DNA from: Lytechinus pictus | Taxonomy: Eukaryota | Reading direction: 5' to 3' | Length of the DNA stretch: 64,000 nucleotides | Assembly: GCF_037042905.1 (NCBI RefSeq) | Contig: NC_087251.1 | Coordinates: 13,208,001 to 13,272,000 of the forward strand | Part shown: piece by piece, positions 1 to 64,000 of the stretch | Layout of the letters: each line of letters begins with the position of its first letter | Numbering within the stretch: position 1 is the first letter of the stretch | The notes under the pieces: generated by a model | What the model was told of the DNA's origin: nothing | Databases searched by the model: none | What the model saw: the letters and a program-made list of their open reading frames with translations, nothing else | Made by a program: the position numbers and the translations under genes

Positions 1-2457
1 TATACATATATACAAATAAAATATTTCATACTAAATGGCCACAAAACCATTCAGTTGCTGATAATTATGAATTCACTCTTAATTGAACATGTACAGACTA
101 ATATAATATCGCAATACTGTGCAAGATTAACTACAAAACAGTCTGCATAGGTCCACCTTCTATAAGGTGAATGGTTGATCAAGTCACAGTATTTTTCAAA
201 CCAGAATATGCAAAATGTGGTGGAGCATCAGGTGCTGAAGTAAACATGTTGGACTTATTTTGATTTTCAAAAAGCTATTTGATGAAAACTATTGCAAGCA
301 TCATCCATAGGAAAGTAGGGGTTGTTCAGGGAGCATTCAGAACAAAACAAATAAAGTTGAAAACAATTCACCCTATTTATTAATACAAAATTATGATTCT
401 GAAACTTAAAATTGCCCCAAAGTCTATTCAAACAACCAATTGGAATTATATTCAAACAACAAATGAATTGAGAAAAGTGAAGATTGAATACATTTCAATG
501 ACAATAATAAACTAACCCTTTAATTTTGTGGTTAAAAGAAATTATGATTTAAATTTCAGAAAACTGACCAACAGCCCATCAAGAATAAGATTGCACAAAT
601 TGAATTTAGCTTGAGTACGACTGTGATATGATGAGATTGGACTAAGGCAGATTGACATGTATAACTCACCAAACCCCAATGAGAGAATAGCAATTAAAGG
701 GGTACTTGGGGCTGAAATAATTCTATCTAAATAAATAGAGTAATATTCATTAAGCGAAATGCTGAAAATTTCATCAAAATCTGACAACAAATAACAAAGT
801 TGTTGAATTTTGTGAAAACAGTTATATGCATGTCATCATGAATATTCATTAGCTGGGCTGATGTCACATCCCCACTTTCCTTTATATTGTGTCATTACAT
901 GAAATCATAATTATTTCATATTTTCATACATGTGTATGTTATATCTCCCGTTTAATAAAATAAGTTGCAGCAATGAATATTGAATGCAGTTTAATCGCTT
1001 GTCACTCTTTGAGTTTGTGTTTAGTTATTGGAGGGAAAATTTGAAGGAACATAATTTCATGTAATAAAATACAGAAGAACAAGTGGGGATATGACATCAG
1101 TTTGCTCACTGAATATTCATGAGGACATGCATAGAACTGTTTCACCAAAATGATGCAAATTGTCTGATATTTCTTTTTCTGCAATTAAGGGATCCATAAA
1201 ATTAGGTGATATTGGGACTAGTACAAAATGTAATTCAGAATGAAAACAAGTAGGAAATAGACCCTGTAGAAAAAATTGAAATTTTTCATTAGTCTGGGCT
1301 ATTCAATTTTTCAAATATTACACTCAGTTGCTGACAGGCAAGATACATACTTTACTTTGTAAACTATGTGTACATCTAAATGTACAACTATAGAAAAGTT
1401 CCAAGTATATCCAATTGTGGGTTATGTTTTTTTCATGTTATGATTGGTGTATGCTATTTTATTGTAACTTTTTTTCAGCCTTAGGGCCACAATCAATTGC
1501 TTACATAAAATAGCCATATTTTATTCTATTTCATTGGTAGTTTCTAAACTGACACACATAAAATTTTTAGAGACCCTACGACAACTGAATCACTGCCACA
1601 CCCTAATTTAATCTTTCACATATTGTTTTAAATGTTAAATAAAAGCCAAAGAAAGATCTTTAACAAAGATAATTTTGTGGTGGAACCATAGAAAATTATC
1701 TGACTTGGGGATTGTCATGCGTTCACAATTTTTTTGGCACATTGAAGTTCATTATAATAAGCTGCTAATTTCAGCCTCTTCTTATATAATTGGAAAATTA
1801 TTATTCTTCGCTGAATTGGCAATTGACTGATGAGATTCAATGAAATATGCTGTATGTTTCAATCATTCAATCATCAGGTAGCCATTATCACAAATTTCCT
1901 TCCGTTTTAGTCATTTTTTTTCATGACATTCAAGGATTCAAGCAGACAGGTTTGGTGCGTTCAAGCAAAACCACAAATATGAATCTTATCCAAATAGCAT
2001 TCAAGCTCTTTTCTTATCAACCCTGATCATCCTTCATTTAAACAAAAGCAACTGCGCAGTCGGTGATAAAGGAATCATCTCTCAACCTAGAGTGTTATGC
2101 CACAACAATGACGGGAAGTTGTAATTGATATCCCCAATGTCTTAAAGAGATTTTTAGCAAATGCCACTCTGAAGAATCAGGTCATGGAACACACCTTTTT
2201 CAGTGTTTCATGTTTGTGTTTTAAAAGACATTTTGTTTTTGAAGTCAGACAAAAGAATGATGGAACACACCCATGTCAAAAACTGAAAATCTTCGGCGAT
2301 CCTAGAGTGATATATGATTGCTTGAATGAACATTCAACTGTTGTCTCCATCCATAGAACTTGAAAGATCACTATATAATTGTCCAATTTACAGAATGAAA
2401 TTCATCCATATATTATAATGATTTCTATATTCTTCAAGGTTGGTTGCCATCCAGTCT

Positions 2458-5400
2458 TTACAAATTGTGTTTCATAAACTGCTGCAGGGCACTAAGTCTT
2501 GCATCAATCTCAGACATCTCATTGGTATCATTGTACAGGGTTGCACTCCGATCTGCAGTATCAACAACATTTTAAAAACAATCACTTTGACCCTAAGTCA
2601 CAATAGAAGTTTAAAGTAAATCCTACCTTTCATTAAGCATGTGTGCATACCAGGGGCCTGTTTCATAAAAGACTTGTTATAACAAATGTGTAGTTTTTAT
2701 AACAACCATCAAATTGAATGATTTCAGTAGCTTTAAACTGTTATTGCAAATTTGCCATAAAGTTTTATGAAACGGTCCTCTGAATATGATCCAATCATGA
2801 GATGGCTGTAGGTGTAAACTTGGCCATGTAGTGCACTTATCTGACTTTATTTTAATGTAATTATAAAAAATAAGGAGCAGGAGGGTGTTTCACAAAGATT
2901 TAAGTGCAACTTAGAGTCAGACTTAAATGCCTAGTTGCATGTGTTATAAAAAGCATGACGCATTGGTCAGATCATGCCAAGAGGACGCGCACTACTGCCT
3001 ATCAATCAATAAGATTGTGCTTTGCATATCACATACACGTCGGCATTAAGTGCAACTCTAAGTCATACTTAAATCTTTGTGAAACATCCCCCAGGTTTTG
3101 TAAATATGACTTAAACTCTTTTAAATTTCTATTTGCATGAGGGTATTGTATATGTTAACACATAACCACATTGTTAAATCATATGTATTATTGCATACAC
3201 ACAATGGGCATTAAATAACAAGGGTATAATAATGCATTTAGCATGATTCTGCAGCCCCAGCGTATGCCAAGATGTCTCAATTAACACTTAAAATTATACT
3301 TTTCCTAAATCAAATACATTTATTAAGTCCAAGAGATTTGACATATGCAATTCATCTCTATTATGTTACATTTTAGAACAGTATTTTATCAAATTTGATT
3401 GGATAAAGATCACAAAGGAAAGGGATGGCTGCGAAACTCTGTAATCATGACTGTCCAAGCAAATTCAAAAGGGAAGGTGCCTGTTAAGGTGTTGTTTTCT
3501 AGTAGTCTTCCTTACCTTGGCCATTGTATTCAGTAAGCGGTCTGCTCCTAGTCTTGCCACCAGCCCCTCTCCTTGATGGATAGTCAGGATCAGGTGTACT
3601 CATTAACGTGAGGAAGAAAGTTAAGGAAATATCAAAGTGGTAAGGTTACCGTGGGAAAATGAAACCCAAGCCAGGGATGAAAATTAAAACCGTATCACTG
3701 AAACTGAATAACTTGTTTCAATGTATATATTGGTTTTAAGAGACCACACACATTGTAACATATCCAAACATGGAATGCTTCATTTCAATGTTCCAAAACA
3801 ATATAAGAGAACAACTCACTGATTCAGTGATTTAAGCACTAATAATATATTGAAGAAGTCAATAGTTAAAGCAGAACTTGATGTAGACAGACCAAGTAAA
3901 TATTCAATAATCCCTTAAATGACCATGTAATAAAATTTACTCAAAAAGGTATCAGTAGGTTTATATGATAAGGATATCTTTTGGGAGCAGCTCCAGTTTT
4001 CCTTCTGAATGGCTGAAAGGAAGAAGGAAAAAAAAGCAATTTATAATTTACATTATGAGCATATTCATTGGAGCATTCATTTAGGATGTAACACAAAGGG
4101 ATACAATTGATATTTTACAATTAATTTTGTAATTTTTGGACATGGTCTGCCATATCTTTACTCTCATCATTTATTTTAAATTGATTGTATTTGTTACTTC
4201 ATGTGCTACAAGGCCATGTTCTCAAGGTTATTTAATTTCTAATCATATGGTTTGGTATGACCATCATAAATTTGATATTAATGATATGCTTTTTGATAAG
4301 AAACATGTAAGACTGGATCATATATATCATTCACTCTGCATTCAATCATTCCAAAAGAACTATTAGCTTTTTTTTTTAGAGGCTCATCATAAAGGGTTGT
4401 GATTGATACAATTCAAATTCAAATTAAGGTTTATATGACTTAAATTGATAAATGGCAAAATTAAAACTCTATTTTAATTTGACTTTTATTTTTAATCAGC
4501 CACAACTCTTTGTAAAAATGAAGCCCAGATTAATCACATATACAGGATCAAAACGTTAACATTTGATAATCTGCAAGTCATACTGAGGGCAACACAGTTT
4601 TATAAACGAGACTGTTTTATTATAATAAATTACAATGCTATTCATTTATCTAGAGATTTAAAACCAGAGATGGCTTACCACATTTGGACTTGACCATGCT
4701 TTAGATGAAGAAGTCTTGCCTGGCTGCAGCACTTCTCGTAACCTCCTGTTTAAATGAGTAATACAAATGAAGATTCATTTATCTAATGACTAATCTTCAA
4801 TCGCTTTTCACTGAAGGACTGATATACCTCTGAGCTCATTCTGTGAATGTGTTGGCAAGTCATTTCATTAAAATTTGGGGTCCATTTCATATAGGACTTA
4901 CAACTATTGTAATTTTGTCATTGTGCCAACTAACATGGTAACGGGGCTCAGCAGCCAATCAGAATCAAGGTTTCCATAGTAGTTGTCATAATGGCAAAGT
5001 TACCATAGTTGAAACAGGCCACTGGTCTTAGTCCAGGGTTAGCTTTATAAAAACTATGAGAATACATGTACCAAACAATATCATTCTTACTTTTTTCCAT
5101 TACATATTTCAACTTCTCCATAGTTACCTACATATTATTTCTTGCATATTAGACATGTCTGTGTCCATCTCTTTGCAGATTTCTCCTACATATAAAATGC
5201 ATGGAACATTGTTTACATGGTCAAAAAGGGCACCTCAATATAAATGGCAACCCCAATTTTCAAAATAATATTTTTCTAGATTGATTAAAACAAAAGTCCT
5301 GTAGTCATATGAGCGATAGATGAAAGACAATTACCTTCTTCTTCCTTCTGAGGCATCAGATAGCACCTCCACATCACTGACTCCACCCCCAGATGATCTT

Positions 5401-8400
5401 CTGCTTCCAGCTGATGAGCTCCTTGAACGAAACCCTAAGATACAAAGATTCAATATGAACCATTCATTGCAAAGATCTTATTCAGAATCCAGCAAGAATC
5501 AGAATTACCTAAAAGAACCCTGGCAATTTTTGTAATCAATTTGTAAGGTTACAGTTAGGAGCTAAATTTTTTCATGATTTTTCTATTCAAGTCCAATGTT
5601 TGAGACCAAATGTGCAATGCCTAAGTATGTGGTTCTGAAATTATGCAACATCATGTAAATGCCTGTCTGAGTGTCAGACTCCAAATTGCTATAAAAAAAA
5701 GAAGATGATTCCATGTACAAATCCAATAAATTTCTGTTTTTAGACGAAATTCATAACTTACATCATTATTTCTACTTCTACTTAGTAAAACAAATTAATT
5801 TCAAGTTCAATCGCTGATGTGGTTTACGGTGCACCATGTGGAGTGTTATAGAAACAGTGGATAGAAGAAGAAAAGGAATTGGATAGGCGAGAAAGTGGAG
5901 ATTTGAGAGTAGAGTATTCTTTTCTTAAATGTAGTCCTGAAAAGAACTGTAAACCAGAAGAGATTGATGAGTTGAAAACAGCTTGAGTAGTAGGGTTGAT
6001 GAGGAGATGCTGGCTTGAGTCGGCGAGTAGAGATGATGAGTAGAAGCAGTAGAGAGACTCGACGTTTCGGGCAGGTTGACTGTCCGTCTTCAGGAGTGAG
6101 TGTTCGCTCATCAACCCTACTACTCAAGCTGTTTTCAACTCATCAATCTCTTCTGGTTTACAGTCCTTTTCAGGTCTACATTCAAGAAAAGAATACTCTA
6201 CTCTCAAATCTCCACTTTCTCACCTATCCAATTCCTTTTCTTCTTCTATCCACATCAGCGATTGTACATGCCACCATGCAAACCTTCAAACAACATCTAA
6301 TTTCAAGTTCTTTATGATCAGAAAAGTGTCACTGACAATTTACTTTAAAAAACCCTAAAAAGATACAAAAGGTAAAATAAAGGCAAACAAAGAGTTACAA
6401 AAATACATTAAAAATTTTGGGAAAAAAATACATAAGAGGACATTCTAATACTAACTATTTCAATATATGCATTTTGTATAATTCAATTATAAAAAAAAAT
6501 TACATTGTCTTAGATGATTATTCGACCAAGGGAATGTCGACTTAACTGTACTATCCTAATCACTGTCACAATGGGTACATTAAACATTGAATATGTAATG
6601 AATCTTACCTCTGTACCCATCAGAGAGCCGTTTCCTGGTTCTACACCTCTCCCCTGATAACCTTGATTTGCCACTAGACCGCACTGCACTGTTCTGTAAC
6701 CTGGCACTGGTTAAACACAAACAACACCACATATCAAAAATGAAAAAAAAATCATCAAACTGTACTAACCATCAAGAATATATTTTGATTAATTACTGGG
6801 TCTTAAATGTAATCATTGCACTTGTGTTTCAATATTGTTTCTTTATAAATCCTATAGGTTAACTCATCAATGAATAGAAATGAAAAGTAATTTACATATA
6901 AATTCATGGAATGATTCAACTGGAGAAAAGGATTTAAAAAATCATTACATTTATTTTTTGTGTGCTTCTTTGATGACTTGGAATTGGACTCTGATCTAAG
7001 TTTTTATTACTCCATTTCTCATACTTTTTCTCAAAACAAACATGGACTTTCCTTTGAATATTCATATACCAACCTTTTCAATTTGGATTCTTCCTCTCTA
7101 CGTTTCTTCTCTAGAATGTAAGCTGTAGGGTCAAATCTGGGACCTCTGGCACCTGATGAAAAGACAAGACCATACTCTGTTAGAGGGATGATATTCAATT
7201 TTTTTTCAGATGAAATGAAAATGACTAGATCATGATTACAAGTGACATTAATTTTAGCAAAAAACAGCAGGATTATTGGACTACATTATGTATTCCCTGA
7301 AAGAAATGAAAAGCTGTAAGGATCAATATTTTCCCCTCTTTCCTTATTTTAAAATTTTTCAATAAACATTATCACTGGTCAGAGTAACTATATTGAAACA
7401 GTGATTAATCTCCTTTCAAGTGATAAATGATTTAACCATAAATTTAATCTACTCAGTATTAACAATAGGTTGATAATCAGAAACTTATTAACAAACCTGC
7501 AGGTGAGATGCTTCGACTCCTACTCCCCACCGATGATACACTTGACCTTCGACCCCTTGAAAGTGATCTCTCTCTACTGCTTGTGTCTATTCTTGATCGA
7601 GGCCTAGATCTCGCTATGTCAGCTGATGGTGGTCTCCTAGCAACAGGTCTTGACTGACGTTGGGATAATGGGGTGGGTACCATTGGAGAACGGCTACTCC
7701 GCCTCGATGGACTGAGTTGGTTGGGAAGGAAATAAAGAGAAATAAAGATCATAGATTTGATATCAATTGTGCATAACTTCACTGAGTCTAATGTAGGATG
7801 TGTTTCTTCTTTTCATAGAACCCAAAATCAAGAAATAGGAAGGCAAACACAAAAGTAGAAACAAAACCTGCAGAAGCAACAGCAAAATACAAGCAATGTC
7901 TACTGGTCAAGAGAAGGGACCGAGTGAGCTAGACTACCCTGTTCAGATAGATGAATTGCGTACAAAAATTACTCAAGCTCAAAGATAGAATGTGTTCTAT
8001 GAAAGACAGAGGAATTTTGTCTGTCAAAATGTTATGGAGAATGTCAGACAAGTCATTTTACTGCCTAAGCAAAACAGTGCCCAAATGAAAGTAAAGGTCA
8101 GAGTCTTTAAGTTTTTTCTTTATGAACACACTCTGCATCGGGTCAAAGTTGATTAGGCACACTTTTTGTCAAAGAAAAACAGTGTGTTATGCTCACATGA
8201 CCAGAGAAGGAGTCATACTCCATTCAACAAATCAAAGGGACTGTTCACAAACAAAATTTTTTACAAGTACTCATCTATCCAAGAACCATCCCAGACTGGA
8301 ACTCCCTCACACCCTCAACCATTGAAATCAAGAGCACCAAAACCTTCAAGCAAACAGTACTTCAAACATTTACAAAGTAAAAACTAAAAACTGCCTTCTC

Positions 8401-11400
8401 TCTCCATGCCAACAACATCGGCGTACAACCTACCAAGTTGGTTCCTACTTAGAGGTGTTGGGCAGTACACCCAGAGAAGAAGAAAGTTATTTCATGATGC
8501 TACATTTCATTATACCCCCATTCCACAGAGAGCAAGACCTCTGAAAGACTGCTGTGAGACCATGAAACTTGCTTGATCTTTCAAGGGTCCTTCAACGAAC
8601 TTTGAAAGATCTTAGAGGTCTTTCACATTTCCTGATGGATCTTTCAATGGTCTCCGTGGTCCTCGTGAGTCCCAAAACTTTTTGAAACGGTTCAAAACAG
8701 TCTTAAAGGCCCCCATTTCACAGAACGGAGACCGTTGAAAGACCACTGAAAGACTTAAAATTGATGAGGTCTTACAGCGGTCTTCAAGATCACTGAAATT
8801 AGTCATCTCTGTGGAATGGCTCAGAAAATCCCCTCAAAGAACTCTGAAAGACTGATGGATATTTCTTGTCTTACTGGTCTTAGACTAGTCCTATAGAGAT
8901 CTTTCAATGGTCTTTCAGAGATCTTTTATGCAACAAGTGATCTTTCAGAATTCTTTCCATGGACTTTGCTTGGTCTTTCAATGGTCTTGCTCTCTGTGGA
9001 ATGGCCCCTTAAGCGGTCTTTTAAGAAAATGGTCTTTCAGCAGTCTTTTGATGAAGTTTCAAAGTTCTTATAAGTCTTTCCATGATCTTTCGATAGTGTC
9101 TCAAGATTTTTATGGAGATCACTGTAAGACTCATGAGAGATCATTGAAAGATCTGTGAAAGATCATTGAAAGACGAGGAAAACTCCATGTAGTACCACTC
9201 AACAGCAATACCTTGCTTCAGACTCGATTGCTACAATTTGCATAGAGTCATTTAAAAAATCCCAATTTCTGAAGGTGTACATACTATTTTAAAACAGAAT
9301 TTAACTTAGGTTCTCTATTTCAAACAAAGACGAATGCAAATCTTCCAAACACATAAGTGCTGAAGAAAATTCTGAGCACCAGGCAAAGTTTGACACTCGA
9401 ATGAAAAAAATTGAGCATAAGAGGAAAAGGACGCTGATCAGCAAAGATCTGCTGTTGATCCCTCTTTTAATCTTCAGCAAGAGCTGTTTTGTCCATGGAT
9501 CAGCAAGCACATCAATCCTAAATTACAAGTGCAAGCTATCCAAATACAACTTTACTTTGAACAAACAAGGTAGCAAGGAAAGACATTATTATATGATTGT
9601 TGGATGAGGTAAATGGAACAAGAGGTTCATACAAAATGGGCTCCTGCCTGATCCATCACCTTTAACAGCTTCCTGAAAGTGTGGCACATGTGACTCAGTT
9701 CAGTGACTGATGCATAGATCATAACTGCCGAATCCCAGCAAGCAACATTTTGAAATCCGTTTTGAGGAGGCTTCCAAACGTCATAAACGTGATTATCTTG
9801 CAAACTCTTTTCAGGTGTGTGCAACTGCTAAGGCCCTTCTACTGGAGAAGCAACAATATCACTTCTGATATCATTAGCTTATTGACTGCTCTATTATTCT
9901 TATTGACCCAATTTACTAGTGAGCTGAAGTTTCCTAATAGATGGAATCCTGTTTTGTATAAGATAAATGCCACTTGTGGTACTGATCTATAAATAAGTTT
10001 GAATAGAATCCAATTGAATGACCACCCAAGTGCATGTAGGTATGATAAAAAAATAAATGTGCCAAAGATTCTGGTAGAAAATGTGTATTTACTGAGAAAT
10101 TAGCCAAAAGGCATGGGTTCGGGTGATCTTTTCTTACAAAAATAGTTTGCATAAATCTACTAATTTGAGATCTGCAATGAATTTAAAGTCATTATCATAA
10201 AGTTATTGCTTGTCGTAACTTTTTGTAGTTACGGATAACCATCATCATCTACATCACCATAATTCATATTTGGGAGTATTACTTACTTTCTTTTCAAGAT
10301 GCTTAGCTCATTTGTAAGACTTTTGACTCGCACTTTTAGATTACGCTCACTGGCTCTCAGTTCTTCAACCTGTAAATAATTATGGTTAAGAGTAACATCT
10401 TCATAATGTATTTCTGAATCAAGAAATCACATGATATGATCAATCAGTTAATTCATTTAAGTATTTATAAACCTACATATATCTAACATACAGGGATTAT
10501 GAATCAATCAATCATTTCAAAGGTTTTTAATCCTCAAGGCTGTCATCACTAAAAAGTAGTCATTCCCAGATACCCAAGTAACAGTGCTTCTCAGCCAATC
10601 AAATGCAAGGATTTATTGAAGTTGTCATGTATACCAAACTTCATGAACTGGTACCCCAAGGTGTATTATCAACTAAAATCAATTTTTGAAATCAATATTT
10701 AAGTTTTTCACCCCTTGGATGAATTGAGCCATGTTTAAAATAAATGGAGAAAACATTTACATACAAAACATGGACTTGGCAATGTTTATTGAATGAAATC
10801 AATTCTAAAATTGATTTATAGATTGAGTGCATTCCTCTGAGAATCATGGCCTCTCTCTGAACACTGTAAGAAGCTACTGAAATTCTTGTGCATGCTGCGA
10901 TTGGCTATGAGAAAAGATATTCCCCCAAAGAACCCACCTCCTCAAGCAGCTCCCTGTAATTCTGACTTCTCTTACTGGACGACCTCTGGTATTTCCTTCT
11001 CTCATTCACCAAATCTTCCTCTAGATTCTGGATAGCAGTTTTGAGAATGCGGACCTCTTTGGCTGCACTACCTGTCGATGTGTTCTTCACTTCTCTCCGG
11101 TATCGCAGGAAAGCATCCTCTATTTCTTGCTTCTCTAATAGGAGATTCTCATAGCTAACAAAAGGAACAGAAAGCAATTAAAAGATATCTTAAGGTGTTC
11201 TATATTAAATCATACATGCAAAATATTATATCATATCATATCATGAATATCTTATGTACTATAAACTGATGAAAAAGGGGGGTGGAAGAGTATTCAAACA
11301 AAAAATTAAGCCATTTATAGCTGTATCTAGTGATCATGAGCAAAGTCCGATTTCATATATAGCTTAGCATAACTAGAATGATTAAGGAAATGACAATGTC

Positions 11401-14400
11401 TGGGGGATATCCTTGATACAATTTCGAAAATAAAATCACAGTTAATATGTGTACAGATTTACATTGCAATTGACAACCAAGATTTTATTTCCCCTTGCTA
11501 TACAATTTCAGAACAGCTTAGGATATTCAGAATTATCACAAATATTGGGTGTAAACAGATCGATTACTCTGAAATAAAAAAGAAAATTGATAAAATGCTA
11601 CTTACTCTTTGGTGAGCTTAACAAGTTCTGAAGATTTGGGATCTGAAGTAAGCTGAGAATTGAACGGAATGTAGACAGAAATTAACATTAAAAAATTATA
11701 TATATCTCATTAAAAACTGCAACTCAGAATTGATTAATCATTCAATAATTTGCAGCAAAAATTTATTTTTATCCATTGTTGTTAGTTTTAGGTTTATATT
11801 TTCATAAGGTATTCATTTATCTCCGCATTGGACATTCAATCATAAAATCAAGACACTGACTCTTTACAAATAACATTGCTGAATCTATACAGAAATGAAA
11901 ATATAAATCGTCCAAGGTATCTTCACTCAAGTATGATTGAATAGGTTATAGTTGTTATATGACTGAAGTGGAGAGATCCCATAGTGGGATCCACACCATA
12001 CCAAAATTTTGGGACTTGGATTTAGTCTCGGCTTAATATCAATTCAACTCATTCACTGTATAGCTGGATGATTTGATCATAGCACATACAGTTTGGGAAA
12101 TAATTATTAAACCATTTTCTTAACTCACATACAATATTGTCTAATAATCATTTACCAAGCTGTTTGCAGTTGCATTCAATTCTACTAATCAGCAAACAAA
12201 TAATAAGAGGTCATGGTCATTGTTGCCAGATGAGGCATTTACTAGTATCTACATTTGCCACGCTTCACTCATGTGTAAGTTAATGTGTAACACGTAGAAG
12301 AAAATTTCTTGAATGTTTGAGGGCATGATCAAGCTAAGCTGGGGTAATTATGTAGTGCTTTGAAGTATTTGTATGAAGTGTTATATATATAGTTGTTAAC
12401 TTGTGGTAATCAAACCACTGGTCTGCCATGATAAAAGAACAGACCAAAGAATAAAAGATAAATTCCATAGTTGTTGACGTACCCGTGATTTGAGAAGTTT
12501 TATTTCTTTGCGTAATTCCCTGACAGTATCTTGTAGAGCCACAGGATCAGGTTTACCTTGGTAGGGCAGGGGTAGGGGATAATGGATCCTGAAAGAAACA
12601 AGTAAATATTTCAAATTACATAGTATTGGAGTTCCAAAAAAAAAATCAAAACATGAATTGCATGTAGCAATTGGTTTCAACAAACTTAACCAAAATATAA
12701 ACATGAGTGGAGCTGTGCACTGTACATGTGTGTCATTATTTCATACTGAATTTGGTTGAAGGTCTCAATATGCTATTATTTGTGTTTATGATATGAAATA
12801 AACTTTCAGGAAATCTGATTTGAGTTGCAGGAAATATATATATACCTTGCCCTACAAAATAAATCAATAGTTATGTGATTTAAAACATGTGCGTATTGAC
12901 TTCAGTTACACATGATTTTTTTTAATAATCAAGAATAACATTTAGTTCGCCAGTTTTATGAAATGCCTTCATATCAATTGGGGTTAAGATTGATAATTTT
13001 CCTCAATAAATAGTTGGATCAGAATCCTCAAGATCCAAAGATATTCATCCATACATGGGTATAAAATGTCTGATAACGATAACTTTTAATAGGGAATTGC
13101 AAAGGATGAAAAATTTATGATCTACATGTATCACTCATCTGTAACTCATTTGGTAATTTGCATTCTTACCTGTCAAATTCCACAGTGTAGGTGACAATGA
13201 GATAACGTTTAGTGTTGAGTGCAGACCTCTGAGCCCCTGGGATAGTCCGGGTACCAAGACCAGCTTTGCGGTTACGAAGCGACTCAAGATCAGCATAGGT
13301 CAAAAGATCAAGGCTCACAGAGTCAGAGTTCTGCAGAAATATTAAATATACAAGGTAATGTGTCTGTAAACAGGGGCAATCTACATAGCAGCAAAGAGAA
13401 ATAGTTATAAGTATTCTTTCCAAAAAGACCACTCCAATACTAGTCATTCAATTATTTATCATCATAAGGAAACATTCATGCACTCATTAATAAGAGGGTG
13501 ATTAAGGAGTAACGGTTTATTTTTGAAGAACATGTTTGGTTCCGACTCTCAACTTGTAATCACAGGGTTGTGTGTGTGACCCCTCCATGGGTTAGTGTCC
13601 TTTGGAAAGTCATCTTAATGGGTATCTTTAAAGTCCTAGAGACCCATTCCTGATGAATCAAGTGCTATATGATGTAAAGAGGAATATTATCATTATTAAT
13701 TGGTTTTCACACATTCCCACAATCACTCATAATTCCATATTTCTTGAGAAACTTTGAAAATAAAACCTTCAACACTCACCTGTAACAATGCTGATTCTAA
13801 CATACTCAAGAAGATGGAAAACTGCTTGTAGTTCCCAGTTTTGTGTGTTAAGTCTTCAATATCTGTGTAAAAACCAAAATAAAATATAACCATCACATAA
13901 AGATGACACATGAGTCAACATGATTTCAGTGGCATGTGTAACAATGTTTTAATGAGGAAAAATATCACTGTTTCTTTTGATAAGAAACCTTACAGCCCAT
14001 CCCATTCCCAACTTTAAAACCTTTTGTGTATTTCATCTTATTAAAAGAAAAATGTTACAATTACAAAATTTAACACTTTTTTTTACAGACAAAAGAAGTC
14101 AGAAGACAACAAGTTGATTTCCCAATGACTTTCTCTGATTAATACAGAGTTTTTGCAAATGATAAGAGCACAAAACTAAAATTACTGCCACTGGTAGTGT
14201 TCTCATTGAACGCCCATGAAGGTAGTGATAACTCATCAAACAATCAAGCAAACTTACAAGCTGGTTCAAATGATCCTCTCCATTGGTCTGCAGTCAATCT
14301 ATCCTCTACCTCTACAGTGAGTAGATTATCATCATTCACCCATATGCTGACTATGTAGTCAACTCCCCGGAATGAGAACCGAGAGCTCACTACACCTCTT

Positions 14401-14414
14401 TCTTCCTGCATCAT
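2458..14414 (-). CDS. CCDC61: Coiled-coil domain-containing protein 61 (CCDC61/VFL3, centrosomal SAS6 paralogue), 15 coding exons, about 544 aa
   Basis: Phase-consistent hand splicing of exons 14258-14414, 13780-13862, 13170-13330, 12483-12588, 11606-11652, 10938-11154, 10287-10369, 7497-7711, 7074-7152, 6609-6706, 5335-5434, 4679-4745, 3978-4012, 3516-3607, 2458-2552 (1635 nt). The translation has CCDC61 hallmarks: FRGVDY..VEVEDRLTADQWRGSF..IEDLTHKTGNYKQF..DLLTYADLESLRNRK..KRYLIVTYTVEFDRIHYPLPLPYQGKPDP, RFDPTAY, and C-terminal MSEIDARLSALQQFM. All introns are GT-AG except 3608-3977 (AT-AC). Confidence 0.95.
2882..3092. mobile_element. MITE (non-autonomous DNA transposon) in the last CCDC61 intron
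   Basis: Terminal inverted repeats GGGTGTTTCACAAAGATTTAAGT... / ...ACTTAAATCTTTGTGAAACATCCC. Shorter GGG...CCC-ended relatives lie at about 2652-2780, 4877-5022 and 46612-46742. Confidence 0.65.
3608..3977 (-). other. U12-type (minor spliceosome) AT-AC intron of CCDC61
   Basis: The 5' site reads AAAAG|ATATCCTTAT. Branch site TTTCCTTAAC (3620-3629) ends 12 nt before the 3' site CTCAC|G. Splicing keeps the frame (APK-R-LMSTPD). Confidence 0.9.
5811..6261. mobile_element. Penelope-like element relic: ~146-bp inverted repeat around a hammerhead-containing loop
   Basis: Arms ~5858-6003 and ~6107-6252 are near-perfect reverse complements, with outer TCGCTGATGTGG/CCACATCAGCGA. The loop carries the CTGAAGA...CGAAACGTCG motif typical of Penelope pseudo-LTRs. 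Confidence 0.7.
6057..6097 (-). ncRNA. Minimal type I hammerhead ribozyme motif
   Basis: Minus strand reads ACTC-CTGAAGA-C-GGACAG-TCAAC-CTGCCC-GAAA-C-GTC-GAGT. Stem I is ACTC/GAGT, the core is CUGANGA plus GAAA, stem II is 6 bp with one A.C mismatch, stem III is palindromic ACGT, and the cleavage triplet is GUC. Confidence 0.7.
8516..9005. mobile_element. MITE-like element with many internal GAAAGACC/GGTCTTTC motifs
   Basis: Inverted ends CCATTCCACAGAGAGCAAGACC / GGTCTTGCTCTCTGTGGAATGG. A second partial end lies at ~8805-8820, and similar motifs continue to ~9175. Confidence 0.6.
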
Positions 14415-15796
14415 GCCTTAGTTGATCATCATACACTGAAAATCTAGATAAGGCAAACAAATATTTTTGATCATATATGAATATATGAAGAAGAAAAGAA
14501 ATACAAAATGATGAGCTGAAGTTAGCAATTGATTCATGCCACATTGCTGGAGGAAAGGTGAAATAATGTCAACATCAACATAATTTGCTAAATTCTCTTC
14601 ATCAAGATATACTATTTACCCAATTGAATTTTTTTATTATTTCTTTTGCTTTGCTTGTTAACTTATACATTTTTTCTCACTGATGTAAATGTATTACTGT
14701 TTAACATTCCACGGGTGCAATTTAGTGTACCAACTTGCTATCCAATTTTACAAGAACCAAGGAGAATTTTCCTACCAGTGAACCACTTTGGATCCAGAAT
14801 CTATACCACAGGAAGGTTGTTAATCCCAGATCTTCCTGAACTTTTGTTAACTATCAAGACTCTGCCTTATGGATTTTATTGTAAAAATATCATATTAAGA
14901 ACCATGCCCCATGTGAATGAAAGCCAAGGAAGAGGCTTGATAGCACAACGACTCTGCTTCCTGACACAATTTTTGTTAATTCTCAATTTCAATGACAGCT
15001 CCTGAAAAGTCATGCATATTGTATTGATCATGCTGAGGCTATACAGGATATCAATATATCAAAGATCTTCTTAGCCAGCTAGTTCATTAAGATATTAACT
15101 TAACAATACAAGGCTGCAGAAAATTGTGAAATTGATAAATCTGATAAATCCCTTTTTTGAAGAACTGGTGATTTTTCTGACCAAGATTTATCAAGGATGG
15201 GGGGGGGGTCAATTGATTCGAACCAGATGGGGACGTAAACATAGCGGCAAGTTTTTCCCGTCTTTTCATAATATTTCTCTCATTTTTTAAATGAATTCTT
15301 GTTTAAAAATGAAATCAATATTGTAGAAATGTCGGAAATGAAGTTGTATCCCATTTACATGATTTGGGGCGAGATGTTTTAGAAGGAAAGTAGAAATCTC
15401 GGGACGAAAGTTTCAGTTTTTTCGCGGTACACGCACATGAATGGGACGCAATCCCTGGCCTGTGGAGAGTAAGCACATGTTAGTGAATGATTTTTACTCT
15501 TGTCTAGGAGCCTCCTGGCTAGGGAAATGGTCATGTACCTTTATGCATTAGGTGAATAAAGGTAGGCCTAATCTATGTAATTCAATAAAATTTTAGATGA
15601 AAATAGGATTGCTAGTTATGTTATATGAAGGGAATTCCCTTCTTATTTTGATAGTTCACTAGGCACAGTCCCATATGCATGTCTAGGCTCCATGATCATG
15701 GTGATGTAATGACAATACCAAAATCATTACAAAATATCATCACAGAGTCCTCTCGGCCTAGGCTAGGTTCTATCCCAGCCCCGGGTCCTACCTTAC

Positions 15797-15860
15797 CTAC
15801 CATTTACCAAGCCAGGAGGAACTGTGGCGTAGGTAGAAAAAAAAATGGCGAAATTTGCTT
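15797..15860 (-). promoter_or_regulatory. Probable non-coding first exon / TSS region of CCDC61
   Basis: A good donor (TAG|GTAAGG, 15791-15796) and a YY1-like CGCCATTTT motif (~15842-15850) sit in a locally GC-richer patch. The ATG exon has an acceptor at ~14436, so an upstream exon is expected. Confidence 0.35.
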
Positions 15861-18807
15861 GGAAATAACCGCAGTGTCCGCACAACAAATACTAGACCCA
15901 ACATATCATAGTACGTTTTTTTCTTACAGCTTTACGCAGCTAACTTGAAGTCATGGGTCTTGGCAAGACTTCCATATGTCCCCGCCACTAAAATTGAAAA
16001 AAAATATGGAGGAGGTTTATCTCGCCTTGAGGACTCCATGATGATATTTTTTAATATTTTGACATATACTTCTTCATCATGGAGCCTTGAACCACTTCCC
16101 ATATACATATAAGAGACACATGTAAACAATCCATCTTTGAAGATTGAAATCACGTAAATGTTTGTGATTTTACTAATCTATACACATTCATACGCCTAAT
16201 GCGTGTGAAGGTTCCAAAAATTTGTTATTAAAAAGGTAAAAAATTGGTTTCTTACCAGACCGATCTCGTGTAGATCCCTCGATCCATTTGTACACAACGC
16301 AAATACAATAGGCTTGACCCTTGAACTGCTTATGTATGACGTACCTTCGATTAACAGTGTTACAAAATGCCGTTTTGAAGAACAATTTATAGAAAAAAAT
16401 TATTATTTAACAAATAATGAAATATGAAACTTGATTAAAGTTTTATCTATTTAAATTGTTCTTCACCTTTTGTCTTACCTTTTTAGCAAAATACATTAAA
16501 ATTATTAAAATAATATTTAATGTTCTTTATTGAAGTTCTCATTATCCATGAAAAATAATAAAATTGAACAAACGAAAAAAAATCAACTCTACAATCTACC
16601 CCAATCATGCCAATTGTTCTCTGAGTGAGGGGCGGAGCTTAGAGTGGTCACAAAATCTGAGCGGAGTGGACCTTCCTTACACCAACAGCTGCAGATAGAC
16701 TACTACAACAAAGTGTTCTCAGCAATGCCAATGATGAACTGGGCTAGTCTAATGCTGATGACTGGTGCGCTAACCATACTTCAGTGGAACGCGCAGGGGC
16801 TGTTAAATCACGGCCCTGAACTTATAAATTACTTGAATATGCATAAAGACCTTTATCATATAATCTGTATCCAAGAAACTTGGTTTAGTGGAGATCACAT
16901 ACTGGATATCCCAAAATACCTTTGTTTTAACTTTTAATAGAAACAGAGAAAATCGTTCTAAAGGAGGTTGCACAATTTACATACATGAATCCCCCAATTA
17001 TGAATACCCCATTAATGATAAAGAAATTGAAATGCAATTTACTAAAATACATATTGCCGGAACAGCGATCTCCGTTGTAAATTTCTATAATCCATGCAAA
17101 AAAATGGATGATGTTATCTCAAACAAAATCACCAACGGTATAGATAACAACCTTTTCCTTATAGTTGGGGATTTCAATTCCCACAATCCTGTATGGGGCA
17201 GTGCAAAAACAGACCAAAATGGTAGTGGTTGAAAACTTCATCCATGAAAGAAACTTTGTATTTTTAAATGATGGAACAGGAACTAGAATAGATCCACATA
17301 CTGGGAAAACTTCGTCTCGACCTCAGTATCACATCCCCTCTGCTATCTGGTAAGTGCACTTGGGAAGTTCTGCAACACACTTTTGGGAGTGATCATTTTC
17401 CCATATCTACCCAAATATTACTGGATCGAACCAGGCAGGTAAATAATCAAAGGGTCAATGAAGAAATAAACTGGTCTTTTAAGAAATTTGATTGGAATTC
17501 TTTCACTAGAAAGTGTCAAAGAAGTCTAACAGGAGATAGAGATATCCTAACCGACCAAACTGATATATATAGTGATTTTATTAATGAACTAACAAACATT
17601 ATAAGTGATTTAATGCCCAAGAAGGGCAAGAAGAAACACAACCCCATTCCTTGGTGGACAGATGAATGCACAAAAATCATCAAAGAAAGAAATAGGGCTA
17701 ATAATAAATTAAAAAGACATATCCTCAGAATATTTGAACATTTATTTAAAGAAAGCAGAAGCCCAAAAGATTCTGCGCCAATCAGAAAAAAGATATTGGG
17801 AAGATTTCTGTCGAAGACTAAATCCCTATGTACCAGAATCCATGATCTGGCACACCATTAAAAGACTGAAAGGGTCGGTCAACAACAAACAAAAATTAAA
17901 AAACATGCCAATCTTTAGTGGTTAATGAAAAGGAAATTTTGTGTGATAAAGAAAAAGCTGAGGCTTTTTCTTCCTTTTTCCAATCTATAAGTCAAGTAGA
18001 AGAATGCACGGGAATAAAAGGCAATGAACACATTGCAATCAAGTCAATGAACCGGGGAATGGAACACGTTTTGAATGAACCTTTTACGTTTCAGGAATTA
18101 CAAAAGGCTCTCAATACTTGTAAACAATCATCCCCTGGGGAAGACAAGATCCCTTACCAGGTGTATCAAAAACTTCAGAATGAAAGTAAGAATTATATGC
18201 TAAAGGTCATGAATTGGATATGGGACACGGGGGCCATACCCCCAAATATGAAACATTCTATATTAATCCCTGTACTAAAGCAGGACCAAGACCCTCATAC
18301 TGTATCATCATATCGACCCATAGTACTAACTTCGTGCTTTGCTAAGATACTTGAACGGATTGTAAAAAATAGACTTTAGTGGTACTATGAAAAGAAAGAA
18401 ATATTCCCACCTTTTATGACAGGTTTTTGCTCCAAACGTAGTTTGGTGGATAATATAATACTTCTAGAGAACACGATTCAAAGAAGTATTAATGTTGGTG
18501 AATATACATTAGTAGTATTCCTTGATATTTAAAAAGTATATGATTGACTCGATATCAAAAGCTTAATATACAAACTAGCATCATATTATGATATCTCGGG
18601 CAATATGCTACAATTCTTGAATAACTTTTTGAAGGAGCAAACTTTTCATGTGAAGATTGGACAGGAAAAATCAAAATGCCATGAAATATACAATGGTCTG
18701 CCCCAGGATAGTGTTCTAAGTCCATTGCTCTACAATATAATGATGTGTGATATCCCGACTGATGAAACTGTTAGAACATCTATATACATGTATGCGGACG
18801 ACTGTAC

Positions 18808-19813
18808 ATGATTCGTAGTCTGAAAAAGTTCACCCTCTCTAGAAAAGACCTAACTATCTTTACATGCTATCTACGACCAATACTAGAGTACTGTGCACCT
18901 GTGTGGCACTCATCCATAACAGCCAATGAATCAAAACAAATAGAATCTATCCAGAAAAGAGCATTGCGTATCATTTTTGGCAAAGATTATTTCTCATATG
19001 ACAATGCACTTTCAACTTCTGGCCTTACAACCCTATATGACAGACGTGTCACTTTGTGTATGAAATTTGCACTGTCCCTTGAAAAGTTCTTTCCCCATTG
19101 GCTACCCCCCAAACAATCTGAATTTAGAGCCCTCCGAAATAGCAAGAAATATAGACTGACGAAGTGCCGCACAGAACGATACAAGAAAAGTACCATGCCC
19201 TATATAATCAGGCTTTTAAATGATAGATGAGTAACACATATGATGTTTCTATGAAGCTTAAACGTGCTACGTATTTCCCCAAATGAACTTATCTTATAAT
19301 GTATTAATTACCCTTTTTATATCCATGTTGTATATTATCAATTTCCTATGTATGTTCAAGTAATTATATATTCGTTATATTCCAAACACCAGATGAACGA
19401 AACAATGGCCAATTTTACCAATTATGCCTTTATCCTATTTTGTAACAATGCCCCATTATGTTGAACCTTTTCGATTTTTTGTTCAGCAGGACCGTTTTTT
19501 CCTCTTTATGTTCTACTTGTAAACGCTTCCTTACACACACTCAACTTATCATTTCTCTTATTTTGGAAACATTATTGTTCATTGAAGTTATTATGGTTAA
19601 TCGAAATTAGTATTGCAAATTAGAATCATTATTTTTGTAAATTTGAATTATCACTGTATATTTGAATTATTATGGTTAAATTGAATTAAGATTATTATTG
19701 TAATTGAGATTTTATTCATGTTTATGTGCAATTTATATGTTTTTATTGTAAATTCAATGTCAATTCAGCCTTCGTAGCTGCTAAATTGGATAAAATATAT
19801 CTTGAATCTTGAA
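18808..19813 (+). mobile_element. 5'-truncated CR1-group LINE (L2/Crack/Rex1-Babar-like) 3' end inserted into the I-group RT
   Basis: C-terminal ORF2 motifs YLRPILEYCAPVW..IESIQKRALRII..RTERYKKSTMPYIIRLLN (18808-19230) are followed by an AT-rich 3' UTR, a CAATTCAGCC..GCTGC stem-loop and a (CTTGAAT)n tail. The host frame YADDCT|VWISG resumes after it. Confidence 0.85.
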
Positions 19814-20508
19814 CCTGTCTGGATATCGGGTGCAGATATAGAGCTTATTTCAAAACAATTATAGTATCATTTGAATAAATTTAACAATTGGTTTACCAAA
19901 TGGGGATTTCGTCTCTCACAGAGCAAAACAGTCCCAGTACTTTTTGTACTAAGAAGAGGAAAATCAAATATCCGAAGCTCAGGTTAAACAATGCTGCCCT
20001 GACCTTCAAATCTGAGAAAAAATTCTTAGGAATGATATTTGATCAAAAACTGTCATGGAAAAATCATATAGATATGATCATTTCAAAATGTAAACGTAAG
20101 ATGAATATTTTGAGGTGCTTAACAGGTACGACGTGGGGGAACTCCTCGAAATCGTTACTGATTTTATATAAAGCACTAATAAGATCATTATTAGATTTTG
20201 GCTGCGAAGCTTATGATAGTGCACCCTCATACATCATAAAATCCTTAGATCATATTCAATATCAGTCTCTGAGAATATGTGCAGGAGCTCTTCCCCTAAC
20301 ATCACTTGCTGCCTTACAAACAGAATTAGGTGAAATTCCCCTAGACTTACGCAGGCAGATGCTTGCAGATATTCTAAGACAAAAAATTGCTATACATCGT
20401 GATCATCCTGTTAACGTCAAGCCAAACTGGCAAATGGAGATATTAAAACATCAACATAATCATAAACCTTTTGGATGTAGGACAGCATTGATGAATGAAA
20501 AACCAATT

Positions 20509-20795
20509 AATAATAATAATAATATAGAGTATTTATAAAGCGCCAAATCCACATTGATTATGTGCTCAAGGCGCTGAAATATACTTGGTATATTATTATT
20601 ACCCCGGCTGTAGCTGAGCGGCCATATAGGCGCTAAAGCATTCAAGGAATAAATCCTACCGGGTACCCATTCACCTCACCTGGGTCGAGTGCAGCACAAT
20701 GTGGATAAATTTCTTGCCGAAGGAAATTACGCCATGGCTGGGATTCGAACCCACGACCCTCTGTTTCAAAGTCCGAAGACTAATCCACTGGGCCA
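20509..20795 (-). mobile_element. tRNA-derived SINE with L2-like tail
   Basis: Minus strand has A-box TGGCCCAGTGG, B-box GGTTCGAATCC, core CTCGACCCAGGTGAGGTGAATGGGTACC and tail GGCGCTTTATAAAT..(TTA)n. It is flanked by a CAATT duplication (20504-20508 / 20796-20800). Confidence 0.9.
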
Positions 20796-23249
20796 CAATT
20801 GAAACTTATACTGTATCTTGTCTCCCCCCATGGACAATGATTCTTCCAAAAGTTTCTCTAGAATTGAGTGAAGTTCTGAATAAACAACAAAACCCCTCAT
20901 ATTTAAAACAACGTAGCTTAGAACTTATAGGAAGTAAATGGTCAAATCAGTTGCATATATTCACAGATGGGTCAAAAGTTCCAAACGATGAAACAGTCTC
21001 CACTTCCTTCTATGTACCAGCTTTCTCCATCCATGAAGTAAAAAGGATGGTGAACCATACATCATCATTCAGAGCTGAATTAGCAGCCATCGTCCTTGCC
21101 CTCAACTGGCTGGAGGATATTGATGTATACGTCGGAATTGTGATTTTTTCTGACTCATTGAGCGCATTACAGGCCATAAAAGAAGAAAAGGATATCCTTT
21201 GTCACAGAAATTATAATTTTAACTACTAAATTAAACTATCAAGGGAAACAGATCCACCTTGAATGGATCCCTAGCCATTGTTGTCTACATGGGAATGAAA
21301 TGGCAGATCATTACGCCAAAGCTGCCCTACAAAACAACATTGAAATATTTAATAAACTATCTCTCTCTGAAATAAAGAGTATTATTACGGATAAGTATAT
21401 CACCCTCTGGCAAGATAGGTGGAATTCATCGCACACCTTTCTGAGACAGGTACAACCTGCCGTTAACAAACCACATTTGTGTTTTTTAACAAGATTTGAG
21501 GAGAGTATTGTTCATAGATTAAGACTCGGAGTAGTAGGTTTGAACAAAGATCTTTTTAAATTGAAAATGCATCCAACAGGATATTGCAATAATTGTAATG
21601 GGTGTATTGAAACTGTAAGTCATTTCCTCACTGAATGCCCAAAATACAATATAGAAAGGTCTATGTTACTTGTCGAAACCAATATAACTGATACTAAGGA
21701 AATAATGACATTACTGATAAGTGCACAAAACAAAAAGCAAAAGTCCATCGTCCGCTTTGTTTTAAGGACAAAGCGATTGTTTGAGAAACAGTAAATCTAG
21801 GTAGCTAGCTATGCAGAACTTTAGTTGCTATCTTGTTCTCTTCTTTATCAGTTAGTTAATTGTCTCATGATTATGAAATTAATATTTCACTGAGAAGACT
21901 TTTGTCATCAATGCAAGACTTTTCTGAGGTATTACAAAATGTAATGACTTCGTGGCCACCGCTCGATAGCGAAATGATTTTTAGAAATATATTTCCTTTG
22001 CAGTCTTTTACTTAATCATATCTTACATACTACTATATTTGAAACTATATATATGTATATATTTCTGTGGGTATATACATGTATATATATCAGCTATTGG
22101 AAGTTATATAACTATTGCAATTATTATTCATTAACTTAATCAGTCGCGTGTTGGATGTACACACGATATATGTTATAATACTTTTTTCATCTCTAACCGC
22201 CCACAATATCTTGCAACTAACCTTGGATGATTGGTCGCAAAGCATCCCACACAATATAATTTACTAAACTGTCAATATTATGCAATGTGATAGATTATGT
22301 TTTATCTTTGTTAAAGCTTTGACTTTAAGAAAGAAAAAAGAAGACATCTCCCTGTATCTTGCTGGGGTTTCTTTCTTTCTTTTTTCTTTGCAAAAGAGGG
22401 AGAGAAGAAAGGATATTTAATAGTTATGACAAAAATATATATAAAAAAAGTAATAGAAACAAAATTAAAATAATAAATTAACCACCCAAGTGTATTGACA
22501 CTTCCCTTTTTGTATTTGCTGGATTTCATGTTTGAAGGCTCTTTCTCCATACAGACAAGTGTCAATCGACTGACTGAGGGTCACAAGGAGGAGGAAGGGC
22601 TTCCTCCCACAAGGGCCCCTTTTTATTTTCCATGTAGGTAGGTTAAAGGCGTTTGTCCCCTGGAAAGATCAAACCTCAAGATGTTGATGGACCTGAATCC
22701 ACCGACGGGACAGTCGTAACCCCGTAACTCTGGTACGGGTGTGGGAGTGGGCTCTTCTTTCTTTGCCTGTCTCTCTTTCAGTCATTTCAAATCAGTTTTT
22801 TTTTTTCTTATCTTATCACTTCTTGATCACATAAATCCTTTCTCTCTCTGCCTTTACTTTATGGGTCAATAAGTACCGAAAAACTTGTTAAAACATTATC
22901 CCCTCTTGTTAGAATGATTTTCTTTTATATAATATCTCATAGATCGTCGATCAACAACCTTATCATTTTTGGGAAGTAATCCCCCTATTGTTTGCTGATA
23001 TCTTATTTCTCAGTTTTTTGTTTCATATGTATTTAAATGTCTTTTTTTTTGTTTTTTTTTCATAGAAAAAAAAAAGGAATGAATATAAAAGAAATAAAAA
23101 AAAGTAATAAAAAAATAATTAATAAAATTGTTACCCTACTTTTCATACAGTGGGTGGCAAAAATAGTCAATCATGACTTATTGCCAAATAAAAACAAGGA
23201 ATGGAATGGTGTGTTGCTGCCCTCTACGCGTAAATATTCATATCTGAAT

Positions 23250-26200
23250 GTAGACAGCTGGCAGCCGTCTGTCTCCTCGTACACAGACGGCTCACTATCG
23301 TGCAGCCACCAATCGGGGGTTAACAATGCAAAATCCCCCCGACGGGGCTCATCGATTTTTGTCTTTATTTCATAAAATTTTAAATATATAAAAAGAACTG
23401 TACCAAAATAAAGATTATTATTCTGTTTCGGTAGGCACTTCAGGTGAAAATTAGGAAAGGCTGTTCCAGCATATTTGATAGGCTCACAATGAGGCTCAAT
23501 ATCTACAATTCACAAAACTGTTTGAATTTTCAAATTCCGATATCTAGAAGTCGAGTTATTGTCATCTTTGTGATGAAAAAACAGGGCTTTTTGTGGACAA
23601 AAGAAGATTGCAAAATCTTATTATTCTCTTTGTTTTGGGCATGGCACATTTATAATACATAGCTTATGGGGAATTGTACAAGCTTTTTATTCAAATCTTT
23701 AAGTACTCAGATTGATTTGACATTGCAAGCCTTGGCATATGATTTCTTTGGTTCAAGGGCAACTACCCCTGGACAATAACCCCCACCCCCCACCCCCGGA
23801 CAATTCCCCTCCCCCCACCCCCACCCTGGACAATTCCCCCCCCCCCCCCGGACAACTACACTGTACCCCTATCCAAAAATCTACACCTAACCTAACCCTA
23901 TTTCGGCGGTAATTGCCCTGTGGTAGGTTTGTGCACAGGGTAAACATGACTTGATATTGATTTTCTTTGCTTGAACATTAGAAATTAAGTTTTCAATGAA
24001 TATAATTTGTAATCAAAGAAAGAGAATTAAAATAATAATCTTAGGATTTCTAGAAAAAAATAAAAACAGATTGATTTCAATTGTCTATTATCTCATTATT
24101 GTCTTGTTATTATGGTCTCAATAAAATTGTTGATATTATTATTGTCTCATCATCGTTTCATTATTGTCCCAATTAGTATTATAATTATAATAATTATTAT
24201 TATGATAATTATTTTTGTTTCATTAATATTATTTTCTAAATAATTATTACAATTATAATTACTATCATAGTAATTATTGTTATAATTATTTCATAATAAT
24301 AATTATTATTGAAATAATAATTATTATTGTCTCAATAATTATAAGGCCTATAATTATAATTATTATTTTTATGATTATAATTATAATTATAATAATTTTT
24401 ATAATAATAATAATTATTGATGACTTATCAATATTACTGTCTCAGTAATTATTACAAGTACAATTACTTTCATTATAATTTTTATCATTATAATTATTTT
24501 ATAATTATTATTATTGTAATAAAAGTTATTTGTCTCAATAATTATAAGGCCTTTAATTATAATTATGATTATCTTTATAATCATAATAATTTTTATAATA
24601 ATAATTATTGATGACCTTTCAATATTACTGTCTCAGTAATTATTACAATTATAATTACTTTCATTATAATTGTTATCATTATAATTATTTTATAATAATT
24701 AGTATTATTGTAATAATAGTTATTATTGTCTCATTAATTATAAGGCCTATTATTATAATTACTATAATTATAATTGTTTCTACAATTATATTTATTTTAA
24801 TTATAAGTATTATTATTATAATGATTATTATTGATATCTCATTAATATTATTGTCTCAGTAATTATTACAATTCAAAGTACATCATTATAATTGTTATTA
24901 CAATTATTTTATTATAATAATGATTACTGTAATAATTATTATTGTCAATAAATACTAGAATTGATGTCTCAATAATTATTACAATTATAATTATTATCAT
25001 TATAATTATAATTGTTATCATTATAATCATAATAATTATTATAATTGTCTCAATGTTTATTGTCTCATATTATTAATGTATCATCATCACTGTTAATTGC
25101 CTCATTATTGTCTTCTCTTACTTTTTCATAATATCTTCAAATTAATAATTAACACCATAACAAAGGTCCATAAATCAGATATCAAATTCATGAAACACAT
25201 CTCATGTATGTAAACCTATTTCTAAATTAAATTCATGCAAGGAGCTTTCTGTGCCATTCAAAAATACGACTTTCATTAACAATACCATATTCTAGACATT
25301 CAGACGCATTCCAACAAAAAATCACATATCAAACAAAATTCTTGAAGTTTACTTGCAGTTTTGCTCTTAATACTTATTTCTTACGAATTCTACAAAATTA
25401 TTTTCAAAATAACAATTTGATTTTCATAATTAACAGAGCTCAAATCGTAATTAAAAAAAATATACAACGGCTGAAACATACTGTGTCTGAATACCAAGAC
25501 TAATCTCAGGCCCAACGCAGTGGGGATGACGTCACTCACAGCTGTTCGTATACGCTCAAAACAACCCTGCTCGATCGGCCGAGTCAGATTCACAAACACC
25601 TCATGACACTCAAAACTGAAGCTCATATTCGCAAACTCTCTACGGACCAAATTTGATTAGAATTTCACAAAATGTTCTCAAATATACAATTTTATTACTG
25701 ACCGAGTTTACAAGGGATCCGATGATTACAAGAAGGTGATTTCAAGCAAAGAAAAATAAATACCTGAATATTAGGTCCTTCCCTCGCATGAAGGTAAGTT
25801 AGACTCCGTCTTGTATATTTCCGATGTTTACCGAAGATGTACGAAGCAACCGCGGGAATTTTTGACCAATCAAAATCAGCGGAATAAAGGAAGAAACTGA
25901 CTCTGTGTTTTCGAGCAATGCCGAATGCAACTCCAGCGCTCGGCCAAAGTGCCGAGCGGAGCGAACTGTGTGTGTTAGATAGGTGCTCGCCATTCACTGC
26001 AATGCAAAAATCTACGTCTAGCGCTGTGTCCGCGCCATCGCCCGCCCGACTGAAGTGCCTAACATAAGGAAGTCTTTTCTTGACCTTGGTCTTGACACGG
26101 GATAGCTTTGAAGTAGACAGCTGGCAGCCGTCTGTTTCGAGGAGTTTTTTAACATTTTTTATTTCTCCTCATACACAGACGGCTCGCTATCGTGCAGCCA

Positions 26201-26255
26201 CCATTAGGGGACTTACAATGCAAAATCCCCCCGTCGGGGCTCTTCAATTTTTGTC
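23250..26255 (+). repeat. Pair of ~120-140-bp direct repeats (23250-23365 and 26112-26255)
   Basis: Both copies read GTAGACAGCTGGCAGCCGTCTGT..ACACAGACGGCTC..ATCGTGCAGCCACCA..ACAATGCAAAATCCCCCCG.CGGGGCTC. Confidence 0.7.
24120..25130. repeat. (ATT/AAT)-rich degenerate microsatellite with ~191-bp internal tandem duplication
   Basis: Low-complexity ATT/AAT sequence with recurring TTGTCTCA. The motif TTGATGAC..TCAATATTACTGTCTCAGTAATTATTAC occurs at 24417 and 24608. Confidence 0.85.
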
Positions 26256-26420
26256 TTTAATGAATCAAACTTTTGAAAATGACCGCGACCGAAATGCAAA
26301 TTAATATTCCCTCTTGGCATTAATTGCCAAAAAACGTGGAAAAGCAAGTTAAAAGGAACAAAAACAGTGACTTACCTCGGCTGTCGCGCAACTTCACTGC
26401 CCTGTATTATCCGAACTTAA

Positions 26421-28034
26421 AGGGGAATCCAGCCTTGGCCATAAAATGTTGTGTTGGGAAGGAGAAAAATAAATTAAACAGAATGGAGAAGGTTTGAAAG
26501 AAATCGGACGAGCAATAGGAAAGTTGTAGCTGCTTTAAAATTGAGATCACTAATACTATATAGATTTCAAATTGGCAACTGGGTAAGTAAGTTATGACAA
26601 GGGGCAAGGACAACTTTCCCACAGGGCATGTACTTTATTATCAGTGATTTGTGGTTTTCTCCTAAGTACCCATTCCCCTGGGGCAGTAATCTAATTATAA
26701 CCCAGGTAGTATATTGTTTTATGTCCTCGTGAAAGAAAAATATAATTTGAAATGAAACTTTTGGGAAAAATGACATTTTAGCCATAATATGTATTGAAGT
26801 ACATGGAAGAGTAGTCCTTGCCTTACATCACTATGACATCCCATATGCTGCCAATTTGAAGTCTCCATGGGTATAGCAAGGCTCCACATTAACTTTTTTT
26901 GGTGGTGGCCCGTTCGGGCCACCAAAACCTTCAAATAATTTTTTTTGGTGGCCCGATATTAAAGTTTGGTGGCCCGAAAAATATAAAGAAAAACATTAAA
27001 AATGAATAAATGGGTATAAATGGTTTAACCACTGTCAAAAAAAATGAAAGAAAATAATAAAACGGCAAAAAAAGTGTGAGAAAATTCCTTCCCTAAATTT
27101 GCCAAAATGTTGGAAAAATTCACATTTCATATTTAAATGAAATGCCTTCCCAAAGTATTTACTTTCTCAAGAGTTGTTTAAGAAGTCATTTATAAACAAG
27201 AAAGAAAGTAACTGTCTGTTTATTTTTGGCTAGAAAAGACCGGAAAAGACACAGCTTCGAAAGAAACCAAGTAACAACATACATACAAATGCACATGTGG
27301 GACTGTAATGTACTCACCTATGTGTTTTTATGTGTATTATTTTCATTTGGAAATCGGTCTTTTTGAGTCAAAAGAGAGGTCATGATTCCTCTTTTTAATG
27401 CTTGCAAATAATCAGGATACACCAGATATTAGCAAAAAGGTCTGTAGAAGGGCATTTCATTGGTGTAAAATGTGACTTTGACTTGGATTTTCACAGTTAT
27501 GTGGAAGATTTCTTAGCAGCAACATTTCGTATTGCAGCTCCCTGAGTCTGAATAGGCTGCTAACGCACAGCTGCTTCAAGCATGCAAAGCTCACGCCAGC
27601 CGGCCGGCACGGCCGGCTGGATAAAAGCTACTTAATGCTATAGCGGTAGGCCAACTTTGTGTGTGTGTTTGTGTGTAGATCAACAAAAAGGGCGCATGAC
27701 GAACTGGCTTGCAATTTGAACTGTAGAAAGTTGATAAATGCGTGCAAAATGGGGAGAAAAATTGCGCTATTCTGAAAATTATTGGTTGCCCGATTCGGGC
27801 CACCAAAACTTAATATTTTTTCAATAATGGTTGCCCGAGGTGAATTTCTGGTGGCCCCGGGCCACCGCTAATGTCGAGCCTTGGGTATAGTGATTATCAA
27901 GACAATATATACAACTTTTAAAAGTTCATGGCTTTCTTGTTGTTTGTCCGATATTGTTCAAACTTTCACCTATCAACTTGTCTGATTTTTCTTTTCCTTA
28001 TAAAAACAAGTTTTTATTTGGGTTGGATTCCCCT
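26421..28034. mobile_element. Non-autonomous DNA transposon with TTAA target duplication (Kolobok-like), carrying a nested element
   Basis: TTAA|AGGGGAATCCAGCC ... GGTTGGATTCCCCT|TTAA. Confidence 0.8.
26877..27883. mobile_element. Non-autonomous CA...TG DNA transposon (hAT- or P-like) nested in the TTAA element
   Basis: TIRs CAAGGCTCCACATTA / TAATGTCGAGCCTTG, subterminal GGTGGCCCG repeats at both ends, and a GGTATAG duplication on both sides. Confidence 0.8.
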
Positions 28035-28725
28035 TTAATACACATAAACATATGGCCATTGAGTCCCCTGTACAGATCGCGCTAGAACTAGAACTTCGGT
28101 CTCTGTATTTGGTGAGTGAAGCCAACGGAGTTCAGCTGAACAACCAACATAACAGAGACCGAAGCTTTTGGTCTAGCTTTGAAGCTGCTGAAAGGGATTA
28201 CTCTTCGAAGTTCAACTTGGTTAAACTTAAAGGGAGCTTCCTCCCAACTACGATTTCCGAACCACCGCACGGTACCGTACTGGTAGGCTACCTGCGCCGG
28301 CCCGGAGCTCCTGGCACAAGCTCCCTTGGGCTTGGGATCACGCTCGCGCTTGCGGGCGGCTGCCTGAGGGAAGACGTGCATCGATCGCGCAGTCACATTA
28401 TCCAATTATCATTACTTCTCACATATTAACAGGACTTACAGAAAATAAATCATTTCATAAAAATACAACTAGTTCATTTCTATAACTGAGAGACTCGGTT
28501 AATTCAAGTTTTACTCACTTTTGTCTTTTCCCGTTTAAAGTGGCCGCCAAATTCCTGAAATCAGAGTCAGAAGTTTTAATTTTGTGTTCGATAATGTTAT
28601 GGGGTTTGAGAGGAAGCCAATATCATTTCGTTTCTTTAAAAAAGTCGGAAGTTCTAAAAAAAAATTGACAAAAATGAAAATTAACTCTTTCGTAAAAAAA
28701 ATATCAACTTATTATATAGATCTAC

Positions 28726-29015
28726 CAGGGGCGGATCCAGCTTTTTATAAAGGGGGGGTTGGGGTGGTATGCGAGGGAGCGTAGCGACCGAGTCCAAGCG
28801 AGCGGAGCGAGCGAGGGGGGAGGGTGTGGGAGGGGGGTGTCCCCCCTCCCACAGTAGGGAAATTTTTTGAAAATCTGTGTGTGAAAATGGCGTTTTCTTG
28901 CATCTAATAAAATTACAAGTAAAAAAAAAGATAAGATTTAAAAAATGGTCCCCGGATTTTTTTTTTTTTGGGGGGGGTTGCAACCCCCCTAACCCCCCCT
29001 CTAGATCCGCTTCTG
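28726..29015. mobile_element. MITE, CAGGGGCGGATC family
   Basis: TIRs CAGGGGCGGATCCAG / CTAGATCCGCTTCTG with GATCTAC duplicated on both sides. A related right end lies at ~33600-33645. Confidence 0.8.
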
Positions 29016-29919
29016 GATCTACCGTCTACGTAATATATTTCTTATTTTGGGCAAACAGTAATTAGGTATACTGTTTTGTTTGCAATCAATAAAACATACG
29101 AATTAAAAAAAATAACAGAACAATTTAAATTTCAACGTATGAATTCGGCCTGGCTTGAACCGCTAAACCGCGTCAGCTAGTAGGGTTTTATGATCATTTT
29201 TTGTTGTTGATTGTTTTATTGGAAAATTATAGATTTCAAAACGAATACTCCAATTCATATTAAACCTTTGATCACCCTCGGAAAGATTGATATCCCCGGA
29301 GGAGTGATTTGAAACACTCGAATAGAACCGATGAGCACATGAAAAAATAAAGCGTCGTTTAAAGCCTGTCACTCTAACAAGTTATTTAAACTTGTTTTTA
29401 ATTGTTTAAAAAGTTTTAAAAACTTGTTTAAAAAGTTTAAACAGTTGTTTACAAAGTTTAAACAGTAGTTGTTAGTTAGAGTGATGGGCTTATTCAATTT
29501 ACGTGCTTACAATCTTAAACAGCGTTTGTACAGTGAGGGTCTAGTATACACCAGTCACATTTTCTCTACGGCGGCCGTACCTATACGTGATGGCTATGTA
29601 AATAGGTGGTTTGAATAAAAATGAATAAAACGGCCGTTTTAGACTCTCCGTATAGTATAGCGGCTGTAGAGCAAATTTGAGTGAGGTATAAATATTGTAG
29701 GCCCATAAGGCCTACATGTATAGCTCTCTGGATTGACACCATAATTATGGTGGGACAGTGCCTATACCATTTTTTTTAAATCTCATACAATTCTCTTCTT
29801 TTTTGGGGGGAAGGGGTAGGCGTAGGGGTATCTGGAAGTTGTGCGTTAAGTGCACAAAATATATTCATTATTATAAATATATACATTCTTAAAAATTCAT
29901 AATAAGTCATAGTTATTAG

Positions 29920-31110
29920 TTTTTGTCTCGCTTGCATAGCAGAGCGAGACTATAGGCGCCGCTTTTCCGACGGCGACGGCGGCGGCGGCGTCAACATCAA
30001 ATCTTAACCTAAGGTTAAGTTTTTGAAATTACATCATAACTTAGAAATTATATATGGACCTAGTTCATGAAACTTGAACATAAGGTTAATCAAGTATTAC
30101 TTAATATCCTGCCCGAGTTTCAGGTCACATGACCAAGGTCAAAGGTCATTTAGGGTCAATGAACTTAGACCATGTTAGGAGAATTATTTTCAAAATCTTA
30201 ACCGAAGGTTAAGTTTTTGAAATGACATCATAACTTAGAAAGTATATGGACCTAGTTTATGAAACTTGGGCATAAGGTCAATCAAGTATTAGTGAAGATC
30301 CTGCTTGAGTTTCAGGTCACGTGACCAAGATCAAAGGTCATTTAGGGTCAATGAACTTTGGTCAAGTTGGGGGTATTTGTTGAATTACTATCATAACTTT
30401 GAACATTTATGGATCTAGTTCATGAAACTTGGACATAAGGTTAATCAAGTATTAGTGAACATCCTGCCTGAGTTTCAGGTCACATGACCATGGTCAATGG
30501 TCATTTAAGGTCAATGAACTTTGGCCATGTTGGGGGTATTTGTTAAATTACCATCCTAACTCTGAAAGTTTATGGATCTAGTTCATAAAACTTGGACATA
30601 AGAGTAATCAAGTATCACTGAGCATCCTGTACGAGTTTCAGGTCACATGATCATGGTCAAAGGTCATTAAAGGTCAATGAACTTTGGCCATGTTAGGGGT
30701 ATTTGTTGAATTACCATCCTAACTCTGAAAGTTTATGGATCTAGTTCATAAAACTTGGGATATGAGAGTAATCAAGTATCACTGAACATCCCCTGGGAGT
30801 TTCAGGTCACAAAACCAAGGTCAAAGGTCAGTTAAGGTCAATAAACTTAGGCCATGTTGGGGTAATTGTTGAATTGCCATCATAACTTTGAAAGTTTATG
30901 GATAGAGTGAATAAAATGTGGACATGGGTGTAGTTGACAAGTCTTAAGTCACCGTTCAAATGTCATTTATGGTCAATGAACGTGGTATTATGTCATTAAA
31001 TGAATGGTGTTTTTGTGAATGATTATTTTATAGTATAGTTTTCAAAGTTAGCACTGCTGCGATATTAAATCGCGTAATGCAGGCGAGACTGCCAGAGGCG
31101 TTCCACTTGT
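29920..31110 (+). mobile_element. Helentron-associated (HINE/DINE-like) non-autonomous element with about 5.5 internal ~163-bp tandem repeats
   Basis: 5' end TTTTTGTCTCGCTTGCAT..GCGAGAC followed by a (CGG)n microsatellite, 3' subterminal inverted copy ATGCAGGCGAGAC, T-rich flanks. Repeat units start at ~30032, 30226, 30389, 30552, 30715 and 30878. Confidence 0.7.
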
Positions 31111-32708
31111 TTTCTTTATTGTTGCATAATTAAAAGACATTAAGAAAAAATATCAAAGATGCAATGATCAAAGCAAAATCAGCACGTCAAAATAACAATT
31201 TTCATCAACATCAGAAATTGATTAAACAATGACAAAAAGGTTTGTAGTGGGATGATGACTTGTCATGTTTGATGTCGAGATATTTCATCTTAGCACTCAA
31301 AACAAATTTACATAATGCATGTATAACAGATACATTTACAAAATTATCATAACATGTCTTTGTAATGAAAAAAGTCAACAAAATATTCATAAGTTTCAAA
31401 CAATAATATAAGTTTCACGACAAAGAATTTTTGTAGACTTTTCTACACAAATATAATATATACTGCAAAGTCTTTATTCATATATTATTTATACAATTTT
31501 TTATTTGTTTCTATATGTTTATATTAATTTATTTTATCTCTTTTAAGGGGAATACAAGCTACAAGCATTGCTTCTCATAATTTCCCTCCATTTTCAATAT
31601 TTTGTATTGTATTGTATGAACTAATGAATGAATATTTTTCAACAATTACATTATTCATGAAAATTTTGCAAATATCTGTTATATGCTGTATACATGATAA
31701 AGAATAAAATGAATAATAAAATGAAGGAAAATTGTTTTTGTGTATATTTCATCTTTTTTATTATGTCATATGCCTTTACATTATATACCTGTATATAATA
31801 CATTTATTACTCGTTTATATGTTAATTTATGTATTCATTTATCTATTCATTGACTGATTTATCTATTCTCTGTTTAGAGGGGAATGGAAACTAAAAACTT
31901 TGCTTCTCAGCATTCCCCTCAATTTTCAACATTTTTGGGGCATAATCGAAGAATCAATATATAGATCATCGTAAATATAAAAATACTGAAAGAGGAAAAT
32001 CAATGAATTTAGTTTAATTGAATATGTATGCACTGTATTATAAATTAATTATGTTGCCTAATTTTTATTAAATTATGTAGGTCTATAAATGAGATGATCT
32101 ATACTTATTGATGTGTTATCACTCGGGAACTATTAAGGTAGGTAAGGGTTGATATTCTTGTATAAAAATAATACACTAATTATAATTTCATTTTACACAG
32201 TTATGTTATCACGGGCTTTTCAGGGAAGGCTATATACCAAGAATGAAAAGGCATAAAATATAACATTGTTTATGGTAACCAATCAAAATCAGAATTAACC
32301 AGAATCTTTGTAAATAAAGGATTAATTTAGGTGTTCAAAATGATATTAGGTGAATGCCTGCAATAAATTGACACCTTTAGATTCAATAAGTAATGGTGTA
32401 GTCTTTAATATATAGAGACAATTAAGTACATACTATAACAAGCTGGATAGGGCCTATCATTATCAAGTCATTGGTTACGGCCCTATAATTATTTCCCCTA
32501 AATGGCAAACTTTATCTCAGTTTTGACCCTTTGACACAGAAGGGAGGTATTTTACTCGAGATAATTTGCGCCTGGCTGTTGTTGGGGATTTGTTTCTTCT
32601 TTTACAATAATTGCTACCAAGTAATAATTACAATGCTACTTTTTTAAATTCTGCTATATAATTTCTTATTTATAAAATGGACTAGAGATTTGAGAGAAAT
32701 TAAACACT

Positions 32709-35700
32709 TTATCGACCACTGATCAAAATGACAGACACTACTTGAATCATTAGGAAGGCCAAAGGTAGGACATCGACGATTGTTTTGGCTCCACTAAAGG
32801 GCGGATCAGGCTGATGTCTTCTGTATGGAACGCAGTAAGGGCTGTCTGTGTATCGAGCACACTGCAGCCACATGATGTCTCTGGGAAAATGAAAAGAAAT
32901 CAATTGAAAAAGTTTTGTTCAGAATTCACCTTACACTTCACCTGATCATAGTTTTCTTAACCCTAATAAGACTTGGGGTGATTCAGCAAGCCTCCCCCCC
33001 CCCCAACATTTTTCGCGATAAATCCGCTGTGAAATTTTGTTTGAACGCGTCGCTGTCTGACTTTTTATACTTTGAAGTCTTTTGAGACCAAAATTGCGAC
33101 CCCTGCCCCGGGTACGCGGTTCCAAAATTACGCAAGATTTCGTAAGTGCATGCAGACCCAAAATTGCTCAAAAACGAGTATTCGAGTACAAATCCAATGC
33201 AAATAGTATTTGAGCCAAAATTTATAAATGTATCAATATTTTTTCTTTCACTGATTAAAATCGATTACTTTCATCTTGTTTATGGTCAAAATGAAGTCCC
33301 CGACAATATCCATTAAAAAACACTAAAAAACAAAAAGTAGAAAAACAAAGAAATACATTTAGAAAACAATAAAATACATAAGAAAATAAATGTGATGTTG
33401 ATTTTTTTACAATACATTTGATCAGATTCCTATAAAGAGTCTGAACCAAAAATTAGCATGCTCTCTAGGGCATTATTTAGTTAATTGGAGCAAAATTATG
33501 ATTTTACACATAACTTTTAGCATAATTTTTTACCAATGAGATTTTTCGGAGAAATGGATCATATAGTTACATTACAAATTTTTTATTTTGCTTCTAAAAG
33601 GGGGGGGGGGCATGTGCCCCCTGTGCCCCCCTGGATCCGCGCCTGAGTAGAAGGCGTAATTCCATGTATTAAAAGCAAAAGTTTGTGGCGGGGTACGCCT
33701 GCATGTGACACAAATTCAAAAAGAAAAGGCTGAGAGAAGAAAGAGAAGGGATCCAGAGAGGGAGAAATGAAAGGGAAAGTGGAAAACTACTAAAATAGTT
33801 TTTAAAAGAATGTAATGAAGTGAATCATCTCAACAATTTTTCTTTCAGAATATCTTACTCTGGATCTTCTTCACATGTATTGTTGAGACCCAAGTTGTCT
33901 AAGATTCCTCTCAAATATGCCACAGTACCGTTAGTACAGGTCTCACGTACCCTGTAAAACAATGTATGTAATCAAATGACAATTAAGAAACTTTTGGAAT
34001 GCTTCAGTGTTATTTCAATAACACGAATGAACCTTGGCTATTTTTCATTTTTAGCAAGCTGCAGCAACATCGATTTATTGATATATTAATAATTATCTTC
34101 TAGCAAGTCAGAGATTCTGATCTCTTTACCGTCGGTTTCAGTCCTTCGATTGATTTTTTTCCTGCTCATTCCTGCGTTTGCACTTCACTCTTAGTAAGTA
34201 CTAGTCGCAAAAACGACCTTGTTCTCAACGCCATCACTGAACACTTTGAGATATGTTAGAGTTAGATAGAGAAGGGGGTGATTAAGGCATCGGTTTCAAA
34301 ATCAATCAATCCGATGAACAACAGGATATTTAACAAGGTGTGATTTCATCACCTGCTTGTACCGTTTTATTCACTCAAAAAAAAAAGTTCCTGCAGCAGA
34401 GTCTGATCGAGAACACTTATCGTGTAAAAATACAGGAAATTGGTATTTGGTGTATGGAACCTTACAAATTTCCTGAAATAAAACACCCTTTTTTTAAACA
34501 GATCTCTTCTGTTAAATTTTTGAAAAGTTCCTGTTTAAAGAATTTACAAAATTGCTTTCTGCAAATTTATGTTTCTTTTTTTTTTGGTGTAAAATCTGGG
34601 GTTTTTAACAGTGTTGGCTTAAAAATCACTGAAGGTAATGTACTACGTAGAAATCGTACTTGTTGAGGGGTCTGTGAATTCACACACACACACAAAAATG
34701 CATAATTCGTATATTTTATGAACTTGTTACGGTTGCCATGATTGTTTTGGGGAAAATTAATTGTAAGAAAAGTGGTCTACGCATAATATTTATTTGGGGA
34801 ATGAGGTCGTTTGGCATAGTCATTTTAATAACTGTTTCAATAAACTTTTTGTAAATCTCTAATAATCATCAAAATCCGTAATTGTCTGTCCCTTAAATCT
34901 TGTAACTGTTTATTACAATTTTAGTATTAGTCAGCAACTTTGAGTATCACCCCATTCATTAAAAAACAAAATTTCCTTTTAAATAAGGTGAATGTCTGAC
35001 CTTACCGATTGTTTGGAGTCGGAAGTGTAAAGTCCGGGATGAGGTAGATGGCAATGTTTGTAACCTTGGTACGGTCAAATGCAGGTACTTCAATGCGGGC
35101 AAATGTACTAAAGAGAAAAAATGGAACATGGTGGCAAATTGGTTTAAACAGTTAACAATACCATAATTTTGACGGCTCCTCGCAGTGATATTGAAGACGA
35201 AAAATATTGAAAGTTTTGAAAAATAAAGTGATAACAAGATACAATTATCGGCAAGACCAAAATAGAAAAAATAAATAAAATAGACAAGAAAAATGTAAGA
35301 AAAAATGAGTCATATTCTATGGTAATTATATATACATGTATATATATTTTTTCTTTTCTTATTTTGGAAATCGTTTTATAAGATTGTGGTTCGAAACTAA
35401 TCCAAACTAACATGGAAAGTAATGAGATTTTTATAACTAATTTCGGATGGGTTCATCAAGTCAACACTCGATCAATAATCTAATTACTGTTGGTCACGAT
35501 TCCTAGATAGTGTAAATGTAGATCATCCTTATCAAGACCAATTTAATTTAATTTATTTGTTTCTTTGTTTAGTTTTGTTCATGCATGTCTATTGTAATTA
35601 TACCAGTGGAAAAAAATTATTTGTAATCATCATGTTTGTGAAGACAAAATAAAATGTCTTGTATCTTGTAATTCAACTATATTTCTTATCGGTGCCTGTG

Positions 35701-38700
35701 GGATAACGGAAATGGGTGTTGTACGATAGGCCTATACAGATCAAAAATAAATATTATACATACCTCCAACCTTCGAAATATCTTGTTCGCGCGTAAATTA
35801 GAATATCGGGTTTGTCGTCGTTTGAACCATAATCATAAAGTTATTTTCAAAATACTTTTTAAGTACACTTAACATACACCCACCTATTCACAATTCTGAA
35901 TCATGGTCTCACTGAAACACTAAAAGGGTAATACGCAAATGCATCCGAACATCTTTTAGAAGAGTAAATATTGAGGTTTATGGATTTATGTCCTTTCTTT
36001 CCTTTTTAATTGTTAACATATCTACATGGTGATCAATTACATAAAATTCAATGAGTACCAGTAAGGAATAAAAATATGCAATGATGAATTACATCACTAT
36101 AGAATAAAGTAAGCAAGAGCTGCATTCCTTTACTGAGCAAAATCAAATGTTCTAAATAAATTTATTTCGGTTATCTTACTGTCATTGATTATTTTAAAGT
36201 AATATCTGACGAGTTGATCTGTCGATGGGTTCACCTTATACTTTAAAGAATGTGACAGACATTGCACCTCATTTAATTGTAAACAAATGACATTTTTAAG
36301 AAGAATGTCCTTTTTTGTTTGGGAACCGATTTTTTTTTCCAAGGAATAGGCATTAGGTAAAACAGTACCGTTTGATTGATTGGCTTAATTCAGCTTGATT
36401 GACACTATAATTACCGTAATGGGTTAATAAGAGGGTAATTATGATAATGAGTGTCATTTCATCTACAGAAATGGGTAAAAAGACTTTGGAGTATAATATA
36501 CGCAGCAATGATTAGGCCTACTACCCATCCCTTTGTTATGGTAACAAACCTAACATGTATGTCGAATAATATTACCTTTCGAGATGGTACGCCCCTCGAT
36601 CTCTTTGAGCATTCAGAACAACATATACCTCACCACTAGCTTGTCTTGTAAACTGTATAAATAAAATTTCAAAGCCAAGTAAAATATAGAGTTGCAACAA
36701 ATTATGTATCAGAGCCCTGTTATAATCAAAATTATGATGGTTGTCTCAGTTTGGAAAATGTATACTTGAAACGTTGGTGTTAATAAACTAAGCAATCAAG
36801 AGGCATTTGTGGCGGTAATTTTAGTGCGGGCAGAGTTGGGAACAGACCCATTATAGTCCCAATATTTTTAAAAGCTGTTAAAATGTCTACCTCTAGTCTT
36901 CACGACTGGTTCATCAGTTTAGAATTGATGGACTGGCATGAATGTAACTAAAAAGAAGTAAGTCTAGACCCTGAAAGCAATTGGCGCATAAATAGGGGGG
37001 GGGGGCGGTATGGGGCATATGGGGAGTTCCACGACAAAGAAATAAAGAGAAAACAAAAAAAATGGAAAGGAAAAGGGTGAAATATCATATTATTTTCTTC
37101 TTAATATATTGTCAAATCGTGGAGCTAAAAGAGGAATATCCATGGTCGAACTTTATAAAATAAAATAGAATGTTTTCTTACAAAATGCCAAAATATACTA
37201 CTCAAAAAAAGTTAAGGACCACTTTTTAAAACGTACATAAAGATTTTATACAAGGTGTTTTATTTCTGGAAATACCTCAGTACAACTGTCCTAAATGTCC
37301 TTAAACACGCTGTAATCAATTTCACGCATGGGTGGTTTCAGTTGTTGCACAATGTCTCTCGCATCACTGCACATCCTGAAAAGTGGTAAAAACGAATGTC
37401 TGAGTGTCTTTCAGGCAGTTCAGTAACGAGTGTGACCACCTCCTGCAGCAATAACGGCTTCACAGCGCTGTCTCATGGAGCTGATGAGGCGATTGATGTC
37501 TCTGACGTCCAGTGCATCCCATGCAGCCTCCAGAGCCACACCCAGCTGCTGCAGTCCAAGTGGATGGGCTTCGAGCTGCTCGAGACTCCTCCCCATCATG
37601 TCCCAGACGTGCTCTATCGGGTTTAAGTCCGGGGACCTCGCTGGCCACTCCATACGCTCAATCCCCTGGCCCTCAAGGAACTCGGTCACCACCCTAGCTC
37701 GGTGGGCACGGGCATTGTCATCCATGAAAATGATGTTTTGTCCCACATTTTCTGCAAATGGCACCACTATAGGTTCAAGGACCTCATCCCTGTACCTCAC
37801 TCCTGTCATTGCTCCCCCTGGGACCACGTAGAGACGAGTACGGTTGGCGTAGGTGATGCCTCCCCACACCATGACGCTGCCTCCCCCATAACGGTCATGT
37901 TCTGCAATACAGGGGTCTGCAAATCTCTCTCCTGGTCGCCTCCAGACTCTCGAACGTCCATCATTGTGGTCAAGGGAAAATCTGCTCTCATCTGTGAACA
38001 GAACTCTACGCCATTGCTGTCTGGTCCATCTGACATGCTCCCGGGCCAAGTTGAGACGAATTCTTCTGTGAGCAGGGGTGAGTGGGACACACTGAGCTGG
38101 CCGTCTGGCATGCATATTGGCTCTGTGAAGTCGGTTACGGATTGTTTGAGTGGAAACAATCACTCCAGTTGCTGCAGCGAAGTCATTGTTGAGGCGGCGT
38201 GCACTGTGAAAGCGGTTGCGGAGGCTGAGATTCGTCAAGTAGCGATCATCTCTAGGGGTTGTCGAAACTGGTCGGCCACTGCGGGGTCTCTTGGAGTATA
38301 GCCCTGTCTCTCGGTGTCTCTGATTTGCTCTGCTAATGACACTGTGTGACACGCCCATCATTCTGGCTACTCTTCGCTGACTGAGGCCAGCTTCCAGCAT
38401 CCCTAGGGCTCTGGCTACATCTGTTTCACTTAGGTGGTGTCTTGGCATTGCTGTTGTAGGCAAGTTGTTGATTGTACAGACTAAAGACGGAAAATGCTTT
38501 GGAAGACACTTGTCTTATGGCCCACTGCAATGATGCCAGAGACATCATGAAAGAACTGCATGTGTGAAATTGATTTCATTGTGTTTGATGGCATCCTGGA
38601 CAGCTGTATCTTGGCATTGCTGTTGTCAGCAATTTGTTGATTGTAGAGACTAAAGACAGAAAATGCATTTGAATCCACAGCCAGAGCCCTAGGGATGCTG

Positions 38701-41700
38701 GAAGCTGGCCTCAGTCAGCGAAGAGTAGCCAGAATGATGGGCGTGTCACACAGTGTCATTAGCAGAGCAAATCAAAGACACCGAGAGACAGGGCTATACT
38801 CCGAGAGACCCCGCAGTGGCCGACCAGTTTCGACAACCCCTAGAGATGATCGCTACTTGACGAATCTCAGCCTCCGCAACCACTTTCACAGTGCACGCCG
38901 CCTCAACAATGACTTCGCTGCAGCAACTGGAGTGATTGTTTCCACTCAAACAATCCGTAACCGACTTCACAGAGCCAATATGCATGCGAGACGGCCAGCT
39001 GAGTGTGTCCCACTCACCCCTGCTCACAGAAGAATTCGTCTCAACTGGGCCCGGGAGCATGTCAGATGGACCAGACAGCAATGGCGTAGAGTTCTGTTCA
39101 CAGATGAGAGCAGATTTTCCCTTGACCACAATGATGGACGTTCGAGAGTCTGGAGGCGACCATGCAGGAGAGAGATTTGCAGACCCCTGTATTGCAGAAC
39201 ATGACCGTTATGGGGGAGGCAGCGTCATGGTGTGGGGAGGCATCACCTACGCCAACCGTACTCGTCTCTACGTGGTCCCAGGGGGAGCAATGACAGGAGT
39301 GAGGTACAGGGATGAGGTCCTTGAACCTATAGTGGTGCCATTTGCAGAAAATGTGGGACAAAACATCATTTTCATGGATGACAATGCCCGTGCCCACCGA
39401 GCTAGGGTGGTGACCGAGTTCCTTGAGGGCCAGGGGATTGAGCGTATGGAGTGGCCAGCGAGGTCCCCGGACTTAAACCCGATAGAGCACGTCTGGGACA
39501 TGATGGGGAGGAGTCTCGAGCAGCTCGAAGCCCATCCACTTGGACTGCAGCAGCTGGGTGTGGCTCTGGAGGCTGCATGGGATGCACTGGACGTCAGAGA
39601 CATCAATCGCCTCATCAGCTCCATGAGACAGCGCTGTGAAGCCGTTATTGCTGCAGGAGGTGGTCACACTCGTTACTGAACTGCCTGAAAGACACTCAGA
39701 CATTCGTTTTTACCACTTCATGTCGGTAGCTGATACCCCTCGGGGCCCACTTTTCAGGATGTGCAGTGATGCGAGAGACATTGTGCAACAACTGAAACCA
39801 CCCATGTGTGAAATTGATTACAGCGTGTTTAAGGACATTTAGGACAGTTGTACTGAGGTATTTCCAGAAATAAAACACCTTGTATAAAATCTTTATGTAC
39901 GTTTTAAAAAGTGGTCCTTAACTTTTTTTGAGTAGTGTATTTGCTCGTGCGCGACTTTAATGATATTTTGCCCTATAACACACCATGTTTGGCTCATCAA
40001 AATGGCTCATTACGCCACTGCTTCAAGCTCAACTATACTTGCAGTATATTCATCCACTATAATGTGGCAAAGGGAAATGTTCAAAATTAATAAAAGATCA
40101 ATTAAAGTATTTTTCCTCAGTTTTAGACTTAATCCGAATACTGCACTTACTAGCTCGGAAGCACGATCCCAGAAGGTCGCAACTGTGTTGTTGCTACATC
40201 CAGATCGGTCGGTGTCTTCAGTAGGGCAGACTGTGTAGTTGAACCCAGACGGTTCATCTGGATCAGTAGAACCACAGAAGGATAGGTTTAGAGCCATGTA
40301 ACCTGGGAACGTTTCACCCAGGACGATGTACTCACGACTCACCTCGGCAACGTCATGGGGTATGTAGGCACCACCGACGCCTGTCCACATCGTTGTCTGT
40401 TGAGAAGATGGAGAATTGAAAACAAAATAAGGGAACTGATGAGGTCCAAGGAGAGGGGCTAAAACATCATCATTAGTATCATTATAACCGACATTGCATT
40501 TCCTCCCTTTCCTCAAAATCATTATCGTCATTGATAGGATCATACCATCATCATCATCATCATCATCATCAACAACATAATCATTATCATATTCATTATC
40601 ACTATCTTCTTCTCCTTCATCATCAAACAGTAGACAACATTATTAATTAACAATTTCTACCAAAATTAATACGACTCAAGAAATGAAGATAGGAAATATT
40701 TGGGCGCAAAGTGCTAGAAATCGAGTCCATGGGAAATGAAACGCGATCTGTCACACGAGATATGCCACCAAATGCTATGAGAGATTTCTGTCCTACTTTA
40801 ATAAAAAATTATTTTTCTCTGATTTTTATTTTTCAATGGCTAATAATGCTGCTTGAAGTAGTCTTAAAAAGTCTACACTCTGACTCAACCAATTCAGAGT
40901 GAGGTAGTAAACTTTACAAGTTCGTAATGACAGTAAGAATGAATATCTGATTTTCAAGATTAATTCATACAGATGAAAATTTGATGGGGTAAACAAAGCA
41001 TAAAACAACTTAGCATGCACTAGAGCTTACTTTAAAGAAGTATATAGGGTAAAGAAATACGGGAAATGAATGATCAGGATGTCAAGAGAAAAAAAAATCA
41101 GCTTCAGATAGATGCACGTCATTAACAAAGCCCGACTCCTACTTACCGTTCCAGGTTTAGTATTCGGTGGAGCCATGGTAAGGAATTCATCATAGGCGTT
41201 GTATGGGGTATTACAGGGATCCATCCCTCGGATAGCTCCAAGAAAGGAATTCACGGCAGCATCACACTGGACATCACCACTAAACACGATAAAGATATAG
41301 TTGGAAAGATAGAATGATATATATTTTTTATTTTGGGGATGAATTTTCTGTTGACATGGATCCGTCGCAAAACTTAATTGTTTTTGATGCACAAAAATTA
41401 AAGTAATAAAATACAAGAGGGGAGGGTGTGTGGGTAATGATGAAAGTGATGATGAATGTAGTTCTGTATGTGACGGTAAGAGAGGGAGAAAAGTTGGAGA
41501 GAGAAAAAGGGGCATGTCATGGTGATGGCGAGAGGAATGAGAAAGGGAAACAGGTTTAAGAGTGAGTGAAGTTGAGGGAGAGGGCATGTGTGAGGTGTGT
41601 ATGTATTGGTTTGTGTTTAAGGGGAAAGAAGAGAGAGAGAGCAAAAAAAAAATAGAATGGAGGTCCGTGTGTGGATTTGAATATGGGTGAGAGTATGAAA

Positions 41701-44029
41701 AGGAAAAAGAGCATACTTTGGGTACGGCAAACGTTCGAAGAGTGTGAGGGTGTGGGTGATAATAGAGAGAAAGAAGGTGCGTGTGTGGGTAGCGATGATT
41801 ATAAAAGCAGAAGATAACAAACGTAATAGGGTAAGAGGGGAAGAAACATTGTGGGCGTGTGGGAGAGGGACAGGGGTGATGGTAAACAAGGAGGGGAGAT
41901 TGTGAGTATGTAGGTCAGTGTATAGGAGAAAGAGAGTGTATGTGTGGGGTTAGACTGGAGAAAGGGAGAGTGTGGGGTGAGAGCGATGGTAAGGAAGATA
42001 TCGAAAGAGAGAGATTTGGAATCTTGGGCGGGATGAGTTGTGTTTGTAAGTCAGGGTGAAAGGAGAAAGATGAATTGAGTGTGTGGGAGTGAGAAATTGA
42101 TAGATAGAGAGAAAGGGGACAGGAATAAAATTTATCTGTTCGTGACGGTGAGAGAAAGTGCGTGTGTGGTAGACGTATCTAGAAAGACAGTGAGATGGAT
42201 GGTATAGGGATTGAAATAATGGTGTGTGGGCGTGGGTAGAAGTGAAAGCTGAACAGATGCGTCCATGGTAAGGTATAATTATGGGTAACGATGAGAGACC
42301 GGTAAAGAGAGAGGAGAGAGATAAACAGAGAGATTTAGATGTGTGTGGGTGTGAGAGAGGGTGTGTGTAGGGTGTGTGTGTGTGTGTGTGTGTGCGAGGA
42401 TGAGGGAGAAATCGAAATAGAGTGCGCATTGTATTGGATGAAGGAAATGAGGGGAAGAAAGAGAGAAACAATGAGTATAGGATAATGAGAATATTCAGAA
42501 AGAATTTCTGAGCTGAGAGATATAATATTGAGAATAAAGATTATGATCATTATAAAGCCTAAAATAATTTTTTTTTAATTTCAATAGCATTTATTCAATC
42601 ATCTGTATATACATTTCACATTTATATCAATTAAACATAATCAAATAATACATACAGAAGACGATACAAAGATTTCCCAGTACAGTTTTGTTCATTTCTA
42701 GTCTCCTAAGCAATTCTGATTTAAATAAAAACGTTAGATTTGATGGTCTATTGTCTACTCTCCTGTAATTACGTAACAAAATTGATTTATACACAGTCCA
42801 AAAAGCTATATTAATGATATCATCTAGTTCTTTGTGCTCGTTATTTTTTATCAAAAGATCGACATCGATAATAACGTGTTTATTGAAGGCTTTTTTGATC
42901 AGCCAAATTATATATGACCAAAAATTTTGATTCAATTTACAAGTGATCAAGGCATGTGTTATGTCCTCTTCTACATGACAACTATTACAATAAGCATCTT
43001 CACTTATACGCCATTTACATGAATTTCTTTTCACAGGCAATAAATTATATAGTATTTTGAAATTAAATTATCTAAGTTTGTTTTCTTTTACTGTTAACAA
43101 GTTTCTCTCGAAACAAGTATTCCAGACTATACTCATTTTCGAAATATTTTCCCAAAAGAAACAGCAACGTGAATTTGACCCTTCATGACGTATAACATAA
43201 TTGTAAAAGTATCTTGAAGGTACGTGGTCCAGACATTTTACTGAGTTACCTATTTTTAGTTTGGGTATATATCAAGATTCGCAGATCTTTGTAGGTTCTC
43301 AATAATATATTTTGATAGCCAAATTTCAGGTATAGCTAGGAGCTTGCCTCAGTTTTGAATAATAAAAAATGACAGATCTTTTATTATTTTTAAATTTCAG
43401 CATTGATGATATTTCGGATACATCTTTCAAGCCTCCATCAACATTCAAAATGTCTTCCAAGTATATTATTCCACTAAGCCTAATACACTGGTCACATTTG
43501 CTCTACGGCGAGTCGAAAACAGCCGTTTTATTCATTTTTATTCAAACCACCTATATTTAGCTGGTACAAAAAATGTTATAACGACTGTTTTCGACTCGCC
43601 GTACGGCTGCCGTAGAACAAATGTGACCGAGGTATTAATGAAATTAATCTTCAGACATTTGTAATGCATTATCAATATTTTTTAAGAACAAGTCATCAAC
43701 CATACAAAAATATATTTGTATTCATTATTGTATTTTTATTTCTCAAAAACAAATAAAAAAGAAGATTTTTACCTGACACAACCATCACAAAACAATTACT
43801 ATTGTTACCGTCATGGCTTTAATATAACTCTCAAAACATTACAAAGGTGGGAATGGGGGACTTACTAATAGGGTAGACAAAGACCCCCGTGGAGGCACTG
43901 GCGGTACTCCTGGCATCTACCTTTCAAAACGTCTGTCATGTTCCAAGTTGTTCCTGGTCCAGGTAGTGTATAGGCATTAGTCGTCATCGTCATTGATGAC
44001 AAGCAAATGAACACAGGGAGGAGATTCAT
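32709..44029 (-). CDS. ADP-ribosyl cyclase / cADPR hydrolase (CD38/BST1/Aplysia cyclase family), 7 coding exons, about 328 aa, signal peptide and probable GPI-anchor signal
   Basis: GT-AG, phase-consistent exons 43866-44029, 41147-41279, 40151-40396, 36576-36652, 35006-35107, 33859-33951, 32709-32880 (987 nt). Translation: MNLLPVFICLSS..GPGTT..LKGRCQEY..CDAAVNSF..DPCN..TMWT..VLGETFPGYMALNLSFCG..NYTVCP..CSNNTVATFWDRASELFTRQASGEVYVVLN..STFARIEV..ETC..NTC..WLQCARYTDSPYC, then a hydrophobic tail. The 10 family cysteines and the catalytic Glu are conserved. Confidence 0.93.
32957..33570 (+). mobile_element. Truncated piggyBac-like non-autonomous element end
   Basis: Begins TTAA|CCCTAATAAGACTTGGGG, a piggyBac-type TTAA-CCC terminus. 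No matching right end was found. Confidence 0.4.
37420..38448 (-). CDS. Tc1-family DD34E transposase, open reading frame, 342 aa from ATG
   Basis: N-terminal HTH (GLSQRRVARMMGVSHSVISR), GRP motif, and catalytic FTDESRF, MDDNARAH and SPDLNPIE, with 34 residues between the second D and E. Confidence 0.93.
   Translation of the reverse strand: MPRHHLSETDVARALGMLEAGLSQRRVARMMGVSHSVISRANQRHRETGLYSKRPRSGRPVSTTPRDDRYLTNLSLRNRFHSARRLNNDFAAATGVIVSTQTIRNRLHRANMHARRPAQCVPLTPAHRRIRLNLAREHVRWTRQQWRRVLFTDESRFSLDHNDGRSRVWRRPGERFADPCIAEHDRYGGGSVMVWGGITYANRTRLYVVPGGAMTGVRYRDEVLEPIVVPFAENVGQNIIFMDDNARAHRARVVTEFLEGQGIERMEWPARSPDLNPIEHVWDMMGRSLEQLEAHPLGLQQLGVALEAAWDALDVRDINRLISSMRQRCEAVIAAGGGHTRY
38679..39679 (+). 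pseudogene. Second Tc1 transposase copy, lacking the first ~11 codons and frameshifted
   Basis: Near-identical to the minus-strand copy. It starts at ARALGM and has a 4-bp insertion at ~39161-39166, which splits it into ORFs 38695-39204 and 38936-39679. Confidence 0.93.
41410..42540. repeat. Purine-rich degenerate (GA/GT)n low-complexity tract in cyclase intron 1
   Basis: Strong G/A skew on the plus strand with GAGA and GTGT runs. Confidence 0.75.
42567..43660 (-). mobile_element. L1/Tx1-clade LINE 3' fragment, interrupted by a MITE
   Basis: zf-RVT-like segment FNFKILYNLLPV..KWRISEDAYCNSCHVEEDITHALITC..FW, then AATAAA and an A tail (T run at ~42568-42576). Confidence 0.75.
43484..43634. mobile_element. 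MITE of the TAC..GGTCACATTTGCTCTACGGCG family (PIF/Harbinger-like)
   Basis: Long TIRs TACACTGGTCACATTTGCTCTACGGCG / GCCGTAGAACAAATGTGACCGAGGTA. A related copy lies at ~29547-29688. Confidence 0.8.
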
Positions 44030-45126
44030 CGTGACTCTTTAGCCTAAAGAGTTTAGGATTTGTCTGAAGGGATATATAAAGCGGGTGGAAAATAGAGATT
44101 ATATAGGTTGTTGAGGTAAAAAGTTCGTTTGCCGTCTTGCACTGTTTATATTCCATAATGTGTTAGTTTGAGTTGCCAGTTTTCTGGGTCGATCAGACCA
44201 GCTGCGTTTGGAGTGTGGTAGTGAACTTGTTAAGGAATTCAAACTAAATGGTTGCTATGCGTTTGGGCTGTAGAATTAGTATTTTTCGGGACTCAATGGA
44301 TTTGGAAGAGTAGAATTGAATATACTGAATTAGAATTTATGGACAGTCCAGCTGAACTTATTTTTTTCTATTCTGCTTCTGATTTCCTGTTCTCCAGCTC
44401 GCTTGCATTCTTCAGCGACTAGAGAGAGAGAGAGAGATAAAGTGAACAGGTGGGAGAGATAACTGAGCTGTAAGACAGAAGAGTCGTAGAACGAGAGAAT
44501 TGGGTAAGAGAGTGGATGAGAAAGCTTTAGTCGGAGTGGTTAAACTAGTTGAGATCGAGAAACTTGCTGGGGAGTGGTGAAGAGAGAGAGTTACGTAAGA
44601 GGGAAGAATAATGAAGCCGAAGAACTTGAATTTGGAATCAGAGTACGAACATTAATTAGTTCCATTTTATACACTAATATTACAGGCGGATTAATTGGGT
44701 GCATTGCAACAAAAGTGATGACCGATTTGGGGAAGGGTTTTAGGGTAGTTTTTTCGTTCACCATTTGTTTTGCTGCCGTAGGCCATGTCGGTTATACCAT
44801 GGACCAACTAGTGGTTATACTCCATTGTCGGTCATCTCGCCCAGAGGTGCGAGCTTGTTGATTTGACATTCCCGACTTTTCGCTAGCTGGAGAACGCAAA
44901 CGCTTATTTACGACGGTAGTTGATTTTGGAAGAGACTTTTGGGCCCGTCGTAAAAGACTGTCCTGCAATTTAAATTATGTTACATGAGGATTTTGTTTAG
45001 CTTTCGCATCTGCAACGGAAACATCAATCTGCGGTTCGTGTGCAAAATACTATGGTAACAGCGACATATCCGATTTAGGACGACTTTCCAGAGCCACATT
45101 TGGTTCCTCCCAGAGCTCGAGAGGCC

Positions 45127-45430
45127 GCCCGGTGGGCCCACTTCCATTGACGCGTGGATACCAGGCGCGACCACGCGTAAAAAAGGGAAAGAGTGGGCAA
45201 GTCGTTACGTATAGGCCTATATGTAACGTTATAAAGGTGTCAAAAACGATGTTTAAAATACTGGAAAAGGGATACATTTCCAATACTTGTATGGTTTCTC
45301 AAGCCAAATATACTTGTTAAGGGATGCATTTTCATAATCTGAAAAATACTTGCTTCCCTTGTTTAGGGTGCTTTTCGAAACCCCATGGTCGCGCCTGGTA
45401 TCCACTCGTCAAAGGAAGTGGTCCCCCCCG
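45127..45430. mobile_element. MITE with ~45-bp TIRs
   Basis: CCACTTCCATTGACGCGTGGATACCAGGCGCGACCA ... TGGTCGCGCCTGGTATCCACTCGTCAAAGGAAGTGG. Confidence 0.8.
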
Positions 45431-45641
45431 AAAATTTGAACCTAATCACCCATTTCGGGGGAAGTAAAACATAATTCCCATAACATTTTGTGCTAGGGCA
45501 TATTGTTTGTGTAGAAGGAGCAGGTAAAAGAAAAAAACCCGCAAATTCGGATGGTGTTCAGACGTGGATAGGCCTATTGCATATGCTGTGTACATATCAA
45601 CGCATGCGAAATGGTTTCGGCTGGAGAGGTGATCTGACCCA

Positions 45642-46135
45642 TGGAATCAATTGCTAGTGATCCACCAATAATCCACATTAGATGCTTTATCGATTCGATA
45701 GACTGTAATGATCTATCTAAGTCTTAATTCAGATCTAAGTCTTAATTCAGTAAGTTTTTCCTCACTCAATATGTACTCGATTTGTTTGAAAAACCACTTT
45801 CTTATCCATGTCATAATCTTTTTTTTAATTTTTTTTTTAATTTTTTTTTATTTGTATGTTCTCATTAACATCGTCACTGTATATTGAACAAAAATAAAAT
45901 GGAATCAATTGCTAGTGATCCACCAATAATCCACATTAGATGCTTTATCGATTCGATAGACTGTAATGATCTATCTAAGTCTTAATTCAGTAAGTTTTTC
46001 CTCACTCAATATGTACTCGATTTGTTTGAAAAACCACTTTCTTATCCATGTCATAATCTTTTTTATTTTTTTTTATTTTTTATTTTATTTGTATGTTCTC
46101 ATTTACATCGTCACTGTATATTGAACAAAAATAAA
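45642..46135 (+). repeat. Recent tandem duplication, two units of ~240-258 bp
   Basis: TGGAATCAATTGCTAGTGATCCACC.. occurs at 45642 and 45900. Unit 1 carries an extra internal ATCTAAGTCTTAATTCAG copy. Confidence 0.9.
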
Positions 46136-49100
46136 AAAACAACATCATGATATACATTAGAATTCAACATAAAAATTGACAACATTATATAAATATAGCA
46201 AGAAAGAATTTTAGATACATGTTCAATAGTAAGCAAACATAATGCCTAAATTGACTTTTCAATCTTTGTTTTACAATTTTTCAAAAAAATACTTTTTTTT
46301 ATATTTGCTCTCCATTTTATTTCTTCTAAGAATATTTCAAATATTTCTTTAAAATTTGATTTTCTTTTTTGTTGAAAAATTGTATAAGAAGCTAAATCAA
46401 AATCAATTTAGCTTCTTATCCATGTCATAATCTATTGTAGGCCCAGCATTTCGAATATCTCCAGCCAGCTGTCATAGTCGAGGCTCGCCGCCGGCTCAGG
46501 GGGCATACGCTGATGACCAGTCGTAAATGCGTGAAAGCCGGATTTAATGTCGTATAGCATGGTGCGGTGTCGCGCGAAAGAATTTTGCACACGATCGAAA
46601 AGCAGATCTATAGGGCCTGTAACACAAAGGTTAGCAATGATTGTAGAGTAGTTTTCTACGTTTGATTCTATTGACTATAATGTACAATCAATCTTAAAAA
46701 TCGAGTCTATGATTAATCGTTAACTTTTGTATTACTGGACCCTAATGTCGCGTTCCAGAGGTTTGCGAAAACTCGTAATTGATTTGAAATAAACACATTA
46801 TGTACAACTTTACTTCATCTCTTCGTTCAAACTTGTCATTTCTTGACTTCGTCTTTCTTTGTACGTGGGCAGCGCAAGACGGTAGGCGGCCACCGGCCGA
46901 CTTGCAAAGCTGTGCCGCTACAAAAGAATGTCCTGAAGAAGAAAAAAAAACAGAATTTCTAAGAATCATTCTGGAATATCTTTTAAAGGTTCAATTTAGG
47001 TTCGAATTACTTCATATACTATCACACAAACCATGCGCTGTGATGTGTGATGTCTTTTTTTAATGGCCAGGATGACCCTCTCTCATTGATTGATGTACAA
47101 ATTCAAAATTTCAAGAGAACTTGCACTTCTCCTGTCCCATAGGGAACGCCGCCCATGTCGCTATAGGTGTCATCCGTGTCTATTTTCTCCTTGTCCCACT
47201 TCATTCACGACCCACCCCCTCCTCAAAATGCAAAATAGTTGAAATTAGCCCAATGTGAAGATTGTAAATCATTTTAAAGAGATGACAAGGATAAATCATA
47301 ATAGAATGACAAAACATACAAGAAGGAATATTGGAAAGTCTAATTCTATTTTAGAACTAAACACAATGCAGAAGGGTATCGAAGTTTGCAGGTCTTAAGT
47401 TTATAGACAAAATGTTATACTTCAAACAGTCTGCTATATAGGGCTGTGGCTCGCCCCATTCTATGCCTTTTCCTACCTTGTGGCGAGAGAAACATGAAAT
47501 ATTGAGAAATTACTTTTTCGTAAAAATTGTGTAACGGGACAAATCAATTACAAGCCGGGTAGAAAAGATCTCAAGGAATTTAATGTTTGAAGAATCAGAA
47601 GTCTGGGATAGGTTTTATATTGGCCTGTGCTGGGTGATACAAACATCCACATAAAATTAGATTAAAGCGTTTCATCAACATTTGTCATTCACAAGTTTTC
47701 AAATCTGATAACTTTCCTTGGTCTTGATTGGCTGAGAAGCACCGTTACTATGGTAAACTGTTTGATAATAATGATCACTGTCAATGAGGGGAGGGGCTTG
47801 GGAGCGTCCCCCCCCTCAATTTTTCACGAACAAGAAAAAAAAAGAGAAAAGGAAAGAAAAGGAAATAGAGAAAGGCGAAATATTATATTATTTTCAGAAT
47901 ATTACGTCGAATTCTATCACAAAATTAGATATTTGTAATAAAAACGTCGAAATTTTTGCTCGCTCAAAACTTTTACAAATTTTGGCCGATATGCGATATC
48001 TGGACCCATCAAAATTTTGGCTCATTACGCCAGTGATCACTGTGTACTTTCCCAAGGTTGATATGATGATGGGACGGGAACAATTAATAAACCTATCCTG
48101 AAGGACAAGTGTAACACCGACAATTTTTGGGTAGGGAGAGGATCAAACATGCAGGGGAAGGATTTTAATCAAATAATTAATGCAACTGATATAGAGGGAA
48201 TATTATGAGACGACTTGTCACATAATAATTGGCAGGATTATTGTAAGCTCCATATAAATGGATTTGGAGATTTCATATCAAATTAGAATGGTTTCTGTTT
48301 TTAGCACAACAAACTAATCATTATTGTGGAATAGAGTAAGAACCATATGGTAAAACTAAACAAAATAAAATTATATAAAAGTTAAGGATCTCAGTGAGAT
48401 GGAGAGTTGGCTTTTATACCAATTTAATGGAAGCTGAAAAGCAGAATACGAAAGTACATACATTATGAGACATAATTTTTGGAGGTCTGTTCTGTCTCCA
48501 TCTCTAAAGCGAAATGTGTAGTATGAAACTGACCATCGATCAAAATTAAATCATTTTTTTCTTTAAAATATTGTGAATATATTTCAATATTTGAATAAAA
48601 ATAAATAGCAAATGTATAATATTTGTGAAATAGTTTAAATAATGGAGTAAGTAAAATATATCAATGAAGTTTCATTGGTTAAGGCCTAATGAATTAGAAT
48701 GCTAAAATATAAATATTTCCAGAAGTATTTAACTTTCAAATAATTATTCATTAAATATATTAATAATATCAAACACGATAAATATTACAATGATATTAAT
48801 AATGACTGTTGGATCTTACCGAAAAGCAGAATATGAAACTACAGGAATTATAAGAGATAATTCTTGGGGTTTTGTCCTGTCTCCATCTCTAAAAGCGAAA
48901 AGTGATGAGACAGGAACATCACCCTTGGAAGTAGAAAGCAGACTGTTCCAATATCATAAATTGTGTGTGGGGGGGGGGGGGGGGGTTGATCATATGTAAT
49001 AATCCATGGCCATTTCTACTTGACTAAACTTCACAAATACTTATGTATTTGTAAATGAAACAAAATGATATAAAACATAATGCTTGGAATAAGACATCAC

Positions 49101-51818
49101 AGTACATATAAAAATTTATGAAATAAAACATATAATACTTAAATCTCAAGCTGACCTATCAAAATAATACACTAGATCAGTTCACTATAGGGGTGTGTGC
49201 AAATTAGAGTTTGGAGGGAAGTTTTTCTCAGACAAATAAGGTTGGAAGTAATCTGATAATTCATTGTTTAGCTCAGACAATATAAAGACAAATGGGGTCT
49301 GCAAGCAGCAAGACCTATCATTTTTAACACATGCATTGAGTTTGAAGGAAAAATATACTTAAGTTTATATTCTTGAAAACGAAACATTAAAGAAGTAATA
49401 TATGTCTAAAATGATAAAGAATTCATATCATAGTTAAAAAGATTATATAGTACACCAAAGGGGTGCTACAAAATGATTGATAAAGTATTTACATTTTTTG
49501 ACCGAACATAGAATTGGGAGGTGACTGCACTTTGTCAAGTAAATGATTGATCTAATTAAGTTTTGTTATAAATTAGTGTCACGTGCCAGTTTACTCGGGA
49601 CACGTTGGTGAAACAACGATCTACTTTCATTTTGATTTGGCGAATAATATCAAAACTTATTTTGAAATGTGAATCTAATAGGTTCCTCCTACTATGTCGT
49701 TACTAGCTGTTTTAATTCTAACCTTATTCTCTTAAAAAACGACACTGACTGAAAAAGTAAAGTAGTTGTGGCATTTTGAAATTGTGTTTAATTATTAAAA
49801 AACCAGTTATCTCTACAATTCAGGTCACAAAAGGAGGAGTGATAATCACTCACTAGTATTTATTTTCTACTTTTACGAAGTATTTCGTTTTGGTAGATGT
49901 GACAACGACGGTGGATAAATGAAAATGTATATATATTTCATAAAATGTAATACAAAAGAAATAGCAAAAGTAAAACATCATCGGCTCTCTTATTTGCATA
50001 CCGCCTGGGTTGTGATTATAATCGTTTTTCTTTAAAGAATGAAACTAACCAATCATAACTTTAATTATTATCAAATTTGTTGTTTTGTTGTCTTAGTTTT
50101 GAATTTGACTGAACTTTCGGTGGAATTCTTAAGATTTTTTTTTTCAGTTTTATTAGAAATTACACTGCTGTAGTGGATAACTTTGAGTGATTCCAATGTA
50201 GAATGTACATCAAAATAATCACCTTTTGATTTCAGTCAGGGTATAAACTGTTACTTTTCTGCGTTATTTAGGGACTACATAGATGATATTTCCCCAGTTT
50301 GGATTGGAAATATATGTAGCTACATGAATATTGCATTTGAAATAATAGTCTAACCCATCTGCTTTACCATCAGTGATAGCTTGAATAATTATACCATGCT
50401 CTGGAAAAATGGCTAAAAGTTTGAGACTACAATATTTCGATAGAAAATGAGAAGAAACATGTATTTCGCCAATCTGTCTAAAACTTTATTAGTTATATCT
50501 TTTCTTGTTTAAAATCAAGAGAAATCTACGTTAGCAAATCGATTTCCATGAAGTTCTCATCAATATTAATCACATTGGCTTCTCAATATAAACTTTAGAT
50601 TCTGGAACACAAAATTAAACAAAATTAAAATAATCTAATATAAAGATAAATCACTGTCATTATAAATAATTATATAAGAACAATGAATACAACATTTTGA
50701 CTGAAAATAATACAGCAAAGGGTAACTTACTATTTGTAAAGACGGTGAGTTTTCAGATCCGCACAAAGCATAACAATCACATCAGTTAATTGAAGGAAAG
50801 AAAGTGATCGTCGTTTATGGACAGTCCACTTTTGTCTTTATGTCTGAAGTATATGAAATATCTCTAAAGCCACGCCTGTAAACTGCTGCTATAGAGTAAC
50901 TCGCTCCCTAGCTTATTGAAAATGTGTCCAGTGTGTGCGCGCACTGCCTCTGTGTTGTTTGGTACCATATTTTGTTGGCGATATTACATGCAGATTGCAG
51001 ATATATCGACCGAATGAAGTGTATTAGATCGTATAAATTCACGCCTGCAATTATATAATTACTCCCTAACATTACATAACCGATATAGTACGATTCTTTT
51101 AATAATAATCACGTATTAAGTTTATTTTATGGAAAATTTGTGGTATCGTTTACTGACGTGATTTTCTCGCACCAACTCCCCATTCAGTTGTTGTTGTTGT
51201 TGTTATTTTAATTAGGCAAACTAGTCAGTTTTGACTATTGTTGCCTTGTAAATTTGCTTTTTTTTTTTCAAAAGGAATAATTTCTTTGTGTTCAATCTAT
51301 ATCAGTTAAAAAGGTCAAGGAAAGATAGGAAAGAAAAGTTCTTAGGAAATCGTGCAAGACCACCTCTCCTGCCCTGTATTAGTACGTTATCCTGACAAGC
51401 CCGCTCGAGGTACATTTCGAGGGCGTCTCAGGAGTACAAACAAATTGTACTCCCTATGTCTCTCAAACGTGAGCAGGTGGCGCTCTATCCGATACCTCGT
51501 AGAACTCCATTTAAAATCCGCAGGTGAAAATTTATGTCAAATCGATCAGATCAATATCAATATATTTTTTTTAAACAAAAAACATTTACAGTAGAGTAAA
51601 TACTGACATTCAAGGGCCATATGATAAAGTGAAAGTGACAAGAAAGGTGCACACATAGACTATTTAGGTGAAAACACCATCGATTACATCATAAACAATT
51701 ACCCCCAAATTGAATAATTTTGGGGGTGAATAAGTGCGGGCGTGTACATTATTATTTGCAATAGAACATTTTTTCGCAAACTTACCCGGCGAGTTGCAGG
51801 TTAAGCCCGAGTCGTAAC

Positions 51819-52715
51819 AGGTGCCATGAGCCTAATTACATCAGGAGGGCTAAAGATATTCGTTCGACCCAACCCATTCGATTTTTTTCAATTTGATATT
51901 GCTGATTGACAAAAGTGTATGAATATGATTCAAATCTAACACTGATTCTAGAAATGGTAACTACTGAACTTCCTTTGCCCAAATTGGGAAGATATATCAA
52001 TGATTTGGAACTATTTTTTGACTGGCGGAAGAATTGGGCTATTTTACTGTTTCAGGTGATGAATTTGATCCCATCATAGTTATCTTCATAAATGGCGATT
52101 TATTTTTAAAATGAGCTGGCTACGGTACCCTTCTCTGGTCAGATATGGAATGTCAGATATATATCCTATCCAAAGGTAGTAAACATTCGACCCTCTAATT
52201 TCACATTTATTTTTTATGAATTTTTCTTAAGTGCCATTTTAACACACATGTCTATGGGGAATGTTTTACGCGCGTGACACCAACAGATCGTAACACACGC
52301 CACAATGCCCTCAGGTGCCACGAGCCTAATTACAACTACAGGAAGGCAAAAGATATAACCCTGATTGTAAAAGTGTATGAATATGATTGACCATCCAACA
52401 CTGATTATAGGGAGGGTAACTATTGAACTTCCTTTGCCCAAACTAGGACGAAATATTGATGACTTTGGAACTATTTTTGTCTGGCGGAAGAATTGGGGCT
52501 TCTTTACTGTTTCAGGTGATGAACTTGATCCCGTGAGGAGATGTCATGTCTTCATAAATGCCGATTTATTTTTAAAATGAGCTAAGGTGCCCTATTCTGG
52601 TCAGATACAGAATGTCTGATATATCCTATCCACTGGTACATTCAACTTAATATTTTATTAAATTTTTAACAGTGCCGTTTTAACACGAGTCTATATGTTT
52701 TACGTGCGTGATCAC
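51819..52715 (+). repeat. Diverged tandem duplication, two units with a period of about 490 bp
   Basis: AGGTGCCA.GAGCCTAATTACA, GAACTTCCTTTGCCCAAA, GGCGGAAGAATTGGG and TTTCAGGTGATGAA recur in units starting at ~51819 and ~52313. Confidence 0.85.
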
Positions 52716-52775
52716 CTCAGCTCCAACACGAGGCATAACCGCTCTTGACGCATGCTCTGCTGGTCAAGAAGGAAT

Positions 52776-52988
52776 ACAGTAAAAAAATTATACAACGCTG
52801 TTTACTATATGAACCTTACAATAATTGTTTAAACAGTTTAAACAAGTGTTTAAATCTTAAGCAACAAAGTTTTATTTTCAATATCTAATCTTAAATGAAA
52901 CATGATTGTTTAAACGGTTAAACAAATACTGTAAGGTTCATATAGTAAACAGCGTTGTATAAAATCTTAAACAGTGTTTTTACTGTGA
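52776..52988. mobile_element. Palindromic MITE (ACAGTAAAAA...TTTTTACTGT)
   Basis: Long inverted arms TATACAACGCTGTTTACTATATGAACCTTACA / TGTAAGGTTCATATAGTAAACAGCGTTGTATA. Similar fold-back elements lie at ~29370-29484 and ~34372-34613. Confidence 0.75.
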
Positions 52989-53531
52989 AGTTCTCAAAGT
53001 TTTATATACGGAAGAAAGGAAGTATTGACTTTTATCTCAAGAAATCATTCTCAACATAGAGTATATCATGTTAGTAATGCTTTTATGATCGATTTTTTTT
53101 TTAAACAAATGTATTTCTTAACAAGCAGGTAGAGGGGGGTTGAAACATAACTATGAATAAAAAATCTTCCCTGGTTCCTATCTGTTTTGATACCCCCCCC
53201 CCCTATCCCCAAGACAACGTTATGCCGCTCCTGAGTGCATATATTTTGCAACTTAAAAAAAGATAAGAAAAGTATATGCCCATCTTATCTATAACACCTA
53301 CAAACTCTTACTTGGTTTACTCTGGAATCAAGAAGGAAATATTTCATGATGTCGTTTGTAATGAAGATTTAATAATAGGATCACAGCAGAGAACTCATTG
53401 GCCTAAGTTCCAACACATTCCAGCTATAGTGCTGAACGTTTATAAAAAATCAACCTTCTCAGTTATACTTTAAGTTTAGTTCCACATTTTATTGAAGCAA
53501 TAAAAACTCTGGACAAATGCCCTCACAATCA

Positions 53532-54300
53532 TATTGAATTGAATTGAATTGAATTTATTCAAACCAGTCAAAGGAGAACAAAGTACAAACAAAATAAATG
53601 GTTACATTATAAAGAACTGAAACAAATGACAGGTTTGGGACCCCAAAGAAGCACAGCTTGTAATCAGGGGCCCCTGCATATGATATTTTACTCAAACATG
53701 GAATAACTATGAGAAGAAAAAAAATACAAGGAATTTTAAAGATCACAACAGGAATATTACCCACACGCAAGCATACACACACTCACACAGACAAACACAC
53801 CCTTTCACACTAACTAACAACTGGTCTTAAATTTATCAAGTAGGTATTTATGACATAATTTCTTAAACCGAGACAGGGTACTGCTACTTCTTATATCAGC
53901 AGGACACATATTCCATTCTTTAACGCAAATTGTTCTGAAGGATTTCAATGTAGCATTAATTCTAGCAAAGGGTTGGTGAATAAGATGTCTCTGACGTGTG
54001 TTATAATTATGAATCTTAGAATTAACCACAAAATTTTCTTGTAAAAAAGAACAATGCAGGGATTGGTATTTATACATGAAAATAACACAGTTCAGCGAGA
54101 CCATTTCATTAAATGGTAACATATTCAACTGCAAAAAAAGCGGGGAACTTGGAGCCAGATAATTTGAATTTGTTACATATCTTATAGCTTTCTTTTGAAG
54201 AACTTGTGGTTTACGTACATGAGTCCTATATGTATTCCCCCAAGCAATATTGCAATACATTAAATGTGGCACAATTAGAGCATTATATAAAGAAACCAAT
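53532..54300 (-). mobile_element. CR1-group (L2/Crack/Daphne-like) LINE 3' fragment
   Basis: ORF LYNALIVPHLMYCNIAWGNTY..LQKKAIR..HNYNTR..EWN..FKK, a 3' UTR stem-loop, AATAAA and a (CAATT)n tail. Confidence 0.85.
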
Positions 54301-54489
54301 GGACTAAAGACCGGTTTGATTCTGAAGTGGATTGGGGAGGTTTGGAGAGGAAGGCCTGCGGGTTATATAATTATGCTGGTTATTGATTTAGGCTTAACCT
54401 TTTCCACCTTTGATATACCAAGGCAGCCTTTCCCGCTCATCTAGGCCTTATTTTATCCAATTACCTGCTTGCCGATTCTCTGGAAGTTA

Positions 54490-56403
54490 TACCTTGGTCA
54501 CATTTGCTACGGCCGCCGTAGATTCTAAAATTTCTACGGCGAGTAGCAATTCTACGGTCGCCGCAGAATTTCCACGGCCATTTACTCTAGCGGTCACATA
54601 TGTTACGGTCGCCGCACGGCGTATTTTTTAATTTATGGAGAAAAAAATCTGCGGCTGACGCATGTCCTTGAAATCATGACGTACGGTCGCAGTAGGGCGA
54701 CCCTGCGCTGGCCGTAGGTTTTTGACAAATACTACGGCAGACGCAAGGTGGCCGCAAGGCGCCCTCACGGCGGCTGCAGGGGGACTATACAGTGAGTATA
54801 CCATGAATTGCCTGTCACACTCATCATGATATTTTACATTAGACATTTCATTTCAGAAAGTTTTCAAAGTGTCGCACCATGCCCATGCCCGTATTCTGGT
54901 TGGGAGGGAGGGGGGGGTCGGGGAAAGGGGGCGCCAGAAAGAGGGAGGAAAGAAAGGAAAAGAAAAGGGAGATAAAAAGGAGGGAGATAAAAAAGGAGGG
55001 GAAAGAAGAGAAAGAGAAAAGGGAGAAAAGAAAGATAGAAGGAAACAAGAAGAAGAGAAAAGGAGAGAAGAGAAAAGGGGAAAGGGGGAGTAATAAAAGT
55101 GTGTGTGTGGGGGGGGGGCAAATTGATGTTCGACCTAGGAAAGGGGGGGGGGTTCGCCAAATTAATGTTTGACACTGATCTGAATATTATATGATCAGTA
55201 ATGTTCGACCTAGGAAGGGGGGGGGGCAAATCGAACTTTGGGGTGATTCGCGCTTCGCGCTCGCATCGAATGATTAGTTAGATGGACATCCTGTTAATGA
55301 TTACCTAGTGATTACCTAAATTGCGTAGAATGTCTAGTTTTGGAACGGAATATAAAAAAGGTTCAGCTCGCGCTTCGCGCTCGGATCGAATAATTTTTAA
55401 GTGCCCATCCTGTTCATGATTGCCAATAATGCTTAGAATTTCCAAACTTGGGTCATTTTGGAATATAGACAATTTTCAGCTCACCCTGACATATAGAGAG
55501 ATACCCATCCTGCTCATGCTTACAAAACTTCTCAGAATATTCTATTTTCAGGTCTATACACAAGCTATCAAAAATCACGTTCGCATTATTTATTTGGACT
55601 TATGAAATAAATTTCCCTTAACCATGTTAACTTGTTTGTATGAATAAAGTTAATATGTTAATAAACGCGCTAGTCTTAAGTAAGAACTACACCCTAGGAA
55701 ACAACAAAAATCAGCATTTAACTCCCCATGATAATACTAATAATAATGATAATGATAATAACGTCATATTTCACCCAAGTTAGCCGCTGGTGAAAGGGCA
55801 ATATCTGTGCTTCCTGGTCACATTTGTTTTTTAAATTACATCATATTCATGGATAGATTACTTTTTATCAAGTCATTATTAAAAAAGTGGTCTGCAGTTG
55901 CCCTTTTTCATACGATAATGAAATAAGATAATTCATCATGCATTTATGGCACCTGTTTGCCTGACAAGGAAGGGTCGCCATTTTTTTTTTGAAAAGTACA
56001 CATGCATATGGGCCAAAATTATAGGTCGGGCCCCCGAGGTGCAAAATTCTAAACACGCGCCTGGTGGCTCCCGAGCAGATCACACAAAAGGAGAAGGGGA
56101 AAGGAGGGACGAAAAACACGAGGGCAGCCGCACGGCCACCGTACGCTCGACGTACGGCCGCCGTAGACCGTTCTACGCCATGCCTACGGCTAGTCTAATT
56201 TCTACGGCGAGCGTAGAAAAGAAAAAATGTTATAACTCCGAGTTAAAATTCTACGGCCACCCCTACGGTCTGTAAAAAGTAGGAATCCGCCGTACGTCGA
56301 CCCTGCGGCCACCGCAGATTTTCTGCGGCCGCCGCAGAAATCTCTCGAATTCAGGTATCTACGGCCGCCGTACGGCCGCCGTAGAGCAAATGTGACCAAG
56401 GTA
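54490..56403. mobile_element. Larger member of the GGTCACATTTGC(TC)TACGGC family with unrelated sequence in its middle
   Basis: TTA|TACCTTGGTCACATTTGCTACGGCCGCCGTAG ... CGGCCGCCGTAGAGCAAATGTGACCAAGGTA|TTA. CTACGGC-rich subterminal blocks lie at 54490-54780 and 56120-56403. The TTA duplication suggests PIF/Harbinger. Confidence 0.75.
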
Positions 56404-57199
56404 TTACTGACTGGCATAATATCAGAAGAAATATATCAACACTTGAAAGATTAAAAGATACTACCATGGGAACAGAAGGGATGTAGAAAAGGAAGTAGAG
56501 GAACAAAAGAACAACTAGGCATCGACGAAGGAATTATGAAAGACAGCAAGAAAAGAAAAAACGAACCTCGCAACGGCATGGATTGACTACAAGAAAGCAT
56601 TCGACATGGTTCCGCACTCTTGGATACTTCCCTGACAACCTGCGTGCCAATATTCGGCGCGAGAAATTTTGCATTTTTTTGTAAATGGGGCAAATTTAAG
56701 CTCTTTAACTACATTCGACTTTGAATGATTTATTGTTCTCCATCATAAAAGACCACAAATAGTAGAGGGGGATTTGATATTATGCCCCCCTTTCCAAAAA
56801 GTGAGGGACACGTTTCCCTCGGGTTCCCGCCCATGAAGAAGGGAAAATAAGAGTAAAGAATAAAGTATTCAAAGAAGTTTCAATCCAATTCAATTAAATT
56901 TTATTGTCATCTGATTGACATTTTATCAAATTCCACATGAAATATAAAAAATGTTGAAATAAAACAATGAATGAATGTAGTAGGCCTATACAATATGTAA
57001 ATAAGATTTATGAAAGAAGGTGTAACCCCCCCCCCCCCAGAAAGTAAAATTGCAATTTTTTTACATGAATGACATGAGAATTATTATTAAATATTACCCA
57101 TGAAAACTAGAGCTTATTTCCAAAAGGAGTTCTTCAGAAAATCTTAAGTTGGTAGAAATATTGCAATTATATTCTACGTTTTCTAGTCGCTTTTTCTCA

Positions 57200-57915
57200 A
57201 TGCATATCACACATTTTCACATTTCTTTTTGCCATTTTATGCAATGCACTTCTCACTCATTCGCCATTTCGTCTTAGTTTTATCGCCCCTTTTCTCTGAT
57301 TTATGCAATGCACTTCGTACAACCCATTCGCCCTTTTCTTTCTTTTTTCTAACCTTTTTTTTCTGTTTCATGCTCTCACCTCTTACTACTCATCTGCCCT
57401 TTTCTCTCCGTTGTCCCGCCATTTTCTCTCCGTTTCATGGAATGCACTCCTTGGGACCCATTCACAATTTTCTCTCCGTTTATGCACTGCACGCCTTATA
57501 CCCATTAGCCCTTTTGTCTCCGTTTTCTCGCCCTTTTTTTCTCCGTTTTATGCAACGCGCGCCTTACTACCCATTCACCCTTTTGTCTCCGTTTTCTCGC
57601 CCTTTTCTCTCCGTTTATTAGCCGTTTTCTTTCAGTATCTTCACTCCTCTAACAGGATCCTCGTCCTTAACATTCGCCGTTTTCTCGCCGTTTTCATGGG
57701 GATATCAATAGCTCCGCTAATATTGAACAATGATGGCACTCCATAATAATTCAAGATTTACGTAAGAAACCTAATGTAGCCGTTTTTTCTCCAAAAATTC
57801 TCCCTTTCTTCGCCCTTTTCTAGCCGTTTTCAAAACGGCGAAAAAACTGCAACTTTGAATTTCCCATAGGTTATAACACACAAAACGGCGAAAAAAGGGC
57901 GAAAAAACTGCAGTG
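57200..57915. repeat. Degenerate TTTCTC(T/G)CCGTTTT repeat cluster, probably the subterminal region of a DNA transposon
   Basis: Repeated TTCTCTCCGTTT/TTCTCGCCCTTT motifs, with inverted AAAACGGCGAAAAAA copies at 57832-57910. Confidence 0.5.
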
Positions 57916-58030
57916 GCTCACTGTGCTAGATTTCTGGAAGAAGTCCGGTTGCTGTTTAATATACCAACAGAACATCAAGTTGTGGACAATGGAAATAATA
58001 ATGATAATAATAATAATGATAATAATAATA

Positions 58031-58225
58031 GCAGGAAATTTATCCACACTGTGCTGCACTCGACCCAGGTGAGGTGAATGGGTACCCGGTAGGATTAATT
58101 CCTTGCATGCACTGAGCGCCGGTGATGGTAGCTCGAGCTAAAGCCGGGGTAATAATAGCAGCGCTTTGTATCCTCAGGCAAAAAGCGCTATATAAATCCA
58201 GCTATTATTAATATTATTATTATTA
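58031..58225 (+). mobile_element. 5'-truncated copy of the same SINE family as 20509-20795
   Basis: GAAATTTATCCACACTGTGCTGCACTCGACCCAGGTGAGGTGAATGGGTACCCGGTAGG..AGCGCTATATAAAT..(TAT)n. The tRNA head is missing. Confidence 0.85.
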
Positions 58226-60697
58226 ATAATAACAATAATGATAATAATGATAATAATAGCAATAATAATAAGTGGCGTAATGCATAATTTCAATTTGATT
58301 ATAATGTACCTCCCCCATGCAGACAGCGCCATCTCTTCAGATGCCACTAGTGTGAATATGACACGGGCGTAGATCCCGGTGGGGGAATATATCTCCCCAC
58401 TTTTCGGGAGAGGGGGATGGCATATGTACAATCATCTCCCACAATTTTCACGAAAGAAACGATATTTGTTTGAATTATCAAATGATTAATACTGCTCCTA
58501 ATGCATGTATTCATCTTCAGATACAGTAAAAGTGCTCGAATTTGCCTAAGTTTACATTCTTAAAAACGCAAAAATTTTCACGCGCTCGCTCCGCTCCCGC
58601 GTTCGATATATTCTTACAAAAATTTGACCATGGCAAATTCTTATGTTTAGCTTATTGCAAAAGTTTTTTCAGCTAACATGTGAGTATAGTTGTAATAAAT
58701 CCATTCATGAATTGAATAATTTAAATGACTTTTAAATGAATCGGTTACAAATTTGATCATAAACGAATAAAAACTTCATTGGTCATATCCTGGCATCATT
58801 GTGGAAGCAGGAGATGATTGTACAAAAAATATACTTTTATACCCTGTACTTCAAGTTTATTATACGATGAGTTACTGATGACATTGATCAAATCATTCAG
58901 GCTTCTTACGACAACAATATTTCCTACATATCCTACAATTTTATTTATTTTTATAGGATATTTTCAAACGCATTTATTGACGCAACAATCTAATGAATAT
59001 GTCAAATAGGAAATTTGCTGGAAATTTTGAACGTTGCATCATCTCTCAATATAATCTTAAATATTATTCAAAATTTTCCCTATATCTGCAATCTTTTCAT
59101 CTTTATTTGCATCATTGTGCCTTTTCCGCATTTTTTGAAGTTTATATTATGGGATGTGATGGCCTTAAAATCATTTCATAAGGCACCGTTATTCCCGATA
59201 ATCATGATCCCATATTTTTTATTCTTAACTCACTTCTAACTAGTGAGCAAATGAGTTTTCATTTAACAAATCTCGACTGTTTAATCCTTTTTTTTTAATA
59301 TAACAACAATCAAACTGTTCTTGCTCTAATGCCCGTTTCGTAGTTTAAGTTAATGGATATGGCGTGTGTGTTTTAAATGAATTGTCTTTTTATGTGTCTA
59401 TACTTTTCTTCTTCAAATAATGCATGATACTATTTATCTAGGCAAGTTTGTTAATAGGGATCGTATAACTATTTTGATTTGTTATGAATTGTGTAATTAT
59501 GTGACTTAATTACTATCATGTTTATATTAATTGTAAAAAGATTCTGCAATTCAGCCTTTGGCTGCGACTGAATTTTTTAAATAAACCATTACCATTACCA
59601 TTTATATTTATTTTCCCTTTCATTATTGATAAATTACCATTACTCTCTTATGCACATTGTTTTAAACGACTGAAGCAAATTTTTAAAGGCTCTCTCACTA
59701 CGCTCGCTCGCCACAATTCTCCTCTTATTTCACATCCCTTAAAAGACGTTTTTTTTAATCATTCTGAAAATGGGTTCGCTTCGCTCGTTCGCATCAAGAT
59801 ATTAACTGTAATTCAGTAGTTTATATCATTGAAATTAAAGAAAAAGGTAAAAGATATGAATAAAATATAACGATAAGTAATAAAATTGTGTGAGAAGAAG
59901 TGAGAATTTTTTTAGATGAAGTAAAATGGCGACAATAGTCAAATATGACTAATCGCCACTCAAACCAAAAAGAAAAAGAATCTGTGTTGGAGGAAAAACG
60001 GAAAGCAATTGGAATAAAACAGATACATTTTAACATTTTGTGACAACTTTGCCACCCTTATTATCATTGTACCCCTAGGTGAGCACAGACTTTACCCTTT
60101 TGGCCTTTTTGTTCCAGCTGCAACTGAGGACATTAATGAATGTAAACAAAAGTTTCTTTCAGACATCTCCAGCATTAACTTTTTAATATTTTTTTTTCAT
60201 GGCATTTAAAGTAGGCTTACATTTCATATTTAATTTAATAGTATTTCTCTACACTTTTGCCAAGCATGGCATTGATTAACAGAAGGAAAATAGAGCCTAT
60301 GCCATTTCATGTGAATCACAGCTCCGTGTAAAGCAGATATCATCACGATGGTCTCGGTGTGTGGGGGAGGGGTGGGGCGCATTTGGCAGGTTATATAGGT
60401 AAATGATGTTTTCGAATCAATCTTCTTAGCTCATCCATGTGCTCTTCACGATGAAAGTTTACTTTTATCCATATTGCGCAAATCATTTTTTACGAACTTT
60501 AAAGTAAGTGGTGCTCACTCAAGCAGAATTTTTTTTTTTCGACATATCGTCATTCTCTTAAAGAGATCTTTGCCAATGCATAAATGTGGAAAAAAACTTT
60601 AGGATCATTTACCTATATATTATTTCATAAGATTATTTCTAGGCGTAAACTTGTTTTGATGCGCACTGTATATCACCAGGAGCTGGACATTGAGATA

Positions 60698-60937
60698 CAG
60701 TGGTGCTAAAAAGTAAGTGAACCCCACCAGAAAATGAACATAAAAATATTTAAAAGTGATCAAATTCTGCCATCATTTTGGATATTTAATTGTGAAGAAA
60801 GGCGATAAAATATTACATTCGATAAAGTTTGTTTTTTTCTAGGCTCGCTGAACATTGAAGTTTTGTTGTCTACGTTTAACACTCGGCACGAAGGAGTGCA
60901 TTTTCTGGTGGGGTTTACGAACTTTTTAGCACCACTG
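60698..60937. mobile_element. Tc1/mariner-type MITE
   Basis: TA|CAGTGGTGCTAAAAAGT..CCCCACCAGAAAATG ... CATTTTCTGGTGGGG..ACTTTTTAGCACCACTG|TA. Confidence 0.85.
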
Positions 60938-61309
60938 TATAGCTTATTAAGGAACAGAAGATGCAGCCACGGTCCGCCCAAGAACTGAATCTTGAACTTT
61001 ACTATTGCATTGTGTTTTGTGCTTGAACTTCGAAGATACCTTAATCGCGTTCCGTTCAACACATAGATGTATACGGTAGGCACTTTTGATGACAAAGTAC
61101 AGTGAGGGGCGATAAAATGTCCAGCTCCTACGTCACTATCCATCCGACGGTTCGCCGATGAATATTCATTAGATCGTGGTCGTGTGCATGTGTGTGTGTA
61201 CAATACCAAGTGTGAACAACCAACGAGAGTTTTCATATGGTGTGTGTGTGTATAAAACAACGTAGGAGTTTAGAGTGTAGAAAATAAGTGTTTGATGAAG
61301 TTTACATAA

Positions 61310-64000
61310 GAGGAAATAATATAAATATATGGAGGACAATGGAAGATGAGGTGAGGCAAGTGTGCAGTGAGGTTTTTTTTTTCAGAAGAGGAGATAATAC
61401 AAATATATTATGGAGGACAATGTAAGATGAGCTGAGGCAAGTGTACAGTGAGGTTTTTCAAAAAAGGAGATAATACAAATATATGTGGAGGACAATGTAA
61501 GATGAGATGAGGCAAGTGTGCAGTGAGGTTTTTTTTTTCAAAAAAGGAGATAATACAAATATATATGGAGGACAATGTAAGATGAGATGAGGCAAGTGTA
61601 CGGTGAGGTTTTATCAAAAAATGTATAATGATAAAATATATGTAGAGGACAATGTAAGATGAGCTGAGGCAAGTGTGCAGTGAGGTTTTTCCAAAAGAGG
61701 AGATAATATAAATATATGTGGAGGATAATGTAAGATGAGCTGAGGCAAGTGTGCAGTGAGGTTTTTTCAAAAGAGGAGATAATATAAATATATATGGAGG
61801 ACAATGTAAGATGAGATGAGGCAAGTGTGCAGTGAGGGTTTTTTTTTCAAAAAAGGAGATAATACAAATATATATGGAGGACAATGTAAGATGAGATGAG
61901 GCAAGTGTGCAGTGAGGTTTTTTCCAAAGAGGAGATAAAATAAATATATGTGAAGGACAATGTAAGGTGAGATGAGGCAAGTGTGCAGTGAGGTTTTTCC
62001 AAAAGAGGAAATAATATAAATATATGGAGGACAATGGAAGATGAGGTGAGGCAAGTGTGCAGTGAGGTTTTTTTTTTAGAAGAGGAGATAATACAAATAT
62101 ATTATGGAGGACAATGTAAGATGAGCTGAGGCAAGTGTACAGTGAGGTTTTTCAAAAAAGGAGATAATACAAATATATGTGGAGGACAATGTAAGATGAG
62201 ATGAGGCAAGTATGCAGTGAGGTTTTTTCAAAAGAGGAGATAATATAAATATATGTGGAGGATAATGTAAGATGAGATGAAGCAAGTGTGCAGTGAGGTT
62301 TTTTTCAAAAGAGGAGACAATATAAATATATGTGGAGGACAATGTAAGATGAGATGAGGCAAGTGTGCAGTGAGGTTTTTTCAGAAGAGGAGATAATACA
62401 AATATATTATGGAGGACAATGTAAGATGAGCTGAGGCAAGTGTACAGTGAGGTTTTTTCAAAAGAGGAGATAAAATAAATATATGTGAAGGACAATGTAA
62501 GATGAGATGAGGCAAGTGTACGGTGAGGTTTTATCAAAAAATGTATAATGATAAAATATATGTAGAGGACAATGTAAGATGAGCTGAGGCAAGTGTGCAG
62601 TGAGGTTTTTCCAAAAGAGGAGATAATATAAATATATGTGGAGGATAATGTAAGATGAGCTGTGGCAAGTGTGCAGTGAGGTTTTTTTCAAAAGAAGAGA
62701 TAATACAAATATATATGGAGGACAATGTAAGATGAGATGAGGCAAGTGTGCAGTGAGGTTTTTTTTTTCAAAAAAGGAGATAATACAAATATATATGGAG
62801 GACAATGTAAGATGAGATGAGGCAAGTGTGCAGTGAGGTTTTTTCAAAAGAGGAGATAATATAAATATATGTGGAGGATAATGTAAGATGAGCTGAGGCA
62901 AGTGTGCAGTGAGGTTTTTTTCAAAAGAGGAGATAATACAAATATATATGGAGGACAATGTAAGATGAGATGAGGCAAGTGTGCAGTGAGGTTTTTTTTT
63001 TCAAAAAAGGAGATAATACAAATATATATGGAGGACAATGTAAGATGAGATGAGGCAAGTGTGCAGTGAGGTTTTTTCAAAAGAGGAGATAAAATAAATA
63101 TATGTGAAGGACAATGTAAGATGAGATGAGGCAAGTGTGCAGTGAGGTTTTTCCAAAAGAGGAGATAATATAAATATATGTGGAGGATAATGTAAGATGA
63201 GCTGAGGCAAGTGTGCAGTGAGGTTTTTTTCAAAAGAGGAGATAATACAAATATATATGGAGGACAATGTAAGATGAGATGAGGCAAGTGTGCAGTGAGG
63301 TTTTTTCAAAAAAGGAGATAATACAAATATATGTGGAGGACAATGTAAGATGAGATGAGGCAAGTATGCAGTGAGGTTTTTTCAAAAGAGGAGATAATAT
63401 AAATATATGTGGAGGATAATGTAAGATGAGATGAGGCAAGTGTGCAGTGAGGTTTTTTTCAAAAGAGGAGACAATATAAATATATGTGGAGGACAATGTA
63501 AGATGAGATGAGGCAAGTGTGCAGTGAGGTTTTTTCAGAAGAGGAGATAATACAAATATATTATGGAGGACAATGTAAGATGAGCTGAGGCAAGTGTACA
63601 GTGAGGTTTTTTCAAAAGAGGAGATAAAATAAATATATGTGAAGGACAATGTAAGATGAGATGAGGCAAGTGTACGGTGAGGTTTTATCAAAAAATGTAT
63701 AATGATAAAATATATGTAGAGGACAATGTAAGATGAGCTGAGGCAAGTGTGCAGTGAGGTTTTTCCAAAAGAGGAGATAATATAAATATATGTGGAGGAT
63801 AATGTAAGATGAGCTGAGGCAAGTGTGCAGTGAGGTTTTTTCAAAAGAGGAGATAATACAAATATATATGGAGGACAATGTAAGATGAGATGAGGCAAGT
63901 GTGCAGTGAGGTTTTTTTTTTCAAAAAAGGAGATAATACAAATATATATGGAGGACAATGTAAGATGAGATGAGGCAAGTGTGCAGTGAGGTTTTTTCAA
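61310..64000. repeat. ~77-bp satellite/minisatellite array, about 35 units, running off the window end
   Basis: The unit is approximately GGAGATAATACAAATATATATGGAGGACAATGTAAGATGAGATGAGGCAAGTGTGCAGTGAGGT(n)CAAAAGA with variable T runs. Confidence 0.97.

Follow-up and report, generated by a model that had tools for sequence, protein, structure and literature searches.

Coding exons 13 and 14 of the CCDC61 gene of Lytechinus pictus are separated by an interval that begins with AT and ends with AC, which raises the question whether it is removed by the minor spliceosome and, if so, how long the gene has carried it. We studied this in a window of 64 kb, i.e., the whole stretch of DNA that was analysed. 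Taken together, we consider it highly probable that urchin CCDC61 holds a spliced 370-nt AT-AC intron, likely removed constitutively by the U12-type machinery and likely of old bilaterian origin, with retention in both echinoderms and molluscs and a loss in vertebrates.

The coding span of CCDC61/VFL3 covers positions 2458..14414 of the minus strand, where 15 exons join into a single open frame of 544 aa. The spliced model is identical (544/544) to XP_063958038.1 (P0055; CCDC61-like, Lytechinus pictus); compared at the level of this protein record, the junction is therefore already annotated in RefSeq. A second protein, XP_054758866.1, differs from the model in three residues. Exon 3 as query matches proteins named CCDC61, and the SAS6-like head domain matches the PDB entries 6HXY, 6HXV and 6HXT with E-values from 3e-58 to 2e-52 (query P0001, with 3 differences from the model). 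A Pfam search with four single exons gave no useful match. The described CCDC61/VFL3 protein, a SAS6 paralog, has the same head domain, coiled coil and region of low complexity as well as the conserved C-terminal helix alpha9 (PMC7267773). The alpha9 residues I529, R532 and L533 are invariant in 22 sequences, and EIDARL of this helix is encoded at 2511-2494 in the last coding exon 15 (2458..2552, minus strand). That is, alpha9 is found here downstream of a minor intron, whereas the sole mention of an intron in the available text of PMC7267773 refers to a Chlamydomonas insertion.

The window also contains several repeats and elements. Two similar inverted copies are located within intron 10 (5824-6358), and a long, strand-skewed tandem repeat fills 61400-64000. 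Upstream of CCDC61, a broken element (16629-21794) shows endonuclease-, reverse-transcriptase- and RNase H-like pieces, which we take, by resemblance, to be LINE-like. Two adjacent transposase copies of opposite orientation (37420-38514 and 38647-39679), one with an open 364-aa frame and one frameshifted, are presumably Tc1/mariner-like, again by resemblance.

The AT-AC intron spans 3608..3977 of the minus strand (370 nt, phase 2) and splits the codon of Arg483. It is coding intron 13, i.e., located between exon 13 (3978..4012, 35 nt), which has a U2 intron on its other side, and exon 14 (3516..3607, 92 nt), which starts with the conserved LMSTP; exon 12 (4679..4745, 67 nt) precedes, and all of these are on the minus strand. 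Read in the direction of transcription, ATATCCTTAT comes after exon 4012-3978, and the 3' part consists of TTTCCTTAAC (3629-3620), 12 nt and the CAC end (3608) before exon 3607-3516. For U12 typing, we counted the mismatches to RTATCCTT for the 5' site and to TTCCTTRAY for the branch site. The predicted U11/U6atac 5' splice site ATATCCTTA (3969..3977) and the predicted U12 branch site TTTCCTTAAC (3620..3629) both show 0 mismatches, with 3622 or 3621 as the predicted position of the branch A; either adenosine of a U12 branch sequence can act as branch point (PMC3584512). The intron thus starts with ATATCCTT, its branch sequence TTCCTTAAC ends 12 nt short of the 3' end (CAC, 3608..3610), and 11/12 nucleotides of this last stretch are pyrimidines. 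Its terminal dinucleotides (3977-3608) are AT and AC. The earlier note had placed an AT-AC intron at 3608..3977, with exons 13 and 14 joining in frame and a consensus branch site 12 nt upstream of the 3' end; coordinates and motifs proved exact. What the analysis shows are the motifs, the exon ends, one open frame and the agreement with the public protein.

The U12 class is defined by its 5' site and branch sequence, and the optimal distance from branch to 3' end is 11-13 nt (PMC3584512). Among the 14 coding introns of CCDC61, U12 signals are found in one (1/14), i.e., intron 13. The other 13 are GT-AG introns with 3-5 mismatches to the U12 5' consensus and 2-4 mismatches to the branch consensus. 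With regard to the described U12 AT-AC class (PMC3584512, PMC7367187, PMC6717393), the intron shows the same 5' ATATCCTT, branch TTCCTTAAC, 12-nt spacing and YAC end, the same non-zero phase and the same setting of a single minor intron next to 13 major introns, and we see no difference in mechanism. The statement of the earlier note that AT-AC introns form a small minority of U12 introns has to be corrected, since they make up about a quarter (human 26%, mouse 25%, zebrafish 22%; PMC7367187 Table 2). AT-AC introns of the U2 type, which are removed by the major spliceosome, do exist (0.01% of human U2 introns; PMC7367187), and the short pyrimidine run between branch site and CAC would suit such an intron. 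Yet both U12-defining signals are perfect, their spacing is at the optimum and the 5' site does not resemble the gene's 13 U2 donors, such that we regard a U2-type AT-AC intron as extremely improbable.

We also compared the signals with a shuffled background. The 5' octamer alone occurs at chance level (5 in the window vs. a mean of 4.4 in 300 shuffles), and a 5' site with a branch/YAC pair 40-2000 nt apart is seen in 10/300 shuffles. Chance is ruled out because the signal pair falls exactly on the exon ends. Other 5'-like or branch-like motifs of the window (22416, 21195, 44237, 60954) are neither paired nor set in an exon context. An Rfam search over the 64-kb window gave 0 matches, i.e., no U11, U12, U4atac or U6atac gene within it. 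For the related Strongylocentrotus purpuratus, about 274 minor introns are reported, and genes for U11, U12, U4atac and U6atac are listed (PMC11347168 supplement). Given the 5' site, branch site and spacing together with the minor snRNAs of S. purpuratus, it is very likely, judged from sequence signals, that the minor spliceosome removes the CCDC61 intron. Following the known mechanism, U11/U12 would bind ATATCCTT and TTCCTTAAC jointly, one or the other branch-site adenosine would serve as branch point and U4atac/U6atac with U5 would complete catalysis, while the AC at 12 nt would be picked by its distance from the branch site.

Public sequencing runs provide information on the junction. We compared 4/24 listed runs over positions 2300-5500; all consist of contigs, and three are labelled 'RNA?' and one '?'. 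Among the 24 listed runs, none is recorded as RNA. In run X1, record 1 (2979 nt) carries the pieces 5334-5436, 3516-3607 and 2300-2552 at its positions 1262-1364, 1466-1557 and 1558-1810 with 0 differences, i.e., the exon 14 piece ends at 3607, directly at the predicted 3' splice site. The gap between the first two pieces corresponds to exons 12 and 13 (67+35 = 102 nt, with one G shared with the intron start). The bin depths of X1 resolve into 68, 24, 34 and 1 bases, which are exactly 3516-3607 and 3978-4012 (the latter as 34+1). X9 and X5, which belong to a related organism (B), show 22+36 bases, i.e., the same total as X1 but shifted by 2. In the simplest reading, this shift would stem from a G-to-A change at the first base of exon 14 that lets two letters fit on either side. 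As deduced from depth arithmetic and the coordinates of the pieces, the junction 3978-3607, which the earlier note had proposed to look for in reads, fits the spliced contigs of 3/4 runs; the fourth, X24, is uninformative at the exon 13-14 junction. No cover is found inside the AT-AC intron for X1, X5 and X9. The contigs of X24 are unspliced across introns 11, 12 and 13 alike and therefore represent DNA or pre-mRNA rather than an intron-specific retention. Within the compared region, very high-copy short repeats are found in intron 14 (2660-3100) and intron 11 (4885-5020), where contig depth is in the thousands.

A true junction at nearby GC-AG or GT-AG sites (using the AG at 3552, or an AT-AG 9 nt downstream) would turn the AT-AC intron into an artefact. 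Some alternative joins do preserve the reading frame. For GC-AG, 2/36 pairs keep the C-terminus via the purine-flanked AG at 3552, at the cost of the conserved STP peptide and with poor GC donors. Among the joins of an exon-12 GT to an AG, which skip exon 13, 1/19 keeps the C-terminus, again via AG 3552 and with the STP peptide deleted. A bypass by U2 splicing alone thus exists on paper. Furthermore, in-frame 3' ends are present 9 and 12 nt downstream of the CAC end. None of these joins (AG 3552; 3' ends 9 and 12 nt downstream) has contig support in the runs examined. In contrast, the X1 piece shows 0 differences up to its end at 3607, the summed lengths agree exactly and the urchin proteins carry the full KRLMSTP, such that we give the artefact hardly any credence. 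The earlier note had found no usable GT-AG pair. This holds for exon 13, where no GT donor is reachable ahead of the in-frame stop, and no GT-AG alternative preserves the conserved peptide; it does not hold for the exon-12 GT joined to AG 3552. The junction peptide itself was found where orthologs were expected to have it: KRLMSTP is present in Lytechinus and Strongylocentrotus proteins, and [KR]-x-x-STP is conserved up to vertebrates.

If the intron is retained, the computed product is 494 aa long, with 11 residues added past Arg483 and the stop 425 nt upstream of the last junction. Stops located more than the usual 50-55 nt before the last junction expose a transcript to decay. The retained RNA is therefore a predicted decay target, and alpha9 would be lost. 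Failed splicing would accordingly lead from retention via predicted RNA decay to the loss of this conserved helix. This consequence is one argument for a regulated switch, where slow or stage-specific minor splicing limits the full-length, alpha9-bearing CCDC61 in ciliogenesis or spermatogenesis. The Chlamydomonas alleles vfl3-1 and vfl3-2, which are without alpha9, are mutant, where the authors allow for instability (PMC7267773); a rate-limiting model of minor splicing has been put forward (PMC3584512), ciliary genes are linked to minor splicing (PMC13216214) and an Antedon isoform is truncated from the homologous site on. Against a switch, the runs show no AT-AC-specific retention, given that X24 is unspliced over introns 11-13 alike and the intron is uncovered in X1, X5 and X9. 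In addition, much of minor-intron evolution is argued to be neutral (PMC10639083), and the intron is absent from two animal genomic loci (L032, L040) and from the mammalian lists, thus CCDC61 works without it. A regulated switch is therefore unlikely, and we favour constitutive removal.

To what extent the intron is shared among animals was studied on translated protein models, for which the trace patterns were defined after the first cases had been seen. When read through from its 5' side, the window intron encodes R-Y-P-Y, while its 3' end, read in frame, gives S-L-T-F-F-L-T before LMSTP. Y-P directly after the homologous residue, as in the window's retained intron, is found in models of Mizuhopecten (P0093), Haliotis (P0021), Patella (P0196) and Elysia (P0337). 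For the first three, a spliced form of the same species or genus is without Y-P. In Mizuhopecten (scallop) and Haliotis (abalone), Ile is kept before Y-P, which only an A, and not a G, at the first intron base would allow. At the other end, Thr is found directly before LASTP in Solemya (P0019), Batillaria (P0048), Ruditapes (P0061) and Nucella (P0098). This corresponds to a codon AC-N, as expected for an AC end in phase 2, and in 3/4 of these models the upstream residues (S-L-T, T-L-T, F-L-D) are able to encode the branch motif.

The background frequencies per codon in the window are 0.0016 for Y-P and 0.051 for Thr. T-L-x-STP occurs 4 times among 456 proteins of at least 280 aa, all of them from molluscs. 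Y-P followed by a residue with a T-starting codon after the FDPT motif occurs 12 times in the same set, of which 4 are at the homologous site; the other 8/12 were excluded by eye as being elsewhere, and P0033 (terminal Y-P-R) was excluded as ambiguous. Wrong joins close to the site are present in further models (Paralvinella P0325, Mactra P0092, Littorina P0198/P0199, Pomacea P0350), which are uninformative on the intron type, and a profile search of representatives gave no further read-through cases. Among echinoderms, the Antedon isoforms X1 and X2 (P0013, P0056) diverge at the homologous residue, where X2 (484 aa) is without alpha9.

Eight mollusc models appear to have U12 signals translated at the homologous position, which would make the intron one of bilaterian age. 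The best reading of these traces is an ancestral bilaterian U12 intron with several losses. An independent gain in echinoderms, with the mollusc traces due to coincidence or parallel gain, would be in line with the lack of any such intron seen in other genomes (L032 and L040 are without it) and with the scallop site, which is one residue farther from STP than the urchin site. However, both ends of a U12 intron are seen there across eight models, each from a different mollusc genus, and recent gain of minor introns is considered rare (PMC10639083; PMC3584512). We thus consider an independent gain very unlikely. Under the ancestral reading, the U12 intron accounts for at least eight wrong or odd public mollusc CCDC61 models, in line with the earlier note's remark that gene predictors often mis-annotate such introns.

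For vertebrates, a different picture emerges. File 8 of PMC6717393 lists 770 minor introns for human and 722 for mouse; CCDC61 is not among them, and 9 other CCDC rows are found there (human sheet 3, mouse sheet 6). U12 traces are observed in 0/166 vertebrate-named models compared to 7/44 mollusc-named models, and vertebrate CCDC61 isoforms vary at the flanking introns instead. The lack of vertebrate mis-predictions is weak evidence because most models are from RefSeq and usually RNA-guided. The intron was likely lost in vertebrates or possibly converted to U2 type, two outcomes that look alike in these data. The earlier note had suggested to compare the orthologous intron in other echinoderms and chordates: the Antedon isoforms split at the site, and the human and mouse lists are without CCDC61. 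Similar patchy presence across animals is known where individual lineages have lost or converted minor introns (PMC10639083; PMC3584512), while here the apparent loss falls in vertebrates, which are described as having retained U12 introns best (PMC3584512).

A metagenome scan provided 55 loci, of which four (L029, L047, L030, L031) end before the intron site; a scan of genome contigs found no relative. In the animal genomic loci L032 (4125-4320) and L040 (16490-16690), the exon is fused, i.e., without an intron at the site, and L040 is also without the last intron. L032 is placed weakly near Lingula/Tubulanus (support 84) in a quick, poorly resolved tree. L015 and L016 are without the STP peptide. 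Other RTATCCTY matches in the loci are, where placeable, inside introns.

The coral-like locus L029 (13120-13245, plus strand) shows a 126-nt GT-AG intron of U12 type inside the conserved FDPTAY motif, with the signals GTATCCTTTT and TTTCTTAAT, the latter 10 nt before AG. Transcript L002 joins across this intron. The urchin gene, L015, L016, L032 and L040 have no intron at the FDPTAY site. If true, such a second U12 site in corals would suggest that a control of ciliogenesis through minor splicing of CCDC61 was maintained repeatedly. CCDC61 would then be a hidden invertebrate target of the minor spliceosome, whose bilaterian-age AT-AC intron gates the helix alpha9, on which basal-body function depends, and was dropped by vertebrates; we regard this as quite doubtful.

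The CCDC61 intron is an unremarkable representative of an established intron class, which is familiar from sea urchins, and it is already part of a public gene model. Minor-intron surveys across thousands of genomes exist (PMC10639083). A minor intron in CCDC61 is not described in any paper that we found, and the available parts of the supplements of PMC7507305, PMC10639083 and PMC11347168 do not name the gene, with gene-level lists for urchins not evident there; online intron databases may list the intron already. In relation to the human and mouse U12 lists (PMC6717393), the difference is the host gene, which is missing there. What is added here are the putative U12 traces at the homologous site of mollusc CCDC61 models, implying a bilaterian age.

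The importance of the finding is modest. A sea urchin is expected to have a few hundred minor introns, and the CCDC61 intron is one of these. With its 370 nt and perfect signals, it would be convenient for reporting minor splicing by RT-PCR in ciliated embryos of sea urchins. It also provides an example of a minor intron that was apparently kept by invertebrates and lost by vertebrates, i.e., of cases that human-centred lists miss.

Follow-up and report, generated by a model that had tools for sequence, protein, structure and literature searches.

The window analyzed here (64,000 nucleotides of Lytechinus pictus DNA) contains a minus-strand gene for ADP-ribosyl cyclase (PF02267), whose intron 3 (numbered from the first exon with coding sequence; 36653–40150, 3498 bp) is for the most part filled, as the original prediction held, by a palindromic unit of 2742 bp (37196–39937) in which the 3' half of a DD34E Tc1 element is present twice, in inverted orientation. 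An adenylate or guanylate cyclase was ruled out as the host gene by the Pfam assignment to ADP-ribosyl cyclase, and exon 3 matches an ADP-ribosyl cyclase of Lytechinus variegatus at 99%. The features are as follows.

36576–36652, minus strand: ADP-ribosyl cyclase exon 4 (PF02267 search; spliced contig, run X1)
36978 (start approximate)–37195, plus strand: older MITE, left part, split by the insertion
37194–37195, no strand: left TA target-site duplication (from the sequence; single TA in the run X1 empty allele)
37196–38416, minus strand: left arm, 1221 bp (monomer positions 642–1896, inverted)
37196–37386, minus strand: left outer 3'-type terminal inverted repeat
37420–38448, minus strand: complete transposase ORF, 342 aa
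38417–38678, minus strand: spacer or loop, 262 bp (the element's own 5' UTR and ORF start)
38667–38690, plus strand: fold-back junction, monomer 213/642 with 1-bp overlap (16 exact matches, 13 insertion sites)
38679–39937, plus strand: right arm, 1259 bp (monomer positions 642–1896)
39743–39937, plus strand: right outer 3'-type terminal inverted repeat
39938–39939, no strand: right TA target-site duplication
39938–40020, plus strand: older MITE, right part
40151–40396, minus strand: ADP-ribosyl cyclase exon 3 (PF02267, E = 1.4e-12)
41148–41279, minus strand: ADP-ribosyl cyclase exon 2 (PF02267 search; spliced contig, run X1)
43866–44029, minus strand: ADP-ribosyl cyclase first coding exon (spliced contig, run X1)

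The flanks of the unit, each bordered by one TA, rejoin into the older MITE. Four of 19 loci matching the left flank (L118, L120, L121 and L128) also match the right flank nearby in the same orientation (E = 3e-5 to 0.08), two MITE copies (L113 and L119) read through both flanks by eye, and RNA run X1 yielded an empty-site contig in which the left flank is joined to 39938 with one TA. Because this run carries the empty allele, the insertion is real and polymorphic. The inverted duplication lies inside a transcribed unit, as the spliced cyclase contig in X1 attests, X1 itself being the empty allele. The unit is not of the MITE class, given its 2742 bp and 342-aa ORF as opposed to the short (less than about 1 kb), non-coding form of such elements.

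The parent family has a monomer of 1896 bp with terminal inverted repeats (TIRs) of 195 bp, a TA target duplication and a transposase of 342 aa that combines PF13936 (N-terminal HTH), PF01498 (Tc3-type HTH) and PF13358 (DDE_3), with the triad D153, D244 and E279 and a spacing of 34 from the second D to E (DD34E). The 5' and 3' TIRs are identical over their first 34 bp and share further identical runs of 13–23 bp; the motif GTCCT(A/T) has two additional occurrences in the 3' TIR (positions 93 and 102) with no counterpart in the 5' TIR. The family is young, and its copies diverge by only 0.16%. A search of the genome for other Tc1 families with fold-back forms, made with a distant transposase, gave 117 matches whose scores were nearly equal and which apparently all belong to this same family.

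The predicted dimensions of the unit (arms of 1221 and 1259 bp around a 262-bp spacer) were reproduced exactly, and both outer ends correspond to the 3' end of the monomer, again as anticipated. The arms differ from each other by eight substitutions, a 4-bp insertion at 39161–39164 and the absence from the left arm of a 34-bp block at 37386/37387, between CCACTT repeats, a deletion that slightly shortens the TIR on its inner side; these are the private changes that had been noticed initially. One of the substitutions is the terminal base of the left arm (C>T at 37196), a change seen in 2 of 134 termini. Relative to the family sequence, the left-arm ORF carries E53K and W134L, the latter at a position where all 11 other rows of the alignment have W or F, while the right-arm ORF has no start codon (the first 11 codons are missing) and is frameshifted by the 4-bp insertion. 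The spacer consists of the 5' UTR from monomer position 213, with one 167-bp tandem unit gone, and the first 32 bp of the ORF; it includes no 5' TIR, the first 212 bp of the element being missing, and has two splice-acceptor-like sites ending at 38650 and 38481. AATAAA occurs in the left outer TIR (37259–37264, on the strand of the host pre-mRNA) and in the right outer TIR (39869–39874). Judged from the terminal C>T, W134L and the frameshift, this copy is decaying.

Exact ends of the 3' type greatly outnumber those of the 5' type in the genome (395 versus 130). In an unbiased sample of 64 loci (stretch C1–C3:68.9 Mb), 35 loci were 3'/3' by pattern and three were composites, and 3'/3' palindromes reached 41 of 64 once five single-end loci had been fetched, while no 5'/5' form was seen in this sample; by this estimate, palindromic units constitute more than half of the insertions of the family, with a genome total of roughly 130–140. 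All 83 fetched loci at which both outer ends were found have TA on both sides. The units span 1.4–3.1 kb, are mostly longer than the 1896-bp parent, and kept one or two full ORFs in 49 of 70 palindromic relatives. The suggestion that the palindrome might move as a unit was borne out by a genome search with its 213/642 junction, which occurs at 13 independent TA sites, and another junction type is present in 25 exact copies. The largest assembled palindrome is about 3.1 kb and the shortest spacer is 62 bp; very long or perfect palindromes may be lost from the assembly. At L067 a single arm is visible, and at L085 the second arm is truncated.

Twenty-nine junction types were seen, and their structure bears on how the palindromes arose. 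An overlap of at least 1 bp is present in 21 of the 29, with no blunt junction observed against 57% expected; 13 of the 21 overlapping junctions (three of them imperfect) share at least 3 bp against 5.4% expected, and the remaining 8 of 29 contain filler of 1–7 bp. The long arms begin at monomer positions 3–765 (seven within 3–91), and no donor flank was found across the 29 types. The minor allele G1479C, carried by 13 of 134 arm or monomer segments, is found in monomer L143 and, for three of the junction types, on the left and the right arm alike; rare variants common to both arms probably reflect the same donor together with arm-to-arm conversion. The 167-bp UTR unit was lost in four copies at different crossover points, so this loss has recurred, and a single sub-lineage of 2772-bp copies was rejected on the same grounds. 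Nested insertion was also rejected as the source, since none of the 29 short arms begins at TA and no junction retains an intact position 1.

We give about even credence to the unit being a mobile 3'/3' fold-back derivative in which transposase paired two 3' ends and the inner ends were joined by end-joining. The transposase would have paired the 3' ends of two copies, presumably sisters, and inserted them at a new TA, after which the inner ends left free were probably trimmed back and then joined through microhomology. Later spread would have been by cut-and-paste, with the transposase supplied either by monomers or by the ORF that the unit itself carries. The 3' end may be the stronger substrate, as suggested by its two extra motifs and by analogy with an engineered Mos1 element bearing two right inverted repeats, whose natural ends also differ and which transposed 26-fold better in vitro (PMC4505599); that element is a laboratory construct with 28-bp ends. 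The palindromes exceed half of all insertions likely because two right ends jump best. Several points tell against the two-3'-end route: conversion between arms could remove any chimeric TIRs and is in itself able to generate shared alleles, a few larger palindromes followed by central deletion could yield many junction types, and L076 has a 243/1107 junction yet lacks G1479C in either arm.

Among the alternatives, an assembly or sequencing fold-back artifact is next to inconceivable. Read artifacts are known to arise from long palindromes, and the junction of this unit was spanned by no contig in the four public runs compared with the locus; the unique flanks with TA on both sides, the private arm differences, the identical junction at 13 sites and the X1 allele joining both flanks at one TA all argue against it, in agreement with the original prediction. 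Gap repair of the kind modeled for Aedes Goblin (PMC3814204) is unlikely. In that scheme, excision of a monomer is followed by a template switch of the nascent 5' TIR to the 3' TIR and by aborted synthesis, the strands are joined by microhomology and 3'/3' forms are favored later. The identical first 34 bp of the TIRs and the junction microhomology and filler speak for it, and same-template arms and absent flank capture are also compatible. However, the TIRs share further identical runs and yet none of the 137 outer ends has more than one 5'-type TIR letter, as chimeric TIRs would; the route should also leave in-place 5'/5' singletons, and no inverted 5'/5' pair exists among the 100 listed of the 130 5' ends. 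Distinctly improbable is the spread of a few head-to-head dimers or large palindromes that then suffered independent central deletions, a hypothesis put forward for Rpmar17 (PMC4678618). It would fit the secondary deletions (L036, L080, L084, L141 and the recurrent loss of the UTR unit) and spacers that all measure at least 62 bp, but G1479C is present in some lineages and missing from others, so that two or more allele backgrounds require separate origins, no copy has two 5' TIRs or any flank between its halves, and the absence of short arms beginning at TA counts against it as well.

The original prediction had also proposed a special 'killer' locus, and this was not supported: among the family's palindromes the copy in the cyclase intron is unremarkable and decaying, and the set as a whole is a family-wide by-product whose lineages kept amplifying. 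That the palindromes, this one included, nevertheless act like maize Mu killer or Ac killer, with read-through hairpin RNA being diced and the family silenced in trans, is very doubtful. The carrier pre-mRNA could fold as had been envisaged, with a predicted energy of −2689 kcal/mol, 1214 long-range pairs and a longest perfect helix of 546 bp, and the cyclase is transcribed (X1). Element RNA is A-to-G edited, mainly in the monomer TIR stems, which indicates that dsRNA machinery sees it, and in one X3 contig (depth 2.25, not assigned to a locus) A>G changes cluster within the body of the ORF, as read by eye; maize offers a precedent (PMC8224964; bioRxiv 2020.01.07.897926). However, amplification to 25 and 13 sites argues against strong silencing so far, copies are barely diverged and most have ORFs, element contigs, taken without regard to strand, reach depths of 29–160 in four runs of the host species, most of the edited RNA is 5' TIR RNA and needs a 5' TIR that most palindromes are missing, and the spacer splice acceptors could remove the antisense arm. 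Contigs of eight runs, one of them DNA-like with another organism label, contained no fold-back joint, and contigs drop rare variants; neither this nor the missing 5' TIR cover in X8 was counted as evidence of absence. Runs X21 and X24 gave joints that seemed to link opposite strands, but their coordinates showed internal monomer deletions rather than fold-backs.

Where the insertion is present, transcription of the cyclase would pass through the antisense arm before the sense one, and the product could be a hairpin of 1.2 kb or a truncated cyclase made by splicing into the unit; joining exon 3 to 38650 or 38481 is predicted to meet a stop within 7 and 16 codons, respectively. Maize killers illustrate one way for a host to first recognize an invading DNA transposon, a question still open for animals. 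In the family studied here, which is very young, mobile and often coding inverted duplications account for more than half of the insertions, and they are polymorphic at least at this cyclase site. A broader and rather unlikely proposition is that a young animal Tc1 routinely makes coding, mobile, self-homogenizing palindromes that out-jump their parent via two strong ends, each one in a transcribed gene becoming a hairpin source, so that the best-moving form would be its own silencing trigger and polymorphic killer alleles would exist across a wild population. Because such palindromes occur in a laboratory-used genus, end asymmetry, long-TIR or foldback origin, arm conversion and hairpin-triggered silencing are all testable.

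Comparable rearrangements are known. The closest published are the Rhodnius prolixus mariners Rpmar17 and Rpmar49 (PMC4678618), in which the 5' part is likewise replaced by an inverted 3' part and rearranged copies outnumber full-length ones (227 rearranged copies of Rpmar17, mostly with different breakpoints), as palindromes also do here; those copies are mostly 900–950 bp, shorter than their parent and non-autonomous, whereas the units here are 1.4–3.1 kb, 49 of 70 have one or two full ORFs and several junctions were amplified (25 and 13 sites). In the rearranged mariner MITEs Dromar7, 11, 28 and 36 of Drosophila (PMC4161770), one end has likewise given way to the inverted sequence of the opposite end, with the same end lost every time, and the resulting long-TIR elements multiplied by transposition, but the 5' end is duplicated in elements below 1 kb, unlike the 3' end with coding capacity kept here. 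Goblin, derived from Ozma in Aedes aegypti, has both junction sides right-subterminal with inverted microhomology in 15 copies, but is 213 bp long, keeps a 28-bp left TIR and stems from one event (PMC3814204), in contrast to 29 junction types, kilobase size and pure 3' TIRs.

Mu killer and Ac killer are likewise inverted transposon duplications in host transcription units, and Ac composite insertions have inverted fragments with target duplication flanks, made by sister-chromatid transposition (bioRxiv 2020.01.07.897926); the killers are rare single loci with 5' termini and demonstrated dsRNA, siRNA and heritable silencing (PMC8224964), whereas the roughly 130–140 mobile units here have 3' termini. 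No report of coding, larger-than-parent 3'/3' Tc1 units was found in open-licence papers, supplements aside. As in rearranged long-TIR Tc1/mariner derivatives, a second, inverted copy of one end stands where the other end should be, and the unit has transposed after the rearrangement.

The palindromic Tc1 element in intron 3 of the ADP-ribosyl cyclase gene (minus strand) is a real, mobile unit of 2,742 bp, and the inverted arms, spacer (262 bp) and flanking TAs of the original prediction were all recovered:

37196-38416, minus strand: left arm of the palindrome (sequence comparison)
38679-39937, plus strand: right arm of the palindrome (sequence comparison)
37194-5 and 39938-9, both sides: TA target duplications (sequence)
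38448 to 37420, minus strand: transposase ORF of 342 aa, in left arm plus spacer

The private arm changes were likewise there to be counted, with 8 substitutions alongside a 4-bp insertion and a 34-bp deletion. The outermost left base is among those substituted, so that this end starts TAC, where 132 of 134 termini read in fetched palindromes start CAC. The 342-aa ORF encodes HTH, Tc3-type HTH and DDE_3 domains with DD34E spacing, and departs from the family sequence at two residues, E53K and W134L (residue 134 is W or F in all 11 other aligned rows). In the right arm, 11 codons are missing and the frame is shifted.

Three host exons matched PF02267 (ADP-ribosyl cyclase), with the curated cut-off passed individually by exon 3 only; exon 3 shared 99% identity with a Lytechinus variegatus protein and 90% with the Strongylocentrotus purpuratus alpha form, which marks the host as a Lytechinus-like urchin. 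In sequencing run X1, a spliced contig (depth 42) spans host exons 1 to 4, and an intronic contig (depth 2.1) joins the left flank straight to 39938. This empty allele confirms the TA duplication and reveals the insertion as polymorphic; together with the flanks, which rejoin into one older MITE, it upholds the predicted single insertion site. The suggestion that the palindrome moves as a unit also held, as its junction (monomer positions 213/642) had 16 exact matches representing 13 independent TA sites (three matches on contig C10 share flanks through segmental duplication and two lie within one complex locus). At 4 of the 13 sites, including the window copy, one UTR unit was lost, at differing crossover points. 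Another junction, 286/606 (2,905 bp), had 25 exact matches, most copies having two full ORFs. Across 70 fetched palindromic loci, a set that is not unbiased and includes two duplicates of one insertion, 35 had one full ORF, 14 had two and 21 had none. At L134-L136 (G000:C10:17438500-17464500), copies of a 5.3-kb segment, each with one palindromic unit, are 99.9% identical, perhaps through recent tandem duplication, perhaps through misassembly. Locus L132 (G000:C7:21209500-21217000, 1126-6187) is a second-order palindrome of 5.06 kb in which a partial unit is followed by right-flank sequence (23 bp, inverted) and then by a complete unit, also inverted, an arrangement that looks like template switching in repair.

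The parent monomer is 1,896 bp, with 195-bp TIRs (first 34 bp identical, overall similarity ~84%) and a 5' UTR containing 167-bp tandem units. Exact 30-mer searches found 395 3'-type versus 130 5'-type ends, which implies that some 130-140 units have two 3' ends. Across the unbiased stretch from C1 to C3:68.9 Mb, where both end lists are complete, the first sorting of 64 loci gave 35 3'/3' palindromes, 21 monomers, 3 composites that hold a 5' end internally, and 5 loci with a single end; fetching revealed the last as 3 palindromes and 2 monomers, for a final count of 41 palindromes versus 23 monomers. The 100 5' ends listed, out of 130, included no inverted 5'/5' pair, and each of the 83 fetched loci whose outer ends were both located had TA on either side. 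Divergence from the reference was 0.16% (262 substitutions in 162,939 sites), indicating a very recent burst. Sequence similarity suggests horizontal transfer, likely recent, among marine invertebrates: a transposase recorded under the sea spider Nymphon striatum (P0122) is 90% identical to the family, and runs under several other organism labels contain the element at at least 99.8% identity.

We grouped 60 palindromes into 29 junction types, merging variants by hand. Overlaps of at least 1 bp occurred at 21 types and blunt joints at none (57% expected); 13 of those 21 overlapped by at least 3 bp (three imperfectly; 5.4% expected), and 8 of the 29 types had 1-7 bp of filler. Across the 29 types, long arms start at monomer positions 3-765 (seven within 3-91), never with donor flank. 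Short arms begin at 521-1733, in no case at a TA, and spacer length ranges from 62 to 1,299 bp. None of 137 outer ends carried two or more 5'-type letters (7 carried one); the two TIR types share inner runs of 13-23 bp, yet no end was mixed. Three junction types have the minor allele G1479C in each arm, and one monomer has it too, so both arms come from one donor, with L076 the exception.

We give an even chance to an origin in which transposase would pair the 3' ends of two sister copies, the inner ends then being joined by end-joining. This route would explain the sharp limit at position 1, the outer ends of 3' type only, the duplicated TA and the missing 5'/5' forms. Sister-chromatid transposition in maize yields inverted fragments with target duplication (bioRxiv 2020.01.07.897926). 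Gap repair with a template switch (PMC3814204) is a rather unlikely source of the palindromes, and their derivation from dimers by central deletion (PMC4678618) is less probable still. For pairing of sister 3' ends, a transposase preference for such ends may be supposed by analogy with Mos1, which transposes 26-fold better with two right ends (PMC4505599); the 3' TIR here has two GTCCT(A/T) motifs beyond those of the 5' TIR. Independent insertions of 0.58-3.8 kb interrupt the 3' TIR at monomer position 1745-1790 in L078, L088, L143 and L144, three of them at ~1790 beside TTAA, which suggests a target hotspot of another transposon. Private 3-5 bp ORF insertions in arms of L031, L045, L096, L133 and L094 (CATG twice, GTAC, ATCTA, GTAGA), unusual in so young a family, are perhaps repair scars.

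A variant was common to both arms in 12 of 59 elements, versus 0.11 expected by chance. Five of these share G1479C only, which may reflect donor inheritance. In L080, L095, L096, L097 and L099, the two-arm variant is absent or one-armed in other members of their multi-copy junction families. Likewise, 5 of the 13 sites of the 213/642 family (L131, L132, L133, L137, L141) have two-arm variants that their relatives lack or carry on one arm, which argues that arms were homogenised after formation; the sharing may instead be a polishing artefact. The window copy has no such variant.

One end is replaced by the other in Rhodnius mariner derivatives (3' end duplicated, 227 copies, varied breakpoints; PMC4678618), Drosophila mariner derivatives (5' end duplicated; PMC4161770) and Aedes Goblin (PMC3814204), much as here. 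Unlike the Rhodnius forms (~0.9 kb), the Tc1 units exceed their parent in size and are mostly coding. These two traits, the majority share of insertions, strict 3'/3' polarity and arm conversion are new for this kind; searches of open-licence papers, main text only, found no report of units with these features.

The carrier pre-mRNA is predicted to run antisense arm, spacer, sense arm and then AATAAA at 37264, folding at -2,689 kcal/mol with 1,214 long-range pairs. Splicing to the two acceptor-like sites in the spacer would cut the cyclase short and take out the antisense arm. Element contigs from four host-species runs were 29-160 deep and in monomer order, strand unassigned. No fold-back joint was listed in 8 runs, none from a known carrier, and contigs lose rare forms while poly(A) data miss diced RNA. 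Editing-like changes cluster in the TIRs. In the 5' TIR (L050:1227-1353), runs X2 and X5 had T>C changes only, and 3 of 5 sites lay opposite C in the 3' TIR, versus 8 of 63 T positions (p 0.012), the pattern that A-to-I editing would leave in antisense RNA with its two unlike TIRs paired; this stem is a monomer feature. In X24, a run under another organism label whose element carries fixed differences from the window copy's family, raw reads had strand-consistent A>G changes in both TIRs (window 39790-39840). All these changes may be alleles instead. Clustered A>G changes within the ORF body came from a single contig (X3, depth 2.25); they would require a long hairpin or sense-antisense duplex. 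That this and other palindromes act as killer-like loci, host read-through giving hairpin RNA that silences in trans as in maize Mu killer, is a candidate role we consider quite improbable.

The TIR-stem A-to-G changes sit mostly on the antisense strand of monomer read-through RNA and are enriched at A-C mismatches. At L050:2140, an X2 contig links unrelated sequence to monomer position 956, directly past an AG, which may reflect splicing of a host exon into the transposase ORF. Elsewhere in the window lie a 246-bp Tc1-type MITE of another family (60695-60940; 45-bp inverted ends starting TA-CAGT), a 397-bp hairpin element (5857-6253; 147-bp arms at 97%) and a tandem array of 73-80-bp units with strong GC skew that continues past the window end (61297-64000).
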